Program-made: the position numbers and the translations under genes
Source: Ascidiella aspersa
Taxonomy: Eukaryota
Assembly: GCA_963924565.1 (NCBI GenBank)
Contig: OZ004610.1
Location: 4,650,001 to 4,714,000, forward strand
Direction: 5' to 3'
Length of the DNA: 64,000 nt
Notes under the pieces: generated by a model
Seen by the model: the letters and a program-made list of their open reading frames with translations, nothing else
Told to the model about the DNA's origin: nothing
The model's database searches: none
Shown here: positions 1 to 64,000 of the stretch, piece after piece
Layout: each line of letters starts with the position of its first letter
Position numbering within the stretch: position 1 is the stretch's first letter

Positions 1-120
1 GGTTAGCGTTTGGGTGAGAGTGGGTCAAGTAATATTATGTTTATTATTAATAATAACTTGACCCACCCTCAACCAAACGCTAACCCGCACCGTAACCCAA
101 ACAATATGTGTTGTGGTATG
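1..120. mobile_element. Foldback MITE (family A), cut by the window edge
   Basis: GGTTAGCGTTTGGGTGAG...ACTTGACCCACCCTCAACCAAACGCTAACC matches the other two copies. Confidence 0.8.
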
Positions 121-511
121 CGGCATTTAAAGAATTTTTTTTTTCATTTTTACGTACAATAGTGAAAGAGCGCCAAGTTTACATATAGTGTGTTCGTTAG
201 TAATCGATTAGGAATCAGACAGCGTAGCTTCAAACGTTCGTCATTGCTTCGGATTATCAGGCTTGCAATCTTTCTACACCTGCCAAGTCAAAACAGCAGC
301 TGCGAAATACTTTCAACTCCCTGTAATATCGAACTGCTGAATCATCAAACCGAACTGCACACTAGCCTTTTTCAGCCTTCTGAAAAGGCCCAGCCCCAAC
401 AATTGAAAAGTGTTATGTCACAATGCGCCATGGAAAATTGGCGACGTTACATAACGCAGCTGTTACGTAAGGGTAAAACGTCACACGGTTGTGTTTACCT
501 AGGCTTTTAAC

Positions 512-797
512 CACTGTTTTCAACCAATGGGTCGCGGGTCGCCGACTGCAGTAGTTTTATATCGTTCGAAATTATTGAAACTGTTTCTGGGCAAGATTAC
601 TCATATTCTTAAAACAAATGTTAAGAAATTGCTGAAGCAATAAGAAAGCGTGGCTCATATTTATTTGGTTGGGATTGATTTACGCTATCTGTCTTAAGTT
701 TTGTTCACTTAAAAAATCAGTAAAAATAATCGGGTCGCCGAATATTATTATTTACGCTTAACATTTAGGTTGCCGCGAAAAAAATTGAGAAACACTG
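512..797. mobile_element. hAT/Charlie-like MITE
   Basis: Termini CACTGTTTTTCAACC ... TTGAGAAACACTG with internal GGGTCGC motifs. Confidence 0.6.
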
Positions 798-1864
798 AAG
801 CAAACTATTTATTGCTAGAACTAGAATTTTTTGGATATATCGTATACAGGTGTTTAACCAATCATTCTACTGTGGACAAATCAGACGTTTTTGTTGGTAA
901 ATTGTACAGAGATATTATCTTGAATAATTGACACAAAAATATATACCAGTATACCCCACTTTAGTTATTATGATTTTGAATTCAGTGGGAAGGCGCCATG
1001 AATGCTATATCATATTACGCCGTGCGAACTTTACAAAATGTGATTTCTGTAAAATAAGAATATACCTTTAATTCAATTTTATTATAGAGAAACCTGCCAA
1101 TCTCTCTTATGTCCTTGATATATAACGTAGCCTTTAAAACAGTTTTTCCAATCCAAACCAAAAAAAACAACAAATTTTTTTCGCGCTTTCTGATAACACT
1201 GCACATTATCGCACGAGTTCGCGCAAGAACAAAAGGTGTTTTAAGGCTTATTTGCTTATGACGTAGGTTCGTGACGTCATCTCTACATATTTCCATGTCC
1301 ACCCCCAAATAAATTCTGGATCCACCCATCGCACCGATGCTACCAAACGACCGATACTACCCGATCCCAATTATCGGACATTACTAATTGGTTTTTAAAA
1401 CAACAAAACACTAGGAAAATAGTGGCCCAAATAAATGACAAAAGATTTATTCTTGGGCCACTCTTTTTCTACTGAAGATTATAAACAGACCCGTGTTTAG
1501 TGTTCCTAACACAAAATAAATTTCTATCTTCCTGGTTAAGTTTCGAGTGCGACTGAGTTCGGAAAACCAATACGAAAGCAGCCTCGCAAATGCTAATAGA
1601 TGGGTTGAACGGCCAGTTGTGAAACGAAACCGTTAATCAAGCGGGTTTCGGATACAACGACTGTTTATGTGCGTGTTTGGAAACAGGAAAAACGGACTTT
1701 GCCAGTTTCGTTAATGCTAGACTATTCGTTTAGTTATTTCTGATTATTGAATACCTGCTTTAGTGATTGTTTTGTCTGTCCCACAGATGGACTAAACGTT
1801 TGTCCCCGTAAGAAATCAAGTATACTTTAAGAGAAATGTTTTAAAAAGCGTATTTGTCTTTATA

Positions 1865-2180
1865 AGAGATTTCCGATACTTGTAATTTTATTCCGATACC
1901 ATACTCGATATTTTGGACTAAAAGAATCGCGACCCATTCCGATACTAAATGATGGCATTAAATAAGTGAAGTGAAAAAGTTTTAAGGGAGTTTTTTTTAC
2001 CGAGTTATTCGGCCAATATTAGCTGCGACGGTAAGAAGATCACTTGAATCGCAAATCATGACTAAAAGTTGTATATTAATTTAGCATCGGATCGGTACCG
2101 ACATCGCCCTAATACTGGCGAGCACCAATACTACCACTTGACATCGGGTATTAATCCGATGTCATAAGACATCTCTACTC
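1865..2180. mobile_element. hAT-Ac-like MITE fragment (CCGATAC-rich family D)
   Basis: Repeated CCGATAC/ATCGG; end ACATCTCTA; reverse-complement similarity to 36239-36350; related pieces near 43310, 45890, 55690-55998 and 58500-58780. Confidence 0.6.
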
Positions 2181-5100
2181 ACACCAATATGAGCAATCTA
2201 ACATATTGCTCTACACCTGAGTAAGTTTGGGAGATTATAATCAGCCTTGCGATATTTACACCAAATTGTTTACCAGTTCACTAGTCGGCAACCACCGGTC
2301 TGCCAGGAGTTAGCTAAAGGTCCGTACACCTTAGGTTTACACAAGGTTCTCACTAGTATACATTCATTAAATCGAAGTTCGCTGTTTTTTGGGCTGTTCC
2401 GGGATAAAATCTCAGTTTTTAACCGGTCCGCAATGTAAAAAAAGTTTCGGCACCTAGACCAGTTAATAAACCAAACAAAACGCAAAATACCGATGGTAAC
2501 TTGGCAACGTTTGGTTTTATTTCAATTAACGGAATGGTAAGAATAAAATAAAACTACTTTAGGACCGTTTGTTTTTCATCTAATAATAAAGTGGTTATAG
2601 TTTACAGCTTAGAACTGCACAAATCAAGGTGGTAATTTGGTAACGTGCTGTAGCTTTATTAGTGTTTATAGTACAAACCAAAACAGCGCAAATCCCTTTC
2701 TGTTAACTTAACTGAGGCCAAAGTCAATCAGAGACACCAGCCACAGCTTCGTCAGATTTCGGCTAAAAGCAGCTGCAAAACGGCTCATTGTAGCTATGAC
2801 GTCAGCACGGTTGCGCCGGGACTAAACGGATATTGCGGTGCCTGCCAACTGATTAACTGATCAGCTCTGCCATTCATCAAAAAAGCTCTGCCTGCCGCCA
2901 GCTAACCAACCAGATAAATGCTGACTTCTGTTCGCTCGCTCGCATGCTGCCTGTTTCTGAGAAGAGCTACAAAAAGGCGTGGCGATATTTGAGGCTCTTA
3001 ATGTAAAACAGTGCTGCTTCTTTAACTGCTAAAATTTTGTCCGCTCCCACCACAGATTGTCTTGTGAAAACTGTAGTGTACACGTTTATGGTAGACCTAA
3101 TCACCAATTGTAGAAGTTTTTGTACAGCGCGACTAAGTCACTGCTTTTTGCCTTCTATGTTCACAATCAATGACATATCTTGGATTTTTTGTCCAGAGTC
3201 AAAATGCTTTGGTCAAGGCCAAACGCCAAAGGGTAAACAAACTAGCTATTTGGCCTAAATGTCGTTTATAAATATACTGGGTGCGCGTATATAAGCTAAG
3301 TAAAGTCAGCGCTCAATTTATTTTATATCTTTAGAAGTCAGTTTTAGTTGGATATGAAAAAGCACAGTAGGTTCAGGATAGCTTACCTATGATTTCATGA
3401 AATTATTTTTAGGTGATAAAAATGGCAAAATAGCCTCTGGTCTTGTTATTTTTTCTCTTATAAACAGTCAATGATTAATACGGTGCGTAAATCTTCCAAC
3501 AGCCCTGTCTATATTTGTAGAAGTGATAAAAAAGGAACAAATTTCATGTCACTCTATCCATATCCGCTTTAACAGTATTTTTACATGTAGTGACCTATTT
3601 TCTGTGGAAGCACATAACCTAGTGTCCTGGTTAATAAAGCACTATATATGAACCTAGTGTGAGTGTAGGACTTACTGAAAACCATTACATCATGCCTGTG
3701 AAATCGTTATTAATCCTATTATCGTTGGCCTCTAATCGCATCTATAGACATTACGTAAGCCGTTTTAAATAAATAAATCCATTATAGTCGAAATTGCGTA
3801 CGCTACCCGCGCCACTTTGTTGTTTATCACAGTCATGGACTCTTTTAGATAGTAAACAAATCGTAAAACTGGTCCAAGAGAAGTCCTACGTCATTTATTT
3901 TCACTTAGGTAAGTCACTTTGGCCCTAAAACTCAACTGACGTCATTTAAAAAGTGTATTCAAGTTCAAGTCATTTTTCAAGATCATTACAACTGAACATT
4001 CCACAGTTATATACAAACGTTGTTTTTTTGGCCTTTTAATTACTTTGGATTATAATAAATATAGTGATTCCATAGGCCGCAATTGTACCAATGTTGAAAT
4101 AAACATAAAGCCTGAAAGTGAAAACATAAAACTCGAAGGAAAATTTAACGGAACTACTGTAAGAATGCTACGGCTTCTTTTTTCGACATAACAGCAAAAT
4201 TTTCCACAAAAACACTTGAATCTGTTCTCAGGAAAAGAAAAATCTGTTTCTCAGGAAAGCTGTTAATTGTTGCTTTTGAGGCCTTGCTACTTTGTAAATG
4301 ACTGATCTTTACTTTTTTTTTTCACTACAGACTTGTTTACGATTCTGTACACTCATAAGCTATATATTTTTGTCTACAAGTTTTTATCAACGTACAAAAT
4401 CGGTGTAAATTAAATTTAGATAGATTTTCTAACTGTAAGAATCTTTTGTGTCGGTAATCGTGGGTTTTACACAAAGAAAGGCCTTTGAGTTTTTAAGAGG
4501 CCGAAAGTTTGTTTTGATGTGACACTCTGGGATTATTTTACCCCGAGGGCATTTAGTTTTGCGTATTTTCTCATGACGTCATTGATGTAATCACTATACG
4601 CCCTTGGGCGGTCGCCAGAAAAGTGTTTAAAAAAAACATTGGACATCTGTCTTAGGTTTAGAAAACGCCTTCTGGCATGTGTGACGTAATGTTAGGCAGG
4701 AGTTTCTTTAGGACTGTGGGATTTTTGTAGGATGGCCAATTTCCTGAAGCAACTAGCGACTAGGCAGTTAGCCGAAGGGTATTTACATACATCTTGGAAA
4801 TAGGCAGGGACAAACGAATATGGCATAAAACCAGCTGGCATGATGTTTTTTATGTCAGTATGCAAATTGAGAAGATTTTTATAGGTAGATGATCAAACGT
4901 TGGCATTTTTGCAGCAAATCACGACATGTTGTTAAATGTCTTAGCAAGGATATATTCAAAATTAATTTAAAAGTTTTATTTTAGTTATAAAAGTGCTGCA
5001 AAGTGGCAGTAATTTTAGTTTGTGGGCTGTTCACAGCAAATCAAAACACATTGAAAAAATTTTGCACGGATAAGTTGTACTTGAAAAGTTTAATTTTGGC

Positions 5101-5199
5101 TTCATTCGTGCTTCATATTTGCGGTTTTACCCAGAAAAAAAACAGCATATTTTCAAAATAACATTTTGACGGATATGTTAACCCAGCTCATAATGACCA

Positions 5200-5560
5200 T
5201 TGTTTGGTAACAGTGGCAAACAATAGCGCGGGAAGTTCCTCAAAGCTGACTGGTCGCCTGTGGAGCAGGATTGTTTCAAGAAGTATATCAGCAGTTTAGG
5301 AAATGTTTATCCGCTGGGTTCCCAGCACAAGTCGGCCTTCTGGGAACGGCGCAGTTTCGCGTCAGCTTACGCAGCTAGTTTGGAGCGAAGCGCGTACCAG
5401 GCGAACGTAAACACAGCCGGGCCATCGCTGCTACGCGCCCCGCGATCCAATCCAAGACAAATTGCTGGTGAAAAAGGCAAAGATAAAGCGGCGCGAGGCA
5501 CTGCTGGCGCGAGAAAACGCGATATACGCTTACAACGGTTGCGGCAGTCTACTGGCTGGT
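5200..5560 (+). promoter_or_regulatory. Probable Pim promoter/TSS region with a GAS/STAT-type site TTCTGGGAA (5338-5346)
   Basis: CpG-rich island 0.5-0.8 kb upstream of the ATG; TTCN3GAA match; vertebrate PIM genes are JAK/STAT targets. Confidence 0.45.
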
Positions 5561-6023
5561 CAGCAAGTGCTGGTATTTGCAGGTTAGCTTGATTTGTTAC
5601 TCTGTTCAAGGTTTTGTTGGAGGTTTTTGACTGTAAATAGTTTTGTAAGTTTTAGTATCCCTGTTAGCCTGCTATCAGTCGAATTTATAAGTCGGTTTCA
5701 GTAATTGTGCAGTAACTGGATTTGTTTTTATGTTTCAGTGTGTTAGTAATCGCCCGGCACTTGTGAATTTGCCAATCCTACTGCTCTCTTCTTACAACGC
5801 TATCTCGACAATATTTTGGAATTGGATCGTATTCTGCTGTTTTGAATCAGTTTTGTCACTAGTCTACAAGAAAACAGAAAAACTAGAGTCGACTGATTGA
5901 ACTTTTACCTAGGACGACTTGAAGACAACTCTTCGCCGGAATTCAGTTGCCGTTTTGCCGCAGAAAATTCGCAATTCTTTTGGCACCCGTGGACTGTAAC
6001 AAACACAAACCAGCAAGCAAGTT

Positions 6024-6099
6024 ATGCTTTCATTCCATCAAAAAAAGGCGGTGGGCCATCAGCACCACCAAGCACCTGCCAAATGTCAACCAACACCAG
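6024..6099 (+). CDS. PIM3: Pim kinase coding exon 1 ([25 protein letters not shown])
   Basis: ATG 6024, in-frame stop upstream at 5997, donor CCAG|GTAAAA in phase 1 joining exon 2 as G|TT (Val). Confidence 0.8.
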
Positions 6100-9000
6100 G
6101 TAAAACCAGTTGCTATACTGACCATAGACGCCGAGTTTCGAGGTCTGTCTGAGCTTGAGGTGCTCAGCCCACTAAAACAGCGATAGATCTTAAATTATAA
6201 GATTTGCGGCACTATTTGCAGATACATTTTGAGAGTTAGTAAATTATTTCCATGATTTTAAAAAGCATTTTGACTCTTTCAGCACTCCGCATATAAACTT
6301 GTATTTGTACTTTGAATTGTGAAAGGAATATCAAAGACCATATAGAAGTTGTTAACTTCGTTAAAAATGAATACAGAGATATTTTAAACGTTTAAAATTT
6401 TACCTACTTTTGTACAGGCTTTAAAATATTCCCTACAATGTTCAACCTAAACCTCCAACCATTACGCTTCAATTTCTTGCGTTTTTCAGTTCGCGAACCG
6501 TTTGAAAAGACCTACCAAGTTGGAAAAGTTTTGGGTCAAGGCGGTTTCGGAACTGTGTACGCCGGTGTGAGGCTGATAGACAACATGCCTGTAGCCATCA
6601 AGCACATCGCTCGCTCGAGAGTTAAAGTCTGGGGACAGGTAAGGCATTTGGCGTTTCTTAATTTTATGACGAAAATGTTTTATTGGATGTCGCTGATTTC
6701 GAGCAGCATTGCTTTAACGCATGTCATTTTAACCGTGAAAATACGTTTTTTTGCCAATTTTTTTTTCAAATTACGGTTACGTAAGGCGGTGACAACATTA
6801 TTTAACTCCAATAACAAAAATATCAACAACAAAAAAGTACACCGTTTTTTATTTTAAAAATCATGTTTTCTCCCCCCCCCCCCCACCAAAAAAACAACAG
6901 ATAAACGGACAGAGCGTTCCCAATGAGATTGTTTTGATGGAGCGCCTGAGCCCTTGCAAGCACGTGATCCAGCTAATCGACTGGTACGAGCGTCCCGACA
7001 GTTACGTGATAATCATGGAACGACCTGAGCCCTGCCAAGACCTGTTTGACTACATCACGGAAAAGCGGGCTCTTGACGAAGACACGGCGAGAACATTTTT
7101 CTGGCAGGTTCGTTTCAAATTCAAAGTAAATTTTTTGGCTAAGGATCTTAAAAAAATAGAAAAATTCGATTTTTTTTTCTGCTGGTTTGTTTACCAAATT
7201 CAGATAAACTTAGAAGTGAAAAAAAAAACATTCGATTTTTTTATTTAGTCACTTTATTAAACTAGCAAACGGGAAAAAAATCGTTTTTCATTCGAAAATA
7301 ATGCTGGCTTCATTAATCGCCTGAAAAAATAAAAAAGTTAAACTTTCTGTATATACGAAAAACGGTTTTGTTTTATTATAATTCAGAATAATTTGTACGA
7401 CTTTGTCTGTTGCGGACTCGTAAAATGCCTGAGATTTATTAATGGAACAAGTTTGTTTCAATCAAAACTCGCTTATAAAGACCTATTTTTGGCCACAAAG
7501 CGCCCAAAAAAATCACAGCGCAAATTTTATACGCGTTTTAAAATCCGGTGCATCCTAAAAACGTGGCTTTTGCTCCGAAAAGAATGTCGTCTGTCGGCGC
7601 TCTGCATTGAAGCGCCTCAAATTAACGGTCGTCGTGGCCTGGAAAGAATCCTTACGACCGTAGTCCGCATTTGGATTGCCTTAGGTCGTAATAAACACGG
7701 CAGATCAAAGCGTGATGCCTGGAGGTTGTAGTTGAGCGTAAATAATTCCTACGAATGATATATCAAAGCCCATACAGAAAGTAGCAAGGAATGTTTGAAA
7801 TAAATCTATAGATAATAGTTGGAGGTTGTAGTTGTACGTAAAATGAATATCAATGCCTCTATAGAAGTAGGTCAAATATTTTAAACGTTTCGAATATAAT
7901 TTCTAATTGCCACCAACTTCTGTAATGGCTTTGATATTCATTCTATATCTAACTACAACCGCCAGCCAACATCTTAAGATTTATTCGAAGAGTTTATAAA
8001 ATACACAACCGACTTGTGCACGGGCTCGGATCAAAGCTGCATCGCATCAAACCCGTTTTTCTGCGTCCCTATAGGTCCTACTGGCGGTCGACCACTGCCA
8101 CAAATGCGGCGTCGTTCATCGCGACATCAAAGACGAAAACCTGCTTGTCGACTTCAGGAACAAGACCTTGAAGTTAATCGACTTCGGCTCTGGCGCTATC
8201 CTCCGAGACACAGTCTACGTCGAATTCGACGGTAAGCAACCGTTTTTCAGCTGTTCTGAATCAAACCGGAGTTCAGTAAAAATGAGCTTTCGACATAATG
8301 CGTTATCAAATTAGCGTGTTAAACTTAGGAAGGATATCTTATTGTTTGCATTTGCTATTGTTTTGTTCATTTAATAGTGGTTATCGTGATAGCCTCTTCT
8401 TTTTTCTTCATGCCAATGTAGGGTATTCAACGTCCTTGTTAATTCTCTATGAGTAATGGTAAAAGCCCAGCTGGATTAATAATTGTGTCCCTCTTCATTT
8501 GACTTGCGTTTGAATCTTGTGCGTAGCTCGGCAAATTGGCCCCAAAAAGTCCATCCATGGTCGAATTCTCCCTGTTGGTAGCGTTTTTCACTGGGAACAT
8601 GCCGCTTTTTCGTTAAGAAGTTTCAATACACAGCAATTTACGGACATAATTGGTCATTCACTCCCACATACAACAACCCGAAAGCGAAGGAAAGCACGTT
8701 TATTTCGAGCTTGTTTTTCTTCGTGTGTATTCAGGAAATCGCGTATAAGACGTAGGAGAAATAAAAACGCGCATATTGAGCTATACACAATAACTGGTGT
8801 TAGTAGAATTTGCTGGTGTGCGTGTATGCAGTGTGTTGCCAAAAGCCTTTGCTTTGTTTTGTGTCGCTCCGCAGCGGAAACGCGTCAGGAAGCGACGTCG
8901 CATGTCGCGTCGCTTTGCTCGCGCTGCAAAGTCTCTCACGGGAGAGCCTTTCGTCGCTTTCAGAAAACGCTCGCGCCAAATTCGCCCTCGACGCTAATTA

Positions 9001-12000
9001 TTCCGCCAGGTTTCGAATACAAAAATCTAGAGCACCTCGTGCGATTAGCTGTGACGTCACAATGGCGGCTCTCGCGCTGCCGCGGCGCCGTTCCTTTGTC
9101 CGTCGAGGTCAAATTCGCGCCGGCACCCGCAACTTTCCGTATTAGGCGCGAAATTCGAGGCGTGATTTAAGCGTTTTTTTTTGTCCGACGAAAGAATCCG
9201 TCTCGCCACTCGACCAACTGACTGAGCGAATGACTGAGTGACATTTGCTTTTAGCGTAATTGCTGTTTTAGACCGTTTTTGGCTAAGAACCACCGTAGTC
9301 TGACCTACCAGTGCCTTTTGGAATCGTTTGTTTTGGTTGAACGGCGGCGCTGCGAACACACTACATACAGTGTTGTTGTTATTGTCGTTGTGGCGGATTT
9401 CGTCGTATTATATCGATTTTTCTCTTTCGCTGTGTTTACGCAGCCAGCTGGCACCGTATTAAAACATTAGCAGCGCTCTGGCGGTTTCGCCGCCCAGTCT
9501 CCGGTCTAGCCCTTCTTGCCAGTCTCTGTACACACACACAAGGATCGGTACAGGTCTTTTTGTGGAAGCCAGACGCTATTTTTAGCCGCGGCGTCGCGTA
9601 GAAACCCTCCCTGCCAATTGATTTGTGCGCGCTATCGTGTCTTGGTACGGGGAACGCTCAGTGCTGGTACACAGCGACCGCGACAACAGAGCTATCGCCT
9701 TACCTCCAATCCAATTTTGGAACTTCCACAACCCCTCGTTCGCTCACAGAGCCTCAGTGCCTTGGCGACGGTTAACGAAAATAAACCAGGATTTTCCCGG
9801 CCGATTCAATTTGCATAATTGATCGCTTTTTCGGCGGTAAACAGCATTTAACCGTTTCAGTGCTTTACTGTAATTTGCGTTTTGTTGCGTCTTTTATCCA
9901 AACGCACTTTAACCCAGATGTAGATTTTTTCATATATTATGTTCTTCGGTCGGAACTGCATTGCTGCTTGTTTTTCTGTGCGCGTTAGTTTAACATTGCT
10001 TTAGCAGCCTGGCTGTTAATTTTCCAGTTGCATCGCATTGCCTCTTAGATTGGCTTAGCAGTTCGCCTGAGACAATCGTAGAAAGGCGCCAGCCCGCTTG
10101 CACGCCCTTATCGCACCCCTCTTTACGTCATAATGGTCGCAGCAGCAGCAGCAGGCCTGCAGATGACAAACAAAGGAATCGCGCGTCGCTCGCTCGAGAC
10201 AAGCACAACTGTCGCTCAAAGGTCAGCGGGGCCTCTCCTTTTACTACGGCCTCTCGGTCTGTCTGTTTGTTTGTTTGATTTGCGCAGCGCTGTAGGGCAA
10301 ATAACCATGGCGGCCACAACAACAGAAATTATGCATTCTTGTGACACTGGTGCCTTGTTTTGAAAAGGCATTAGTTTGGACTTTAGAACTTTTATATTTT
10401 GTGTTTTTTTCGTAAAGTTTACTTTAAGCTGTTGAAAACTAGAGGCTTTTTGTTTTGCACCGCGCGTTTTTGTCACATTTTTAAGCCGGTATTCACCGTC
10501 GGAGAAGCGTACGGCCATTTCTTATAACTCCTTTAACTCTTTTCAACTTTCATGAGTCTCAACTTCAACCAGTTTACAAGTTTCCTAAAAATACAGCGAC
10601 CTTGGTTTCAATTTTTATAAAACAAAAACACGTCCAAAGCGACCTTTAACAAGTTTACGTATCCACATCAAAACAAAAACAGCACTTAACCTACAACAAA
10701 AACTTTTCAAAAACTACCAAGGGCCTTTCTCTTCGAAGCAGCCCTTTAAACGCACAGGAGGCCAATAGCGTCGCGCCTAAGCAAAAAAAACGTCGACAGG
10801 CGGTTTCCAGAATCCCTCCCCCCGACCTCCCAAACGACAAAGCAGTCTTTAGGGAAAAGATGAAAGTAGGCCAGCGCATGGCGCGCTTTGCGTGAGCACC
10901 GTTCCAGTCCCATTAGCGCGATCACTCGACGCTGCAAACGACGGCTTCCACTCTTCTTTCCAGCTGTCGCTTTTTACAAGCCCACTGTGCCTTCTGTCGC
11001 CCGAGCTCGCGCTCTTTTTCGTCCAATGACTGGCCTTTCCTGTGAGGAAAAGCGCGGCGTCGACGCCACTTCGAAAACATAAACAAACGGAGCGCGTCTT
11101 TTGTTGAGTGTGTATTTCAAAGCCGAGGTAGAAATTTTGGTGGCGTTTTGTGTTTTTTAACGCATGAATATGTCGAAAACGAATTCTGAAACACTCAAAT
11201 GCTAGTTAGAGTTACTTCTGTATGGGCTTTGATAATCATCCTACGTCTAACTACAACCTTTAGCCATATTATATTAAACAGCGATCGCCCCAAACAGAAT
11301 ATTCACTGGTGGGTAGTTTAAAACTAAAAATAGCACATTGGGCAAAGCATTAAATCGCAAATGTTTCTTATGGGTTAAATTATAATTTTCATAATGCGAT
11401 TGCCTGCCTTGTCCAGTGCCCAGCTGCCTTTCGTTTTTTTAGTGGGCTAATCCATTAAATTTTCATGTCAACAAACTATATTGCTTTTAAAAACGCTTTT
11501 AAATTAAAAAAACGGCGCTTTTGCCTGAATACGGCATTGGGGTCGCTAATTGCTCTGAGTCATAGCCCAGTTGGACCGTCGCTTGGCATTCTGAATCAAC
11601 ACGGCGGCCCCTTGGCAGTCTTTAAACCGCCCACTGCTCGATCAAAGGGTTGTGCTGTTATCATGGCAGTCCCTGCACCAAATTTAGACCTGACGAGCTT
11701 AGCATTCCTCGCCCGTTCTCAATAGGCGCTAATTAAAACAGCGCGCGCGCTTCGGAGCGTTTGAATGGGGCCAAAGTCTCTCTCGATCGACTGGTTTAAA
11801 CTGAACAATAAACCGTTTAGATTTTGCCTTTTCCCTGAATTTAACCGCTATTTCACAGCCATATAATGTAGAGTATGCGAATTATGCTTTTACGGATGGC
11901 TCCCTGTACATTTTTGCCCCTTTAAGCTAGTTAGACTTCGGAAGCTTACATAAAGCCGGGTAAAGCTAACCAAGATCATAAGACTTCGTTATCAGACCCA

Positions 12001-15000
12001 TAGGAGCTTAGTAACAGCTTTCCGGCCACGCTGTTTACCCTCCTTGGTCCAATCGAAACTCACGACCTCTGGAAAGAATTCTAAGTTGGAGGAAAACCCC
12101 GAGACCAGAGAAAGACCCCTTTGTTCGTAGCGGTTTCGAACAAACAACTTCGTGTCTTCGCTATTTACGACTTAACTCTCACCGTTGCTGGCGAAAATCG
12201 CTTAGAGTTAAGCTAATGGTTTTTACATGTCGCGTTTTTAACAAGTTAGTGGGAAAGCGCAATTTAAAATATTTTCAGCAACGTTTTTGAATGTTTTTTG
12301 GCAAGCCGGTCAATCCAATAATAAACCTAGCAGCTGTTGAACGGGCTCACAATGCGACTGTTCGTTTAATTTTTCATCCGTTCCAGTTCCCGACCGACAC
12401 CTTGGCGCCTTTGAAGGGCTCAACTGGCATGGACTGGATAAACATGGCCTTTTAAATTCACTTTTGTTTTAACTACACAACCCAATTGGGAACTTGGGCA
12501 ACTTAAATAGGTTCGAGCGACTCGATGAAATTTCTCTTGCCCTGTTTTTCGCGTCTCGCCCTTTCGCCATTAATCTTGGCTCGGTTTAAAGTGTATTTCC
12601 CGTTCCTTAGCCGGCTGGAAATCGTGCATAGCCGCCCTACCCTTTGTATGCCGCAAACGCACCGCAATTTGAGGTTGTCCATGATTTACGGCCTTGTTTA
12701 TGCTTTTTAACTGAAACGTAAGCCTATATCAACGTTTAGCCCGCACCGGAATTGATCTTAGTCTGTCATCTGCCGCAACGCTCCATCCAATCGTTGATTA
12801 GCGGCGCCCTAACACGCAAAAAAACGCGGGAAAATGAGGCGATGGACTGAATAGGTCGCGTGGCGGCGTTTCAATGCGTCTCTGGAACGGAAACGCTGCT
12901 TTGGTTTAGCCTTTGCCCGTCGATTTAATGACAATTCGGGCTCCCGTGAGCGCTATAGTGTGTTGAACGCGCGCGCGCTCTGATCGGAAATCCGTTGTCT
13001 GTTGCCCGAGCGAACAGAGGCTGACTCATCGAACGTTGTAAGGACAGTCGCAAAGTAGTATAGTGCCTTTTGTCACGCGGGCCACTTTCTTCAGCGCTTA
13101 GGGAACCCTACACCGCCTAAAAGCGGTCCTTTGCCCCCCACGGACCCGAGAAACACCCCCTTGCTTTCACCGCCCTTTCCCGCCAGTCGCTTTCCTTTCT
13201 TGTCAAAGATGTGCGCGTTGTTTTCAAAGACTCGCGACGCTGTAGTAGTAACGGTTGTTCCGTCAGTTTCAACCGTCGCTCTCTCTCACTCTTTCTCTCT
13301 TTTCTCCTCTCCTCCCACTCACAGCGCATTCTTTGTGCTTTAGTCTCTCCACTCGAATCGATCGCTGCTATTTTGTGCGGCCGCCGCCTTTTCAACGAAC
13401 CAACGAACTCAGGGCTTTGGAATTCCGCCTGCGTCCTTTATTGTTGAGTTGTTGCGTTGCGTCTAGCGAAAAGTTCGCGCCATTTTATCCCCTTTTGTCG
13501 CGCTAATTGGAGGTGGCCAAAAAAGTGGGGGTGTTTTTTTGGCGCGAAAATTTCCCGCCAAACCGGGTTTGTTTAACCAGCAAACAGAAAATCGAGCTAA
13601 GCTTTCCGATTTTTTTCTCACACTTAGCGGCTTTGCAAAAATCTAAAGATGCCAAAACGAAAAATCACCAACTTTTTGAACTCCGTTGGCCTGAATCGGA
13701 ATGCCTTTGTCAGTTTGCAAATCTTTTCGAGTGCTTTCTACCCCAAGGCGTGGTCGTATCGCTTGCGGCCCACTTTCGGGAGGCGCCTTTCGCGCGCTCG
13801 CGCCTTTATGACGTCATAGTCCGTGCATCGCGCGTCTTGCCACCGCCGCCTGGCAAGCTGTTTTGCTGCTTGTTTATCGTCCTCGCATGAACCCGTCGAA
13901 ACTTCGACGATCGTCGCTCCTGGAAAAACGCGAACCTGATCGAACTTTCGAATGAATCATCGAAATCAAATTAAAAAAAATTAAAAAACTAAAAAAATTT
14001 GAAAAAATGTACAGTATTGGATTGTACCACCAGTTGCATTTTTTAACATTATTTTTGTTCATTTGCTAAGAATGTTCCAACTTGTTTTTGTTTGCTTTAG
14101 GTTAGTTTCACATTTTATCAGTTAACATATCCATCGATATATTTCTACCCACTTTGCTTGTTTTGTGCAAACCCTGAGCGCATTAACCACGCACACAGTT
14201 CGAAATTCACGCGCGAATCGCAAAAACATCAAGGAGCATAGCGTTCCAGGTTATGACGTGTTGGAAAACGCTTTCCACCCGCGTTTCTAGGCAACGGGAC
14301 ACGTGTCCCAGCATGCCCAGGGCACGCGCTTGCCTCGGTCATATTACGTGGGGTATACCGGGTCGCGACAGGTAATATGGAACATATCCGAAAAGGCATT
14401 GTTGTGGCGCTATTTGGAACAATGGAATCGGAACGGGCGTAGTAGCCGTGAAGACACAAAAGCGCGTGGTGCGTGTTTCGAGCATGTACGACACACCTAG
14501 CAGCTAGATGCCAGCACTGGCCTGCCAACTCCAGCGCTCTCTCTGCCTTGGTATAGCAACCTACGGTCTGTTGACGCCCTGTTGCTTAGCAACGCGACCG
14601 ACCAACGACAACAATCGACGCGCGCGCTTTTTTGTCAAGCAGTCGAGTAAAGCCAACGCAACGCGTGTAGCCCTGTGTTCGCGAATATCGTTTTGTTTCT
14701 TAACCGCCGAATACCGGTGTTTCACAAGTCTGACAGGCGTTATATTCAATAAGCTATGGATGTAAAATATAGGATTGCTGGATTTTTCGGGTGGGTGTTT
14801 ATTGCCAATTGCTAAACTTTTAAAACGAAAAACGCCAACTTTTACAGGAATTTAGCGATTCCGCGCTCACAGACAGACAGACAGACGTTATATTGCGGCG
14901 CAAAAAGTAGCAGACTCGACATTTGGAAATTCCTCGCGTGCTTGCGCGAAGGTATGCGACGTGCTCGGCTGCGCGAAAGAAAGTGTAAATCGACCTTTGG

Positions 15001-18000
15001 CGCACCTGCATCGGCAAAGAACGCGGCTCAACTAGAAAAAACGTGCGTTTTCAGGCTTTGCGGCGACCGAAATTCGGGTCGCCCGACATTAGGGTTTCGA
15101 TTGGGGCGCGGGAACTCTTGACAAACACAGAGCAACGGCGGTGATTCACAGTCAGCAGCCTTCTCCAAGTTCTTTCTTTCTCTCTCTCTCTCTAGCTTAC
15201 GATCTGGCGCATTCCGATCTCCCCTTATAGTCCCTGTGTGGTCGCCGTGACTCATGCGCGCGTGCATTCCCGTGCCGAGACGCGAAAACAAAATTGCTCG
15301 CGGGAAGGGGCGGCGTGTTTTTCGCCTTCTTCTTCGTCCAAGGGTCGCAAAATCGACTTGGCCAATTTTTAGGGCCATATCAAAGCGGTCGGCCCAATTT
15401 TGACCATGCTTTTCTACCGATATAGCTTCTAAACTAGGCTAAAAAGCAGAATGGAACTAAATGACCCGTCTGCGATTAATCCAGCTTAAAACTGATCTCT
15501 TTGTTGAAAATAGCCTAAAAGCCCGTCCCAAAAGGGTGCCTGGCCCCTTTAAGCGGTATCATAACTTGGCCTGCTGTTTCCGCTGATATCGATCAATACA
15601 AGGAGGCGTATTTTCTCTGACGTAATCAGGTACCACGCCCCGTAAGCTTGCGTGATCGTGGCGCAATATCCCCTCCCCCCGCTGATCATGTCTTCCTGCG
15701 TTTCTGCTGACCGCTTCGACCTTGCCGTGACGTCATAAACGTTTACGCGAAGCGCGTCGAAAAAAGGAAACCGTTTCGTGTTGCGAGAACTTTTCGGGAA
15801 GATGTCGTCTGCTTTTTCGCATTTTAGAAACTTGCTTTCTGCAGTAAATTGAAAGGAACATAGCGAATCCCTTACTGAAGTGCGTGGCATTGTGTGGATG
15901 TTCCAATAAAACAATCAGCATTATCGACGTCCTGTTGATTCAAGTTGGAACAAATCATTTAGGCTGTGAAAAGTAGCATTTAAACCTTTCTGAAGTTTAC
16001 GGCATTGTTTGGACGTTCCAATAAAACAATGAGCCTTATCCACGTAACAAAGTCCGAGTTCGCAGTGCGATTTTAAAGCCTGTCAGTAGCACCAATCGCC
16101 CACTTATATGGATTAAAGTTCACCCAGCTGCGAGCTAGAGGATGGAATGCGTGCTATGTTTGTGCAAGGCTGGCGGATGCAGTAAGCTTGTTGTGCCTAA
16201 CTTGTGGCAACCAGGCACTTGACAGCACCGACTGTTACCTCTGTGCTTGTATAAGCTCTAGTGTTTGATGGCAACAGTAATGCACAGTTTAACAAACGCG
16301 CCCGGATTTTTTTTTCGATTATTGTACGCTAGAGTTAATGTTTGAGCTAGATAATAGTTTGTTTTATTTTTTGCCCAGTTGGTGTTTTTTCTCCCATTTT
16401 TTGCCATTTTTTTGACCTAGGTGGTATTTTTTAGCCCATTTTCGTTGCCTAGTTGGTTCCTTTTTCTATTTTTTCCTATTTTTTTCGACCTAGTTGGTGC
16501 TTTTAGCCAATTCTTTACCCATCAAGTGTTTTTCTCCCATTTTCAACCAGTTATCGTAAACTGACCGAAGAAAAAAAACAGCGAGACACGAGTTTCGGCT
16601 GTTCTTTCCGCTTAGACTTTGCACTGTGTATGTACGCCCCTTTCGCCTGGCAAAACACGCGTTTACATAACGGGGCACGGGGTCGTTGTACGCTGGTGGC
16701 CTGCCCTCAGAGCCACGCACTCTAAAGGTTCCTAGTATTCTGCTAATGTTTAACTCTCGGCTCTAGTCGTGTTCACGGGTGCTTTTCGGGATTTTTTGCT
16801 GAAGGTTTCGTTTTAGCTGTTGTGCTGTTATCTCGGCCGACACCTGGCACAATTTGTGCTCTTCAAAAAGCGAAAGCCCAACGCAGCGATTTCCAATTTC
16901 GCACCGTTGGTTATGAGACATGTGAACGCGTAAATATTGGGATTTGAACGGCTGTAAATCAACGAGAGGCGTGAGTTTCGCTTTCACTGTGCCAATGGCG
17001 TAAATGTTGGATCGGCGTGTTAAAATTAGCAAGTAAAAAATACCGGAATATATATTTTTGGCTTTGTGCGCGTTTTGCAAATTCGTGAATACTGGAATCG
17101 ACGTGCGTTATGTTGTGTTGTGAATTCACCCGAGTGGTGTATCCTAAAAGGCGTAAATTTTCAGTTTAAAAAAAAAACATGACATTACTCTAAGAGCGCA
17201 GGCTTCGCCCTACAAATTCCTCGGTTTTACATCTTCGTGGAAAGTGACGACGGCGCGAGATTTTGCGACCACATTGCGGTTCCTAGTGTCTGAACACGTC
17301 CGTCTCCACTCACCTTCGAAATACCAGGCCTAAACCGCCAATACGCAAACTCGCAAGAGTTATAGATGGAGACTTTAAGCCCCGGGGTCACAAAAGACCC
17401 TCGAAAAATCCAAAAAAATGATGTCATCGTCGAAAATTATATTACGTAATGCCATTCGGTCGCACACAGCGCACGGATTAGCTTCGATCGGCAGTTTTCC
17501 GTGAGCTTTCCGAGTTTTGGAAAGCGTCGTCGGGCGCATGAATAATGCATGCGGGCCTGTCTGCCGCCCCTACACCCCCGTTCCATTCGGAAACCACGCG
17601 CTAAAGTCGCGCTGACCGAAAAACTGGGCTGGATTTTTTTAATCCTGGATTTCGAAGGGTTTCTAGCTGACGTACAGCGAAGTATACTTGGAAAAAAATT
17701 AGGACCTGGTTTGTAAATTTGCATTTTTTGGGCTCTGGTCCACGTAGAACATCTATAATTTTTGGAGCATAATGGTTGGAGGTTGTAGTAAGACGTAATA
17801 AGAATATCAAAGCCCATACAGAGATGTTGAAAATGAATAAAGAGTTATTCGAAACGTCCAAAATGATACCTACTTCTGTATGGGCTTTGATATTCTTATT
17901 ACATCTATAATTTTGATTCTTAAATTCCTTGACCAACCCTAGGTTATAATTTACACAGACATATTCCCTTTTTCCAGTCCGCCAAAACAATCCGCTTTTG

Positions 18001-21000
18001 CCGCAATCAATGCCTCTTCAACGCTTAAAAGATGAAACTTGAACAATGAGTTTCTTTCTCGTTGTTCTTATTGTCCTAGTATCGACCTGAGGACAAGCAA
18101 AAAGGCGAGGCAAGCAACTAGCAACTAGCTCGATTGATTTCGACGCCTGCTTATGCTTTCGCCCCAATACGATTCGCTGCACTAAGCTTCCAGTGCTGGG
18201 TGGGCAACATTTTTTGTCGCTTTAAACAAGCAGCCAGCTCCATTTTTGACCGTAGTATTTCGGGCCGTTTTTTTTTTTTTGATCAAACAATTCGCGTTGA
18301 CTGTAATTAATAGGCGACTCTTTGAAAATGATTATTTTCGCGCCAAAAAACGGCACAGTTTTGTATTTTCGTGTAAAAAACTCCAAATTTTGTGTGATTA
18401 AATTAAAGAAACGCAAATTTTGCGCATAACGAGCAAAAAACAACAATTTCCGCATATTTTACGAAAAAACAATACCAAATTAAATTCAAAGAGTCGATTT
18501 TCGAACCGGCTCAAAGTGCAAAGTTTCGTCGTTTTGCAAGCGGACCGTGACACCCAGCAGCGGTTTTATGAATGAGCTGGGAATGTACTGGCGCAGCCGA
18601 ATACAGCAGCGCATACTGCCGGCATCCGGTTCCACTGTACTTTGCGCCTCTCTGATCTAACAGCGGACGTGTGACACAGCGCCATCAACAAATGCCAATA
18701 TGCTGGCTCCCGCCATTCGAACTATACGCAAGCGCGGGCCGGGCCAGTTTGAAACAGCCGTTATTCTAAGCTGGTTTCAATGGCAAATTTTCCACCTTTT
18801 TGTCCAGGCCTATTATAGAAGCCTATTATTAATTTGTGTCCGGTTTTCGTTTATTCAATGCAAAAAACGGCAAAAAACAGGGTTTTTAACTAATTACACT
18901 TTGCCAGGCCTCGTACATGTCCAATGCCATTAGAAATAATCAAGATTCCATAAGCACACATATGTTCCCACAAATGTAGTCATGAAATGAATTTGAGACA
19001 AAAAAACATAAAGTAGACCCTCGCTAAACAATGGCATTTAACATGTTTTTGGTCGAAAAAAGCTAAAATTGTGATTTAAACATAGTCGGCCCGTTTTACG
19101 AAAGGGCCAGGCCATGTGGGCCGGCCACCCATCGCCCTAGAGACTGCTTCCGGGCCTTGCTTTTCGGAGAAAATGATGGGACGCGTTTGCGGAAGCGGTG
19201 CATCCTAAATACGCCTGCACCCGCTCCCACTGTGTTTTGAAGCTGGCGCTGTTTTTTTTTCAATGGCCGCCTTATGGGCGCGAAGGGAACGACGCTTTGT
19301 GTGCGTGACTTGACCGAAAAACAACAACAACAAACAAAAAAACGGCGCGAAAACGTCTCTTTTGTCCCGCCCATGGAAAATAAACGGTTGTGTTGGGAAA
19401 AGGTCGCTTCTCTATTCCGCGCATTCCTTAAGCGGGACGACAGTTCGCTACACGGTAACTTCCCGTGCGACCTGGCAACCGTTACGCTCGCTGTCTCCAC
19501 ACTGAGAGCAGCTTCTCGCTCTTTTTTCACTCTCACTTAATTCCCAGGAAGTTTTGGCGCCTTAGTTTGTGTTGGGTTCACCTTTTAGAGGCGAAAAAAG
19601 AAGGTTGTCGTGCACGCACCACAAATGGAAGTAAATTCGAAAAGAATTAGGATTTAACCAAATAAGCAATTAAGTGGCACTAACCTCGGGCTTCCTGCTT
19701 TCACCAGTTGGCAACGAATCCTGCTTTTGTGCAAAAGTAATAAGGCGCAGATACCTAGAGACCAGCTCCTTATAGCTGACTACTTTTTTGTTCACTGCGT
19801 CACAACTCACAACAAGTATTTCATCGATGATTGGCTAAAAACTGGCCACTAGCGAGAAAAACGTGTTTGGCGGCGTGGCTCGCTCGAATTGCGCAATTCC
19901 GCCACCGGTGGTGGTAATGTGCACGCGGGCGGCGCGTGATCAGTTGGCCTGGGCCCGGAAGCAGCAGATCATCGTTCTGCATTGCAATTAGCGTCGTAGC
20001 GAAGCAAATTCTCCTTCGTGGCCAAACTTTAACAACCGGCCTTTATAATCTCAAGACCTAATTGCCAACTGGGTCGCGTTTTAACTGTGTGTCGAATCCC
20101 GACAGCGAATTGGGTCGCCAGTAGCGCTAATCCGAGTTCGTTCTTCCTTCTTAGTCGCGTTTTTTTACTACGTGGCGCCTCGTTCCTGTATGCGGTGGGA
20201 AACCATTGTCGGATCGGCGTGTTAGATGTTGTCGACCTTTGACGCATATGCGAGGCCACAGCGTCGCGCAACTTCTCTTTTTTTCTCTCTTCTCTAAGGC
20301 GCCTGGGCACGGCGATAGACCGGATGGAAGGGCGGACACTTGTTACGGCTTTCAGATGCGATTAAAATAATTTTCCTGTCTCTTCAACGTTTGTATTTAC
20401 GGTTGAAGTTTTGCGATTTTTTTTTATTATGTGTGGAACCAAATAGTAAAATTGTAGCGTTTAGGTTAAATTCGACTTTGATATATGTGTTTTGCAATCA
20501 AACCGCAGAGCTACGGTCAACATTTGCATATTTTATGACCTGTTTAACGCAAAACAATACAATGCGCTCATTTAAGTTTAATGTGGCTTCAATATTTGCA
20601 TTAACGGTCGAGATTTTGTCGCTTTTTCGTCCGAAACAATACAACTTCCTCTTTTCAAGCTCGATTTCACTTGAATATTGGTATTCGCTACCAAACCCAG
20701 AAGCTACAACAGGCAAACGGAGCGGAAATGAACGCTCAAAAGACGACGCCCGTTCAGCTATTTCGGGGCATCGCGTAACGCTTTTTGCATGTGAAACGAA
20801 CCGGGGTTACGACCTCTTGGCTTCGGCCGGTCGAGCCTTTGATCGCTGATCTTAACTAGCCGTCAAAACGTGGCCGCCTAAATGCCGGGTTCCGAAGGTC
20901 GCGGGTTCAAACACGGCCGCGCCCAGAGAAAATAATGACCTTTTCTATCCGGTGATTGGGCCGCCGTCAAAAACGACAAACTTCGTAGGTCTTAGCTGGA

Positions 21001-24000
21001 GTAGAAAGGTAACTGCGTCCCATTCAAGTCCAAATCTGCCCGCCCAGAACTACAATAGGACCGTCGGTGTTATGATACGCCCGCGCGTGTGTGCGTGCGT
21101 GTGCTGAAATAATGCGAGGAATTACTTGGCCAAGGGCAGCGGCGCGAAACTGTCCGGATTAAGGCGTGTGGGAACCTGTCGGGCGCCGCATTTCGGTGGG
21201 AACCGGCGCCCAAAGCCAGTGGGTCGTGCCGGCCATTGAACGGCTCAAAAAGTCGCGATCTTGTTTGCGTTTTTCGACCTTTCTGGCACTTGTGAATCGA
21301 AAACGACGCGCTACTGTTGTAAGCTGGATTTAAAACCGGATGCAAAAGCGTCGTTGTTTCGGTTCGAAGCCACTCGCCAGCTCTCAAGTGGCCTACTATG
21401 AATATTTCCAGCGTTCGCTGCTATTTTTAAGCACAAGTGCCAGTCGTTATATCGACCCAGCTTTGGCTGCCCAGATTTTAAAGCTGTTGCACCACAGAGC
21501 TTTGCTGTTTCGTATAAAGAACAATGATATCGTCTGGCAGCTTGCCGTTCCATACAGACGGAAGTGTGGGTTTGGCCGGGTTCTTGTACTCCTGGCTTCA
21601 CCTTGCCTCTGTGCAGACTAAAAGTTGTTGAACATCGGACGAACAGTTTTTTTTTTTAACGCACACAGAAAAGCCGATTTTCAAAACCTGTGTTCTGTGG
21701 CGCTGTTTTATGTTCGATTGTCCACCTTTCCTCTAATTAACTGGGCAAAGCCGGTTGCTGGGTTTAGTGAAATGACTAGGAGCGCATTTAAAAACATAGG
21801 CAGTTTTTAAAGTGGGTCTAAAAAATTGACGCGAAAAGCTTTTGGCGCTGTGAAATTGCGCAAAACGAATTTTATTGTTTGAGCATAATGGCTGGAGTTT
21901 GTAGTTAAATAATAAAGCCCATACAGAATAACGTTTTCAAAATTCAACCTACTTTTTTATGGGCTTCGCGCTTCGATAATCTTTTTACGTCTAATTTTAA
22001 ATTTACTCGATAACTATGGGTTTAGTTATCTCTCGAATATTTCATCTTTTATCCATGGTCACTTACAAACCAAACGCTTCCGTTCTACCAAAATCACTCG
22101 AAGCCAGTCAAAAAAAATTCCACCTCGTGCGTTTCAACGCGAGCGTGCCAATTTCGAATCGTGAGAGCGTCTGTCTGGCCCGCAGAGCCACGCGCTCCGA
22201 ACGGAAAAAGGCAGAAAACTAGAAGCCGGACATCCTGCTTCTGGCAAGCGCAGTCACGGGTCGGCGCCGAAAAAACGGCGTCCGCTTTACGTGTTGGATT
22301 TCGCACTTAGCGTGGCCCAAATTGACTGTAATGGCTCGCGCGTCAATCAGTTCAAAGCCAAGGCCGCCCGGCGAAATAGGGGCCGTTCAAATTGAGGCCA
22401 GAGCCTTAACGACGTTCCCTCATTTACGTTTCAACATCCGCGCTTGATATTTTCCGTGATTTCGTCTGACGCACTTGCGGCTCGGGGCCTAAGATGTCGC
22501 CCGCTCGCGAATGACGTCACGCGCTCCCTTTGTGACGTAGACAAAGGCCGGCCGCGCGAGCCCGTACGTTGTAAAATCGGCTAATTTTCGCCGCCCCTCT
22601 TCGTTTCAACGTGATTTTGCCGAGTTTCCCACGAGAATTCGACGCAAATTACAGCAGCAATCATGATTTCGTGCGCTCCCGTTCTAATATGGCTGTTTCA
22701 AACAAAGGACGCCCGATCATTTTTATATTGATATTGGAATTTCAGCCATGTGATAATTTTAACACGTTTTTTTGCGATTTTTTGTGTCTGTTTTATGTAA
22801 TTAATTTGGCCGCCCTTTTAAATTGGTTTTCGCATCAATTCTACCATAGCAATGACGTACGTCCAACCGTCGATTTTTGCAATTTCATTAATCGCAAGCA
22901 TTTTTTGCACACGGCACGTTGCTCGCATGTCACGTGACTTTTTGTGCTGCTGACGTTCCGACGAAAAGAGTCCGATCGATTGTCGACGCGCACGCACGCA
23001 ATAATGGACATCCCGGCGTGGCGTTTTTGCGCGTTTTCCACCGACGTTTTCAGCGCGGCACGTAACGCCGGCTATTTATACTTCGCGTCGCGCGCGCGCT
23101 ATCGTTCTGTGACGTAACAGTGCACCGAAAGCGGCTGAGTGCCGCGTCTGGCCGCAAAGACGCCCGCGAACTCGGCGAAAAAGGTCGCGCGACTTTTTGG
23201 GTTTGGTTTTATGCAAAAATATTTCCAGGAATATATTAAATATTTTAAAAATTCATTGTAAAACAGTATAGGTTTCTACGAAAATATTTTCCGAAAAAAA
23301 TTCGCTTATAAAACTTATTTACCAAAATACTGGGTTGAAACCAAAATTTTCTAAATAAAACTAAAATTTTGCCCTGTTTTCTCTGTGAAAGTTCGATGTC
23401 TGGTTGAAATTAAAGAAATAAAGGTACTTTAATGACCGTCGCAGAATGCAACTTTTACGATTTTGCCAATTTTTAAATAATTTACCCAAAGATCTTTTTG
23501 CAAATTTAAGCACAGCTTTCCATTGTTTGGAGAAGTTTGTGTTTAAATCGTTCACTTAGGTTTCACACACGACGGAAGTTCTCTCGCCAACAACCAAAAC
23601 ACACAAACACCCTTAAAGACACAGGCGCCGTTTCAACACAAATCAAGTGCCGAGCGGAAAAAAAACACCGTTCCGTCGCTATTTCTGTCCTTTGCCGGAA
23701 AACGAAAACGCATTCGTCTTGGGCGCGAGTTTGGCTTGCAAACGTGCTACTTTAACCTGCCGTAATGGCGCCCCAATGTTTGCTCTGGCGTCCCCGTCTC
23801 GGTCCAAGTTCGCGCGACCTCGTCTTGTGACTATGGCTCGAACCTATAGAGTCGGAAATTTGCGTAAATTCGCGTGGGATTTTTGCCACGCTTCTCTAGT
23901 TCGGCGAAAAAAGCGCTCGGGTGAAAATTACTGGAAATACCGCCTCCAGGCTGTTGCTATTAAGCACTGGACAGTCAACTCTAAGAAAAAGCGAGTAAAA

Positions 24001-27000
24001 TCGACGAAAAATCCTTTTTAAAGCGGCACTTCAAATACATGTGGAAATACCATTACAGAGAAGCACAACGTCGTGCACTAGAGTAGAAAGCTATAAAAGC
24101 GCTTAAGAAAAAAAATAATGTATAAAGTAATGTACAGGCCTCTAATAAAAAATCCATTCTCAAAGCGTGGACGTGTAGAATAAATACAATGCAGCCGTCC
24201 TTTATATAAAAAAAAACAGCTCGTTAAAACTGTCGTCGCCGCGCTATAAAGGCATCTGCGTCGTCTGCACAAAACAAAACAAGGTGCCGTCTGTTGTACG
24301 CCAACCAGGCCATAAGCACGCAGCAGGTTGCTGGCCTAAATTGCCGCACGCCAGGTATAAGCCACGCCATTAATAATGCACCAGTCGCTCTTCGGCTGTT
24401 TCTCTTTGCATAGCTCTGCCGTTTTGCTCAAATGCAAAGAGGGCCGCTGTGCAGCAGAAAGGGCACGAGAAAGCACCCGGCTTCCGTCTGAAAAGTACGC
24501 GGGTATTTTTAGAGTAGCGGCGATAGCTTGCTTCGGACTTTTCACACCGACGCCGCTTAAATTCGCGCTCCTTGGCTAGTCGGGCCTGCTCCTTTGAAAC
24601 GCGGATGTCGGGACGTTTTGCTTTACTGAGAGGACTTGCCTTGATCGTTGAAAGCACCTGCTTTTGGGAGTGAAACCGCACGCTTTTTTTCGAGTTTGTC
24701 ATCGCAGAACAGCTGTCAAGAAACCTTGCGATGAACACAGCTTTAAATGGGGGGTTGCGGGTTTCAATATTAGCACGTGTGAATGGGTGTTAGGCCAATC
24801 TGTTTACATTCAATATAAACAGCTCCTGAATTGGACACAAAACGGGATGAACAGCAGTGTTTTTGAGTGGTAATTGGCACTTTGCCATCGAAAAGAAGTT
24901 CAACGTGTTTTTATAGCAATGCAAGTTTGGCAATAACTAGGAGCCTTAATTGGTTCATGGGCTTTGATATTAGAAGTGTAAAATGAATATCAAGAAGGTT
25001 GTTCAGCTCCAAATTTTGACCAAAACTTCTGAAATCTTCAGTTTTTTAGCGTTCAAGCAACATAAAAAACAACTTTTCAAAATCGCCAGCACGTCTCCTG
25101 CATTCAGCAGCTGTTTTTTTTTGACTCGTCATCTCAGCAAATACCAAGGGCGCCCGTACACAATCAACATCAAATAGCAGTGAGCACTTTTCGCCGCCCG
25201 CGGCTGTCTGTGACGTAATAGACGGCATCGCGATGACCTTGAATGCACCGCGCGCGACCGACCCGCCTGACACTTCCCTGCATGAACTCCGCTAACGGAA
25301 CAAACGAGTCTGTCTGTTTACACTTGATCGTTTCGCAAGAGCACCTTTGTTTCAGCTTTTACTTTTTTCTATTATTTTAAGCCCCCCAAAATATGATTTT
25401 TGTTAATTTAGAAACTGCACAACATTTAAAGACTCCGCCAGCCTATTTAATTTGCCTTGGTGGTGATATTATATTTTTTTGTTTTTTTTAACTTTCAGTT
25501 TCTGCTGTATTTTTATTATGCGCGCCAAAAAGTCAAGTGAAAAACATCTTTTAAAATCGCGCCCTACTCAGTGGGCTCCATAAGCCCAATGAAAGCCGCC
25601 TTGATGTTGATCGCATTTAGATGTTACGCAATGCAAGTGACCTATGAGCGTTGGCGTCTCCTGGATCGGTCTGGCGGCGCAAGGCATGTTCTGCGGTCAA
25701 ACACGGTTCTACCTTAGCTAGGCGTCCCGCCACATTTCTGTCATTCCGCGCACGCAACGTTAGTAGCCGATTCGGGCAAATTCTTGGCGAGCCGCTGGCC
25801 TAATATGGCCGTGGGCGTCTTGCGCTCAATGCTGCCACTGTTTTAACCGGTTTATCATGTTTTTTGGGGGCTTTTGTAACTGTTGGTCAGATTCGAACCC
25901 GCGAGCTCCGGATTTAGAAACCGGTTTTTAAATGCCGCATTCGTCTATTTTGCTATTTCGGCTGCGGTGGGATTTCAACCCGTGCCCTTTGGATTTGGTG
26001 ACCGTATATCAAAAAAACGTGTTTGGCCAAAAAGTTTTTCGCTCGATTTTAATGAAATCGTCTGCGGTCGGATTTAAACCCGCGTCCTTGGGATTTAAAA
26101 CCGGTTTCAAAAACTTGATTTTGCGCGCCTAGTTGACCTTTCTCTCTCTCGCGAAAGAGCGGTTTTTCGCCTTTTGCTGTTGCTGCATCGCGCTTCCATT
26201 GTTCTGCTTCGAAAACCCGCGCGACCTCCATTCGTGGAAATCCGCCTTTGTTACGTCGAGATGTCTCGCGCCTCGAAAGCTAGACTCGCTTCCCCTGAAC
26301 CTACGCGAAAAACGCCGGAAGCCAGCTGTTTAGAAAGCAACCGGGGTCCCGGGTATTTACATTGCTAGCAGGTTTCGTTGAAAACCGTTAAGTTAAAAGC
26401 GCCTTTCTAGCCCTCCCACCGCAGTTTTTCCCGGATTTCTCTTTCCCAATACCCCACAAAATCGGCCAGACTTGCCCCGTCCCGCGAACTGCTACGACCC
26501 GCGCCCGGTGCGTACCGCGAACTTGTACGACCTCCCATCGCGATTAAAAATCCGTTTTAAATCTCCCGTGAAGCGAATGCGGGTTTGCGAAGCGGCGAGA
26601 CAGGTTTCGCAATCACACGTATGCCAGCAAGGCTAGAAATTCGATTTGCATACAGGACTTTGACGCGTTTTCCAAAAATTCCGAGCCTTGTAGCACAGGG
26701 TTCGGTGTGGCATTTTGTCCAGCACAACAGCAATGTTAATATTTACCATACATATTTTACCAGGACTCAAAATAATAAGTTGCTAGTTCATCACTTTAAT
26801 TTCGAGCACTGTATAGCAAAAAATCCTTGAACTTTTTTGTCTTATTTAAAGCCAGTCTAAATATTTCGCCACACAAATCGGCAGAGCGTCGGTCGTTATT
26901 TGAATCGGAAGCAGCAGTATTAATACTTTCCTCACACAGACACAGTTTCAGACTTGTGTGCGCGGAAACGTGATGCTTACGGTGCTCAACAAACCCCGGC

Positions 27001-30000
27001 TGCTGTATCCTGGTGGTAGCATCGCGATACAGGCACGTCTAGCCGCTATAGCGCACTTGTAGTGGCACGGATGCGGCTTTGTCCTCCGCAAATCCGCCGA
27101 GTATGTACACACGACAAGGCCAGGGACCCCGGGAACGCCAGGAACCACTCGGGCGCCACATCCGCTCTCCCCCCGGATCGATAACCGGATTCCGCGGCCC
27201 TCCAGACCTAAGTGGCCCCTCAAAAATTGCGTCGTGCGCCCATAAATGCACGCGCAGGTTGATCCGAAATATATATGTCCAATTAATTGCGGCGCCTTAC
27301 ATATGCTTTGTTGCGTCATCAAAGGCGCTTTATTAACAGCGCGCGCGCTCAAGGGTGCTCCAAGCTGATCCAACCCTGCTTTGAATCAAAGCCGTAGCTA
27401 GTGGCAACGTATCAAGCGTCCCCCACTCGAGCAGAATTTAGTTTTGATTGCAGATGCCCAAGTGGTGCTTCTAATCTCGCTTCGCTTTGTTTCTGCTGCT
27501 TCTCTGCGGTTCTGCGTCGCTTAGGTTGGAATAATATGCTCGAAATAGAATAATGTCGTTCTCCGCCGGTTGCTGTTGCGTTTTGTGAACTTGTTAAACG
27601 CTGTTAAGAGTTAAAATTTTTATTTCGAGGATCGGTTCACAAAGATTCATTTGAAACGTTTAATGCTACCTACTTCTGTATGAGCTTGGATATTCATTCC
27701 ACGTCTAACTACAACCTCCAGCAATTATCTTAAGATTTATACGAAAGGTTCACAAAACGCTACCTATAGTTATGTATGATGGCATTGGCTTTGATTTTCA
27801 TTACACATCTAACTATACGACTATTTAGGCCGAAATTTCGACGGATTTCGTGAAATTAAACGTAAATCCTTTTGTTGCAGGCACGAGAGTCTACTCGCCC
27901 CCCGAATGGGTTCGCAAGCACAGATACCATGGTCGTTCCGCTGCCGTCTGGTCCCTTGGCATCCTGCTGTACGACATGGTGTGCGGGGACATTCCTTTCG
28001 AGAAAGACGAAGAAATCGAAAACGCCGAGGTCCGCTTCACGCGGCAAGTCTCGCCAGGTAAATAGAGTTTTTTTTCTAATTTTTGCTGTGATAAACGCGA
28101 AATTGAGACAGAAAAGCGAAACTTTTTTTCGCTGTTTTAAGGGAAAAAAATCGATGCTCAAATCAGGACGTATTCAAAACCTGACAAATTCGAAAAAAAT
28201 CGCTTAAATCAAAACAACAGATTAAACAGTTAGAAAATCGCTTTTAGTTTCCAATATAACTATACAGTTTACTTAAATCAATTTTTTAGTCGAATCGTTC
28301 TTAAAATTTTGGAGTTTTATTATTTTTACAATCTATGCTGTTTTTAGCCAGCTCTTAAATCGCCGTAATCCGCTTTAATAACCCTTAGCTCGCCGATTAC
28401 GATAAATCGCTATAAAAAACTGAAGCTGGGTTTTCGCTTATTCCCTTTCCCAGAGAGGTGAGCGATTCCAGAAATCGCTCGTAAATTTAGAAGCATGGGA
28501 AAAGGCAGCAGGTCGTGCGCCGGCCATTATTATTAGACACAAACCGATGCTGTTGTGCACTTGGAACGACCTATACCCGACCTATTATTCGCACCCGTAT
28601 TAGATGAGCAAATATTTGCCCGACGTTATACGTATAGCCTTTGCCTTTGCATTTACGTTGATAGCTATATTAAGGATGGCCATATTAGGGACGGTCGATA
28701 GTTTGTTTTTCATTTTGATACCCAATATTTTCGACCAAAAAAGGCCGTTAGCATTTTAAATGTTTAAATATCTCTTTAATGATTTTTGACACTGTTGAAA
28801 CAAATTTGCCAAATGCTTTGAACCCTGCTTTTTTCAGGCAAAGCAAAAAAAATCAGCATTCAAATGTACGCAAAAGGCACAAAAAAAAATCATTTCGAAC
28901 CGCGTTAAAACCAATATTTTGTGACCTGCCTTTGGTTACGAACTCGTGTTGTCTCAGCAGTAAAGCATCAGCGACATAACAGCATTTCCTTTTGTGTGCA
29001 ATAGCCTTTGTTTAGCAAACGGCCGAAGCGACAGGCTGTAAATCGCGTTGCTATTCTCGTATATGGCACTGGATTCAAAAATAGTTCCCTGTTTGACAAT
29101 CGCCTGACCTTATTTACGCGCATTCGGGCGAAAATTTCGCGACCACATCTCGACAAAGCATAATGGCGCCGAAAGGCAAAATGCAAATGGATCACTTCCG
29201 CCGTTTCGTAGCATCAATGCAAAACCGCGATCTGAATACAGCCTTAAGGCGCTTTAAATGCGAATCGCTCGAATTTCAACTTTCGGTCTTAGCTCATTGT
29301 GCCTATTTTGCCTAAACCCTGGGTCAGGACGATTCCAGTTGTGGCCACGGCCCGGTTTTATCGGGCCAAAGGTCATCCCGCCATTAAAACGACTCTCGTA
29401 CTCACGTAGCCGAACATTACCCGATCTCTCTTTGTTAAACAAACTTAAACCTTTAACCTTTCCGGCGGCTCAAACCATGACGTAGGTAAAAATTCTTGCC
29501 TGTCATGCGGATATTGTATTATTCTTGCCCTGGGCGGGTTCCTGGACCCCCCTGGGTAGGATTAATCGTCCCTTCTGACGAATCGGGCGTACACTAGTGC
29601 GCCTAAACAAATAGCAGCTTCTTTGATCCACCCAAGCGCTGTGTGTTGTGGGCGCTTTCTCAAAACCGACGATTTTCAAACAACCGAGATTTCCTGTTGA
29701 TTTTGTGGCTCTCGGCTCGCAAAAAAGAGAGTAAACATGCGTCTTGAGTCGCGTATAATTCCACCAAGGCCAGCAGTAAGCCTTAAGTCTACTACGCGGC
29801 CATAAAAAGATTTGCTTACGTGGCGGCGTATTGTTGCTCGTAAGGCGCTTTTATTGTTTAATTCGGTCGCTAACGTAAGCTGTAAGCTTCTGACCAGGCG
29901 TTTAACCTCACGCCGACGTGAGCACCACCTGGAAATTCACGCAAACGCCAAGAATAGCTCGTGCGTGTTGCGCAAATGCACCTCTGCGTGGCTAATTGAC

Positions 30001-33000
30001 GCACGGAAGGCGAAAAAACTCTCTGGTGCCTTTTGAACCGTGCGGAATGTAAACCTGACGCCAGTTTGTGATGTAGCGTCGTCACAGCAGCGCCGGCCAC
30101 GATCGAGCCACTCCGAGCCGAGCAAGGTTCAACACAATACGATTTGCTCAAGGATTTGAACTCGCCTTACAAAATAGCGCGTGTTTGTTTAGTATTGCTA
30201 GCGCCGCAGCTGCTCTCCAAAGAGCGATGATCACGGGGCTTCAAAACGCCATTCACACCTGCCAGGGTGACGCACATTTGCCAGATCAAAGCGTCCGTTA
30301 TGCCATTTGCGCAAACACAATTTTGCCTTCTATAAACGTTGCACGGTTATAGTGCCACGCTTGCATAATTCAGGACAAAAAACTCCTGAATTCGCAAACT
30401 TAGCCTTCTGTGAGTTTGCCGCATTTGAAAACAAAATTGTTACGTAAACCTGTTTGTATGCCATAATCGTGATGTTTTTTACACGACTTTTCGAGCATTT
30501 ATTAGGCGCCATTTAAAAGTTACCGAACTCTGCTAAATTTCGTGGATTTTGACAGTATTCAAAAACGTCATAAAACGATCATGTGTCCGATAAAAGCAAT
30601 CAATAAAAATATGCAGCCAAATTTTCCGAAATTCGTAAGTTTGGCTCAAATTTGCCGTTATTGAAAAACTAAATCGGTTCGACAAAACATTACGTGTCCA
30701 ATAATAGCGACTTTCTACGATTCAAAAAGCAGATTTTTCAGCCGCGATTATTCGCTGCAGTTGCATAAGAACGCGGCGCAGTTTAAGGAAATAGGCGACG
30801 CCTTTGTTTACCACGATTCCACCAGCACATAGATGCCACGCTTCCTGTGAATATAAGTGGCCCACACTGCTCGTAGGCTGTTTCCAATGCGGCGCTGTAT
30901 ACGCAAATGTGCCCATCATCAAAATAGAGCCACGGGTAGTAGTAGTATGCAGATGAGGTCGCTTCCCACTCAAAACACTGACTGGGGGCGTTTCCACCTC
31001 TGAAGCAAGCCAAGCTGAAACTGCAACTTTAAAAATAAGCCGTTTTCTTTTTTTTCGCCCTGTTCTTATTCTAATGCTTTATAACGCGGCTACTTAAAAA
31101 AAAGGCAAACTTAACCTTACAAACGCGAAGAAAATAGCTAAAAAGAGCCAGGTGAGAAGTAGCAACTGATGAAAAATATAGAGGTTGGTAGTTGAACAAG
31201 CGCTTTAAAACGATGATTCTGTCGTGTAATTCCAAAAAAATAGGTTTTCCAATATTAAAAATAACATGTAAAAAAAGCAGGAATAGTTTACAAGAAGATA
31301 CAAGTTTTTCTCCTTGAAAGTCTAACCGCTTTTGTTTTTCATTGTAGAATGCGAATCCCTCATCCGTTCTCTGCTATCCTTTCGGCCAGCGGACCGCCCC
31401 ACCATCGAGCAAATCATGATCCATCCCTGGATACTCAAGGGAGACTTCATTTCCAGGTAAATATAACAATGCCTTTGTCAAATAAATAAAGCTGGTGATA
31501 CTAATAACTACACCAGTTATTGTTAATATTGTAGTCTTTAGAAGTGAAACGAATGCGGTATTATATTAACTATATGTTAAACGCACTCACACTTTTGAGT
31601 AGCATCTGACAAAAAAACAAAAAAAGGACCAAAAGTTGTTTAATGCACACTTCTCCCTATAGTTGCACTTTTCCGGTCAAAATACTTGTTTTTCTTTTTC
31701 GCAAGTCGAAAATAGTAATAGCAGTCGAACTTTGCGATGACTTTGCAAACATTCAACCGAAAACCCGGACACACTTTCGCTTTCGCAAACCACAACGAAC
31801 TGGAATTCTCGCTCCACTTTCACAAGTTTCGGATCGCCACTGTATACAATAGGAAAGCGTTCCTACACGGAAACACTGCAAAACCGCGACGCGCGACTAG
31901 CCTAAACAAATTACGCTTGTCACACTTTCAAAACGTTCTGTTACGAAAAAATGCACTTATTTTCAACCCGTTTCAAGCGCCCTCTTTTTGCCTTCTTAAA
32001 CGCCACTTTAAAAAGCCAAAAACACAGTTTGTAGTTAAAAAAAATACCTGTAGCTTTGTGGCAAGTGAAAATATTGAAGAAAACAGTCTAAAAACGGGGC
32101 CAAAATACAGAGTCGGCCTTTAAAAGCGGCCATTTAGACTGGGCTGTTTTCCTGCGAGTCAACAGTCTTTCTCTTTGCGTTATCCGAGTTCGAGTTTGCG
32201 CTGATCAGTTTTGGTCTTTTGCCAACACGACTTTCGACTTAGTAGCAGTGCCACAGAGATCGCGCAAAGGTCGCGGGCGACGCTCTTTGTTGCGTAACAG
32301 TTGCGTAACAATTAAACTTCGCCGTTCGTCCGTTCGCTTTCGAGAAAAAATGCGAACTTTCTGTTGCGCGTTAAGCTCGCTTTTTTGCACGTTTGCCGGT
32401 TTATGCACTTCAGCTTATAAGCACCGCATGGTTTGGAATTCAGGCCATGTTTTTGGTAAGACATAAGAACAGAAACCGTATAGTTTGTACACATGTTAAA
32501 ACACCAACCAAGCATTCAGGAAAACAACACAACAATCATTGAAAGTACAATTATTATCGATTCACTATTTCTTAACGCGTCCCGTAGTTGGGTCGATATT
32601 CGTCATAAACGTTTGTGTTTAAATTCGAAAGCCGAAGACCATGCTACCAATGTTATTTAACCTTAACTGTTACGCAAATAGGCATTTTCAGGCGAAAATA
32701 ATACGGTGGAGTAGAACTATCGATCCGCTATTTCTCTTAACGCGTTGAGCATTTAGCACATGGGTCGATAGTCCACACAGAACCACACAGGGTATAAAAA
32801 ATATATAAAACTTTATTTTAAAAGAGCAGAATACTTTGGGTAATTGCGTAACTATAGTATTCTGCTCTTTTTGAATAAAGTTGTTTTATATCTTTTTTTT
32901 ACCCTTAGTGGTTCTTATGATCTTACGATATGGATAAAAGATCCCGATATAAACAATTAAAATAAAAAATTAATACTAATATTATTTTATCGACTTAAAT

Positions 33001-33131
33001 CTGTCGACAATCGTTTGAAACATTGTTTTTTTTCTTGCAGGCATTGCGGTACAGTAAGTACGAGTCACATACGCACCAGTTCTGAATGCTCCGACGCCGG
33101 TAGCTCCACAGACAGCACCGAGAGCATTTGA
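6024..33131 (+). CDS. PIM3: Pim-family serine/threonine kinase (PIM1/2/3 pro-orthologue, most PIM3-like); join(6024..6099,6490..6638,6901..7107,8075..8231,27881..28057,31348..31456,33041..33131), 321 aa
   Basis: Spliced ORF has GQGGFG P-loop, VAIKH, Pim-specific hinge [61 protein letters not shown] and a C-terminal SSTDSTESI resembling the PIM3 tail. All introns are GT-AG with matching phases (1,0,0,1,1,2). Confidence 0.95.
6490..6638 (+). CDS. PIM3: Pim kinase coding exon 2 ([21 protein letters not shown]...VWGQ)
   Basis: Acceptor tttttcag, donor CAG|GTAAGG; P-loop and catalytic Lys. Confidence 0.95.
6901..7107 (+). CDS. PIM3: Pim kinase coding exon 3 ([13 protein letters not shown]...[16 protein letters not shown]...FFWQ)
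   Basis: Acceptor caacag at 6900, donor CAG|GTTCGT; Pim hinge proline. Confidence 0.95.
7720..8000. repeat. Family B repeat cluster (GGAGGTTGTAGTT...ATATCAAAGCCCATACAGAAGTAG), two forward and one reverse copy
   Basis: Same motif at 11212-11262(-), 17765-17910(+/-), 21881-21995(+/-), 24955-25010, 27667-27815(-,-) and 49375-49438(-). Confidence 0.8.
8075..8231 (+). CDS. PIM3: Pim kinase coding exon 4 ([26 protein letters not shown]...DFGSG...EFD)
   Basis: Acceptor ccctatag, donor GACG|GTAAGC; HRD and DFG motifs, in a frame not shown by the ORF track. Confidence 0.95.
16370..16552. repeat. Degenerate ~35-bp minisatellite (CTAGTTGGTG...TTTTT..CCCATTTT) x5
   Basis: Recurring AGTTGGT/AGGTGGT and CCCATTTT units. 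Confidence 0.6.
17765..17910. repeat. Family B inverted pair
   Basis: AAGAATATCAAAGCCCATACAGA ... TCTGTATGGGCTTTGATATTCTT perfect inverted arms. Confidence 0.8.
25885..26110 (-). repeat. Three degenerate tandem tRNA/SINE-derived 3'-half units (~85-100 bp apart)
   Basis: GATTCGAACCCGCG, GATTTCAACCCGTG and GATTTAAACCCGCG are reverse B-box/T-arm matches; related + strand piece at 20890-20920. Confidence 0.55.
27640..27815 (-). repeat. Family B copies just upstream of Pim exon 5
   Basis: CTACTTCTGTATGAGCTTGGATATTC...CTAACTACAACCTCCA. Confidence 0.75.
27881..28057 (+). CDS. PIM3: Pim kinase coding exon 5 ([10 protein letters not shown]...GDIPFE...VSP)
   Basis: Acceptor tttgttgcag, donor CCAG|GTAAAT; phase 1 matches exon 4. 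Confidence 0.95.
31348..31456 (+). CDS. PIM3: Pim kinase coding exon 6 ([36 protein letters not shown])
   Basis: Acceptor ttcattgtag; kinase subdomain XI (RP..RPT...HPW); donor CCAG|GTAAAT. Confidence 0.92.
32779..32915. repeat. AT-rich foldback element (~60-bp arms); half copy at 38049-38118
   Basis: AGAACCAC...AAAAGAGCAGAATACT / AGTATTCTGCTCTTTT...GTGGTTCT. Confidence 0.75.
33041..33131 (+). CDS. PIM3: Pim kinase terminal coding exon 7 ([30 protein letters not shown])
   Basis: Strong acceptor ttttttttcttgcag, phase 2 join, Ser/Thr-rich tail similar to the vertebrate PIM3 C-terminus. Confidence 0.8.
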
Positions 33132-33539
33132 GGCGCTTCGCGAGCCGGAACAATCGTGCAAGTGACGTCACAATCCCTTGCAACAATAGCGGCCGCGCGC
33201 GCCGCCGAAAAACCACTGGATCTATGACCATTTCGCAAAAAATCGACAAGAACATCTTAAGACGCGAGACCCACTGGAAACCGGTTTTGTCGCTCCTAGA
33301 ATGACGGTCCTTTCAAAAAACGGATTTGATGTTGCATTTTTTGGGGTTTCGCGTGAATTTAACCCGCGACCCCCCCAAAAAACAATGGCTGTCTGACAAA
33401 CCATTGTTTTTGCCCCCCTAAAACAACTCGTAATCCTATCGGAACCCCTTGAAAGGCTTTGCTTGAGTTTTCGATTAGCGCCATAAACTTATATATTTCC
33501 ACACTTTACGCTTGTAACTTCTAAATATAATATTTTTTT

Positions 33540-34880
33540 GCTCGCTTTTTGTTTTATTTATTGTTGGTCGTTCTGTTTTCTTATTACCCTTATTATTTAT
33601 TGAAATGTAGCCTGTTGCTGCGTTTTTTAACATTCTCGCGGCATCTTCGGTTATATTCGGATTTGTTCGGAATCGTTCGGATCCGATCGGTTTTGTTCGG
33701 ATTCAAAATGTTTTCTCTGTTTCTGTCCAGAGTAATTTGTTTTTGTTCGTCTTTTTTTCTCGTGCTATTTATTTTTACTTTTTCTCTGCTGTCGTCGTTT
33801 TTCCCCTTTTTTCGCCCCCGTCTTATTTCTTCACTCCCCCTTTGAAATATATTTTACGAATGTCGCCTCCTGCGGTGATTATGACTTCACAATCGAATCT
33901 TACCGGCGCCTTCATCCTTTTTGCGGGGACTTACCCTAAACCGGAGAAAGTCCCGTATGTTGCTGTTTTTTGTTATTTTTTGCCGTTTTTTTGGTGCTTA
34001 ATTTATTTTCACCCCTTTGTTAAAATACCCGCGTGGCGGTGCGACACCAAGTGGTCTGCACAACCATTATTCGTGTTTTTTTGTTCTTTGTCGCGTTACT
34101 ACTTTGTGCAACTCACTTTTTTCGTTTGAATAACTCTCAAAAGGTCCGCATACCACATTTAACCAAAATATTTTCCCGCATACCACACTTACGTGAAATT
34201 TTTTATGGTGCCTCTAAAAAAATAAGTTGATTTAAGGTGCGCGAGACGAAAAAAAAGTTTGCACATTTCTAAATTCGAACCCAATGTTTCTTACAACACA
34301 CGTTTCATGATTTGACACAAAAAAATCGCAGCATTTCAAGCGACTATCGTTTTCACAAACAAACTACGTTTCTTTCACTTCAATTTTTTAAACAATCAAA
34401 TAAACGTTATTTTTATCCCGATTCCGCACAAAAACGGTTTTAAACCGCTCTCTTCAAAGCGAAACCGATTTTCGATTTGCTCGAACGCGAAAAATCCCCA
34501 AACGACGGCTGTCGCTTTATGACGTCACACATGCGGAGTTCTTCGTGCCAGCCGCGCGGCAACAATCGTGCTTGCGTATGACGTAACAATGCATTCGTTC
34601 GGAAATGACGACCGTACTTAAAAGGGCTGATTTGCAAAATTTGAAGTTTTTTGTCGTTTAAACAGCTTTTATAAACCTCGATTGTAAATCTTATAAAGAA
34701 TAACCTTATTTGGAGGTACATTGTTACGTCACTGAGTGTTTTGTCTGTTTCCGGGTCTATCTTTTCCTTTTGTCGTTCGTTCTTACTTTTGGTGTGTCAT
34801 TGTTGTTATTATTTATTGTCGTGACCCGGACATCTGGGCATTCTTTCCTATTTCTTTATTTATTCTTGGAAAATAAACAA
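33540..34880 (+). promoter_or_regulatory. U-rich Pim 3'UTR with four TTATTTATT AU-rich elements (33554, 33593, 34809, 34856) and AATAAA near 34872
   Basis: Motifs read directly downstream of the stop; strong T skew on the sense strand. Confidence 0.45.
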
Positions 34881-34980
34881 AAGGTCTCGAAACGTAGACC
34901 GACCAGCGGACATAATGGATGACTGTTGTTTCTATTGTGCGAGAAAAACTTTAGGAACAGATCAGCTTAAACCTTAACTA

Positions 34981-36166
34981 CAAGTGGTAACAAGTATTTT
35001 GAAAGGACTTAAGCCAAGTCATCTTTGGGTAAATAGCAAGTCAAGTTCCAGTCAAGTAATTATTAGAGCAAGTCAACTCCAAGTCAAATTTCTAACATCA
35101 AATAAAACGATAAACCATTAAAGTTCGTGCACTCGTCCGATTTGAAGCAATATGTCAAATAGAAATAAGGAAAATTAACAATTGATAAAATTTGTTCGAT
35201 TATTATGAAACAGTTCAAGACAAACAGCTTAAAAAACAAATGGGTTAGTTATAAGTATTCCAAATACATATCTATTTATACCCGGTAACTCTGAAAGACT
35301 CTCGAGTACTTTTGATAAAGTTTAGTCTCCAGCGATTTTCCATAAAAAAACATTTGGGCCCAGTTTAACTTAATTCTTATCCATCTTATGTCAAAATAAC
35401 TCTTATGGTGATAAGAAATGTTCAAACTCATTTGGCTCAGAGAAATTCAATTGAAACATTCAATCATAATAAATAGAAAGTAAGTAAAATTAAAGGCGAC
35501 GCAATATTTTTGCATTCATCCCTGGTCATTTGCTTGAACGACAACGCTAAAAGTCTCAGCCCAATAGGCCTAGGGTGAAAAAAATTTCCAGTGGATCAAG
35601 TGCGCTCTATTAAGTCAACCATCATTTATTGAGACAATGAATTTGCCTTCTAGCTCGACATAAGGTTTTGCCAAGACGGCAGAATAATTCATGACTCGGT
35701 GTTCTTCATTGGGGAGCAAGTATAGATACGATCTTGGACATTTGAACACGTAAACATGCCATCGTACCTGGCCTAGACCTATAGACTTAGAACACTTCCA
35801 GATGAACTCACATTCCCTATGCTCAGTGTAATATTAAATGACTTGACTTAAGTGCATTTAAATCTCTGTTTTTAAATAACTTATCTGTAAAACAATTTGC
35901 ACATTAATTGTTGCGTTTTTCTTTTAGTTGTATTATCGCTCATACATTGACGAGCTTCGCAATGTTAATAGTTCAACGTTTTATTTTTATGCCAACGACT
36001 TGACTTTGAGTTGACTTGCTCTAATAATGACTTGACTTAGGTAGCTGATGACTTGACTGGAACTTGACTTGTTGTTCATTGCAAAAGACTTGACTTGGAC
36101 TTTTTCATTTTTCAAATAACTTGGACGAGATTAAATTCATTTCAAAATGTCTTGTGTACAACACTG
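34981..36166. mobile_element. ~1.2-kb non-autonomous DNA transposon with inverted subterminal AAGTC/GACTT arrays (family C)
   Basis: (CAAGT)n array at 35010-35090 mirrors (ACTTG)n at 35995-36100, including ATTATTAGAGCAAGTCAACTC vs GAGTTGACTTGCTCTAATAAT; right end TACAACACTG; fragments near 3900, 45130-45315, 55020 and 59190. Confidence 0.75.
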
Positions 36167-36238
36167 CCTATAATATGCTTTGATACGTGTACAGAGCTAA
36201 AATTGTTGAGAAACCAATGTTGATATTATACCTAACAC

Positions 36239-36560
36239 TAGGGACGTCGCCATGTCCGATAATATCGGACAGTCGATACCTGATGCCAAGTGGTAACAGC
36301 GATATTCGTCCGATATTAGAAAAGTATCGGTGCCGATCCAATACAAATTAAATGAAACAATTTAGCAATGGTTTTGCGATCTAACTGAGTGTTTTCACAC
36401 TGAAAGGTATTTTTTTCTTGGACTAGCCTATCAATAATTGAGGTGACTCATTCACTAGCGAAATCTTTACTTTTCAATTTGATAATTTTTTCCTGTTTAC
36501 CACAGGAATGACGTCATTTGGTACCAATCAGTATGAGTTTGTGTCGGCTTAGATTCGGAC
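36239..36560. mobile_element. hAT-Ac-like MITE fragment (family D)
   Basis: Starts TAGGGACG, contains GATACCTGATGCCAAGTGGTA also seen at 58503. Confidence 0.55.
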
Positions 36561-37889
36561 ACATTTTGAACCCAAAGTGCAATATTTCTTTCCATTCACA
36601 TTACATTTATAGTTTTCAGGTGTGGCTGTTAAACGTTTGTAACACACAGAATGTTTTACAAAGCTTTTTTGTGCATAACTGTAAGGCCTGAGAATGGCGA
36701 ACAGGATATAAAATTTCTTATTGAACTTTATTAACTCGATTATGGTGGTCAAACGAAAGAAACATAAATTATTATATTATGCAACAAAACTGTATCGGCT
36801 TCAATAAATTGCCGTTCACTTTAAAATTTCGTTGAAATTTTGTTGGAAATTGCATCCGAAAATATTAATTGTCTTTACTTTATCTTATTCAAGGAAATAA
36901 TATACTGAGAATATACCGAGAGCCAGTAGAGTTAACTCTGCGGGTATAGTTTAGTGACCTCTAAACTATGCGAAGATAGAAAAATCCCGCGCTTACTTAC
37001 TGCCAATGCAATTTCCTTGCCGCGCTGGGTTTCAGTTGAGGCAAGCCTTACATCATCGGTCGAGAGATAATTAATTGCACTTTCCTCGCGTTGATTGCAC
37101 CAAGATTTTATCCACGTAAGAGAAAAAACCCGGGTAGAATTCCCCGCACACCTGATAAATCCTTATAAGCGCCTCCATCAATTTCGCTGTGTTTTGTTTT
37201 GCGTTAGTTTTAAACCGGTCACGAGACTTGTGACTGAAAGTCAGCAATGATGCCGCGATCAAAGGTATGACGTCACTAGGTGTCATAAACATGTGGCGTT
37301 GCGACACATTTTACTTTGCCCCGTCACGGTATTCCTGAATTTCCTGAAGCTTGTAATTTTTGCACTTGCAATAATAGGGCGTTGCTTTAGTAAACTAAAT
37401 ATTAGTTTAAAGCAACGACATTTTAATGTTTGCTGTAAAAATAGGGTTTTTCTGGAAAAGCTAAGGCAAAAGTTAACGCGCTGGCGACCAGATTGCTTAT
37501 AGTTGGCATTCTGTACGTATAGTTGACAGTTCAGGGTGGATAAGCGACAACGATTTTGCGACGATTAAGCAAGTCCTCTTAAACACTTCCGATGAGCATA
37601 TCTCGAAATCGATCTGCAATCCATTTGCCCTATTGGATCGACGATATTTCTTATTCGTCAAACGACAACTTCTTTTAATGACTGTAAGATTCAATAAACT
37701 TTATGCTTTGATGTATAAATCACATATCTCAAATGTGCTTTAAATCCTGCCCTATCATCAGATTTCAAGTGTTAAAAAAATAACAAAAGTTTAACAAACT
37801 TAACAAAAAAATAAACCAAGATTAACACAGAAGTTCATAGGTTGTGTGCAACCCGCAAAAAACTTACTAACAAAATTCCAGGTCGGGAT

Positions 37890-38391
37890 CAGTGGCGGTT
37901 CCAGGATTTTTGTTTAGGGGGGTGCATCAAAACATATTTAGGGATAATGCAACTAATGACACTGAAACGTGACGTAAAGTTACGTCCAAACGTAATGTCA
38001 GAAAGATTCATTCGAATTAAGAATATTAGCAGAACTGACGATGCTTTTTGCGTAACTATAGTATTCTGCTTTTGTTGAATAAAGTTGTTTTGGATCTTTT
38101 TTACAACCTTTGTGGTTTCGCTTGAACAATGTCATAAAGTTACAGTCAATATGCCCCTTAAAGGTCTACTCATATAAAAAAAAAGCGAATATTCCTCGTA
38201 AAATATACTAACAATCTTGGATCACCCCGAAATATGGTAAATAATGGGATATTCACAATTGAAAAAAGCATTTATTGGTGTGGTGTTCGAGTTTCACAAA
38301 TTTTAGTTAAGGAAGATTGTTTTTGCCTTTGACATTACTTAAGGCCCGAAAGGTCTAATTATAACTGCGTCGCTTATGGAACCGCCAATTG
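37890..38391. mobile_element. MITE with CAGTGGCGGTTCCA / TGGAACCGCCAATTG termini
   Basis: Inverted termini seen; TSD not clear. Confidence 0.55.
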
Positions 38392-39508
38392 CAGCTTGTT
38401 TTTCTTGTGACGGAAATAAATTGGTCGCGACTAGTCACTATTGCCTTAAATAGCCACGAGTGCTATGCTTGTGTCTGAACTATGCTTACGGCGGATGTGT
38501 CAATCAGAGGTTCGTTGTTGGCAATATCTGCAAATGTTAAATTCTCAGGGTCAGAGTCCGGTCTTGTTTACGTCCTTGGTGTTGTACGATTCATTATTGG
38601 CCGTCTGTGTGGTTGTTTTTGTTCGCATATGCCATAAGGTGATATCGATTTTTTGTCTAGAAAAACATTGATGCCTGAATTATTTTCTAGAACAGAGTCA
38701 CACGTTATAAATTAGAATATTTGGAGTAACTATAGGATAAGAAGGGCATTGAAATCTAATGAGAATGTGGATAATGACCAATTGGTCATATCTTGCACAA
38801 TGATCTTTCTAATTGCTCTGATTGTAAGGTTAAAGAGAATATTGTAAATGCATTAAACTGGCGAACGTGACTTCGAACAATTAATGACCTTAACTTCAAG
38901 GTTAAGACAAGTAATAAAATTAGAAACTGAAAATCAGATTGTTACGAATGCAAAAGATAAAAATATTCCATTCCCATATGAGGAACTTCAGTAGCGAAAA
39001 ACACGACCAAATGTAAACCAACAAGTACAAGAAAGTGACAACTCAAACTATAGTGTTCCAGCAAAGTGGTGCACTGCCCAAGCCACAACCTGCAACTGAC
39101 AAAGATGCAACCAGTAAAATGGACGTCACAATCGTCACATACACATAACGCCATAAAGTCAATGGAATAAAAAATAGGGCAAAGTAATGTGGAAAAAAAA
39201 GACTACCGGTATGTAACACAAAGTCAAATATTTGTTTGCATATTAATACTAGCATTTATAAGAATACACCATTTCTTCTCAGAGTTTTGAGTGCAAATAA
39301 TTCGGTATTTACGTCGCGTGTTGTTGTATGTCGCAATGTTGTTAAAAACAAAGCGCGAATGTTCTAGAAATGCTTACACACGCAGTTAACGCCTCTTAAA
39401 AGGCAAGTGCCCTTAAATGCTGCAAGGTCACGACCTCTGAAATGGCAATACGTAACTCTCCGGGTGAGATTAGCGCGTAAAATAACAACTGCGAAATCGA
39501 TATGCACT

Positions 39509-39725
39509 CAGGGACGCCGGAGCGATTTCAGGGCAAGGGGGGCGACTTTTTTGGTAAGGGCAACCCCCCCGGAAAAATGTTTGCGGCCACGCCCTCTAGA
39601 TTGGCTTAAAATGGTACCAAAAATGTTTCTTTTCATGAAAAGGGCACTTTTGCCCCCCCCTCGCCCCCTTAGCAAAGGGCAGGAGGGGCGCTTGTCCCCC
39701 CCGCCCCCCCTCTCCGGCGTCCCTG
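39509..39725. mobile_element. hAT-type MITE, 217 bp, perfect 14-bp TIR CAGGGACGCCGGAG and perfect 8-bp TSD TATGCACT
   Basis: TIRs at 39509-39522 and 39712-39725; TATGCACT at 39501-39508 and 39726-39733. Confidence 0.92.
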
Positions 39726-40561
39726 TATGCACTTTTGGTGTGACTCGGCAAAATCGAAGCACGACATGACATTTAAAACGCTCTCCAATTAAAATCGATC
39801 AGAAGGACTTGTAGTGAGATAAATGGGTTGTTTTCGCGCTGGTTTCGATAATAAAGAAATTGTCAGGTGCTCTGGATTAGCTGTTCAGCAGAACTGGTTG
39901 TTGTTCGGTAAAATAACAAAACCAGGGCTCCGTGTAAACTTGGTTTTCCGGCAAAATGCTTTTTTAGCTTACCATTCTGCTTTTCCCGAACCTAAAACAA
40001 CCCTAGGTAAATTTGTGGCCCTATTTATTAAAGCATAAAAGTGATTGGCACAAAACTTAGGCCTACTGGAAATATTTAGTAAACTAAAAAAAAAACTTTG
40101 CACAGGATGTTGGGATTAATATTGAACGTCAAATCCCTTAGTAATTCCAATTATTAAAGGGGCAAATCTCTCTACATATTGGTCATGTATATGAGTAGAC
40201 CACAGGCCCGAACAGACTTAGCCACACATAGAGAATACTTTATTCTTTTTCCTGTATCGAATATTTTCGCAAAAGTATATTAGTACAAAGTAGAATCTTT
40301 TCGTTGTTAAATTTATTTAATTTACCCGAAAAAAAAAAATTGTGTTTATTTTGCAAATAAAAATGAACAAATAATACCAAAGAGATTATGTTATAATCTC
40401 TTTGAATAATACTATTGGAAAAAGTTATTTTAAAGTATTAAACGATTAAAAAGATTTCACCTGATTGGACACAAAATGGCTTTTAAATTAAATGGAGCAT
40501 TTTCCCATAAGTGTGATAATAAAATCAGTGGGAGGTATTATTGCAGCAAAACTTTGCAGAA

Positions 40562-40691
40562 ATGGGTTTTAAACGCGTAATCTTTTTTGCTCTAGTTGGG
40601 TCGTTCATGCTCCATTATTATGTCGGTGTTCCTGATATGACTTACGCCTTGAAGGTGAAGTTTGTTAAATATACAGCATTTCAGTATTCCG
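40562..40691 (+). CDS. SIGMAR1: Sigma-1-like exon 1 (MGFKRVIFFALVGSFMLHYYVGVP...QYS)
   Basis: ATG, hydrophobic TM segment, donor TCCG|GTAAGT. Confidence 0.8.
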
Positions 40692-43600
40692 GTAAGTTTT
40701 TCATTGAATTATTTCATCAAACCCGACTCCGCAGTCATGGTTGTAACACTGACTAAATGACTTAAATCCAATAAATCGGTGGCCCAAATCAAGTTACTAT
40801 GAAATAAATTGGGCGCTGGTTAAGAATCCTACTACAACGCACATTATTTGGGTTAGGGTGCGGGGTTAGCGTTTGGGTTAGGATTGGTCAAGCATTATTA
40901 TTAAATAATGAATATAACCATACTTGACCCACCCACACCCAAAGGCTAACTCGCACCCTAACCCAAATATTGTGCGTTAATTTAATAATTGTTGTAGGAT
41001 TGTAGACCAGCGCCGTAAATTGCCTTGTTTACATTTTTTTTGGCAAAATGCTTAGAGCCAAGTCATTAGGACAAATGCTGTGACTTTTTGTGTAGGCAAT
41101 GACTCAATTTCATTAGAATAAACTCATTTTTTCTTACTTTAAACTCGTAGAACAGTATTCCTGTTTTGCATTATTTGTATGATTTAGTAAAACTCATTTG
41201 AATTACCTTAACTCAATTATATAACTTGATGAGGTTGTTGAATAGCCTTAAAAAGTGCCTATTGGCCTTGACCTGATATTATTTCACAGATTAATGTTGA
41301 TAAATTTAATTAAACTACTTTAGAAAAATATATAAAAAGCAAAAACGAAGTTTGAGCTAAACCTAATGCAATAAACTAGGCCAGTCAGTGATTTAACTTG
41401 AGTGCACAGTTGCTCTTTCAATTAATTTAACAAAAAAAATGTAAGTCTTAATACAAAATGCCTAGACGTAACAAACAACAAGTTATATAATTATGTTGCA
41501 GGTTACAAGTATTCATCAAGGCATTTAAGGGAAAATTTTGGAAGAGAATATCCCAGGAGCATTTTGAGGAATGAAGAATGGATACAATCTAACACAGGTT
41601 GCTGTCAAAGATATATATATTTGTTTTTTTACTTTTTTTTTTGAGAAAAGTTTTTCTTAACCGTTGTACTATGAAATTGTTTCTGATGTCCTAAATCTTA
41701 AAAAAAAACTTTTGCGTGTTATTTTTAAATGCTGTTAGACAAGAAAAATTTTGTCCAAGTTTGACAGATTGAACACTTTGGTTATTGTGCTAGGGAAATG
41801 TTTATGTAGCCTAAAATTAGGTAACTGTCGTAAAGTTTCTGCTAAAATTTGCGCAGCTATAATATCGTTATTTCTGAAAATAAAGTACTATATACAGAAA
41901 ACCCTAAGAGCAACGGTAGTTTTGCATGTTTGAACAATTTTTTACTGCTGAACCCATTTTACAACGATTTTCTATGAAACCGCTACAACTGAAAGTGCAA
42001 CTACACAGGGAAAAACCCATAAATCGCAGCACAGGCCTAACTTTTCAACCTGGTATGTCTGTAGCCAAATCTGCATTTCATATAATTTAGGGCAAAATTT
42101 CTGCTGTGCAGTGTTACATTTGCATGTGTGCAACTAATGTTTTTTTGCGAACTTGAAATGTTCAATGCTAACATTGCATTAAAATTTAGGTGCAAAACAC
42201 ACATTTATTTGAAACAAAAACTTATTTCAAAAATCTCTTGACAGTGTGTACCTTTCGCAAAATAACTGGTCTGTTGTTAAATGCTAGTTACCCTACAAAA
42301 AGGTATTGCTTTTGCATCAATTTTCAATGTAAACTTTATATTTTATTGCTGTCTGTCTAACTAACTTGAAAAATGTATCTTCAGGTGGTCTGCAAGGGTC
42401 TGTTTCTATCCTGTACGCTTCCTTGCGTGAAATACTTGTGTTGTATCATGCTGAAGTCGAAACTTCTGGAAACACTGGTAAGAAAGTGTTTTCCAAAATC
42501 TATCTTTAGCAAACGCAAGCTGCTACCATACAGGTTAAAAATATTAGCTTTTCCAGCTTACCATGTGTTCAAGCCTTTTTATAGATAAATATGTTTTTTT
42601 AAAATATAAAGTGTATAAGAGTATATTTTTTCTTAATTACCATTTTTCAAAGGACGTCACCTCATGAACATCTCTGCAACAGTACTTAAAGGTGGAATGA
42701 CATATTCTTCGAGCAATTTAAGAAGTGCAAAATCTCTAGCTGAAGGTTGAGTTGGTTTTATTGTATTTTTAACGGCTGAACCTTAATATTTTTCAGTGTT
42801 TTATGTTATGACCAAACAATAAAAAGCTATTATTTTATGACCAAGGTGTAGGTAGCAAACTTGTCAAGGCATTACTTCTAATTTTTTGCAGTGAACTTTG
42901 TGACATTTAAAGTTATTTATCAAATAAATAATTTCTACTTGTTTGTAATGAGCAAAATTAGTTAGTAGTGTCTTGTTAATTTTACAAATGATTTTCTAAT
43001 GTTTTAATCTGGTATAATCATACTAGTTTATGTTCTCAGATCGTGTTTTTAGTTAGACTTTTTTTAATTGCATTACAATGGCAAATTATTGAAGAAGCAT
43101 TTTATTTTTCTATAACAAGCAAAAACAGTAAAGGATATCTAAATAAAACTCGTTTTTTACTAGTTGCCAAGCGTTATTACCACACTCGGATTTTGCTAAT
43201 AGCCAGTTTCTAACCTTCTATTTTTTCATAATTTTTACTTTTGAGATGAAAATTGCTGTATTAGATTGTAAATCGTGGTTGAAATCTGATGGTATTATAT
43301 AGGCACTGATCTCATCATAGTATTGGTAGATATAGATAATATTACTTGCCATTGGGTATTGAATCTGATCCGATATTAACAAATATTGACATAACACCGC
43401 CATTAACTTTTGTTTTTTTGATTTTCAGGTGAAAATACAGTTTTTCGCATGGGAGATTCTTCTGTGGTTAAACTGTCAAGCAAGACGACTATTTTGATCT
43501 ACGGGCGCGGTTACGTTCCACTAACAATGGGTTATTGGCTTTCCGACTCGTTATTCAGCCTTCATGACCCAATACTGGCTATCAACACAATATGGATGTA

Positions 43601-44725
43601 CATTAAAGGTAACCTAAATTTTAAAGTTTAACATTTGAATATTTTTTTATTAGTATAGTGCAGTGTCAGGTTTTTGTGTGAAAGTTATAACACAAATCTA
43701 AACCTCATATTGCCACACAGTATCAGGCTTCTGGCATAAAAAATCTAACCATTAAAAAGGCTTAAAAAAGGGAGTTTTTAGAAACAATTTTAAATCAGTA
43801 TTTAAATACCTTCATATAAAGAAAAGATTGCTTCTGACTGGCAAAAAATTGTGAAATATATACAGAGACTTAACACAGAAAAACTGATAAGTATTGCAAT
43901 TTTTAAAATTACATATCCCAGCGGAGATTACAAAAAAAATAATTTTTAATTCTCAAACTGTGGTTGTGCGTCATTTTAATTTTTCAAGGGCGACTCACAA
44001 TAATTCCGTTTCATATCGAAACTCAATTAGCAGTAATACACGCTTTCAGATATTATTGTCTCCTGACATTTGTATTAAACTCATGGTTACGAGAAAACTG
44101 CACAAGTTGGGATCATTTTGTGATACAACACTTTTCGCAGTGTGTGTCACAAGTCCAAAATTGTAGTTGAGTTACAATGCCCATTCTGATTATAAAAGCA
44201 TTATAGAACACTAGTATCGCAAATTTCTTAGTATCGCAAAAAAATTTATTTAAAGGAATTATCTCCTATTGTGTCCTATACTGAAATGGCTTGTAACGTT
44301 AAAAAATGTTTTTCAATTTCTATAATTCCTTGTTTTTAATTTAAAATTATGCCAAAGCTATCACCAGAAATAGTCTGAGAGCCACTGCCATAAATCAATA
44401 ATATTGAATTTAGGAAACAACCATTTAATTGGTGATTCACTGGTTAAGCTTTAAACATTTTAAACATGTATACATTTGTTCTGAAAATAGTCAAAAGTAA
44501 ATCTTTTTTATTTTTTTAGCTGCTTCAGTCGGCGATGCAACCTTTTGGGAATGGTTGGACAATGTCAGGAATTATTTACTAAACGTGTCACAAAACGGGG
44601 TGCAGTACTTCTATGAGAGCGGCTACCACGCCGTTACGCACATGCCAGAGACATTAAACAGCCTATTAAGTTGGTTGTTAAACCTACTGGTGGATATTAA
44701 AGATAAGCTTGTCTCGCTGGTGTGA
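40562..44725 (+). CDS. SIGMAR1: Sigma-1 receptor / ERG2 family protein, divergent; join(40562..40691,41502..41597,42385..42477,42653..42745,43429..43608,44520..44725), 265 aa
   Basis: N-terminal TM helix, QYSG (human QYAG), EWIQSNTGG (QWVFVNAGG), LYASLRE (LHASLSE), SGNTGR (RGHSGR), YGRG..P.T......D.LFS..D ([23 protein letters not shown]). Three intron positions and a 93-nt exon coincide with human SIGMAR1 as I recall it. Confidence 0.88.
40812..41014. mobile_element. Foldback MITE (family A) in sigma-1-like intron 1
   Basis: Same termini and arms as the 51752 copy; TSD ATAAATTG/GTAAATTG (7/8). Confidence 0.88.
41502..41597 (+). CDS. SIGMAR1: Sigma-1-like exon 2 (GYKYSSRHLRENFGREYPRSILRNEEWIQSNT)
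   Basis: Acceptor atgttgcag, donor ACAG|GTTGCT; only the phase-1 frame is open. Confidence 0.82.
42385..42477 (+). CDS. SIGMAR1: Sigma-1-like exon 3 (GGLQGSVSILYASLREILVLYHAEVETSGNT)
   Basis: Acceptor tcttcag, donor ACTG|GTAAGA. Confidence 0.87.
42653..42745 (+). CDS. SIGMAR1: Sigma-1-like exon 4 (GRHLMNISATVLKGGMTYSSSNLRSAKSLAE)
   Basis: Acceptor tttttcaaag, donor GAAG|GTTGAG; 93 nt like human exon 3. Confidence 0.85.
43429..43608 (+). CDS. SIGMAR1: Sigma-1-like exon 5 (GENTVFRMGDSS...IYGRGYVP...WMYIK)
   Basis: Acceptor attttcag, donor AAAG|GTAACC; YGRG motif. Confidence 0.88.
44520..44725 (+). CDS. SIGMAR1: Sigma-1-like terminal exon 6 (AASVGDATFWEWLDNVRNYLL...KLVSLV*)
   Basis: Acceptor tttttttag; 68 open codons in the required phase within AT-rich DNA; TGA 44723-44725. 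Confidence 0.78.
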
Positions 44726-45889
44726 GGTTGTTACTGCTATGCACATTTTTTTATTTTTAGCAGAAATGTACTTGGAGGTATATTAAAGGTTAGGGTATGT
44801 CTGGTGATGTAGGGTTGGTAACTTAGAACGTGGTACGGTACCATCATTCCTTGTTTTGAAAATTTATACATTGTTTTAAACCACTGCCTGGTGATTAGGG
44901 CTACAGAGTCTGTTTAAAACAACCAGAGTTTCAAGTCCCATCTCCGGTAAATTTGCTGATTCCAATGAGTCAAGATTGCATTGTATGCTAAAAAATAAGA
45001 TTCTTTATTTTTGTTGGCCAATATTTTTATTCTACCGTGTTAAAATGCCTGTCACTTATTTTTTTACATTTTTCTTGTAAAAGCTTTTTATTATTATATG
45101 CACAAGAGATTTTGGAAACGACTTAATTCAATGTAAGTCTCAGTCAGGTCATTATGAGAGCAAGTCAACTTCAAGACAAGTTATTGACATAAAACGGTAA
45201 ACTAATAATTTGTCGCCGAAAACCTATTTAATTTTAGCACTTAAGTCAAATAACATTAGTCCAAGTCAAGTCATTTTTTCAAAAGAATACATTGCCTTGA
45301 GTCAACACAACACTGATACTGTACATCTAAATTTTTTTTTTTTTGCAAATATTCTAACTGTTTGTAATCTAGTTTTTGTATGCTGAAAAAGAGACCGTTT
45401 TTGCTTACATATCAACAAGTTGCAGTTTTCTTTCTTTCCGTAATTGCAAACTACTGTTTATAAAATTTTATTACTCGAATAAACATAACAAAACAAACAA
45501 AGTGGGTGATTGGAGCATGAAAAATTTTCAAAAAAGAGGAAAGAAAACGTGTTTTGAAGTTGTGTGACAGAAAACTCTTAAGACCGATTTATCTTGTTAT
45601 CCACCAAACTTTAAAAACATCTCAAGTTTAAGGAGTTACTTATATTTAGAAGAAAATAGACTTTACAAGAAAAGCTTTATCAAAGGAATTTGCAATGTAA
45701 AAAACTCTACAATGGATTAACGTTAACACCAAACCCCTGTTTCAATCAAATTTTTGTTTATAATCGTATAAGACCCATGATGTTTCTTTAATTCGACCAA
45801 ACTTCCAGCAGCTAGTTATCACCATAGACCAGGGATTTACAATAATATAGGATCGAAGCTGATGCCATGTGGTGTTATTGATGTTTGCT

Positions 45890-46130
45890 AATACTAGCGT
45901 ACAATCGGTGCTGGTCTGATACCAAATTAATATAGCAATTTCAGCCATGACAACCGCAGCTCTTTTACTATTGAAGGTAAATTTATCAAAAAATTGTAAA
46001 TGAACAACTGGAGGTAAACAAACTTATCAACGCTGAAGCCAATTTAGGACTAATAACCTAGAAAAAATACATTAGAACAGTTCAAGTTTATCAATTTTGC
46101 ACTATGAAGCATAGTAATAATGACATATGA
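45890..46130. mobile_element. Family D repeat copy, homologous to 55690-55920
   Basis: Shared GATAC(C/T)AAATTAATATAG(C/G)AATTTCAGCCAT...AAGGTAA(A/T)TTTATCAAAA. Confidence 0.65.
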
Positions 46131-46153
46131 TAACGGTTTGTTATACTTTGTGT

Positions 46154-46282
46154 CTACCATAGACCTCTTCCCCAGCAATGGTAAAGTAAAATAACGTGCC
46201 TTTTCACGGGGTTTACAATCAAGTAAGCAAAGTTCTGTTCGTGTTCTTCTAAACTTGGGTAAACCAATTTTCCATCTCCATC
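46154..46282 (-). CDS. CFAP300: CFAP300 terminal exon 7
   Basis: DGDGKLVYPSLEEHEQNFAYLIVNPVKRHVILLYHCWGRGLW*. Confidence 0.88.
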   Translation of the reverse strand, partial: DGDGKLVYPSLEEHEQNFAYLIVNPVKRHVILLYHCWGRGLW

Positions 46283-49200
46283 CTACAGAGGGAACAAAAA
46301 AACAAACAGTTAATAACTATGTTCGCCATGGAATAAATATAGATGTACAATATTAATTTTTTAATACTTAATGTGTCATACAGTAGAGTAATATAAATAA
46401 AAACAGTCATTTGAGGCACAATCATGTGCATGTAAGACACACATAGTCTTATAAATACATGGTTTTCGTTGCCTAAAAAATCCACAAACGAAAAACAGAA
46501 TCTGAAATAGACTGGGTTTAAACGCTTTGTCAACTTTGCCATGTGCTTATTCACTCTACGTAAAATTAGTGATGGAGTTATAAATATCTGTCAGCACATA
46601 GTTGGCAGAACAGATATTTTACAAAATATCAACTTTCATTGCCAACCTTAACAACAAAACTTAAATAGACTTTTCAAAGAAAAGTAATATTTGACATATT
46701 TTTCATTTTTTGTGCATGAAAAGTAGTAATAGATAAATAAGTGAAATCATAAAAAAGTTAAATAGTTCCAAAATGATTCAGGTTTCAAGGACAAAATTAT
46801 TAAAAATTTATTCCATGATTTTGGACAATTATAATGAATGAAGGTCGTAGGTATGATGTCAAATGAATACCGTAGACTTTGCAGAAGTTTTTGTAAACGT
46901 TTTAATAAATGGTAATTCATTTTTAACATCCTAAATAAGTATTTAAAATGTTTGCAAAATAATCTGGTGTTGAGAAGAAATAAAGACATGAAACAAGAAT
47001 AAGAAAAACAATCTACTATAGGCATTTGAAAACTAAAAACGTTTACAAAATAATCTGGTGTTGAGAAGGAATAAGATAGCTAGGAAACAGAAATCGTTTA
47101 AGAGAAACCAATCTACTAGAAAACATATAAAAATTGATTTTAATTACCTTTCCAGTTATCTTGTACACCTTTGATACTACGACAAGTTCATTTGTTTCAG
47201 GCTTTTTTTGAACGCTAAAAAGTATTATTGTTTAGATTAGCAAAAAAAAAAAAAAAAAAAAAAGTTATGAAGATGTTCATTACGCTTTGTTATAATACAC
47301 ATTGCGACTTTTTTGATGATCGCTTTGGTAAATTTAAATACACATGCTGTTATAACAAGATAGAAATGTCTGTTCATGACTTGTCATTTAAAAAGAACAG
47401 GTTTTTCAACAAGTGGTTTTAAAACAAAAGTAAAAATGTATGTTAAACAGTGCTATTAGGTTTTGAGGTTTAGAACATGACAAAAATGGCTACAAGCGTT
47501 TCAATTAATGTTTTTAAGTATCAGTACCTGACTAAGTCTTTGTAGAGTGATTTGGTGACATCGAAGTATGGCTGGATGTTGTCCTCGTATTGGCAGATCG
47601 GCCCGCCAACAACTAGATGAGAAAAGAGTCGGAAAAGTAGCTCAGAGCGTTCCTCGTCACTGTAACACTCAAAGTTATCTGAATCCTCCATCAATAGCAT
47701 CTGTAAAATTTTCAAAAGGTAAATCAAAACGTGCCTACTAAAGCTATCTAAATCTTCAATTAGAAGCAATTTTAAAATTAGTTAAATAGGGGTTTACAAA
47801 AAATAGTTAAATTAAAATCTGTTTATAAGAATTTAAAAGTTATTAGATTAATATATTTATACACTTGGACAAAAAATAATTAAATCGATATGTGTCACCT
47901 TAAGTGTTTCAAATCTTCAGTAAGAAGATATGATATAACTTCTACTTTACCTTCAAGGTAAAGCAAAACTTACCTTTCTTAGTTCGTCTGAAATGGTGAT
48001 GCCTTCAAACATTTCATCAAAGCATTTGCAAATGTTTCCATTTTCTCTCACAATTCCTTCTGCTTTTAGTTTGTCGAAAAATCCCATTGAAACAGTTGTA
48101 CAGTTCACTTCCTCGATGTCAAAGTTTTTGGGTGGATCTTTGTTTATTGAAAAAATACAAAAATAAAATCAGTTCTGCTTACCAGTGGTTTTCAACTTTT
48201 TTTACATTTAAATAATTTTTCGGAACACCAAATGAAAGTTCTAAATATTGCATTAAATAAAACAACGCAAATCTATTTGGTTTTGTTTTTTAAGTCAATG
48301 TGTCATCTCATGTTCCTAATAGAGCACCTTACAACCATGTTTACCCAGTAGCTTGATGTCATTTCATTACAATACATTGTCAATATTTCAGAAAGTTATG
48401 GACGTCTGTTACACTACATTTAAAGGTGTAAAATAAACTCTTACTTTTTCAAGTAAAAGGGCCAAAAAGAATAATTTTAGAGCTGAGCAACCACATTTTC
48501 AGAAATTGTATCCTTTTTTATTGTATTCACCTTAAAATACACACTAACACCTCGTAACAGTATTGCAAAAATTAATTTAAAATGTCTATGTTATTTGCAA
48601 AACACATTTCAAGTCAAGGCCATAAGCAACAATTAGCAAGTTAAGTCATTGATTATTGTAATGTCTTTGACTGGCCCATTAATCACTAACCTATTAAAAA
48701 TATATTTAAATAGCTACATAAAAGGAACACAACAAAAAACAATATTTTTTTTACTCACCCATCATTCCCCAAGAACCACTAAATCCCATAACTTGGATAC
48801 TTTTAAGCACATTGGAGTCGGTAAAGAAGTCCTAAATAATTGAAATCAACTAAAATGACAAATAAAATAACTTTATAAATGTTGTACAAAATTACCTTGA
48901 CAAACGTTTCCTTTAAATGATATGGAAAGGCCCTGTCAAAGCTAAAGGTCCACGCTTTTAAACGATCCAGTAAGTACCTGAAACACAAGGTTGTTCATGT
49001 TGTTGGAAATTAGTACAAGTTATGGAATGATTGGGTTTAGGAAAAAAATTTCAGTTGTTATTATCTTTTATTGGGGCTATTTTATCATATGTTTCAAAGG
49101 GGTAATATCTAACATATATCTATATTTTTAAACAAGACATAAATTGCCTGACTTTAATCTCTTGGGAGAAGTGGCATAGCTTATTTTAACTTAACTTAGG

Positions 49201-49537
49201 TGAAAGTGAGTTAGGCAGATGAAGTAGTACATTAATATTTAAAAAGATTAATAAAAAAACACAGCTGGCATTTATATTTCCTCTCCAGTGTGACACCAGA
49301 AGAAGGCTACTTGAACAGATTGCTGGTGTCACTTTGAACGTTTCAAGTAACTCTTTATTGTTTTCAACATCTGATACCTACTTTATGGGCTTTGGTTTTC
49401 TTACTACGTCTTAATACAACCTCCCACTATTATGCTCTAATCACATACCATTTTTCTAAAAATGTCTTAAATTCCTTGTTGCACAGAGATGGGAGTTGTT
49501 TGGGTAAAAATGTGAACCTGAAAGGTGAGTCGTCCAT
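46154..49537 (-). CDS. CFAP300: Cilia- and flagella-associated protein 300 (C11orf70, dynein-arm assembly factor); complement(join(46154..46282,47148..47214,47528..47700,47974..48137,48759..48831,48896..48977,49449..49537)), 258 aa
   Basis: Spliced product has FRFTFLPK, F.FD..F, CTTVSMGFF, ISDELRKMLLMEDSD, LFRLFSHLVVGGPICQYED, LYKDLVSV and YPS...HEQNFAYLIVNP.KR......YH, collinear with the C11orf70 family; GT-AG introns with consistent phases. Confidence 0.93.
47148..47214 (-). CDS. CFAP300: CFAP300 exon 6
   Basis: SVQKKPETNELVVVSKVYKITGK; ttttag / GTAATT. Confidence 0.87.
47528..47700 (-). CDS. CFAP300: CFAP300 exon 5
   Basis: MLLMEDSDNFECYSDEERSELLFRLFSHLVVGGPICQYED...LYKDLV. Confidence 0.93.
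47974..48137 (-). CDS. CFAP300: CFAP300 exon 4
   Basis: DPPKNFDIEEVNCTTVSMGFFDKL...ISDELRK; donor GTAAGT. Confidence 0.9.
48759..48831 (-). CDS. CFAP300: CFAP300 exon 3
   Basis: DFFTDSNVLKSIQVMGFSGSWGMM; atttag / GTGAGT; 64-nt preceding intron. Confidence 0.85.
48896..48977 (-). CDS. CFAP300: CFAP300 exon 2
   Basis: YLLDRLKAWTFSFDRAFPYHLKETFVK; tttcag / GTAATT. Confidence 0.88.
49449..49537 (-). CDS. CFAP300: CFAP300 exon 1
   Basis: MDDSPFRFTFLPKQLPSLCNKEFKTFLEKW, donor TG|GTATGT. Confidence 0.85.
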
Positions 49538-49899
49538 CTTGAAGAGCTATTTTTTTGTACATTAACAGTTAAAAAACGACAGAGTTGTTATTGGTCACAT
49601 TACACTCCTATAAAAATTAAACCACATCATTAGGTTAAATCAAGCTAATTTACTTAGCAGTTGTGGTTATGATACTTGCAAACTTGCTAGTGACTTTACA
49701 GCCTCTAAAAAGCCAAGTTTAAAATGTACTGCTGACCCAATGTGTGATTAAAACATGAAAATTAGAATTTTAGATAATATAGAAGGGTAATACAATTTGT
49801 TTTTTTTATACAATAATTACCACTCAAATTGGATTCATTTAGAATTTTCGGAACAAATCCTGAAAACTTTCGAAAATGAATGAAAAATCGACGTCCTTT

Positions 49900-51740
49900 T
49901 GTACTTAGGACCACAAAACAAAATTAAAAAGTGTTCAAGCCTAGGTTGTTAACCTTTCCTAACTGTTAGTAATCTAGCGGATGCTTCCAGTACAAGTTCA
50001 TTTTTTTATACAGCGGGTTTTAAGGGGTGCTTCCCATGGCTTTCTATTGTATTGTTCATTAAAAACAAGAAAATATGGCTTGTTAACTCAAACGAACTGA
50101 AAAAGTTGCGCAAATAATTGTTTACTTTTTTGTTTTTGGCGTGCGTTTAAATGTAGCTGTTAAGCAATTTTTTTATTGGAAAGACTTTAAATATGAGGCT
50201 ATATGTAGATTTGAAGTGTTTTCATAAATATAAAAAAGTGATGTTTAATAGGGTTGTAACAATACACATGATCTGTAGGATCAGTCACCAGGCTAGTGAG
50301 TCGATAGTGCTTTTAAAACTTTTTACCGATACCGGTACTGGTTAAATCTGCTTGTATTGTCAAGTTTTAAATAGCAATGATTCGCCGTGTTTACCAAAAC
50401 GTAACACAACAGTTTTGGTTGGTTTCATTGTTAAAAGATACCTGAAGGCTACAAAAAACTGTAAAATAAAACAAATGTAATTTTATATTTTGATATCGAC
50501 AAAATTTGAACTGCTTCCTAAGAACATTTTTTGCCAGACTGTGTTTATGGCTTTCAAGTTTAAACTACAACGACAATGTTTTAATAAATTTACAGCAGTT
50601 TTGGAAATAAATGTCCGGTTGTTGCGCATATAAAAATTAAGCCGTGTGGTTTACTGTACGATTTTTGTTTGAGGGCAGCATGAATTTTCAGAGACGATGT
50701 CACGAAGTTACGTCAAAACGTGGCGTTAAAAGAAATAATTTTAAGAGCACCACATTGTTCGTTGAGTTTGTTAAAGCTTTTGGTTGAAGAGGTGTTACTT
50801 CGGCCACGTGTCCACCCTTGGATCCGCCCCCGCTTAAAATATTAGCTTTTCGACAAAACGACATGACTTTGACTATAGCATTTTGCTGAATATCTCATTT
50901 TGGACTAGTTTGCTTAAAATCGATTTCGTTTACGATTTTCGTTGTATAATTTAAGGGTGGGAACTGGGAAGTCGAGTCGACTCCGGCCAAAACTTTTAAG
51001 TTTAAACTGCACATGCTCACATCGGATTCGGGACTCGCCTACAACGTAGACCATGTAGTAAAACTCTTAAATGCACCATAAAGTCTTTAAAAACCTGACT
51101 TCCAGTGGTGCGGCACACGGACTACTAATATTTTGAAAAACATTAAACTTTTAAATGCGCAATTAGGCCCATGCAAAATTGGGAATTTCGCCTAGAATCG
51201 AATAAATTGATTACGACGGTTTCGATATGCTAACCATGTAGTCATGTGGATTTGTGCTGGCCAAATTAGCTGCGAAAGAATATTTAAATAATCGAAATTT
51301 GGGTTTATATTACTTAACATAGAAACAAAAGTAAACAACTCCACAGTTGATCTGCTAATATTTTGCACGAATGAGTGTGAATAAAAAACAGTATACATTA
51401 CAAAACCTAAATACGTCAAGTAAGCAAGAATTGAGTCATGCATGATTGATTTTGCAACTGGTTTGGGGAAAGTTTGCATTTAGTACCATTGAAGTGGTTG
51501 GAATGTGTCAATTTTGTTACACCCGGAAACCGGAATTATAAATGCAATTTGCAAGATATTTTTTCAAAGTGTTTTAAAAAAGATTCATAATTTATTGTGT
51601 ACCCAAGAAAAGGTCTTTTATTCTCATGGAAGTTTGACGTTTTTGAATCTGTAGAAAACCAAATTTTATTTTTTTAATTTAATTAATTAAAAGATTTCTC
51701 AACAAATTTTGAAGCAATTGAATAGTTTTAAACGTAAGTA
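49900..51740. promoter_or_regulatory. Divergent promoter region between CFAP300 (-) and Abraxas (+), with tandem ETS-type CCGGAA sites (51523-51535) and a probable 5'UTR donor GTAAGT at 51734
   Basis: Head-to-head genes 2.6 kb apart; CpG locally retained; ACCCGGAAACCGGAATT seen directly. Confidence 0.5.
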
Positions 51741-51751
51741 ATGCCACTTTG

Positions 51752-51954
51752 GGCGCTCGTCTAGAATCCTACCACAACGAACATTATTTGGGTTAGGGTG
51801 CCGGTTAGCGTTTGGGTGTGGGTGAGTCAAATAATAGTATTAAATAATAATACTTGACCCACCCTCACCCAAACACTAACCGACACCCTAACCCACATAT
51901 TGAGCATTGCTTAAGAATTATTTCAACAATGTGGTAGGATTCTAGACCAGCGCC
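51752..51954. mobile_element. Foldback MITE (family A) with GGCGCT termini, internal GGGTTAGGG/CCCTAACCC and 8-bp TSD CCACTTTG
   Basis: Nearly fully palindromic, 203 bp; TSD at 51744-51751 and 51955-51962. Confidence 0.9.
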
Positions 51955-52156
51955 CCACTTTGTGTTATACTAGAATTAGTTAATTACAGGTTAGTAGTCA
52001 TAGCCTGAAAACTTTTAAACTGTTAATTTAAAATGTGATTGACAGTTGCGGCTTAATCAGAATCAGTGCAGTTGATTAAATTTTTGTTTGAGTGGAACGT
52101 TAGAATAGTAATTAAATAAATTTGTATAAAAATTTCCGGGTGTTTTGCAGTTTAAC

Positions 52157-52316
52157 ATGAAGGTCAAAATTACTTCGCCGTGTATGGCGATGCTTTTGTA
52201 CGAAGCAAGCAAATCTAACGGACAAACTGAAGGATTGCTTTGTGGAGAATTTGCTTCTGAATCCTTACAACAGATCACTGATTCTCATGTCACGACTGTA
52301 ACGGAAGATGTCTTGT
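52157..52316 (+). CDS. ABRAXAS: Abraxas-like exon 1
   Basis: MKVKITSPCMAMLLYEASKSNGQTEGLLCGEFASESLQQITDS...; donor GTAAGT. Confidence 0.85.
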
Positions 52317-55300
52317 GTAAGTTGTTGCCACAGTTTCTAAACTAATTTTCTTAATTCAGGCAGAATTAGATTTAAGTATATATCCCAGATTTAGTTATCA
52401 ATGATTTAATTTAATTTTAGGCACCTTATTTAGCATAAAAAATATACAAAGTTCATTAATTCAGGCTGACCCTCATTTTCAACTATAATAATTTTTTTTA
52501 CATTTTGGAAGAAACGATAAACCGAAAAATAAAATGCACAAATAAAATAACTTGTAATATATTTGTGTTGTAGGTGGTAACTATTCTTTTTGCATTTACA
52601 GCAATTTACAACTTGCAAGATGCACCTACCTCCAATAATTCTTTCAATAGCGACAGTCGCAAGATTCCCAGACACTCTTCTTCCATTCTTGGAAGATATA
52701 AGTTCTGTAGAAGATCTGGCTTTTCCCTCACAGTGAGAGAAAAGGTATGTAAAAAATATTTCCGCCTGCTCCTATATTAAACCAAAACTAGGTATTTTTT
52801 AAGATGAAATATATGTAAACCAGTGGTTCTCAAACTTTTTGATTATGTGTTGTAAATTTTACCAATTTTATTTTTATGTTTTGATTAGTAATGTTATTTA
52901 AATCTGAAAATCATAATCAATTGCTGCATTTAAAAAAAAAAATATTTGCAAGCATTTTATTACCGCAATTAAGTTTAGATGTAAAACAAAATCATCTGTG
53001 ATTTCATTATTGCTTGCTTCTGGATGAATTGTAATTTTCTATGTACAAATGTAGTATTATGCAAAAAGAGTTACACATTTACATGCCCGATTTGACAACA
53101 AAAAATGTTAGGTTTATCACTGTCAAACATGATGTGATGAGTTATAGTTTATTCAAAGTGTTTGCAGACTTAGAAGTTTCTGAAGCTCTAGATCAGGGGT
53201 GACCAAACTACGGCCTGCGGGCTAGATTAGACCCATCGGTTTAATTCTTTCGCTCTGTAAATTTTTTTGATAAATATTTCTTATATCTTTTCTTCTGTCG
53301 GTAACAATTAAGTCAAATGAGATAAATCCAATTTTTTATCCGGTCCACCATTGTCAATTCTTACAATAAATCGGCCTGTGACTTGCAGTCCTAAGACTTT
53401 CCTTATTCTTTGTGTAAAAAGTTGGTAAAACCGGCTCTTGATTAAGTCTTTCTTTTAAAAACTATAATGGATGCCTATTACACACCAACCAAATCAGTCC
53501 ATTATGATTCAATCAACCTTTCATTCTAAAATTCTAATATGTCTTTTAAGGACAAACCTCACTGAAATCGGACACATTAACAATGTTTTATTAATATTTT
53601 TTCCACAGTCTCTCCACCGCAAGTTGGTGAGATCAATTGAGCAAAGTGGTGGTTGTGGAGCACACGCCGTCACCATTTTGATTCAGGAAAACTGGATTGA
53701 AACTCAGTCAAACTACTCTTGGCAGTTTGCCGCCTTCTCTTATCAAAGCGGGTAACTTCTTGATGAGTTATGGCTTTACCACTGTGTGATTTGTAATGTT
53801 GTATCACTGTTTGGTTTGTAATGCAAAAGTTAAGGAACCATAGGAGGATCAGACAGCATGTTTGTTTTAATTTGCTATTTAAAAATCCTGTCATGATTTT
53901 TAAAAGGTGGTATGTTTTCATTAATGCTTTATTTAATAAATTTTGTTGTAATTTATATTTGTAAAAGGGGGATAAATATCATTATAAATTTGTTAATTAT
54001 GATAGTTGCCACAAGACATGTAAATTTTGGTTAGATTTTAAAGTTGAAATAGTTGTAGTTGGACCATTTTTACCCTGCACACGCAATTACTTTGTTTGTT
54101 TTAACCAGTCTTACTTATACTCTGACCTGATGAAGCACAGTTGTACAAATGTTTTCAGTATTAAAGTAAGACAAATATGACTTGGGTACACTATGCATGG
54201 ATCTGTAATGTAGCTTGATAATGAATTTCAAAGACAAAAAGGTCAAGTAAATCAACATTATCTTAATAAATAAGTTTTGATATGCACTAGTATCATCATC
54301 AGTTTATGTGAAACTGAATCTCGTATCTAAACGTCTTAATCAAGATGATGTCGATCTACACGACCTTTTTGTTATCAAGCTCCAAATATGACTATTGACC
54401 AAGTTAAAATATGTAGCTTTACACTAGTGATTCCCAAACTGTGTGCTCCGACAAACTAATGTTCTTTAAGAGATTGCTAAGTGTACCGAAAAACTTTTGT
54501 AATTTCGGAATATAGAGTATCTATATTACCTATTATTGGGTATATAGTATGTACAGTGTACACGCAAGCACTTCGCCTTAAACACGCAAATTAATATTAA
54601 GACATTTACATGTAGTTTGTTGTGTGTTAAGGGCAATTGTAAAATTACTCTATTGTGTTCTGTGTGCTGTAAAATATGTAAAAAAGTGTGCTGTGAAATA
54701 TGTAAGATTTTTTTAGTGTCCCGCGATTCAACAAAGTTTGATAACCTTTAGTCTACACATTACTTATACAAGATTTTTAATTTTAACCAAACTTCACCTT
54801 CTACAGGAAGTTTATTGCCACAGAAGTGGAGATTGTCAACTTGAAGGCAATAAGCTGCGGAGCCTACAAGCCGTACCCTGCCATCCACCAGCGTCAGTTG
54901 TCGCCCCAAGCTTTGTCCGCCTATGCAAAGCTGCAGCCTTCAAGTTCTAACAATAACAGTCATGCACCAAGGCTTACTGAAACCACAAGGTGGGTGTTTA
55001 AATGTCAATTTTGAAAAGAAGTCATTTTGTAATGACTTAATTGCTAGTCAAGTCATTAGTTACTTCCAGTTGCATAGCACCGGCCTATTATTGTAGAGTG
55101 ATAAGTAGCCCATGAAGTAAATCATGGTAAATCTACTGTGAAGGTGGAAAATCGTTATTTGGAGTGATAATTTGAATTGCTGTTAAACAGCTTGCTGACT
55201 TTACGAAAGTTTTGTTATGTATTTTATTTTGATAATTACTGTAATTAGTGCTGTATACTAACAACCTAAAATAATTTTTTTAATCATCTTTATACCAAAA

Positions 55301-57319
55301 ATATTTTTAAGAAAATATTATGATTAACTTCCATTCAATTTAAAAAACACGACCCATCATGAAAATAGTGAAATATAATGGCACATGATAAAAGTCGAAA
55401 GAGGCATTATCTAACAATTTAAAAGATGTTGTTTGGCCTTTATCTAGATCCGTGGTTTTGACTAAAGGCACCTTAATCATTAGAAGTAGCATCTCTAAAC
55501 CAACTATTTATATACTTGTTTTCCAGCGAGATGAGCAAATCAATTGTCAAGTCCTTGGATGAGGCGGCTGCAAGTTTGCGAAACACTGAATGTTTGCTTG
55601 AAGCAGCCTACAGCGAAAAACAGAGGCTTAAGCAGCAACTTATTGACATGCAAGGTAAGAATTTAAGTGATAGTATTGGTAATTGTTAAATACTATTGTC
55701 CGATACTAAATTAATATAGGAATTTCAGCCATAGTTTGCAATCCAAAGCAGCCATTCTACTTTTAAAGGTAATTTTTATCAAAATAGGGAAGGTTTAACA
55801 CCTGGAAGTAACTAAACATCTTAATGCTAAAACAAGTTGGGGCCATAGATGTGAAAAATACCTCTGAACTTTTTCATCTAGTTTGTATTTTTGAGCACAG
55901 TAATGATGTCGCTTAGTATTGGATTGAACCACGATACTTTTTGTCCAAAATGTCGGATGTTGGTTTCTGAATAAAATATTAAGTATCAGATATCCCTAGT
56001 GAGTACAAAACAATATTATTTTGCCTGGCCACAGTTAGTGTCGGTCCAGTCAAGCATCGCCTATGGACAGGAAAGGATCCATTTAGCCTTGCCTGCACAA
56101 AAATGTCTAATTAGTAAACTGATTTAATTTTTCTCTAAAGTTTTTCGCTGTACCAAGATGAATGGTAAGCATGTTGTTGAAAGTGCAATTGAATTTTTTT
56201 TATTGTATTGACATTCATAGTGTTTTGAATTATATTGAAAAAACATAGAGCGGTCCAATTGTAGATCTCAAAGATCTACTTATTATTTGAAAAGTCTGAA
56301 TGTTTTTGAGGTTTTTCATAAAATTGTCTGAAAACTCTGGTACAGCTCCCTTGTGCATTACTTAGAGTTCAATCTATACTTTATGCACCAAACCAAATTA
56401 GAGTTTCAATCTATACTTTATGCATACAGTTTAACATGAACATGACAAACTCCGATGTCCTCAACTCCTCATATTTCCTGCAAAAAATTTTTGATGTTAG
56501 CGATGTATTTTTTAAGTGTCTCAAAATTTTGAATGGTATTAGAAGATGTTCTCAAATACTTTTAAAACCAAGGCGTTAAATACAAATTTCTTGTAATCTT
56601 GCAGCCCAAAAAACAATTTGTTTTTGTTGTTTTCAGTCCAGCATTTAAAAAAAATTGAATGCTAATAGAAACTGATGTTAAGAGTGTTTTATACAAAACC
56701 ATTTGATACAAAAGCAAGAATCTTTTTTTTATATTTAATTGTCTGCGGGAAATTTCCTTAGCTTAATAGAAACTGTTCAGAAGTTTTTAATTCAAGCTGT
56801 TAAACCTTTAAAAAAAATTCTTCTAATTTTGCAGCTCAAAAAAAGGCTGCCATCAAACTACAAGAAGCCTCTCTTGCGGAGCAAAGTGAACCAAAGCGTC
56901 ACAGCTTTAGCAGTAGCAGCTCATCTTCCGACACTGATTCCTCATCCGGGGAGGAAAATCTGTCTGATCACCACCACCATGTCATCACTGAACACCAGGA
57001 GGCGATGGAAAGTCGCCAATTCGATGACCCCGTTGACCTTGACAACGTGGAAAGGTCGCTAGGCAACGAAACAGCGCCACCCATGGACAAAGTGGACACT
57101 AAAGTGCCGGTTGACCCGTTTGTGTGTTTAGTTGATATTGCAAAGGCAGATTTGAAGCGCAGCGAACAACAATGCAATTCGGGTTCGGAGGCAACCGGTC
57201 AGCTCGCCAAGGTCACCGACAAGGTTCCAGAGGTCAGGGACGAAGGTCAGCTGATGAAGGAATACAACGATGAGAGACCTTGGTGCGAAAAAACACGAGC
57301 AGGACGCTTAAAGAACTGA
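52157..57319 (+). CDS. ABRAXAS: Abraxas/FAM175-family MPN- scaffold of BRCC36 complexes (BRCA1-A/BRISC); join(52157..52316,52602..52744,53609..53751,54807..54989,55527..55654,56835..57319), 413 aa
   Basis: TEGLLCGE...ITDS (human TEGFLLGE...ITDS), ILGRYKFCRRS...TVREKSLHRKL (VVGWYKFRRHS...TFRERLLHKNL), IVNL, then a coiled-coil exon and a low-complexity tail; all junctions GT-AG and in phase. Confidence 0.85.
52602..52744 (+). CDS. ABRAXAS: Abraxas-like exon 2
   Basis: Acceptor tttacag gives the correct phase; ILGRYKFCRRSGFSLTVREK; donor GTATGT. Confidence 0.8.
53193..53436. mobile_element. Degenerate hAT/Charlie-like MITE in Abraxas intron 2
   Basis: CAGGGGTGACCAAACTACGGCCTGCGGGC start typical of this class; similar starts at 48183, 52821 and 54425. 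Confidence 0.45.
53609..53751 (+). CDS. ABRAXAS: Abraxas-like exon 3
   Basis: SLHRKLVRSIEQ...AFSYQSG; ttccacag / GTAACT. Confidence 0.82.
54807..54989 (+). CDS. ABRAXAS: Abraxas-like exon 4
   Basis: KFIATEVEIVNLKAISCGAYKPYP...; ctacag / GTGGGT. Confidence 0.8.
55527..55654 (+). CDS. ABRAXAS: Abraxas-like exon 5 (coiled coil)
   Basis: EMSKSIVKSLDEAAASLRNTECLLEAAYSEKQRLKQQLIDMQ; ttttccag / GTAAGA. Confidence 0.82.
55670..55999. mobile_element. Family D repeat copy ending ATATCCCTA
   Basis: Direct similarity to 45890-46130; hAT-like terminus. Confidence 0.65.
56835..57319 (+). CDS. ABRAXAS: Abraxas-like terminal exon 6
   Basis: Acceptor ttttgcag; 161 open codons, Ser/acid-rich, ending ...TRAGRLKN*. 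Confidence 0.8.
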
Positions 57320-58499
57320 TGCTGGTTTGAAAAACTCATATTTTTTTCTGTTTTGAGATAAGTCTGCAGTGAGTTTTTTGGAGGTTAAAAAAATTGAGTT
57401 TTAAAAGTCAATTGAAAAAACTGATTCTTGTTAAATATAATTTTTGTCTAAATGCCTTCATTATTTGGATTACAATGATAAACCACCTAGAGGTCCTGAA
57501 CAAGCAAATGAACAACATTCTTTTGAAGCAAATATATAATCCTTTTCAAACTATTGTTTTGTTTTCCTTTACATACGCACAAAATAACAGTTATACGACA
57601 GACATAATAGGATATTGTAAGAGTTACACATGTTGGAAATACAACTTTGTTCGATAGTTTCAAATAAAACTTTCATTAATTTTAATGTTCTTCGATACTC
57701 TGCATTTGGATTGAGTTTCTTTGAAGGTTGCGAATATGTGATTTCACTGAGTAGCTTCCATTTGTTAAACTGTTTGTAATTGCAGACAGAGTTTGCCGAG
57801 TTCTTCCTTTCATTTTCTGCCCTTTTAGTCTTTTGGGTTACGAGATTATTAGTCATTGACGCATCTTATAGCGTTAAATGTTCCATTTGTACCACCAGCC
57901 ATATCCAGGATGTAAAATGTGACTGTATATGTTCCTAAATGCCCTTGATTTAATTTCCTGTAAAATAAACATAGAAAAACATAATCTAAAAAAAATCACA
58001 GCAGTCAAATCCGTCCAAATATATTTTTTAGGCTTGTTTTAAATTACAATCCAGGACCACTACGATTTTCACTTGTTTAATTTATCAATGTTTGCATTTT
58101 TTGTTATTTAGGTCAATTTATAAGGTGACTTGATATGTTTTTGCGAATGCGAAATCATTTGGCCAGATTATTTCAGTTAACACAGAATAGACTAAATTAT
58201 TTTAAAACACTGTCAGAAGCAAACCAATAAAGTAACAAAACCTTTCGTTTGAATCCACGATGAAGATTGAGCATTACATTAAGTTTGGCCATTCAATGCT
58301 TTCATTGCTTAATAAATGCGAAAAAAGATTGCGACTCATGTTTTCGTGAAATGTCCGATAGTTTTTTTTTCCAAAAACGGTCTTTATTATACAACTGTAA
58401 ACCTTCGTATCAGTTAGCCAACCTACTGTCATGGAAAACAATGCTTTGACTAACTGCCGGAAGTTCTGAGGAAATTGAGTCCCAAATCACACACATTTA

Positions 58500-58780
58500 G
58501 CCGATACCTGATGCCTTGTGGTAGTGTCGGTACTTGTCCTTATCTGATACCAAAGTAATAAAGAAATTTAGGCTTTAATTCGTGAATGTAAGTTTATTCA
58601 AAATAAAATAATAACACACTGATCACTGGAGTATTAAACTTTTAACACCCAGCAAATTTTAACCCAACAATTTTGAAAAAGGACCATAATAATGACTTCA
58701 TTTAATACCAGATTGTGATACATTGTTCAAAATATCTGGTTTCATATTAGAATAAAATGTCAGGTATCGGACATCCTAAT
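58500..58780. mobile_element. Family D repeat copy
   Basis: CCGATACCTGATGCCTTGTGGTAG ... GTATCGGACATCCTA. Confidence 0.55.
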
Positions 58781-60699
58781 CATAACATTTAAAGCTCTAA
58801 ATAGGATGGGAGTTAATTTACGCCTTCTAACCTTGTGTGAAGTAAGAAGTTTATTTTCTGTCTATATTTACCGATATTGTATTTTATTGTGGCACTATAT
58901 CTTATAATTTGATTAAAACGTGTATTTGTCCCCTCCTAGCCTATTCGCTGTCTTAAATAGTATAAAAAATATTTGTTTTCTATTTATATTATTGTATGGC
59001 AATTAATAAATTGTTAATGCACTTTGTGCGATGTTCAAGATATATTGTTAAGATGCTTTTTTGATCATTTTTGTTGTTAATACATGAAATATGTTACATG
59101 ATCCTGGAAATTTGCTTAATGTATCCGGAAAAATAATTCTGTTGCTTCAAACTAAAGGAATGTTAAAACCTTGTCTTTTGCAAAATTCAAAGTCACTTCC
59201 AAGTCAATTGCTCTAGGTAACTTCAAGTCAAGGTATTGACGTAAAAACAACACGGAAGTCGCAATCTATACTTAAGACTGTAAGGTTGCATTCCTACAAC
59301 TAGTTTCTGTTACAGAATTGCGTGAGTGCACTCAAACACTGTTTTTAAATGACTTAACCCAACTTTGGACAAATGACTTTGCAATTTTAAATCTAAATAA
59401 GTAACTTGCTATATGTTGCAAATAATCAGATTTCTTTAAATGACTTGTATACAACTGGCAAAAGATTACCCTTATTGCTTTAATGTAAATAAAAAAAAAA
59501 TATAAATCAGGAAAAAAAAGAATTTTACCTGTAAACTTACAAAACCTGGTATGCTCTGAAAAACAATTTACCTATTAAAGTGTTTCAATAATTCAGTTAG
59601 GCCTTTAAACAGTGGGTAAAAACCCAGGAAGAATAGGACGTTTTTTAATCATTGTATTAACAATCTTGTACAAACAAAGGCAGAATTATGCTTTTATTAT
59701 TGGACAACAACAAATATACATGTATCGCAATTAAAAGAACAAAATAATGCAAAGTTTAATATGTCATGCAGCATTTTGAACAACATAAATCAGATAAGTG
59801 CACTCTGTTGTTTCAAACAAACTAAACACTAAGCCAATAAATATTTTGGCAGATATTTCTTTGGAATATATACAATTTAACAAAACAAAAAACATTTTAA
59901 AATCTCTCTGTCAGTAATCTTTAATTTTTTTCGGTAGTATTAACACTAGGCAAAATAGTAAATGTGGTAGGTAGAGGTATAACTTAGAATGGAAAAATAA
60001 TTTTTTAGTGAAAGAATAGAATGTAAGAAAAGCAAATCACATTTTACAAATGCTTTTTATCATAAATTCATGTTACATCCTGCATAGCATTGGTGTTGCT
60101 TATATAAAGCTCATCAGAAAACTGCAACACTTAATTTCTGACATGTCATGGAATATTTTGACTATGTTCACCCTACTATTTCCTTCTGCAGAATGTATTT
60201 TCCTTCTGCAGAGTATTGATATACATTAGTGCACACATTTTCCCAACCCAACAAAACAGCTTTTAGCCGAAACTTGTGATTTTAAACTTGCCCACTTATT
60301 TGTCACCCCATACTAGTGTTTTAAAAAAATATGTCACATGACAAAAGCATTCCGTAAATAACTTAAAATTGTTAAAATAAAATGGCTTAACCAGAATTTG
60401 TTATATGAAAATGTTGTAGCAGCACAAATAAACAATGCAACCAATTTCAAATGTAAGAGAGGATAGACAATTTATTACACTTCAATAATCTATAATTCTG
60501 TTTTTAGTTAGCTAGTAACTAAATTGCATATGTTTCATAAGTTGATAAAAGCATAATAGAGCAAATGGTCTACAAAATTAGTAAATATAATTGCAGCAAT
60601 ACATACAATTGTATAAAACCAAGATAAAAACATTCTACTGGTTTTCAAAGGTAAAATATCCAATAGGTGCATTAACTGTCCAAGGCAGCTATTAGTCAA

Positions 60700-61297
60700 T
60701 CAATCAGTATCATCTAAATTTTCAGAAACATATTTTTTTTGCTCTTGGCGAGAATTCCAATGCAGACATTCACTGAGAGAGTCGAACCAGTCGTCAAAAG
60801 GATTTACTTTACATACGCATGGGGTCGGATGAATTGACGTCCTTATCGTTACATAATCACCCTTATCAATCACAACACCAGCTCTCCCATCAAAACAAAC
60901 CGAAACCGGGCCTCTTGCGTTTTTCGATACCGTAAAGGCAAGAGTTACCCCCGCAGGAACAATAATGGGACGAAAAGACAACGAATGTGGACAAACGGGG
61001 GTTATCATAATGGAGGGGACATTAGGGTGAACCATAGAGGCCCCTGCAGCAACAGCATAAGCCGTACTTCCGGTTGGAGTGGATATAATGAGGCCGTCGC
61101 CTTGGACAGAGGTAATCCGACGGTTTTCTAGGTAAAGGTCGATGTTGCAGAGGTAATGATTGCTTCCACGATCCACCACCACTTCGTTAAGCACTAGGTA
61201 GGAGCATTCACTCTCCCGGTTGATGTCGGCGTTAGCGTTCAAGTCCAATCCTGATTCTCCATTCTCCTGAATTCCATTTAGGGCAGGAACCTTTGCT
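60700..61297 (-). CDS. NADK: NAD kinase coding exon 2
   Basis: Acceptor tttaactag; NE and TPTGSTAY motifs; stop at 60700-60702. Confidence 0.95.
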
Positions 61298-62334
61298 CTA
61301 GTTAAACAAAAACTTGTTGTAAAAAAACAGTCCTTTTAGGATTAGTAAGGCCACCCTGTTTTGATACAATTATTTTCTAAATTATAGTAGCCTTATTATA
61401 GTTTTTTGTTACAAACTATACCACATAAGTAAAATTAAAATGTCCAAATGCAACATGTACAATTAGTAAAACTGCACATATCACAGTAGTGTATAATATA
61501 TCTACAATTTATTTTTTATTTGTGAGAAAACTGTCATTCTTTCAACAAAAAACTTTGAAATAATTTCAAAAAAATGGAATAAAAACGCATTGACTATCCA
61601 ATACACGAATATAAAATGATCACTTGGTTATGTAAAAAGTAATAAAAACTTGCAGTGTCTACAAATAATAATGTTCATTGTTTTTGAAAATACCAAGCTT
61701 AAATTTACCTTTCCACATTGCAACGAAGGCGACTTCTTAACATCAGAATTGCATTTCCCTCTAAAACCTGAGATATCGTTTTTCGATAAGTTGCAAATGA
61801 ATGGGAAGTTAAAAACCCAAGTGATCCGGAGTGAAAGGCTATAATGGGGGGCATGCTCTCTTGAAATAAAGATGCAGCATACAACAAAGTACCATCTCCT
61901 CCAAGACATATAACCAAGTCGATATCATCTGTTTTAAACGATGACTTAAGTTGTTCATGGATTTTTCTAAACCCAGCATCCATGAATGCGGTATTTTCGT
62001 GAAGTTTTTTCTCGACAAACACCTTGAGTTGCTTCTGAATAACCAACCAAGTAACGAGTTGCTTAAAAGATGTATTCACGTCGCTATCATTTCTTTTGAT
62101 GACAAGAACATTTTCAGGTGGTCTTGACCATTTTAAACGCTGGTCATAAGGGTCGATTTCATATTGTCTGTAAAGTTCTTCTTTTTGGGTGGACGCCTTT
62201 GGACCAAACATACAGTCAGGCTGGGGGCCAATTAACGACTTGGCCCGTATGAAAGGATTTTTTTGTTTTTTTTGCATTTTGCTGCTTGATTTTACTGGCG
62301 TTTTGATCTTTACCAACTTTTTTTCGTTTTCCAT
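60700..62334 (-). CDS. NADK: NAD kinase (cytosolic type); complement(join(60700..61297,61709..62334)), 407 aa
   Basis: Signature motifs LGGDGTLL, GSLGFL, LNEVVVDRG, VQGDGLIISTPTGSTAY, TPVCPHSLSFRP, FDGR, LHWN; single GT-AG intron 61298-61708 in phase 2. Confidence 0.96.
61709..62334 (-). CDS. NADK: NAD kinase coding exon 1
   Basis: GGDGT motif; donor AAAG|GTAAAT. Confidence 0.95.
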
Positions 62335-63754
62335 TTTTACAGATTCACTGACATTTTAAACAACACATTTTCTGTAATTTTTAAATTTAAAATGATGACT
62401 TTAGAAACCTGTATAAACATATATGTAGAAGTTTTGAAAAACTTTAATTTGAAATACATTATCAGGAAATTGAATGATAATGGTTGGTAGCCTGAACAAA
62501 ATGTAATATGTAATTCCGGCTCAAAATCTGTAACAGTTAAGAATAAAATTTAACAGCAAATTGTCTCTTCATTTACTTGACACCTCCTGAATAATTTAGC
62601 ACAGTGGTGCAGTAACTTGATTAAAAGCAAGTTTACAATTGAATGAAAAGGGATTTTCTGCTCCAGTGTACACAGCATTTTGTGAATGTACTTCTACTAT
62701 TTTACTTGTATTTGTCCCACAGAGCTAAGGCACATATTTAATCTATTGTTTGCATATATTTGATTATTTTATGTTCGTTTACCACAATATAGTCTAAAAT
62801 ATATTTAATAGGCTAATAAACTATTGTAAAGTAACTTGTAGTATAAATGTAATCCTCAGCGTTGTTAATTTATTTTTGGTATTCAGCCAGATCCACTTAA
62901 ATATTTAAAGCTCAGAAAAAAGTCCAGTAATGCTGTTTGAGTCAAATGTGTAGATGGACCTTATGTTTACACCTAACAGCTATGGTACATTTTCAAAATA
63001 ATTTAGCATCATATTTGTTTGCAATACAGTTTTTCATTTAAATACAAACATATTCCCTTGATAAATTATAAAGTATCCTTACTAAGACTTATATAACTTC
63101 TGTGTTTAATTATCTGCCAACTAAGTATAACCCTACTGGCATATAGTCCATTGGTCTATGATGTAAACATAATGTAACCTTATACACATCCTTAACAATA
63201 GCCGGACTGTAAAACAACATGTTGCCTAAATACGGTTCATCTAGTTTTGGTATCCGGTCGAGTTATATGCATGAATAACACTCATTAAACGCTGCCTGCC
63301 CGTCATATTAACACCAAACTATGAATCGCATGCAATAAAATGTCACTAACACTGTTTTAATTGCGTCATGTCAAGGTACGCACCGCTTTCTAAACGGGGT
63401 TTAACCCAGTTTAAATTTTGCAAATGACGCATCATGCTTATACATCATTTCTGCTCTCGCGTTTGATTGATTGGAGCGGCTTCCGAAAATTCAGCTGTGC
63501 CAGCCAGGACATAGCGTTTAAGGAAACATGTAACTGCACGATTGAACAAACCACGATTTCGTATTTGTTTAGGTACTTTTTGAGGGGTTAGTTGTCATTG
63601 TCATAGGCGCGCGAATTCAGTAATGCATGCCTGCTGTATATTTTAAGGTGCTTTAAGCGCCAAAGTAGTTTCCTAAAGCTGTCTAACAATCTTCAAATAT
63701 ATAAAATAGTCTATACGATTTCATAGAAGATCAAACCCTAAGAAAACTACATAC

Positions 63755-63950
63755 CTGCATTAATAGAAGTTATGAAATGGCATTTTGAAATGCAAATAAC
63801 TATTTTAAAAGCAATAAGTTTGTTAGACATATAAGCTAAACTCAAAAAACTAAAACTTATGTCAAACTGGGAAACAAGTAAAAAACGGTGAGTTTTAGAA
63901 ATAGCGGCACTGCTCCTTCTGCCGTCTTCATGTGAATCGACCCAAAACAT
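63755..63950 (-). other. Probable non-coding 5' exon of NADK (5' end uncertain)
   Basis: Donor GCAG|GTATGT at 63754 and acceptor ttatacag at 62409-62411 upstream of the ATG; CpG density recovers around 63.2-64 kb. Confidence 0.45.
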
Positions 63951-64000
63951 CGATAAATGCTAGCACCAGTATTTACCCTTTCAAGTTAGCGTTGTTTGCG

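What the first reader, a model, noticed from the sequence alone, without database searches (positions are those of the whole stretch)
40562..44725. Sigma-1 receptor homologue whose cation-binding pocket has been rewritten (E172I, D126A, Y103I)
Seen: the six-exon ORF aligns without gaps to human SIGMAR1 (from memory) across the cupin-like barrel. W169-M-V-E172-Y-G-R-G reads T-I-L-I-Y-G-R-G (codon 43497-43499). A-E123-I-S-D126 reads M-N-I-S-A (42676-42678). S-E102-Y103 reads R-E-I (42432-42434). H154 is F and W164 is L, while structural residues (W89, N-x-GG, E102, G-R119, YGRG, D188, D195) are kept. Established: E172, supported by D126 and Y103, anchors the basic amine of sigma ligands, and the acidic residue is conserved in fungal ERG2 sterol isomerase. 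Inference: an intact, spliced paralogue with a fully apolar pocket, perhaps a neutral sterol/lipid sensor or a ligand-blind subunit of mixed trimers. This is the best candidate for an undescribed system in the window.
Basis: partly seen in the sequence, partly recalled or inferred. Interest (0 to 1): 0.85.

Follow-up and report, generated by a model that had tools for sequence, protein, structure and literature searches.

The report
Amine-blind sigma-1 receptor of sea squirts
This is a sea squirt's only sigma-1 receptor gene, intact and expressed, but like those of other sea squirts it lacks the acidic residues that hold amine drugs in the vertebrate receptor, so it probably works without such ligands or with neutral lipids.

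Summary
A six-exon gene on the + strand (40562-44725, all introns phase 1, GT..AG) encodes about 265 aa of the ERG2/Sigma1R family (Pfam PF04622 on exons 3 and 5). At human positions E172, D126 and Y103 it reads I, A and I. One slip: W89 is L; the tryptophan that is kept is W81.

It is not a paralogue. Three searches of this 308.6 Mb genome found only this locus. It is the orthologue of the Ciona and Styela genes annotated "sigma non-opioid intracellular receptor 1-like": same six exons as Ciona, same CFAP300 neighbour.

All five tunicate proteins compared have V/I at 172, V/I/A at 126 and F/I at 103. Twenty vertebrates are invariant E, D, Y. The gene is transcribed and spliced, and evolves under constraint (pN 0.30 against saturated pS 0.80).

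The Ciona orthologue is predicted to fold like solved sigma-1 receptors. Its predicted homotrimer passes the controls, though this may be model memory.

Best reading: an amine-blind sigma-1 receptor that keeps a remodelled hydrophobic pocket, probably for neutral lipids or sterols. This is inferred. The literature I could search did not mention this loss. It is a new variant of a known kind, of moderate interest.

The parts
40562..40691 (+). Exon 1: start codon and the N-terminal hydrophobic helix (membrane anchor)
   Evidence: Sequence. Same length and start as exon 1 of the Ciona orthologue. RNA depth, and the intron-1 joint 40691|41502 seen in 11 reads.
41502..41597 (+). Exon 2: helical linker up to the N-x-G-G motif. 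W81 is kept (41579-41581). Two residues fewer than vertebrates just before it.
   Evidence: RNA depth 6.5 in this bin.
42385..42477 (+). Exon 3: barrel strands beta2-beta3. W89 is L (42390-42392), E102 is kept (42429-42431), Y103 is I (42432-42434), F107 is Y.
   Evidence: Pfam PF04622 2.6e-6; site table; RNA depth.
42653..42745 (+). Exon 4 (93 nt): R119 is kept, Y120 is H, E123 is N, D126 is A (42676-42678); then a variable loop.
   Evidence: RNA depth. The polymorphic non-synonymous sites 42697, 42700 and 42722 lie in the loop, not in the pocket.
43429..43608 (+). Exon 5: strands beta8-beta10 and helices alpha4/alpha5. H154 is F, W164 is L, E172 is I (43497-43499), Y-G-R-G is kept, A185 is W (43536-43538), and D188, D195, Y206 are kept.
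   Evidence: Pfam PF04622 1.3e-9; 66% identical to Ciona and 34% to a vertebrate; site table; highest RNA depth.
44520..44725 (+). Exon 6: a C-terminal tail specific to tunicates, making the protein about 40 residues longer than the 221-223 aa vertebrate receptor. Predicted helical in the Ciona orthologue. Includes the stop codon.
   Evidence: Aligns without gaps to the Ciona tail (25% identity over 51 aa, E 4e-6). Helices 205-234 and 236-259 in the AF2 model of the Ciona protein. Absent from 20 vertebrates.
44726..45300 (+). 3' untranslated region (at least this far)
   Evidence: Continuous stranded RNA depth of 4.8-7.4 to the end of the stretch laid.

Best explanation
This is the single-copy tunicate orthologue of the sigma-1 receptor (ERG2/Sigma1R family). 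It is an ER-type membrane protein with one N-terminal helix, a cupin beta-barrel and C-terminal helices, and it is predicted to form the same homotrimer as the vertebrate receptor. In the tunicate lineage the Glu172/Asp126/Tyr103 set that anchors the basic nitrogen of sigma ligands was replaced by aliphatic residues. Most other pocket-lining residues were exchanged as a set, and about 40 helical residues were added at the C-terminus. Shown: gene structure, expression, single copy, orthology, the substitutions and their conservation across tunicates, and constraint on the protein. Inferred: it cannot bind classical cationic sigma-1 ligands with high affinity (about 0.85). I also infer that it keeps an open, more aliphatic cavity that takes neutral hydrophobic ligands such as sterols, steroids or other lipids, which would modulate a chaperone or scaffold function in the ER membrane (about 0.45-0.5).
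For: - Family: Pfam PF04622 scores above the cut-off on exons 3 and 5.
- Single copy: three searches of the genome find only this locus.
- Orthology: the best relatives are the Ciona, C. savignyi and Styela proteins named 'sigma non-opioid intracellular receptor 1(-like)'. Ciona has the same six-exon layout and the same downstream CFAP300 gene on the opposite strand.
- Lineage-wide change: all five tunicate proteins have V/I at 172, V/I/A at 126 and F/I at 103, while 20 vertebrates are invariant E, D, Y. Four further exon-5 fragments also read V/I at 172. Thirty vertebrate-invariant positions differ in every tunicate and 18 are kept, among them G87, G88, G91, E102, R119, R175, D188 and D195.
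- Ancestral state: Glu and Tyr are also present in fungal and Naegleria ERG2 (PMC8230181), so the tunicate state is derived.
- Constraint: window against Ciona over exons 3-5 gives pN 0.30 against pS 0.80, which is saturated.
- Expression: stranded RNA depth on all six exons, and the intron-1 joint in 11 reads.
- Fold: the AF2 model of the Ciona orthologue has pLDDT 82 and matches 7w2c at 6e-21 and 5hk1_A at TM 0.83.
- Trimer: predicted-complex score 0.75, best of 3 controls 0.00. That mark was reached by 21 of 30 proteins solved as pairs of one chain and by 0 of 23 solved as single chains. The runs agree in at least 63% of contacts and the partner's pLDDT is at least 71.
- Cavity kept: 18 of 23 literature pocket positions are changed, none to D/E, and the net side-chain volume is about 209 cubic angstroms smaller in the window protein (44-242 smaller across the tunicates).
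- Neutral ligand is feasible: Xenopus E169A binds progesterone as well as wild type (Kd 0.98 against 0.94 uM), while binding of DHEA sulfate is about 25-fold weaker (PMC11224282).
Against: - No binding or structural data exist for any tunicate protein.
The trimer pass may be model memory of solved sigma-1 trimers.
- Ten of the eleven residues that contact progesterone in Xenopus are substituted here, so steroid binding cannot simply be carried over.
- Conservation of the new pocket residues could reflect core packing rather than ligand contact.
- I could not see non-chordate animal homologues, so 'tunicate-specific' rests on vertebrates plus fungal and Naegleria ERG2 as reported in a paper.
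Confidence: 0.5

Rival explanations
1. A ligand-independent scaffold or chaperone. The barrel is kept only as a structural core, the former pocket is vestigial or closed (for example plugged by W185), and function runs through the membrane anchor, the trimer interface and the new C-terminal helices.
For: The structural and interface residues are the ones that stay invariant: G87, G88, G91, E102, R119, R175, D188, D195. A185W puts a bulky residue on helix alpha4, which lines the pocket in vertebrates. A conserved-length tail of about 40 residues was gained. The trimer is still predicted.
Against: Net side-chain volume at the pocket positions falls rather than rises in all five tunicates. The replaced pocket residues are themselves strongly conserved among tunicates: Y107, H120 and Y184 are invariant, 172 is always V/I, and 89 is always L/I.
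Confidence: 0.3
2. One reading: a divergent paralogue that sits beside a canonical receptor and forms mixed trimers as a ligand-blind subunit.
For: The trimer interface residues are kept and a homotrimer is predicted.
Against: No second family member was found in the 308.6 Mb genome with the Pfam model, with exon 5, or with a vertebrate-type query. No canonical-type tunicate protein appeared in any homologue search. The Ciona gene shares this gene's exon layout and neighbour.
Confidence: 0.03
3. A sterol C8-C7 isomerase-like enzyme of ERG2 type that acts on neutral sterols.
For: Family membership. T117 and H120 resemble the Thr-119 and His-122 reported in fungal Erg2 (PMC8230181). No EBP-family match was seen in this genome at E 0.01, although that search is inconclusive for a short, intron-split domain.
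Against: The Glu that is the key polar residue of ERG2 (Glu-174 in the fungal model, aligned to E172) is I here and V in the other four tunicates, and its Asp partner is also gone. The vertebrate receptor, which has both acids, has no detectable isomerase activity (10.1101/333765).
Confidence: 0.03
4. A decaying or non-functional copy (pseudogene in the making).
For: Loss of residues that are essential for ligand binding in vertebrates. Several non-synonymous polymorphisms in exon 4 and one in exon 6.
Against: All six exons are open with canonical splice sites. The gene is transcribed and spliced. pN 0.30 is far below the saturated pS of 0.80. The same derived residues are held in Ciona, C. 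savignyi, Styela and a fourth tunicate-like transcript. It is the only copy in the genome.
Confidence: 0.02

Closest known systems
Vertebrate sigma-1 receptor (SIGMAR1; solved structures 5HK1 human, 7W2B-7W2H and 8W4B/8WUE Xenopus)
   Same: Same Pfam family. The alignment is ungapped from W81 to about K208. N-terminal membrane helix, cupin barrel and two C-terminal helices. Kept residues include the G87-G88-x-x-G91 motif, E102, R119, Y-G-R-G, D188, D195 and Y206. The Ciona orthologue is predicted to have the same fold and the same trimer.
   Different: E172, D126 and Y103 are I, A and I here. 18 of 23 pocket positions are changed, including W89L, W164L and A185W. Y120H, F107Y and F184Y are fixed in all tunicates. 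The protein has six coding exons and is about 40 residues longer at the C-terminus.
Annotated tunicate 'sigma non-opioid intracellular receptor 1-like' proteins (Ciona intestinalis, C. savignyi H2ZFX4, Styela clava XP_039251260.2; the Phallusia orthologue used in PMC12398221)
   Same: Orthologues. Exon 5 is 66% identical to Ciona. Same exon layout and same CFAP300 neighbour as Ciona. Same derived pocket residues and the same C-terminal tail.
   Different: A different species. A (not V/I) at position 126 and I (not V) at 172. N85 is kept here. These proteins are named by automatic annotation only, and I found no paper that remarks on the missing Glu/Asp.
Fungal/protist ERG2 sterol C-8 isomerase
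   Same: Same family (PF04622). T117 and H120 resemble the Thr-119 and His-122 reported in Erg2.
   Different: ERG2 keeps the Glu and Tyr equivalent to E172 and Y103 (Glu-174/Tyr-105 in the fungal model; Glu-232/Tyr-163 in Naegleria; PMC8230181). The tunicate protein has neither.
Engineered Xenopus sigma-1 receptor E169A
   Same: A receptor without the anchoring glutamate. It still binds the neutral steroid progesterone with unchanged affinity (PMC11224282). This is the closest experimental analogue of the natural tunicate state.
   Different: It is a single laboratory substitution in an otherwise vertebrate pocket. The tunicate protein has changed 18 of 23 pocket positions and has held that state across species.

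Membership tests
ERG2_Sigma1R protein family (Pfam PF04622) | Match to the family profile above the curated cut-off | tested here: met
   Exon 3 scores 27.4 bits and exon 5 scores 38.2 bits against a cut-off of 21. The same two exons are found by the family search of the whole genome.
ERG2_Sigma1R protein family (Pfam PF04622) | Fold: one N-terminal membrane helix, a cupin beta-barrel and C-terminal helices | tested here: met
   Tested on the Ciona orthologue, not on the window's own joined protein. AF2 pLDDT 82. Foldseek gives 7w2c 6e-21 and 5hk1_A TM 0.83, with generic cupins far behind at 1e-6.
ERG2_Sigma1R protein family (Pfam PF04622) | Homotrimer through the barrel edges | tested here: inconclusive
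   Prediction only, on the Ciona orthologue. Score 0.75 against a best control of 0.00, with at least 63% contact agreement and pLDDT of at least 71. The pass may be model memory of solved trimers. R119, D195 and the G87-G88-x-x-G91 motif are kept.
Sigma-1 receptor in the pharmacological sense (high-affinity site for cationic amine ligands) | Glu172 that pairs with the ligand's basic nitrogen, supported by Asp126 and Tyr103 | tested here: not met
   I, A and I at these positions in the window, and V/I, V/I/A and F/I in all five tunicates. No D/E at any of 23 pocket positions.
Sigma-1 receptor in the pharmacological sense (high-affinity site for cationic amine ligands) | Nanomolar binding of (+)-pentazocine, haloperidol and similar ligands | not testable with these tools
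   Needs radioligand binding on recombinant protein.
ERG2 sterol C-8 isomerase | The conserved Glu (Erg2 Glu-174, aligned to E172) and Tyr (Tyr-105, aligned to Y103) of the active-site pocket | tested here: not met
   Both are replaced by aliphatic residues. The ERG2 residues are taken from PMC8230181, not from an alignment made here.
Tunicate SIGMAR1 orthologue group | Shared exon layout, shared neighbour gene and shared derived residues with the Ciona gene | tested here: met
   Six exons with breaks at matching protein positions. CFAP300 lies downstream on the opposite strand in both. Thirty shared derived positions.

The most novel reading that the evidence does not exclude
Tunicates carry a naturally re-tuned sigma-1 receptor. 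Its barrel has been rebuilt as a set (aliphatic residue at 172 and 126, L at 89 and 164, W at 185, invariant H120, Y107 and Y184) to recognise a neutral membrane lipid or sterol instead of amines. This would make it a second ligand class of the family, and a natural separation of the receptor's chaperone or scaffold role from amine pharmacology.
Probability: 0.35. Interest if true: 0.7.

Novelty: new variant of a known kind. Interest (0 to 1): 0.5.

Why it matters
What the sigma-1 receptor's natural ligand is, and whether its cellular role needs a ligand at all, are old open questions. Nearly all of its pharmacology rests on the salt bridge to Glu172.

Here the only family member in a whole chordate subphylum appears to have done without that glutamate and its Asp partner, while staying expressed and under constraint. 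That suggests the conserved core function of the protein does not depend on binding amines. It also offers a natural comparison protein for binding and structural work.

Ciona is an experimentally tractable system in which a ligand-blind receptor could be studied in vivo. The practical consequence is that sigma-1 drugs are not expected to act through this protein in ascidians.

Tried and rejected
- Second copy. I searched the genome with the Pfam model, with exon 5 and with a vertebrate-type protein. Only this locus appeared, so the paralogue and mixed-trimer readings are rejected.
- Non-chordate animal homologues. The last allowed profile search returned 682 hits, but the 120 that were listed are two Ciona proteins and vertebrates. 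The state of Glu172 in amphioxus, echinoderms, molluscs, cnidarians and nematodes could therefore not be read. The ESM Atlas call only confirmed the family.
- More tunicate gene sequences. The exon-5 fragments P0001, P0003, P0004 and P0005 show V/I at 172. The Styela protein was not on record there.
- dN/dS. Synonymous sites between the window and Ciona are saturated (pS 0.80), so I can only state that pN is far below pS.
- Splice joints. Read laying printed the RNA joint of intron 1 only. Four more joints were counted but not shown, so introns 2-5 rest on the RNA depth pattern, on GT..AG ends and on the matching Ciona layout.
- Joined protein. I never joined the six exons into one protein for a search or a fold. 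Exons were searched one by one by reference, and the Ciona orthologue P0002 served as proxy for the fold and trimer predictions.
- EBP/TMEM97 family (PF05241). Nothing was found in this genome at E 0.01. The domain is short and intron-split, so this is inconclusive and I draw no conclusion from it.
- Literature. Searches for tunicate or ascidian together with sigma-1 and E172 found no paper noting the loss. The library does not cover most subscription journals.
- Human sequence. No human sequence was used.
Full report
**Gene model**

The sequence between 40562 and 44725 on the + strand holds six open exons: 40562-40691, 41502-41597, 42385-42477, 42653-42745, 43429-43608 and 44520-44725. All five introns are phase 1 and have GT..AG ends. 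The split codons read G, G, G, G and A, and the frame ends in TGA. The product is about 265 aa.

Exon by exon, Pfam's ERG2_Sigma1R model (PF04622) matches exon 3 (2.6e-6, 27.4 bits, profile positions 80-109) and exon 5 (1.3e-9, 38.2 bits, positions 144-199). The cut-off is 21 bits.

Exons were handled by reference. The Ciona orthologue served as proxy wherever a full-length chain was needed.

I used human numbering as Xenopus number + 3. This offset comes from the statement in PMC10094450 and PMC11224282 that human E172 equals Xenopus E169. An alignment of 20 vertebrate and 5 tunicate proteins (A4) gives this site table.

| Human position | Residue in the window | Codon |
|---|---|---|
| E172 | I | 43497-43499 |
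| D126 | A | 42676-42678 |
| Y103 | I | 42432-42434 |
| H154 | F | 43443-43445 |
| W164 | L | 43473-43475 |
| E123 | N | 42667-42669 |

E102, R119, Y173-G-R-G176, P179, D188, D195 and Y206 are kept.

- W89 is L (42390-42392). The tryptophan that is kept is W81 (41579-41581).
- The window lacks two residues just before W81. From W81 to about K208 the alignment is ungapped.
- The pocket is free of acidic residues but not fully apolar. H120, Y107, Y184, T181, T202 and Y206 line it.

**Expression**

An RNA-seq run of the same species (X3, about 6% of it read) puts stranded reads on the bins that hold each of the six exons and on at least 575 nt of 3' UTR. Almost nothing falls in the introns, apart from a repeat in intron 1.

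The intron-1 joint 40691|41502 is seen in 11 reads. Four further joints were counted but not printed. None of the RNA or DNA reads laid showed a differing letter at the three key codons, so neither an allele nor RNA editing restores an acid there.

**Not a paralogue**

The genome is 308.6 Mb in 75 contigs, and the window is C4:4650001-4714000. I searched it in six frames with the Pfam model, with exon 5 and with a vertebrate-type protein. Each search returned this locus alone. A canonical copy would have scored far higher than this divergent one with the last two queries. The 'ligand-blind subunit of mixed trimers' reading therefore has no partner.

**What it is related to**

An exhaustive HMMER search with exon 5 found 11 proteins. 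The closest are:
- a 260-aa Ciona intestinalis protein named 'sigma non-opioid intracellular receptor 1-like' (66% identity on exon 5);
- Styela clava isoforms with the same name (46%);
- four short exon-5 fragments (54-69%).

The remaining hits are vertebrate receptors at 34-39%. Two further searches added C. savignyi H2ZFX4, a Styela entry named 'protein erg2 homolog', and a 262-aa transcript-derived protein.

The Ciona gene (locus L005) has six exons broken at the same protein positions. It is followed by CFAP300 on the opposite strand. In the window, CFAP300 exons lie at 46157-49546 on the - strand. The window gene is therefore the orthologue of the annotated tunicate SIGMAR1-like gene.

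Other notes of this scan also treat this genome as an ascidian. My own hits and the shared gene order agree with that.

**A lineage-wide, conserved change**

In alignment A4 all 20 vertebrates (fishes, coelacanth, amphibians, reptiles, birds and a marsupial) have E172, D126 and Y103. All five tunicate proteins have V/I, V/I/A and F/I. The four exon-5 fragments also read V/I before Y-G-R-G.

Between human positions 78 and 210, 18 vertebrate-invariant residues are identical in every tunicate: G87, G88, G91, L96, S99, E102, G115, G118, R119, G131, G157, G174, R175, G176, P179, D188, D195 and Y206. Thirty differ in every tunicate.

Many of the changed positions are fixed within tunicates:

| Change | State in the five tunicates |
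|---|---|
| H97Y, F107Y, Y120H, F184Y | all five |
| W89 to L/I | all five |
| W164 to L/M | all five |
| M93 to V/I | all five |
| A185W | four of five |

A paper reports that fungal Erg2 (Glu-174, Tyr-105) and Naegleria ERG2 (Glu-232, Tyr-163) carry the equivalents of E172 and Y103 (PMC8230181). The tunicate state is therefore derived. I could not test this with my own alignment, because no non-chordate homologue was within reach.

**Selection**

Between the window and Ciona, over exons 3-5, pN is 0.30 while pS is 0.80, which is saturated. A decaying copy would show pN close to pS. Together with the open frames in several species, the conserved splice layout and the RNA evidence, this excludes a pseudogene for practical purposes. 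A proper dN/dS needs closer species pairs.

**Fold and assembly (Ciona orthologue as proxy)**

AlphaFold2 on alignment A4 gives mean pLDDT 82 and pTM 0.70. The model has an N-terminal helix, ten barrel strands and four C-terminal helices, the last two (205-234 and 236-259) formed by the tunicate-specific tail.

Foldseek places the model on sigma-1 receptor structures: 7w2c at 6e-21, and 5hk1_A with TM 0.83 and rmsd 3.2. Generic cupins follow only at 1e-6.

A three-copy complex prediction scored 0.75, with 0.00 as the best of 3 controls. That mark was reached by 21 of 30 proteins solved as pairs of one chain and by 0 of 23 solved as single chains. The runs agree in at least 63% of their contacts and the partner's pLDDT is at least 71. 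The tool warns that a pass may be memory of solved sigma-1 trimers and that it was calibrated on two copies. I take this as showing likeness of the interface, not binding.

The window's exon-6 tail aligns without gaps to the Ciona tail (25% identity over 51 aa, E 4e-6). The tail is homologous but evolves fast.

**The pocket**

I took 23 pocket positions from PMC10094450 and PMC11224282. Of these, 18 are changed in the window and none is D or E in any tunicate.

The summed side-chain volume is about 209 cubic angstroms smaller in the window protein, and 44-242 smaller across the five tunicates. This is a crude estimate: it assumes an unchanged backbone and uses residue volumes from memory. The large-to-small changes (W89L, W164L, Y103I, F133M, Y120H) outweigh A185W. 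The lumen is therefore more likely kept than filled.

Experimental precedent exists for a neutral ligand. In Xenopus, progesterone sits in the membrane-proximal hydrophobic zone without any direct hydrogen bond, and E169A leaves its Kd unchanged (0.98 against 0.94 uM). DHEA sulfate, which contacts the glutamate, binds about 25-fold more weakly (PMC11224282). However, ten of the eleven progesterone-contacting residues are substituted here, so steroid binding cannot simply be carried over.

**Verdict**

- Shown: a real, expressed, single-copy tunicate orthologue of the sigma-1 receptor, whose amine-anchoring residues were replaced together with most of the pocket lining. This state is conserved from Ciona to Styela.
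- Inferred: it does not bind classical cationic sigma ligands (about 0.85). It keeps a cavity for neutral lipids or sterols (about 0.45-0.5), or else works as a ligand-free trimeric scaffold or chaperone (about 0.3).
- Unlikely: ERG2-type catalysis, the paralogue reading and decay (0.03 or less each).

The gene family and the tunicate orthologues are already known and annotated. A Phallusia orthologue even served as outgroup in a published tree, which did not comment on these residues (PMC12398221). My literature searches found no mention of the loss. I file it as a new variant of a known kind, of moderate interest.

**Limits**

- The capped homologue searches listed no non-chordate animals.
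- Only one RNA joint was printed.
- The window's own full-length protein was never folded.

Noticed in passing
window 40812-41014 (intron 1): A palindromic element about 200 bp long. Its nested inverted arms are 40836-40862/40952-40978 (96% complementary) and 40812-40837/40989-41014 (85%). DNA-contig word depth here is 10^4-10^5 against about 50-100 nearby, and RNA reads fall on both strands. It looks like a very abundant MITE-like repeat.
   Followed up: partly
window 46157-49546, - strand: Exons of a CFAP300 (cilia- and flagella-associated protein 300) gene, convergent with the sigma-1-like gene. Pfam PF14926 scores 1.5e-27 and 2e-18 on two exons. The same gene order is found in Ciona.
   Followed up: partly
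window 60700-62334, - strand: Two long open exons of an NAD kinase gene: PF20143 at 1.4e-34 and PF01513 at 4.2e-18.
   Followed up: no
window 44976 and 44166-44180: Structural polymorphism. Nine RNA reads and the DNA contigs of other individuals break at 44976 in the 3' UTR and continue with unrelated letters. Two different 19-nt insertions occur at 44166 and 44180 in intron 5 in the two DNA runs.
   Followed up: no
window 41970-42136 (intron 2): Low stranded RNA depth (1.1) inside intron 2. This could be unspliced precursor or a minor alternative exon. Styela has an annotated longer isoform with an extra insert, though at a different place.
   Followed up: no
window 42697, 42700, 42722, 44644: Non-synonymous differences between individuals (M to L, T to A and R to K in the exon-4 loop; M to I in the tail), beside synonymous ones at 42390 and 44527. 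None touches a pocket position (codon reading is mine).
   Followed up: partly
window 8001-28000: A block of 43-48% G+C in a window that is otherwise 30-39%. The one long ORF there (8517-9170) has no Pfam match.
   Followed up: no
whole genome G000: No match to the EBP/TMEM97 family (PF05241) at E 0.01 in the six-frame search. The domain is short and intron-split, so absence is not shown. It may be worth a proper look, because EBP is the animal sterol C8-C7 isomerase.
   Followed up: no
L005 14462-17014 (Ciona locus): In Ciona an oxysterol-binding-protein gene (PH + Oxysterol_BP, 850 aa) was called about 2.3 kb beyond the sigma-1-like/CFAP300 pair. No counterpart was found in the window.
   Followed up: no
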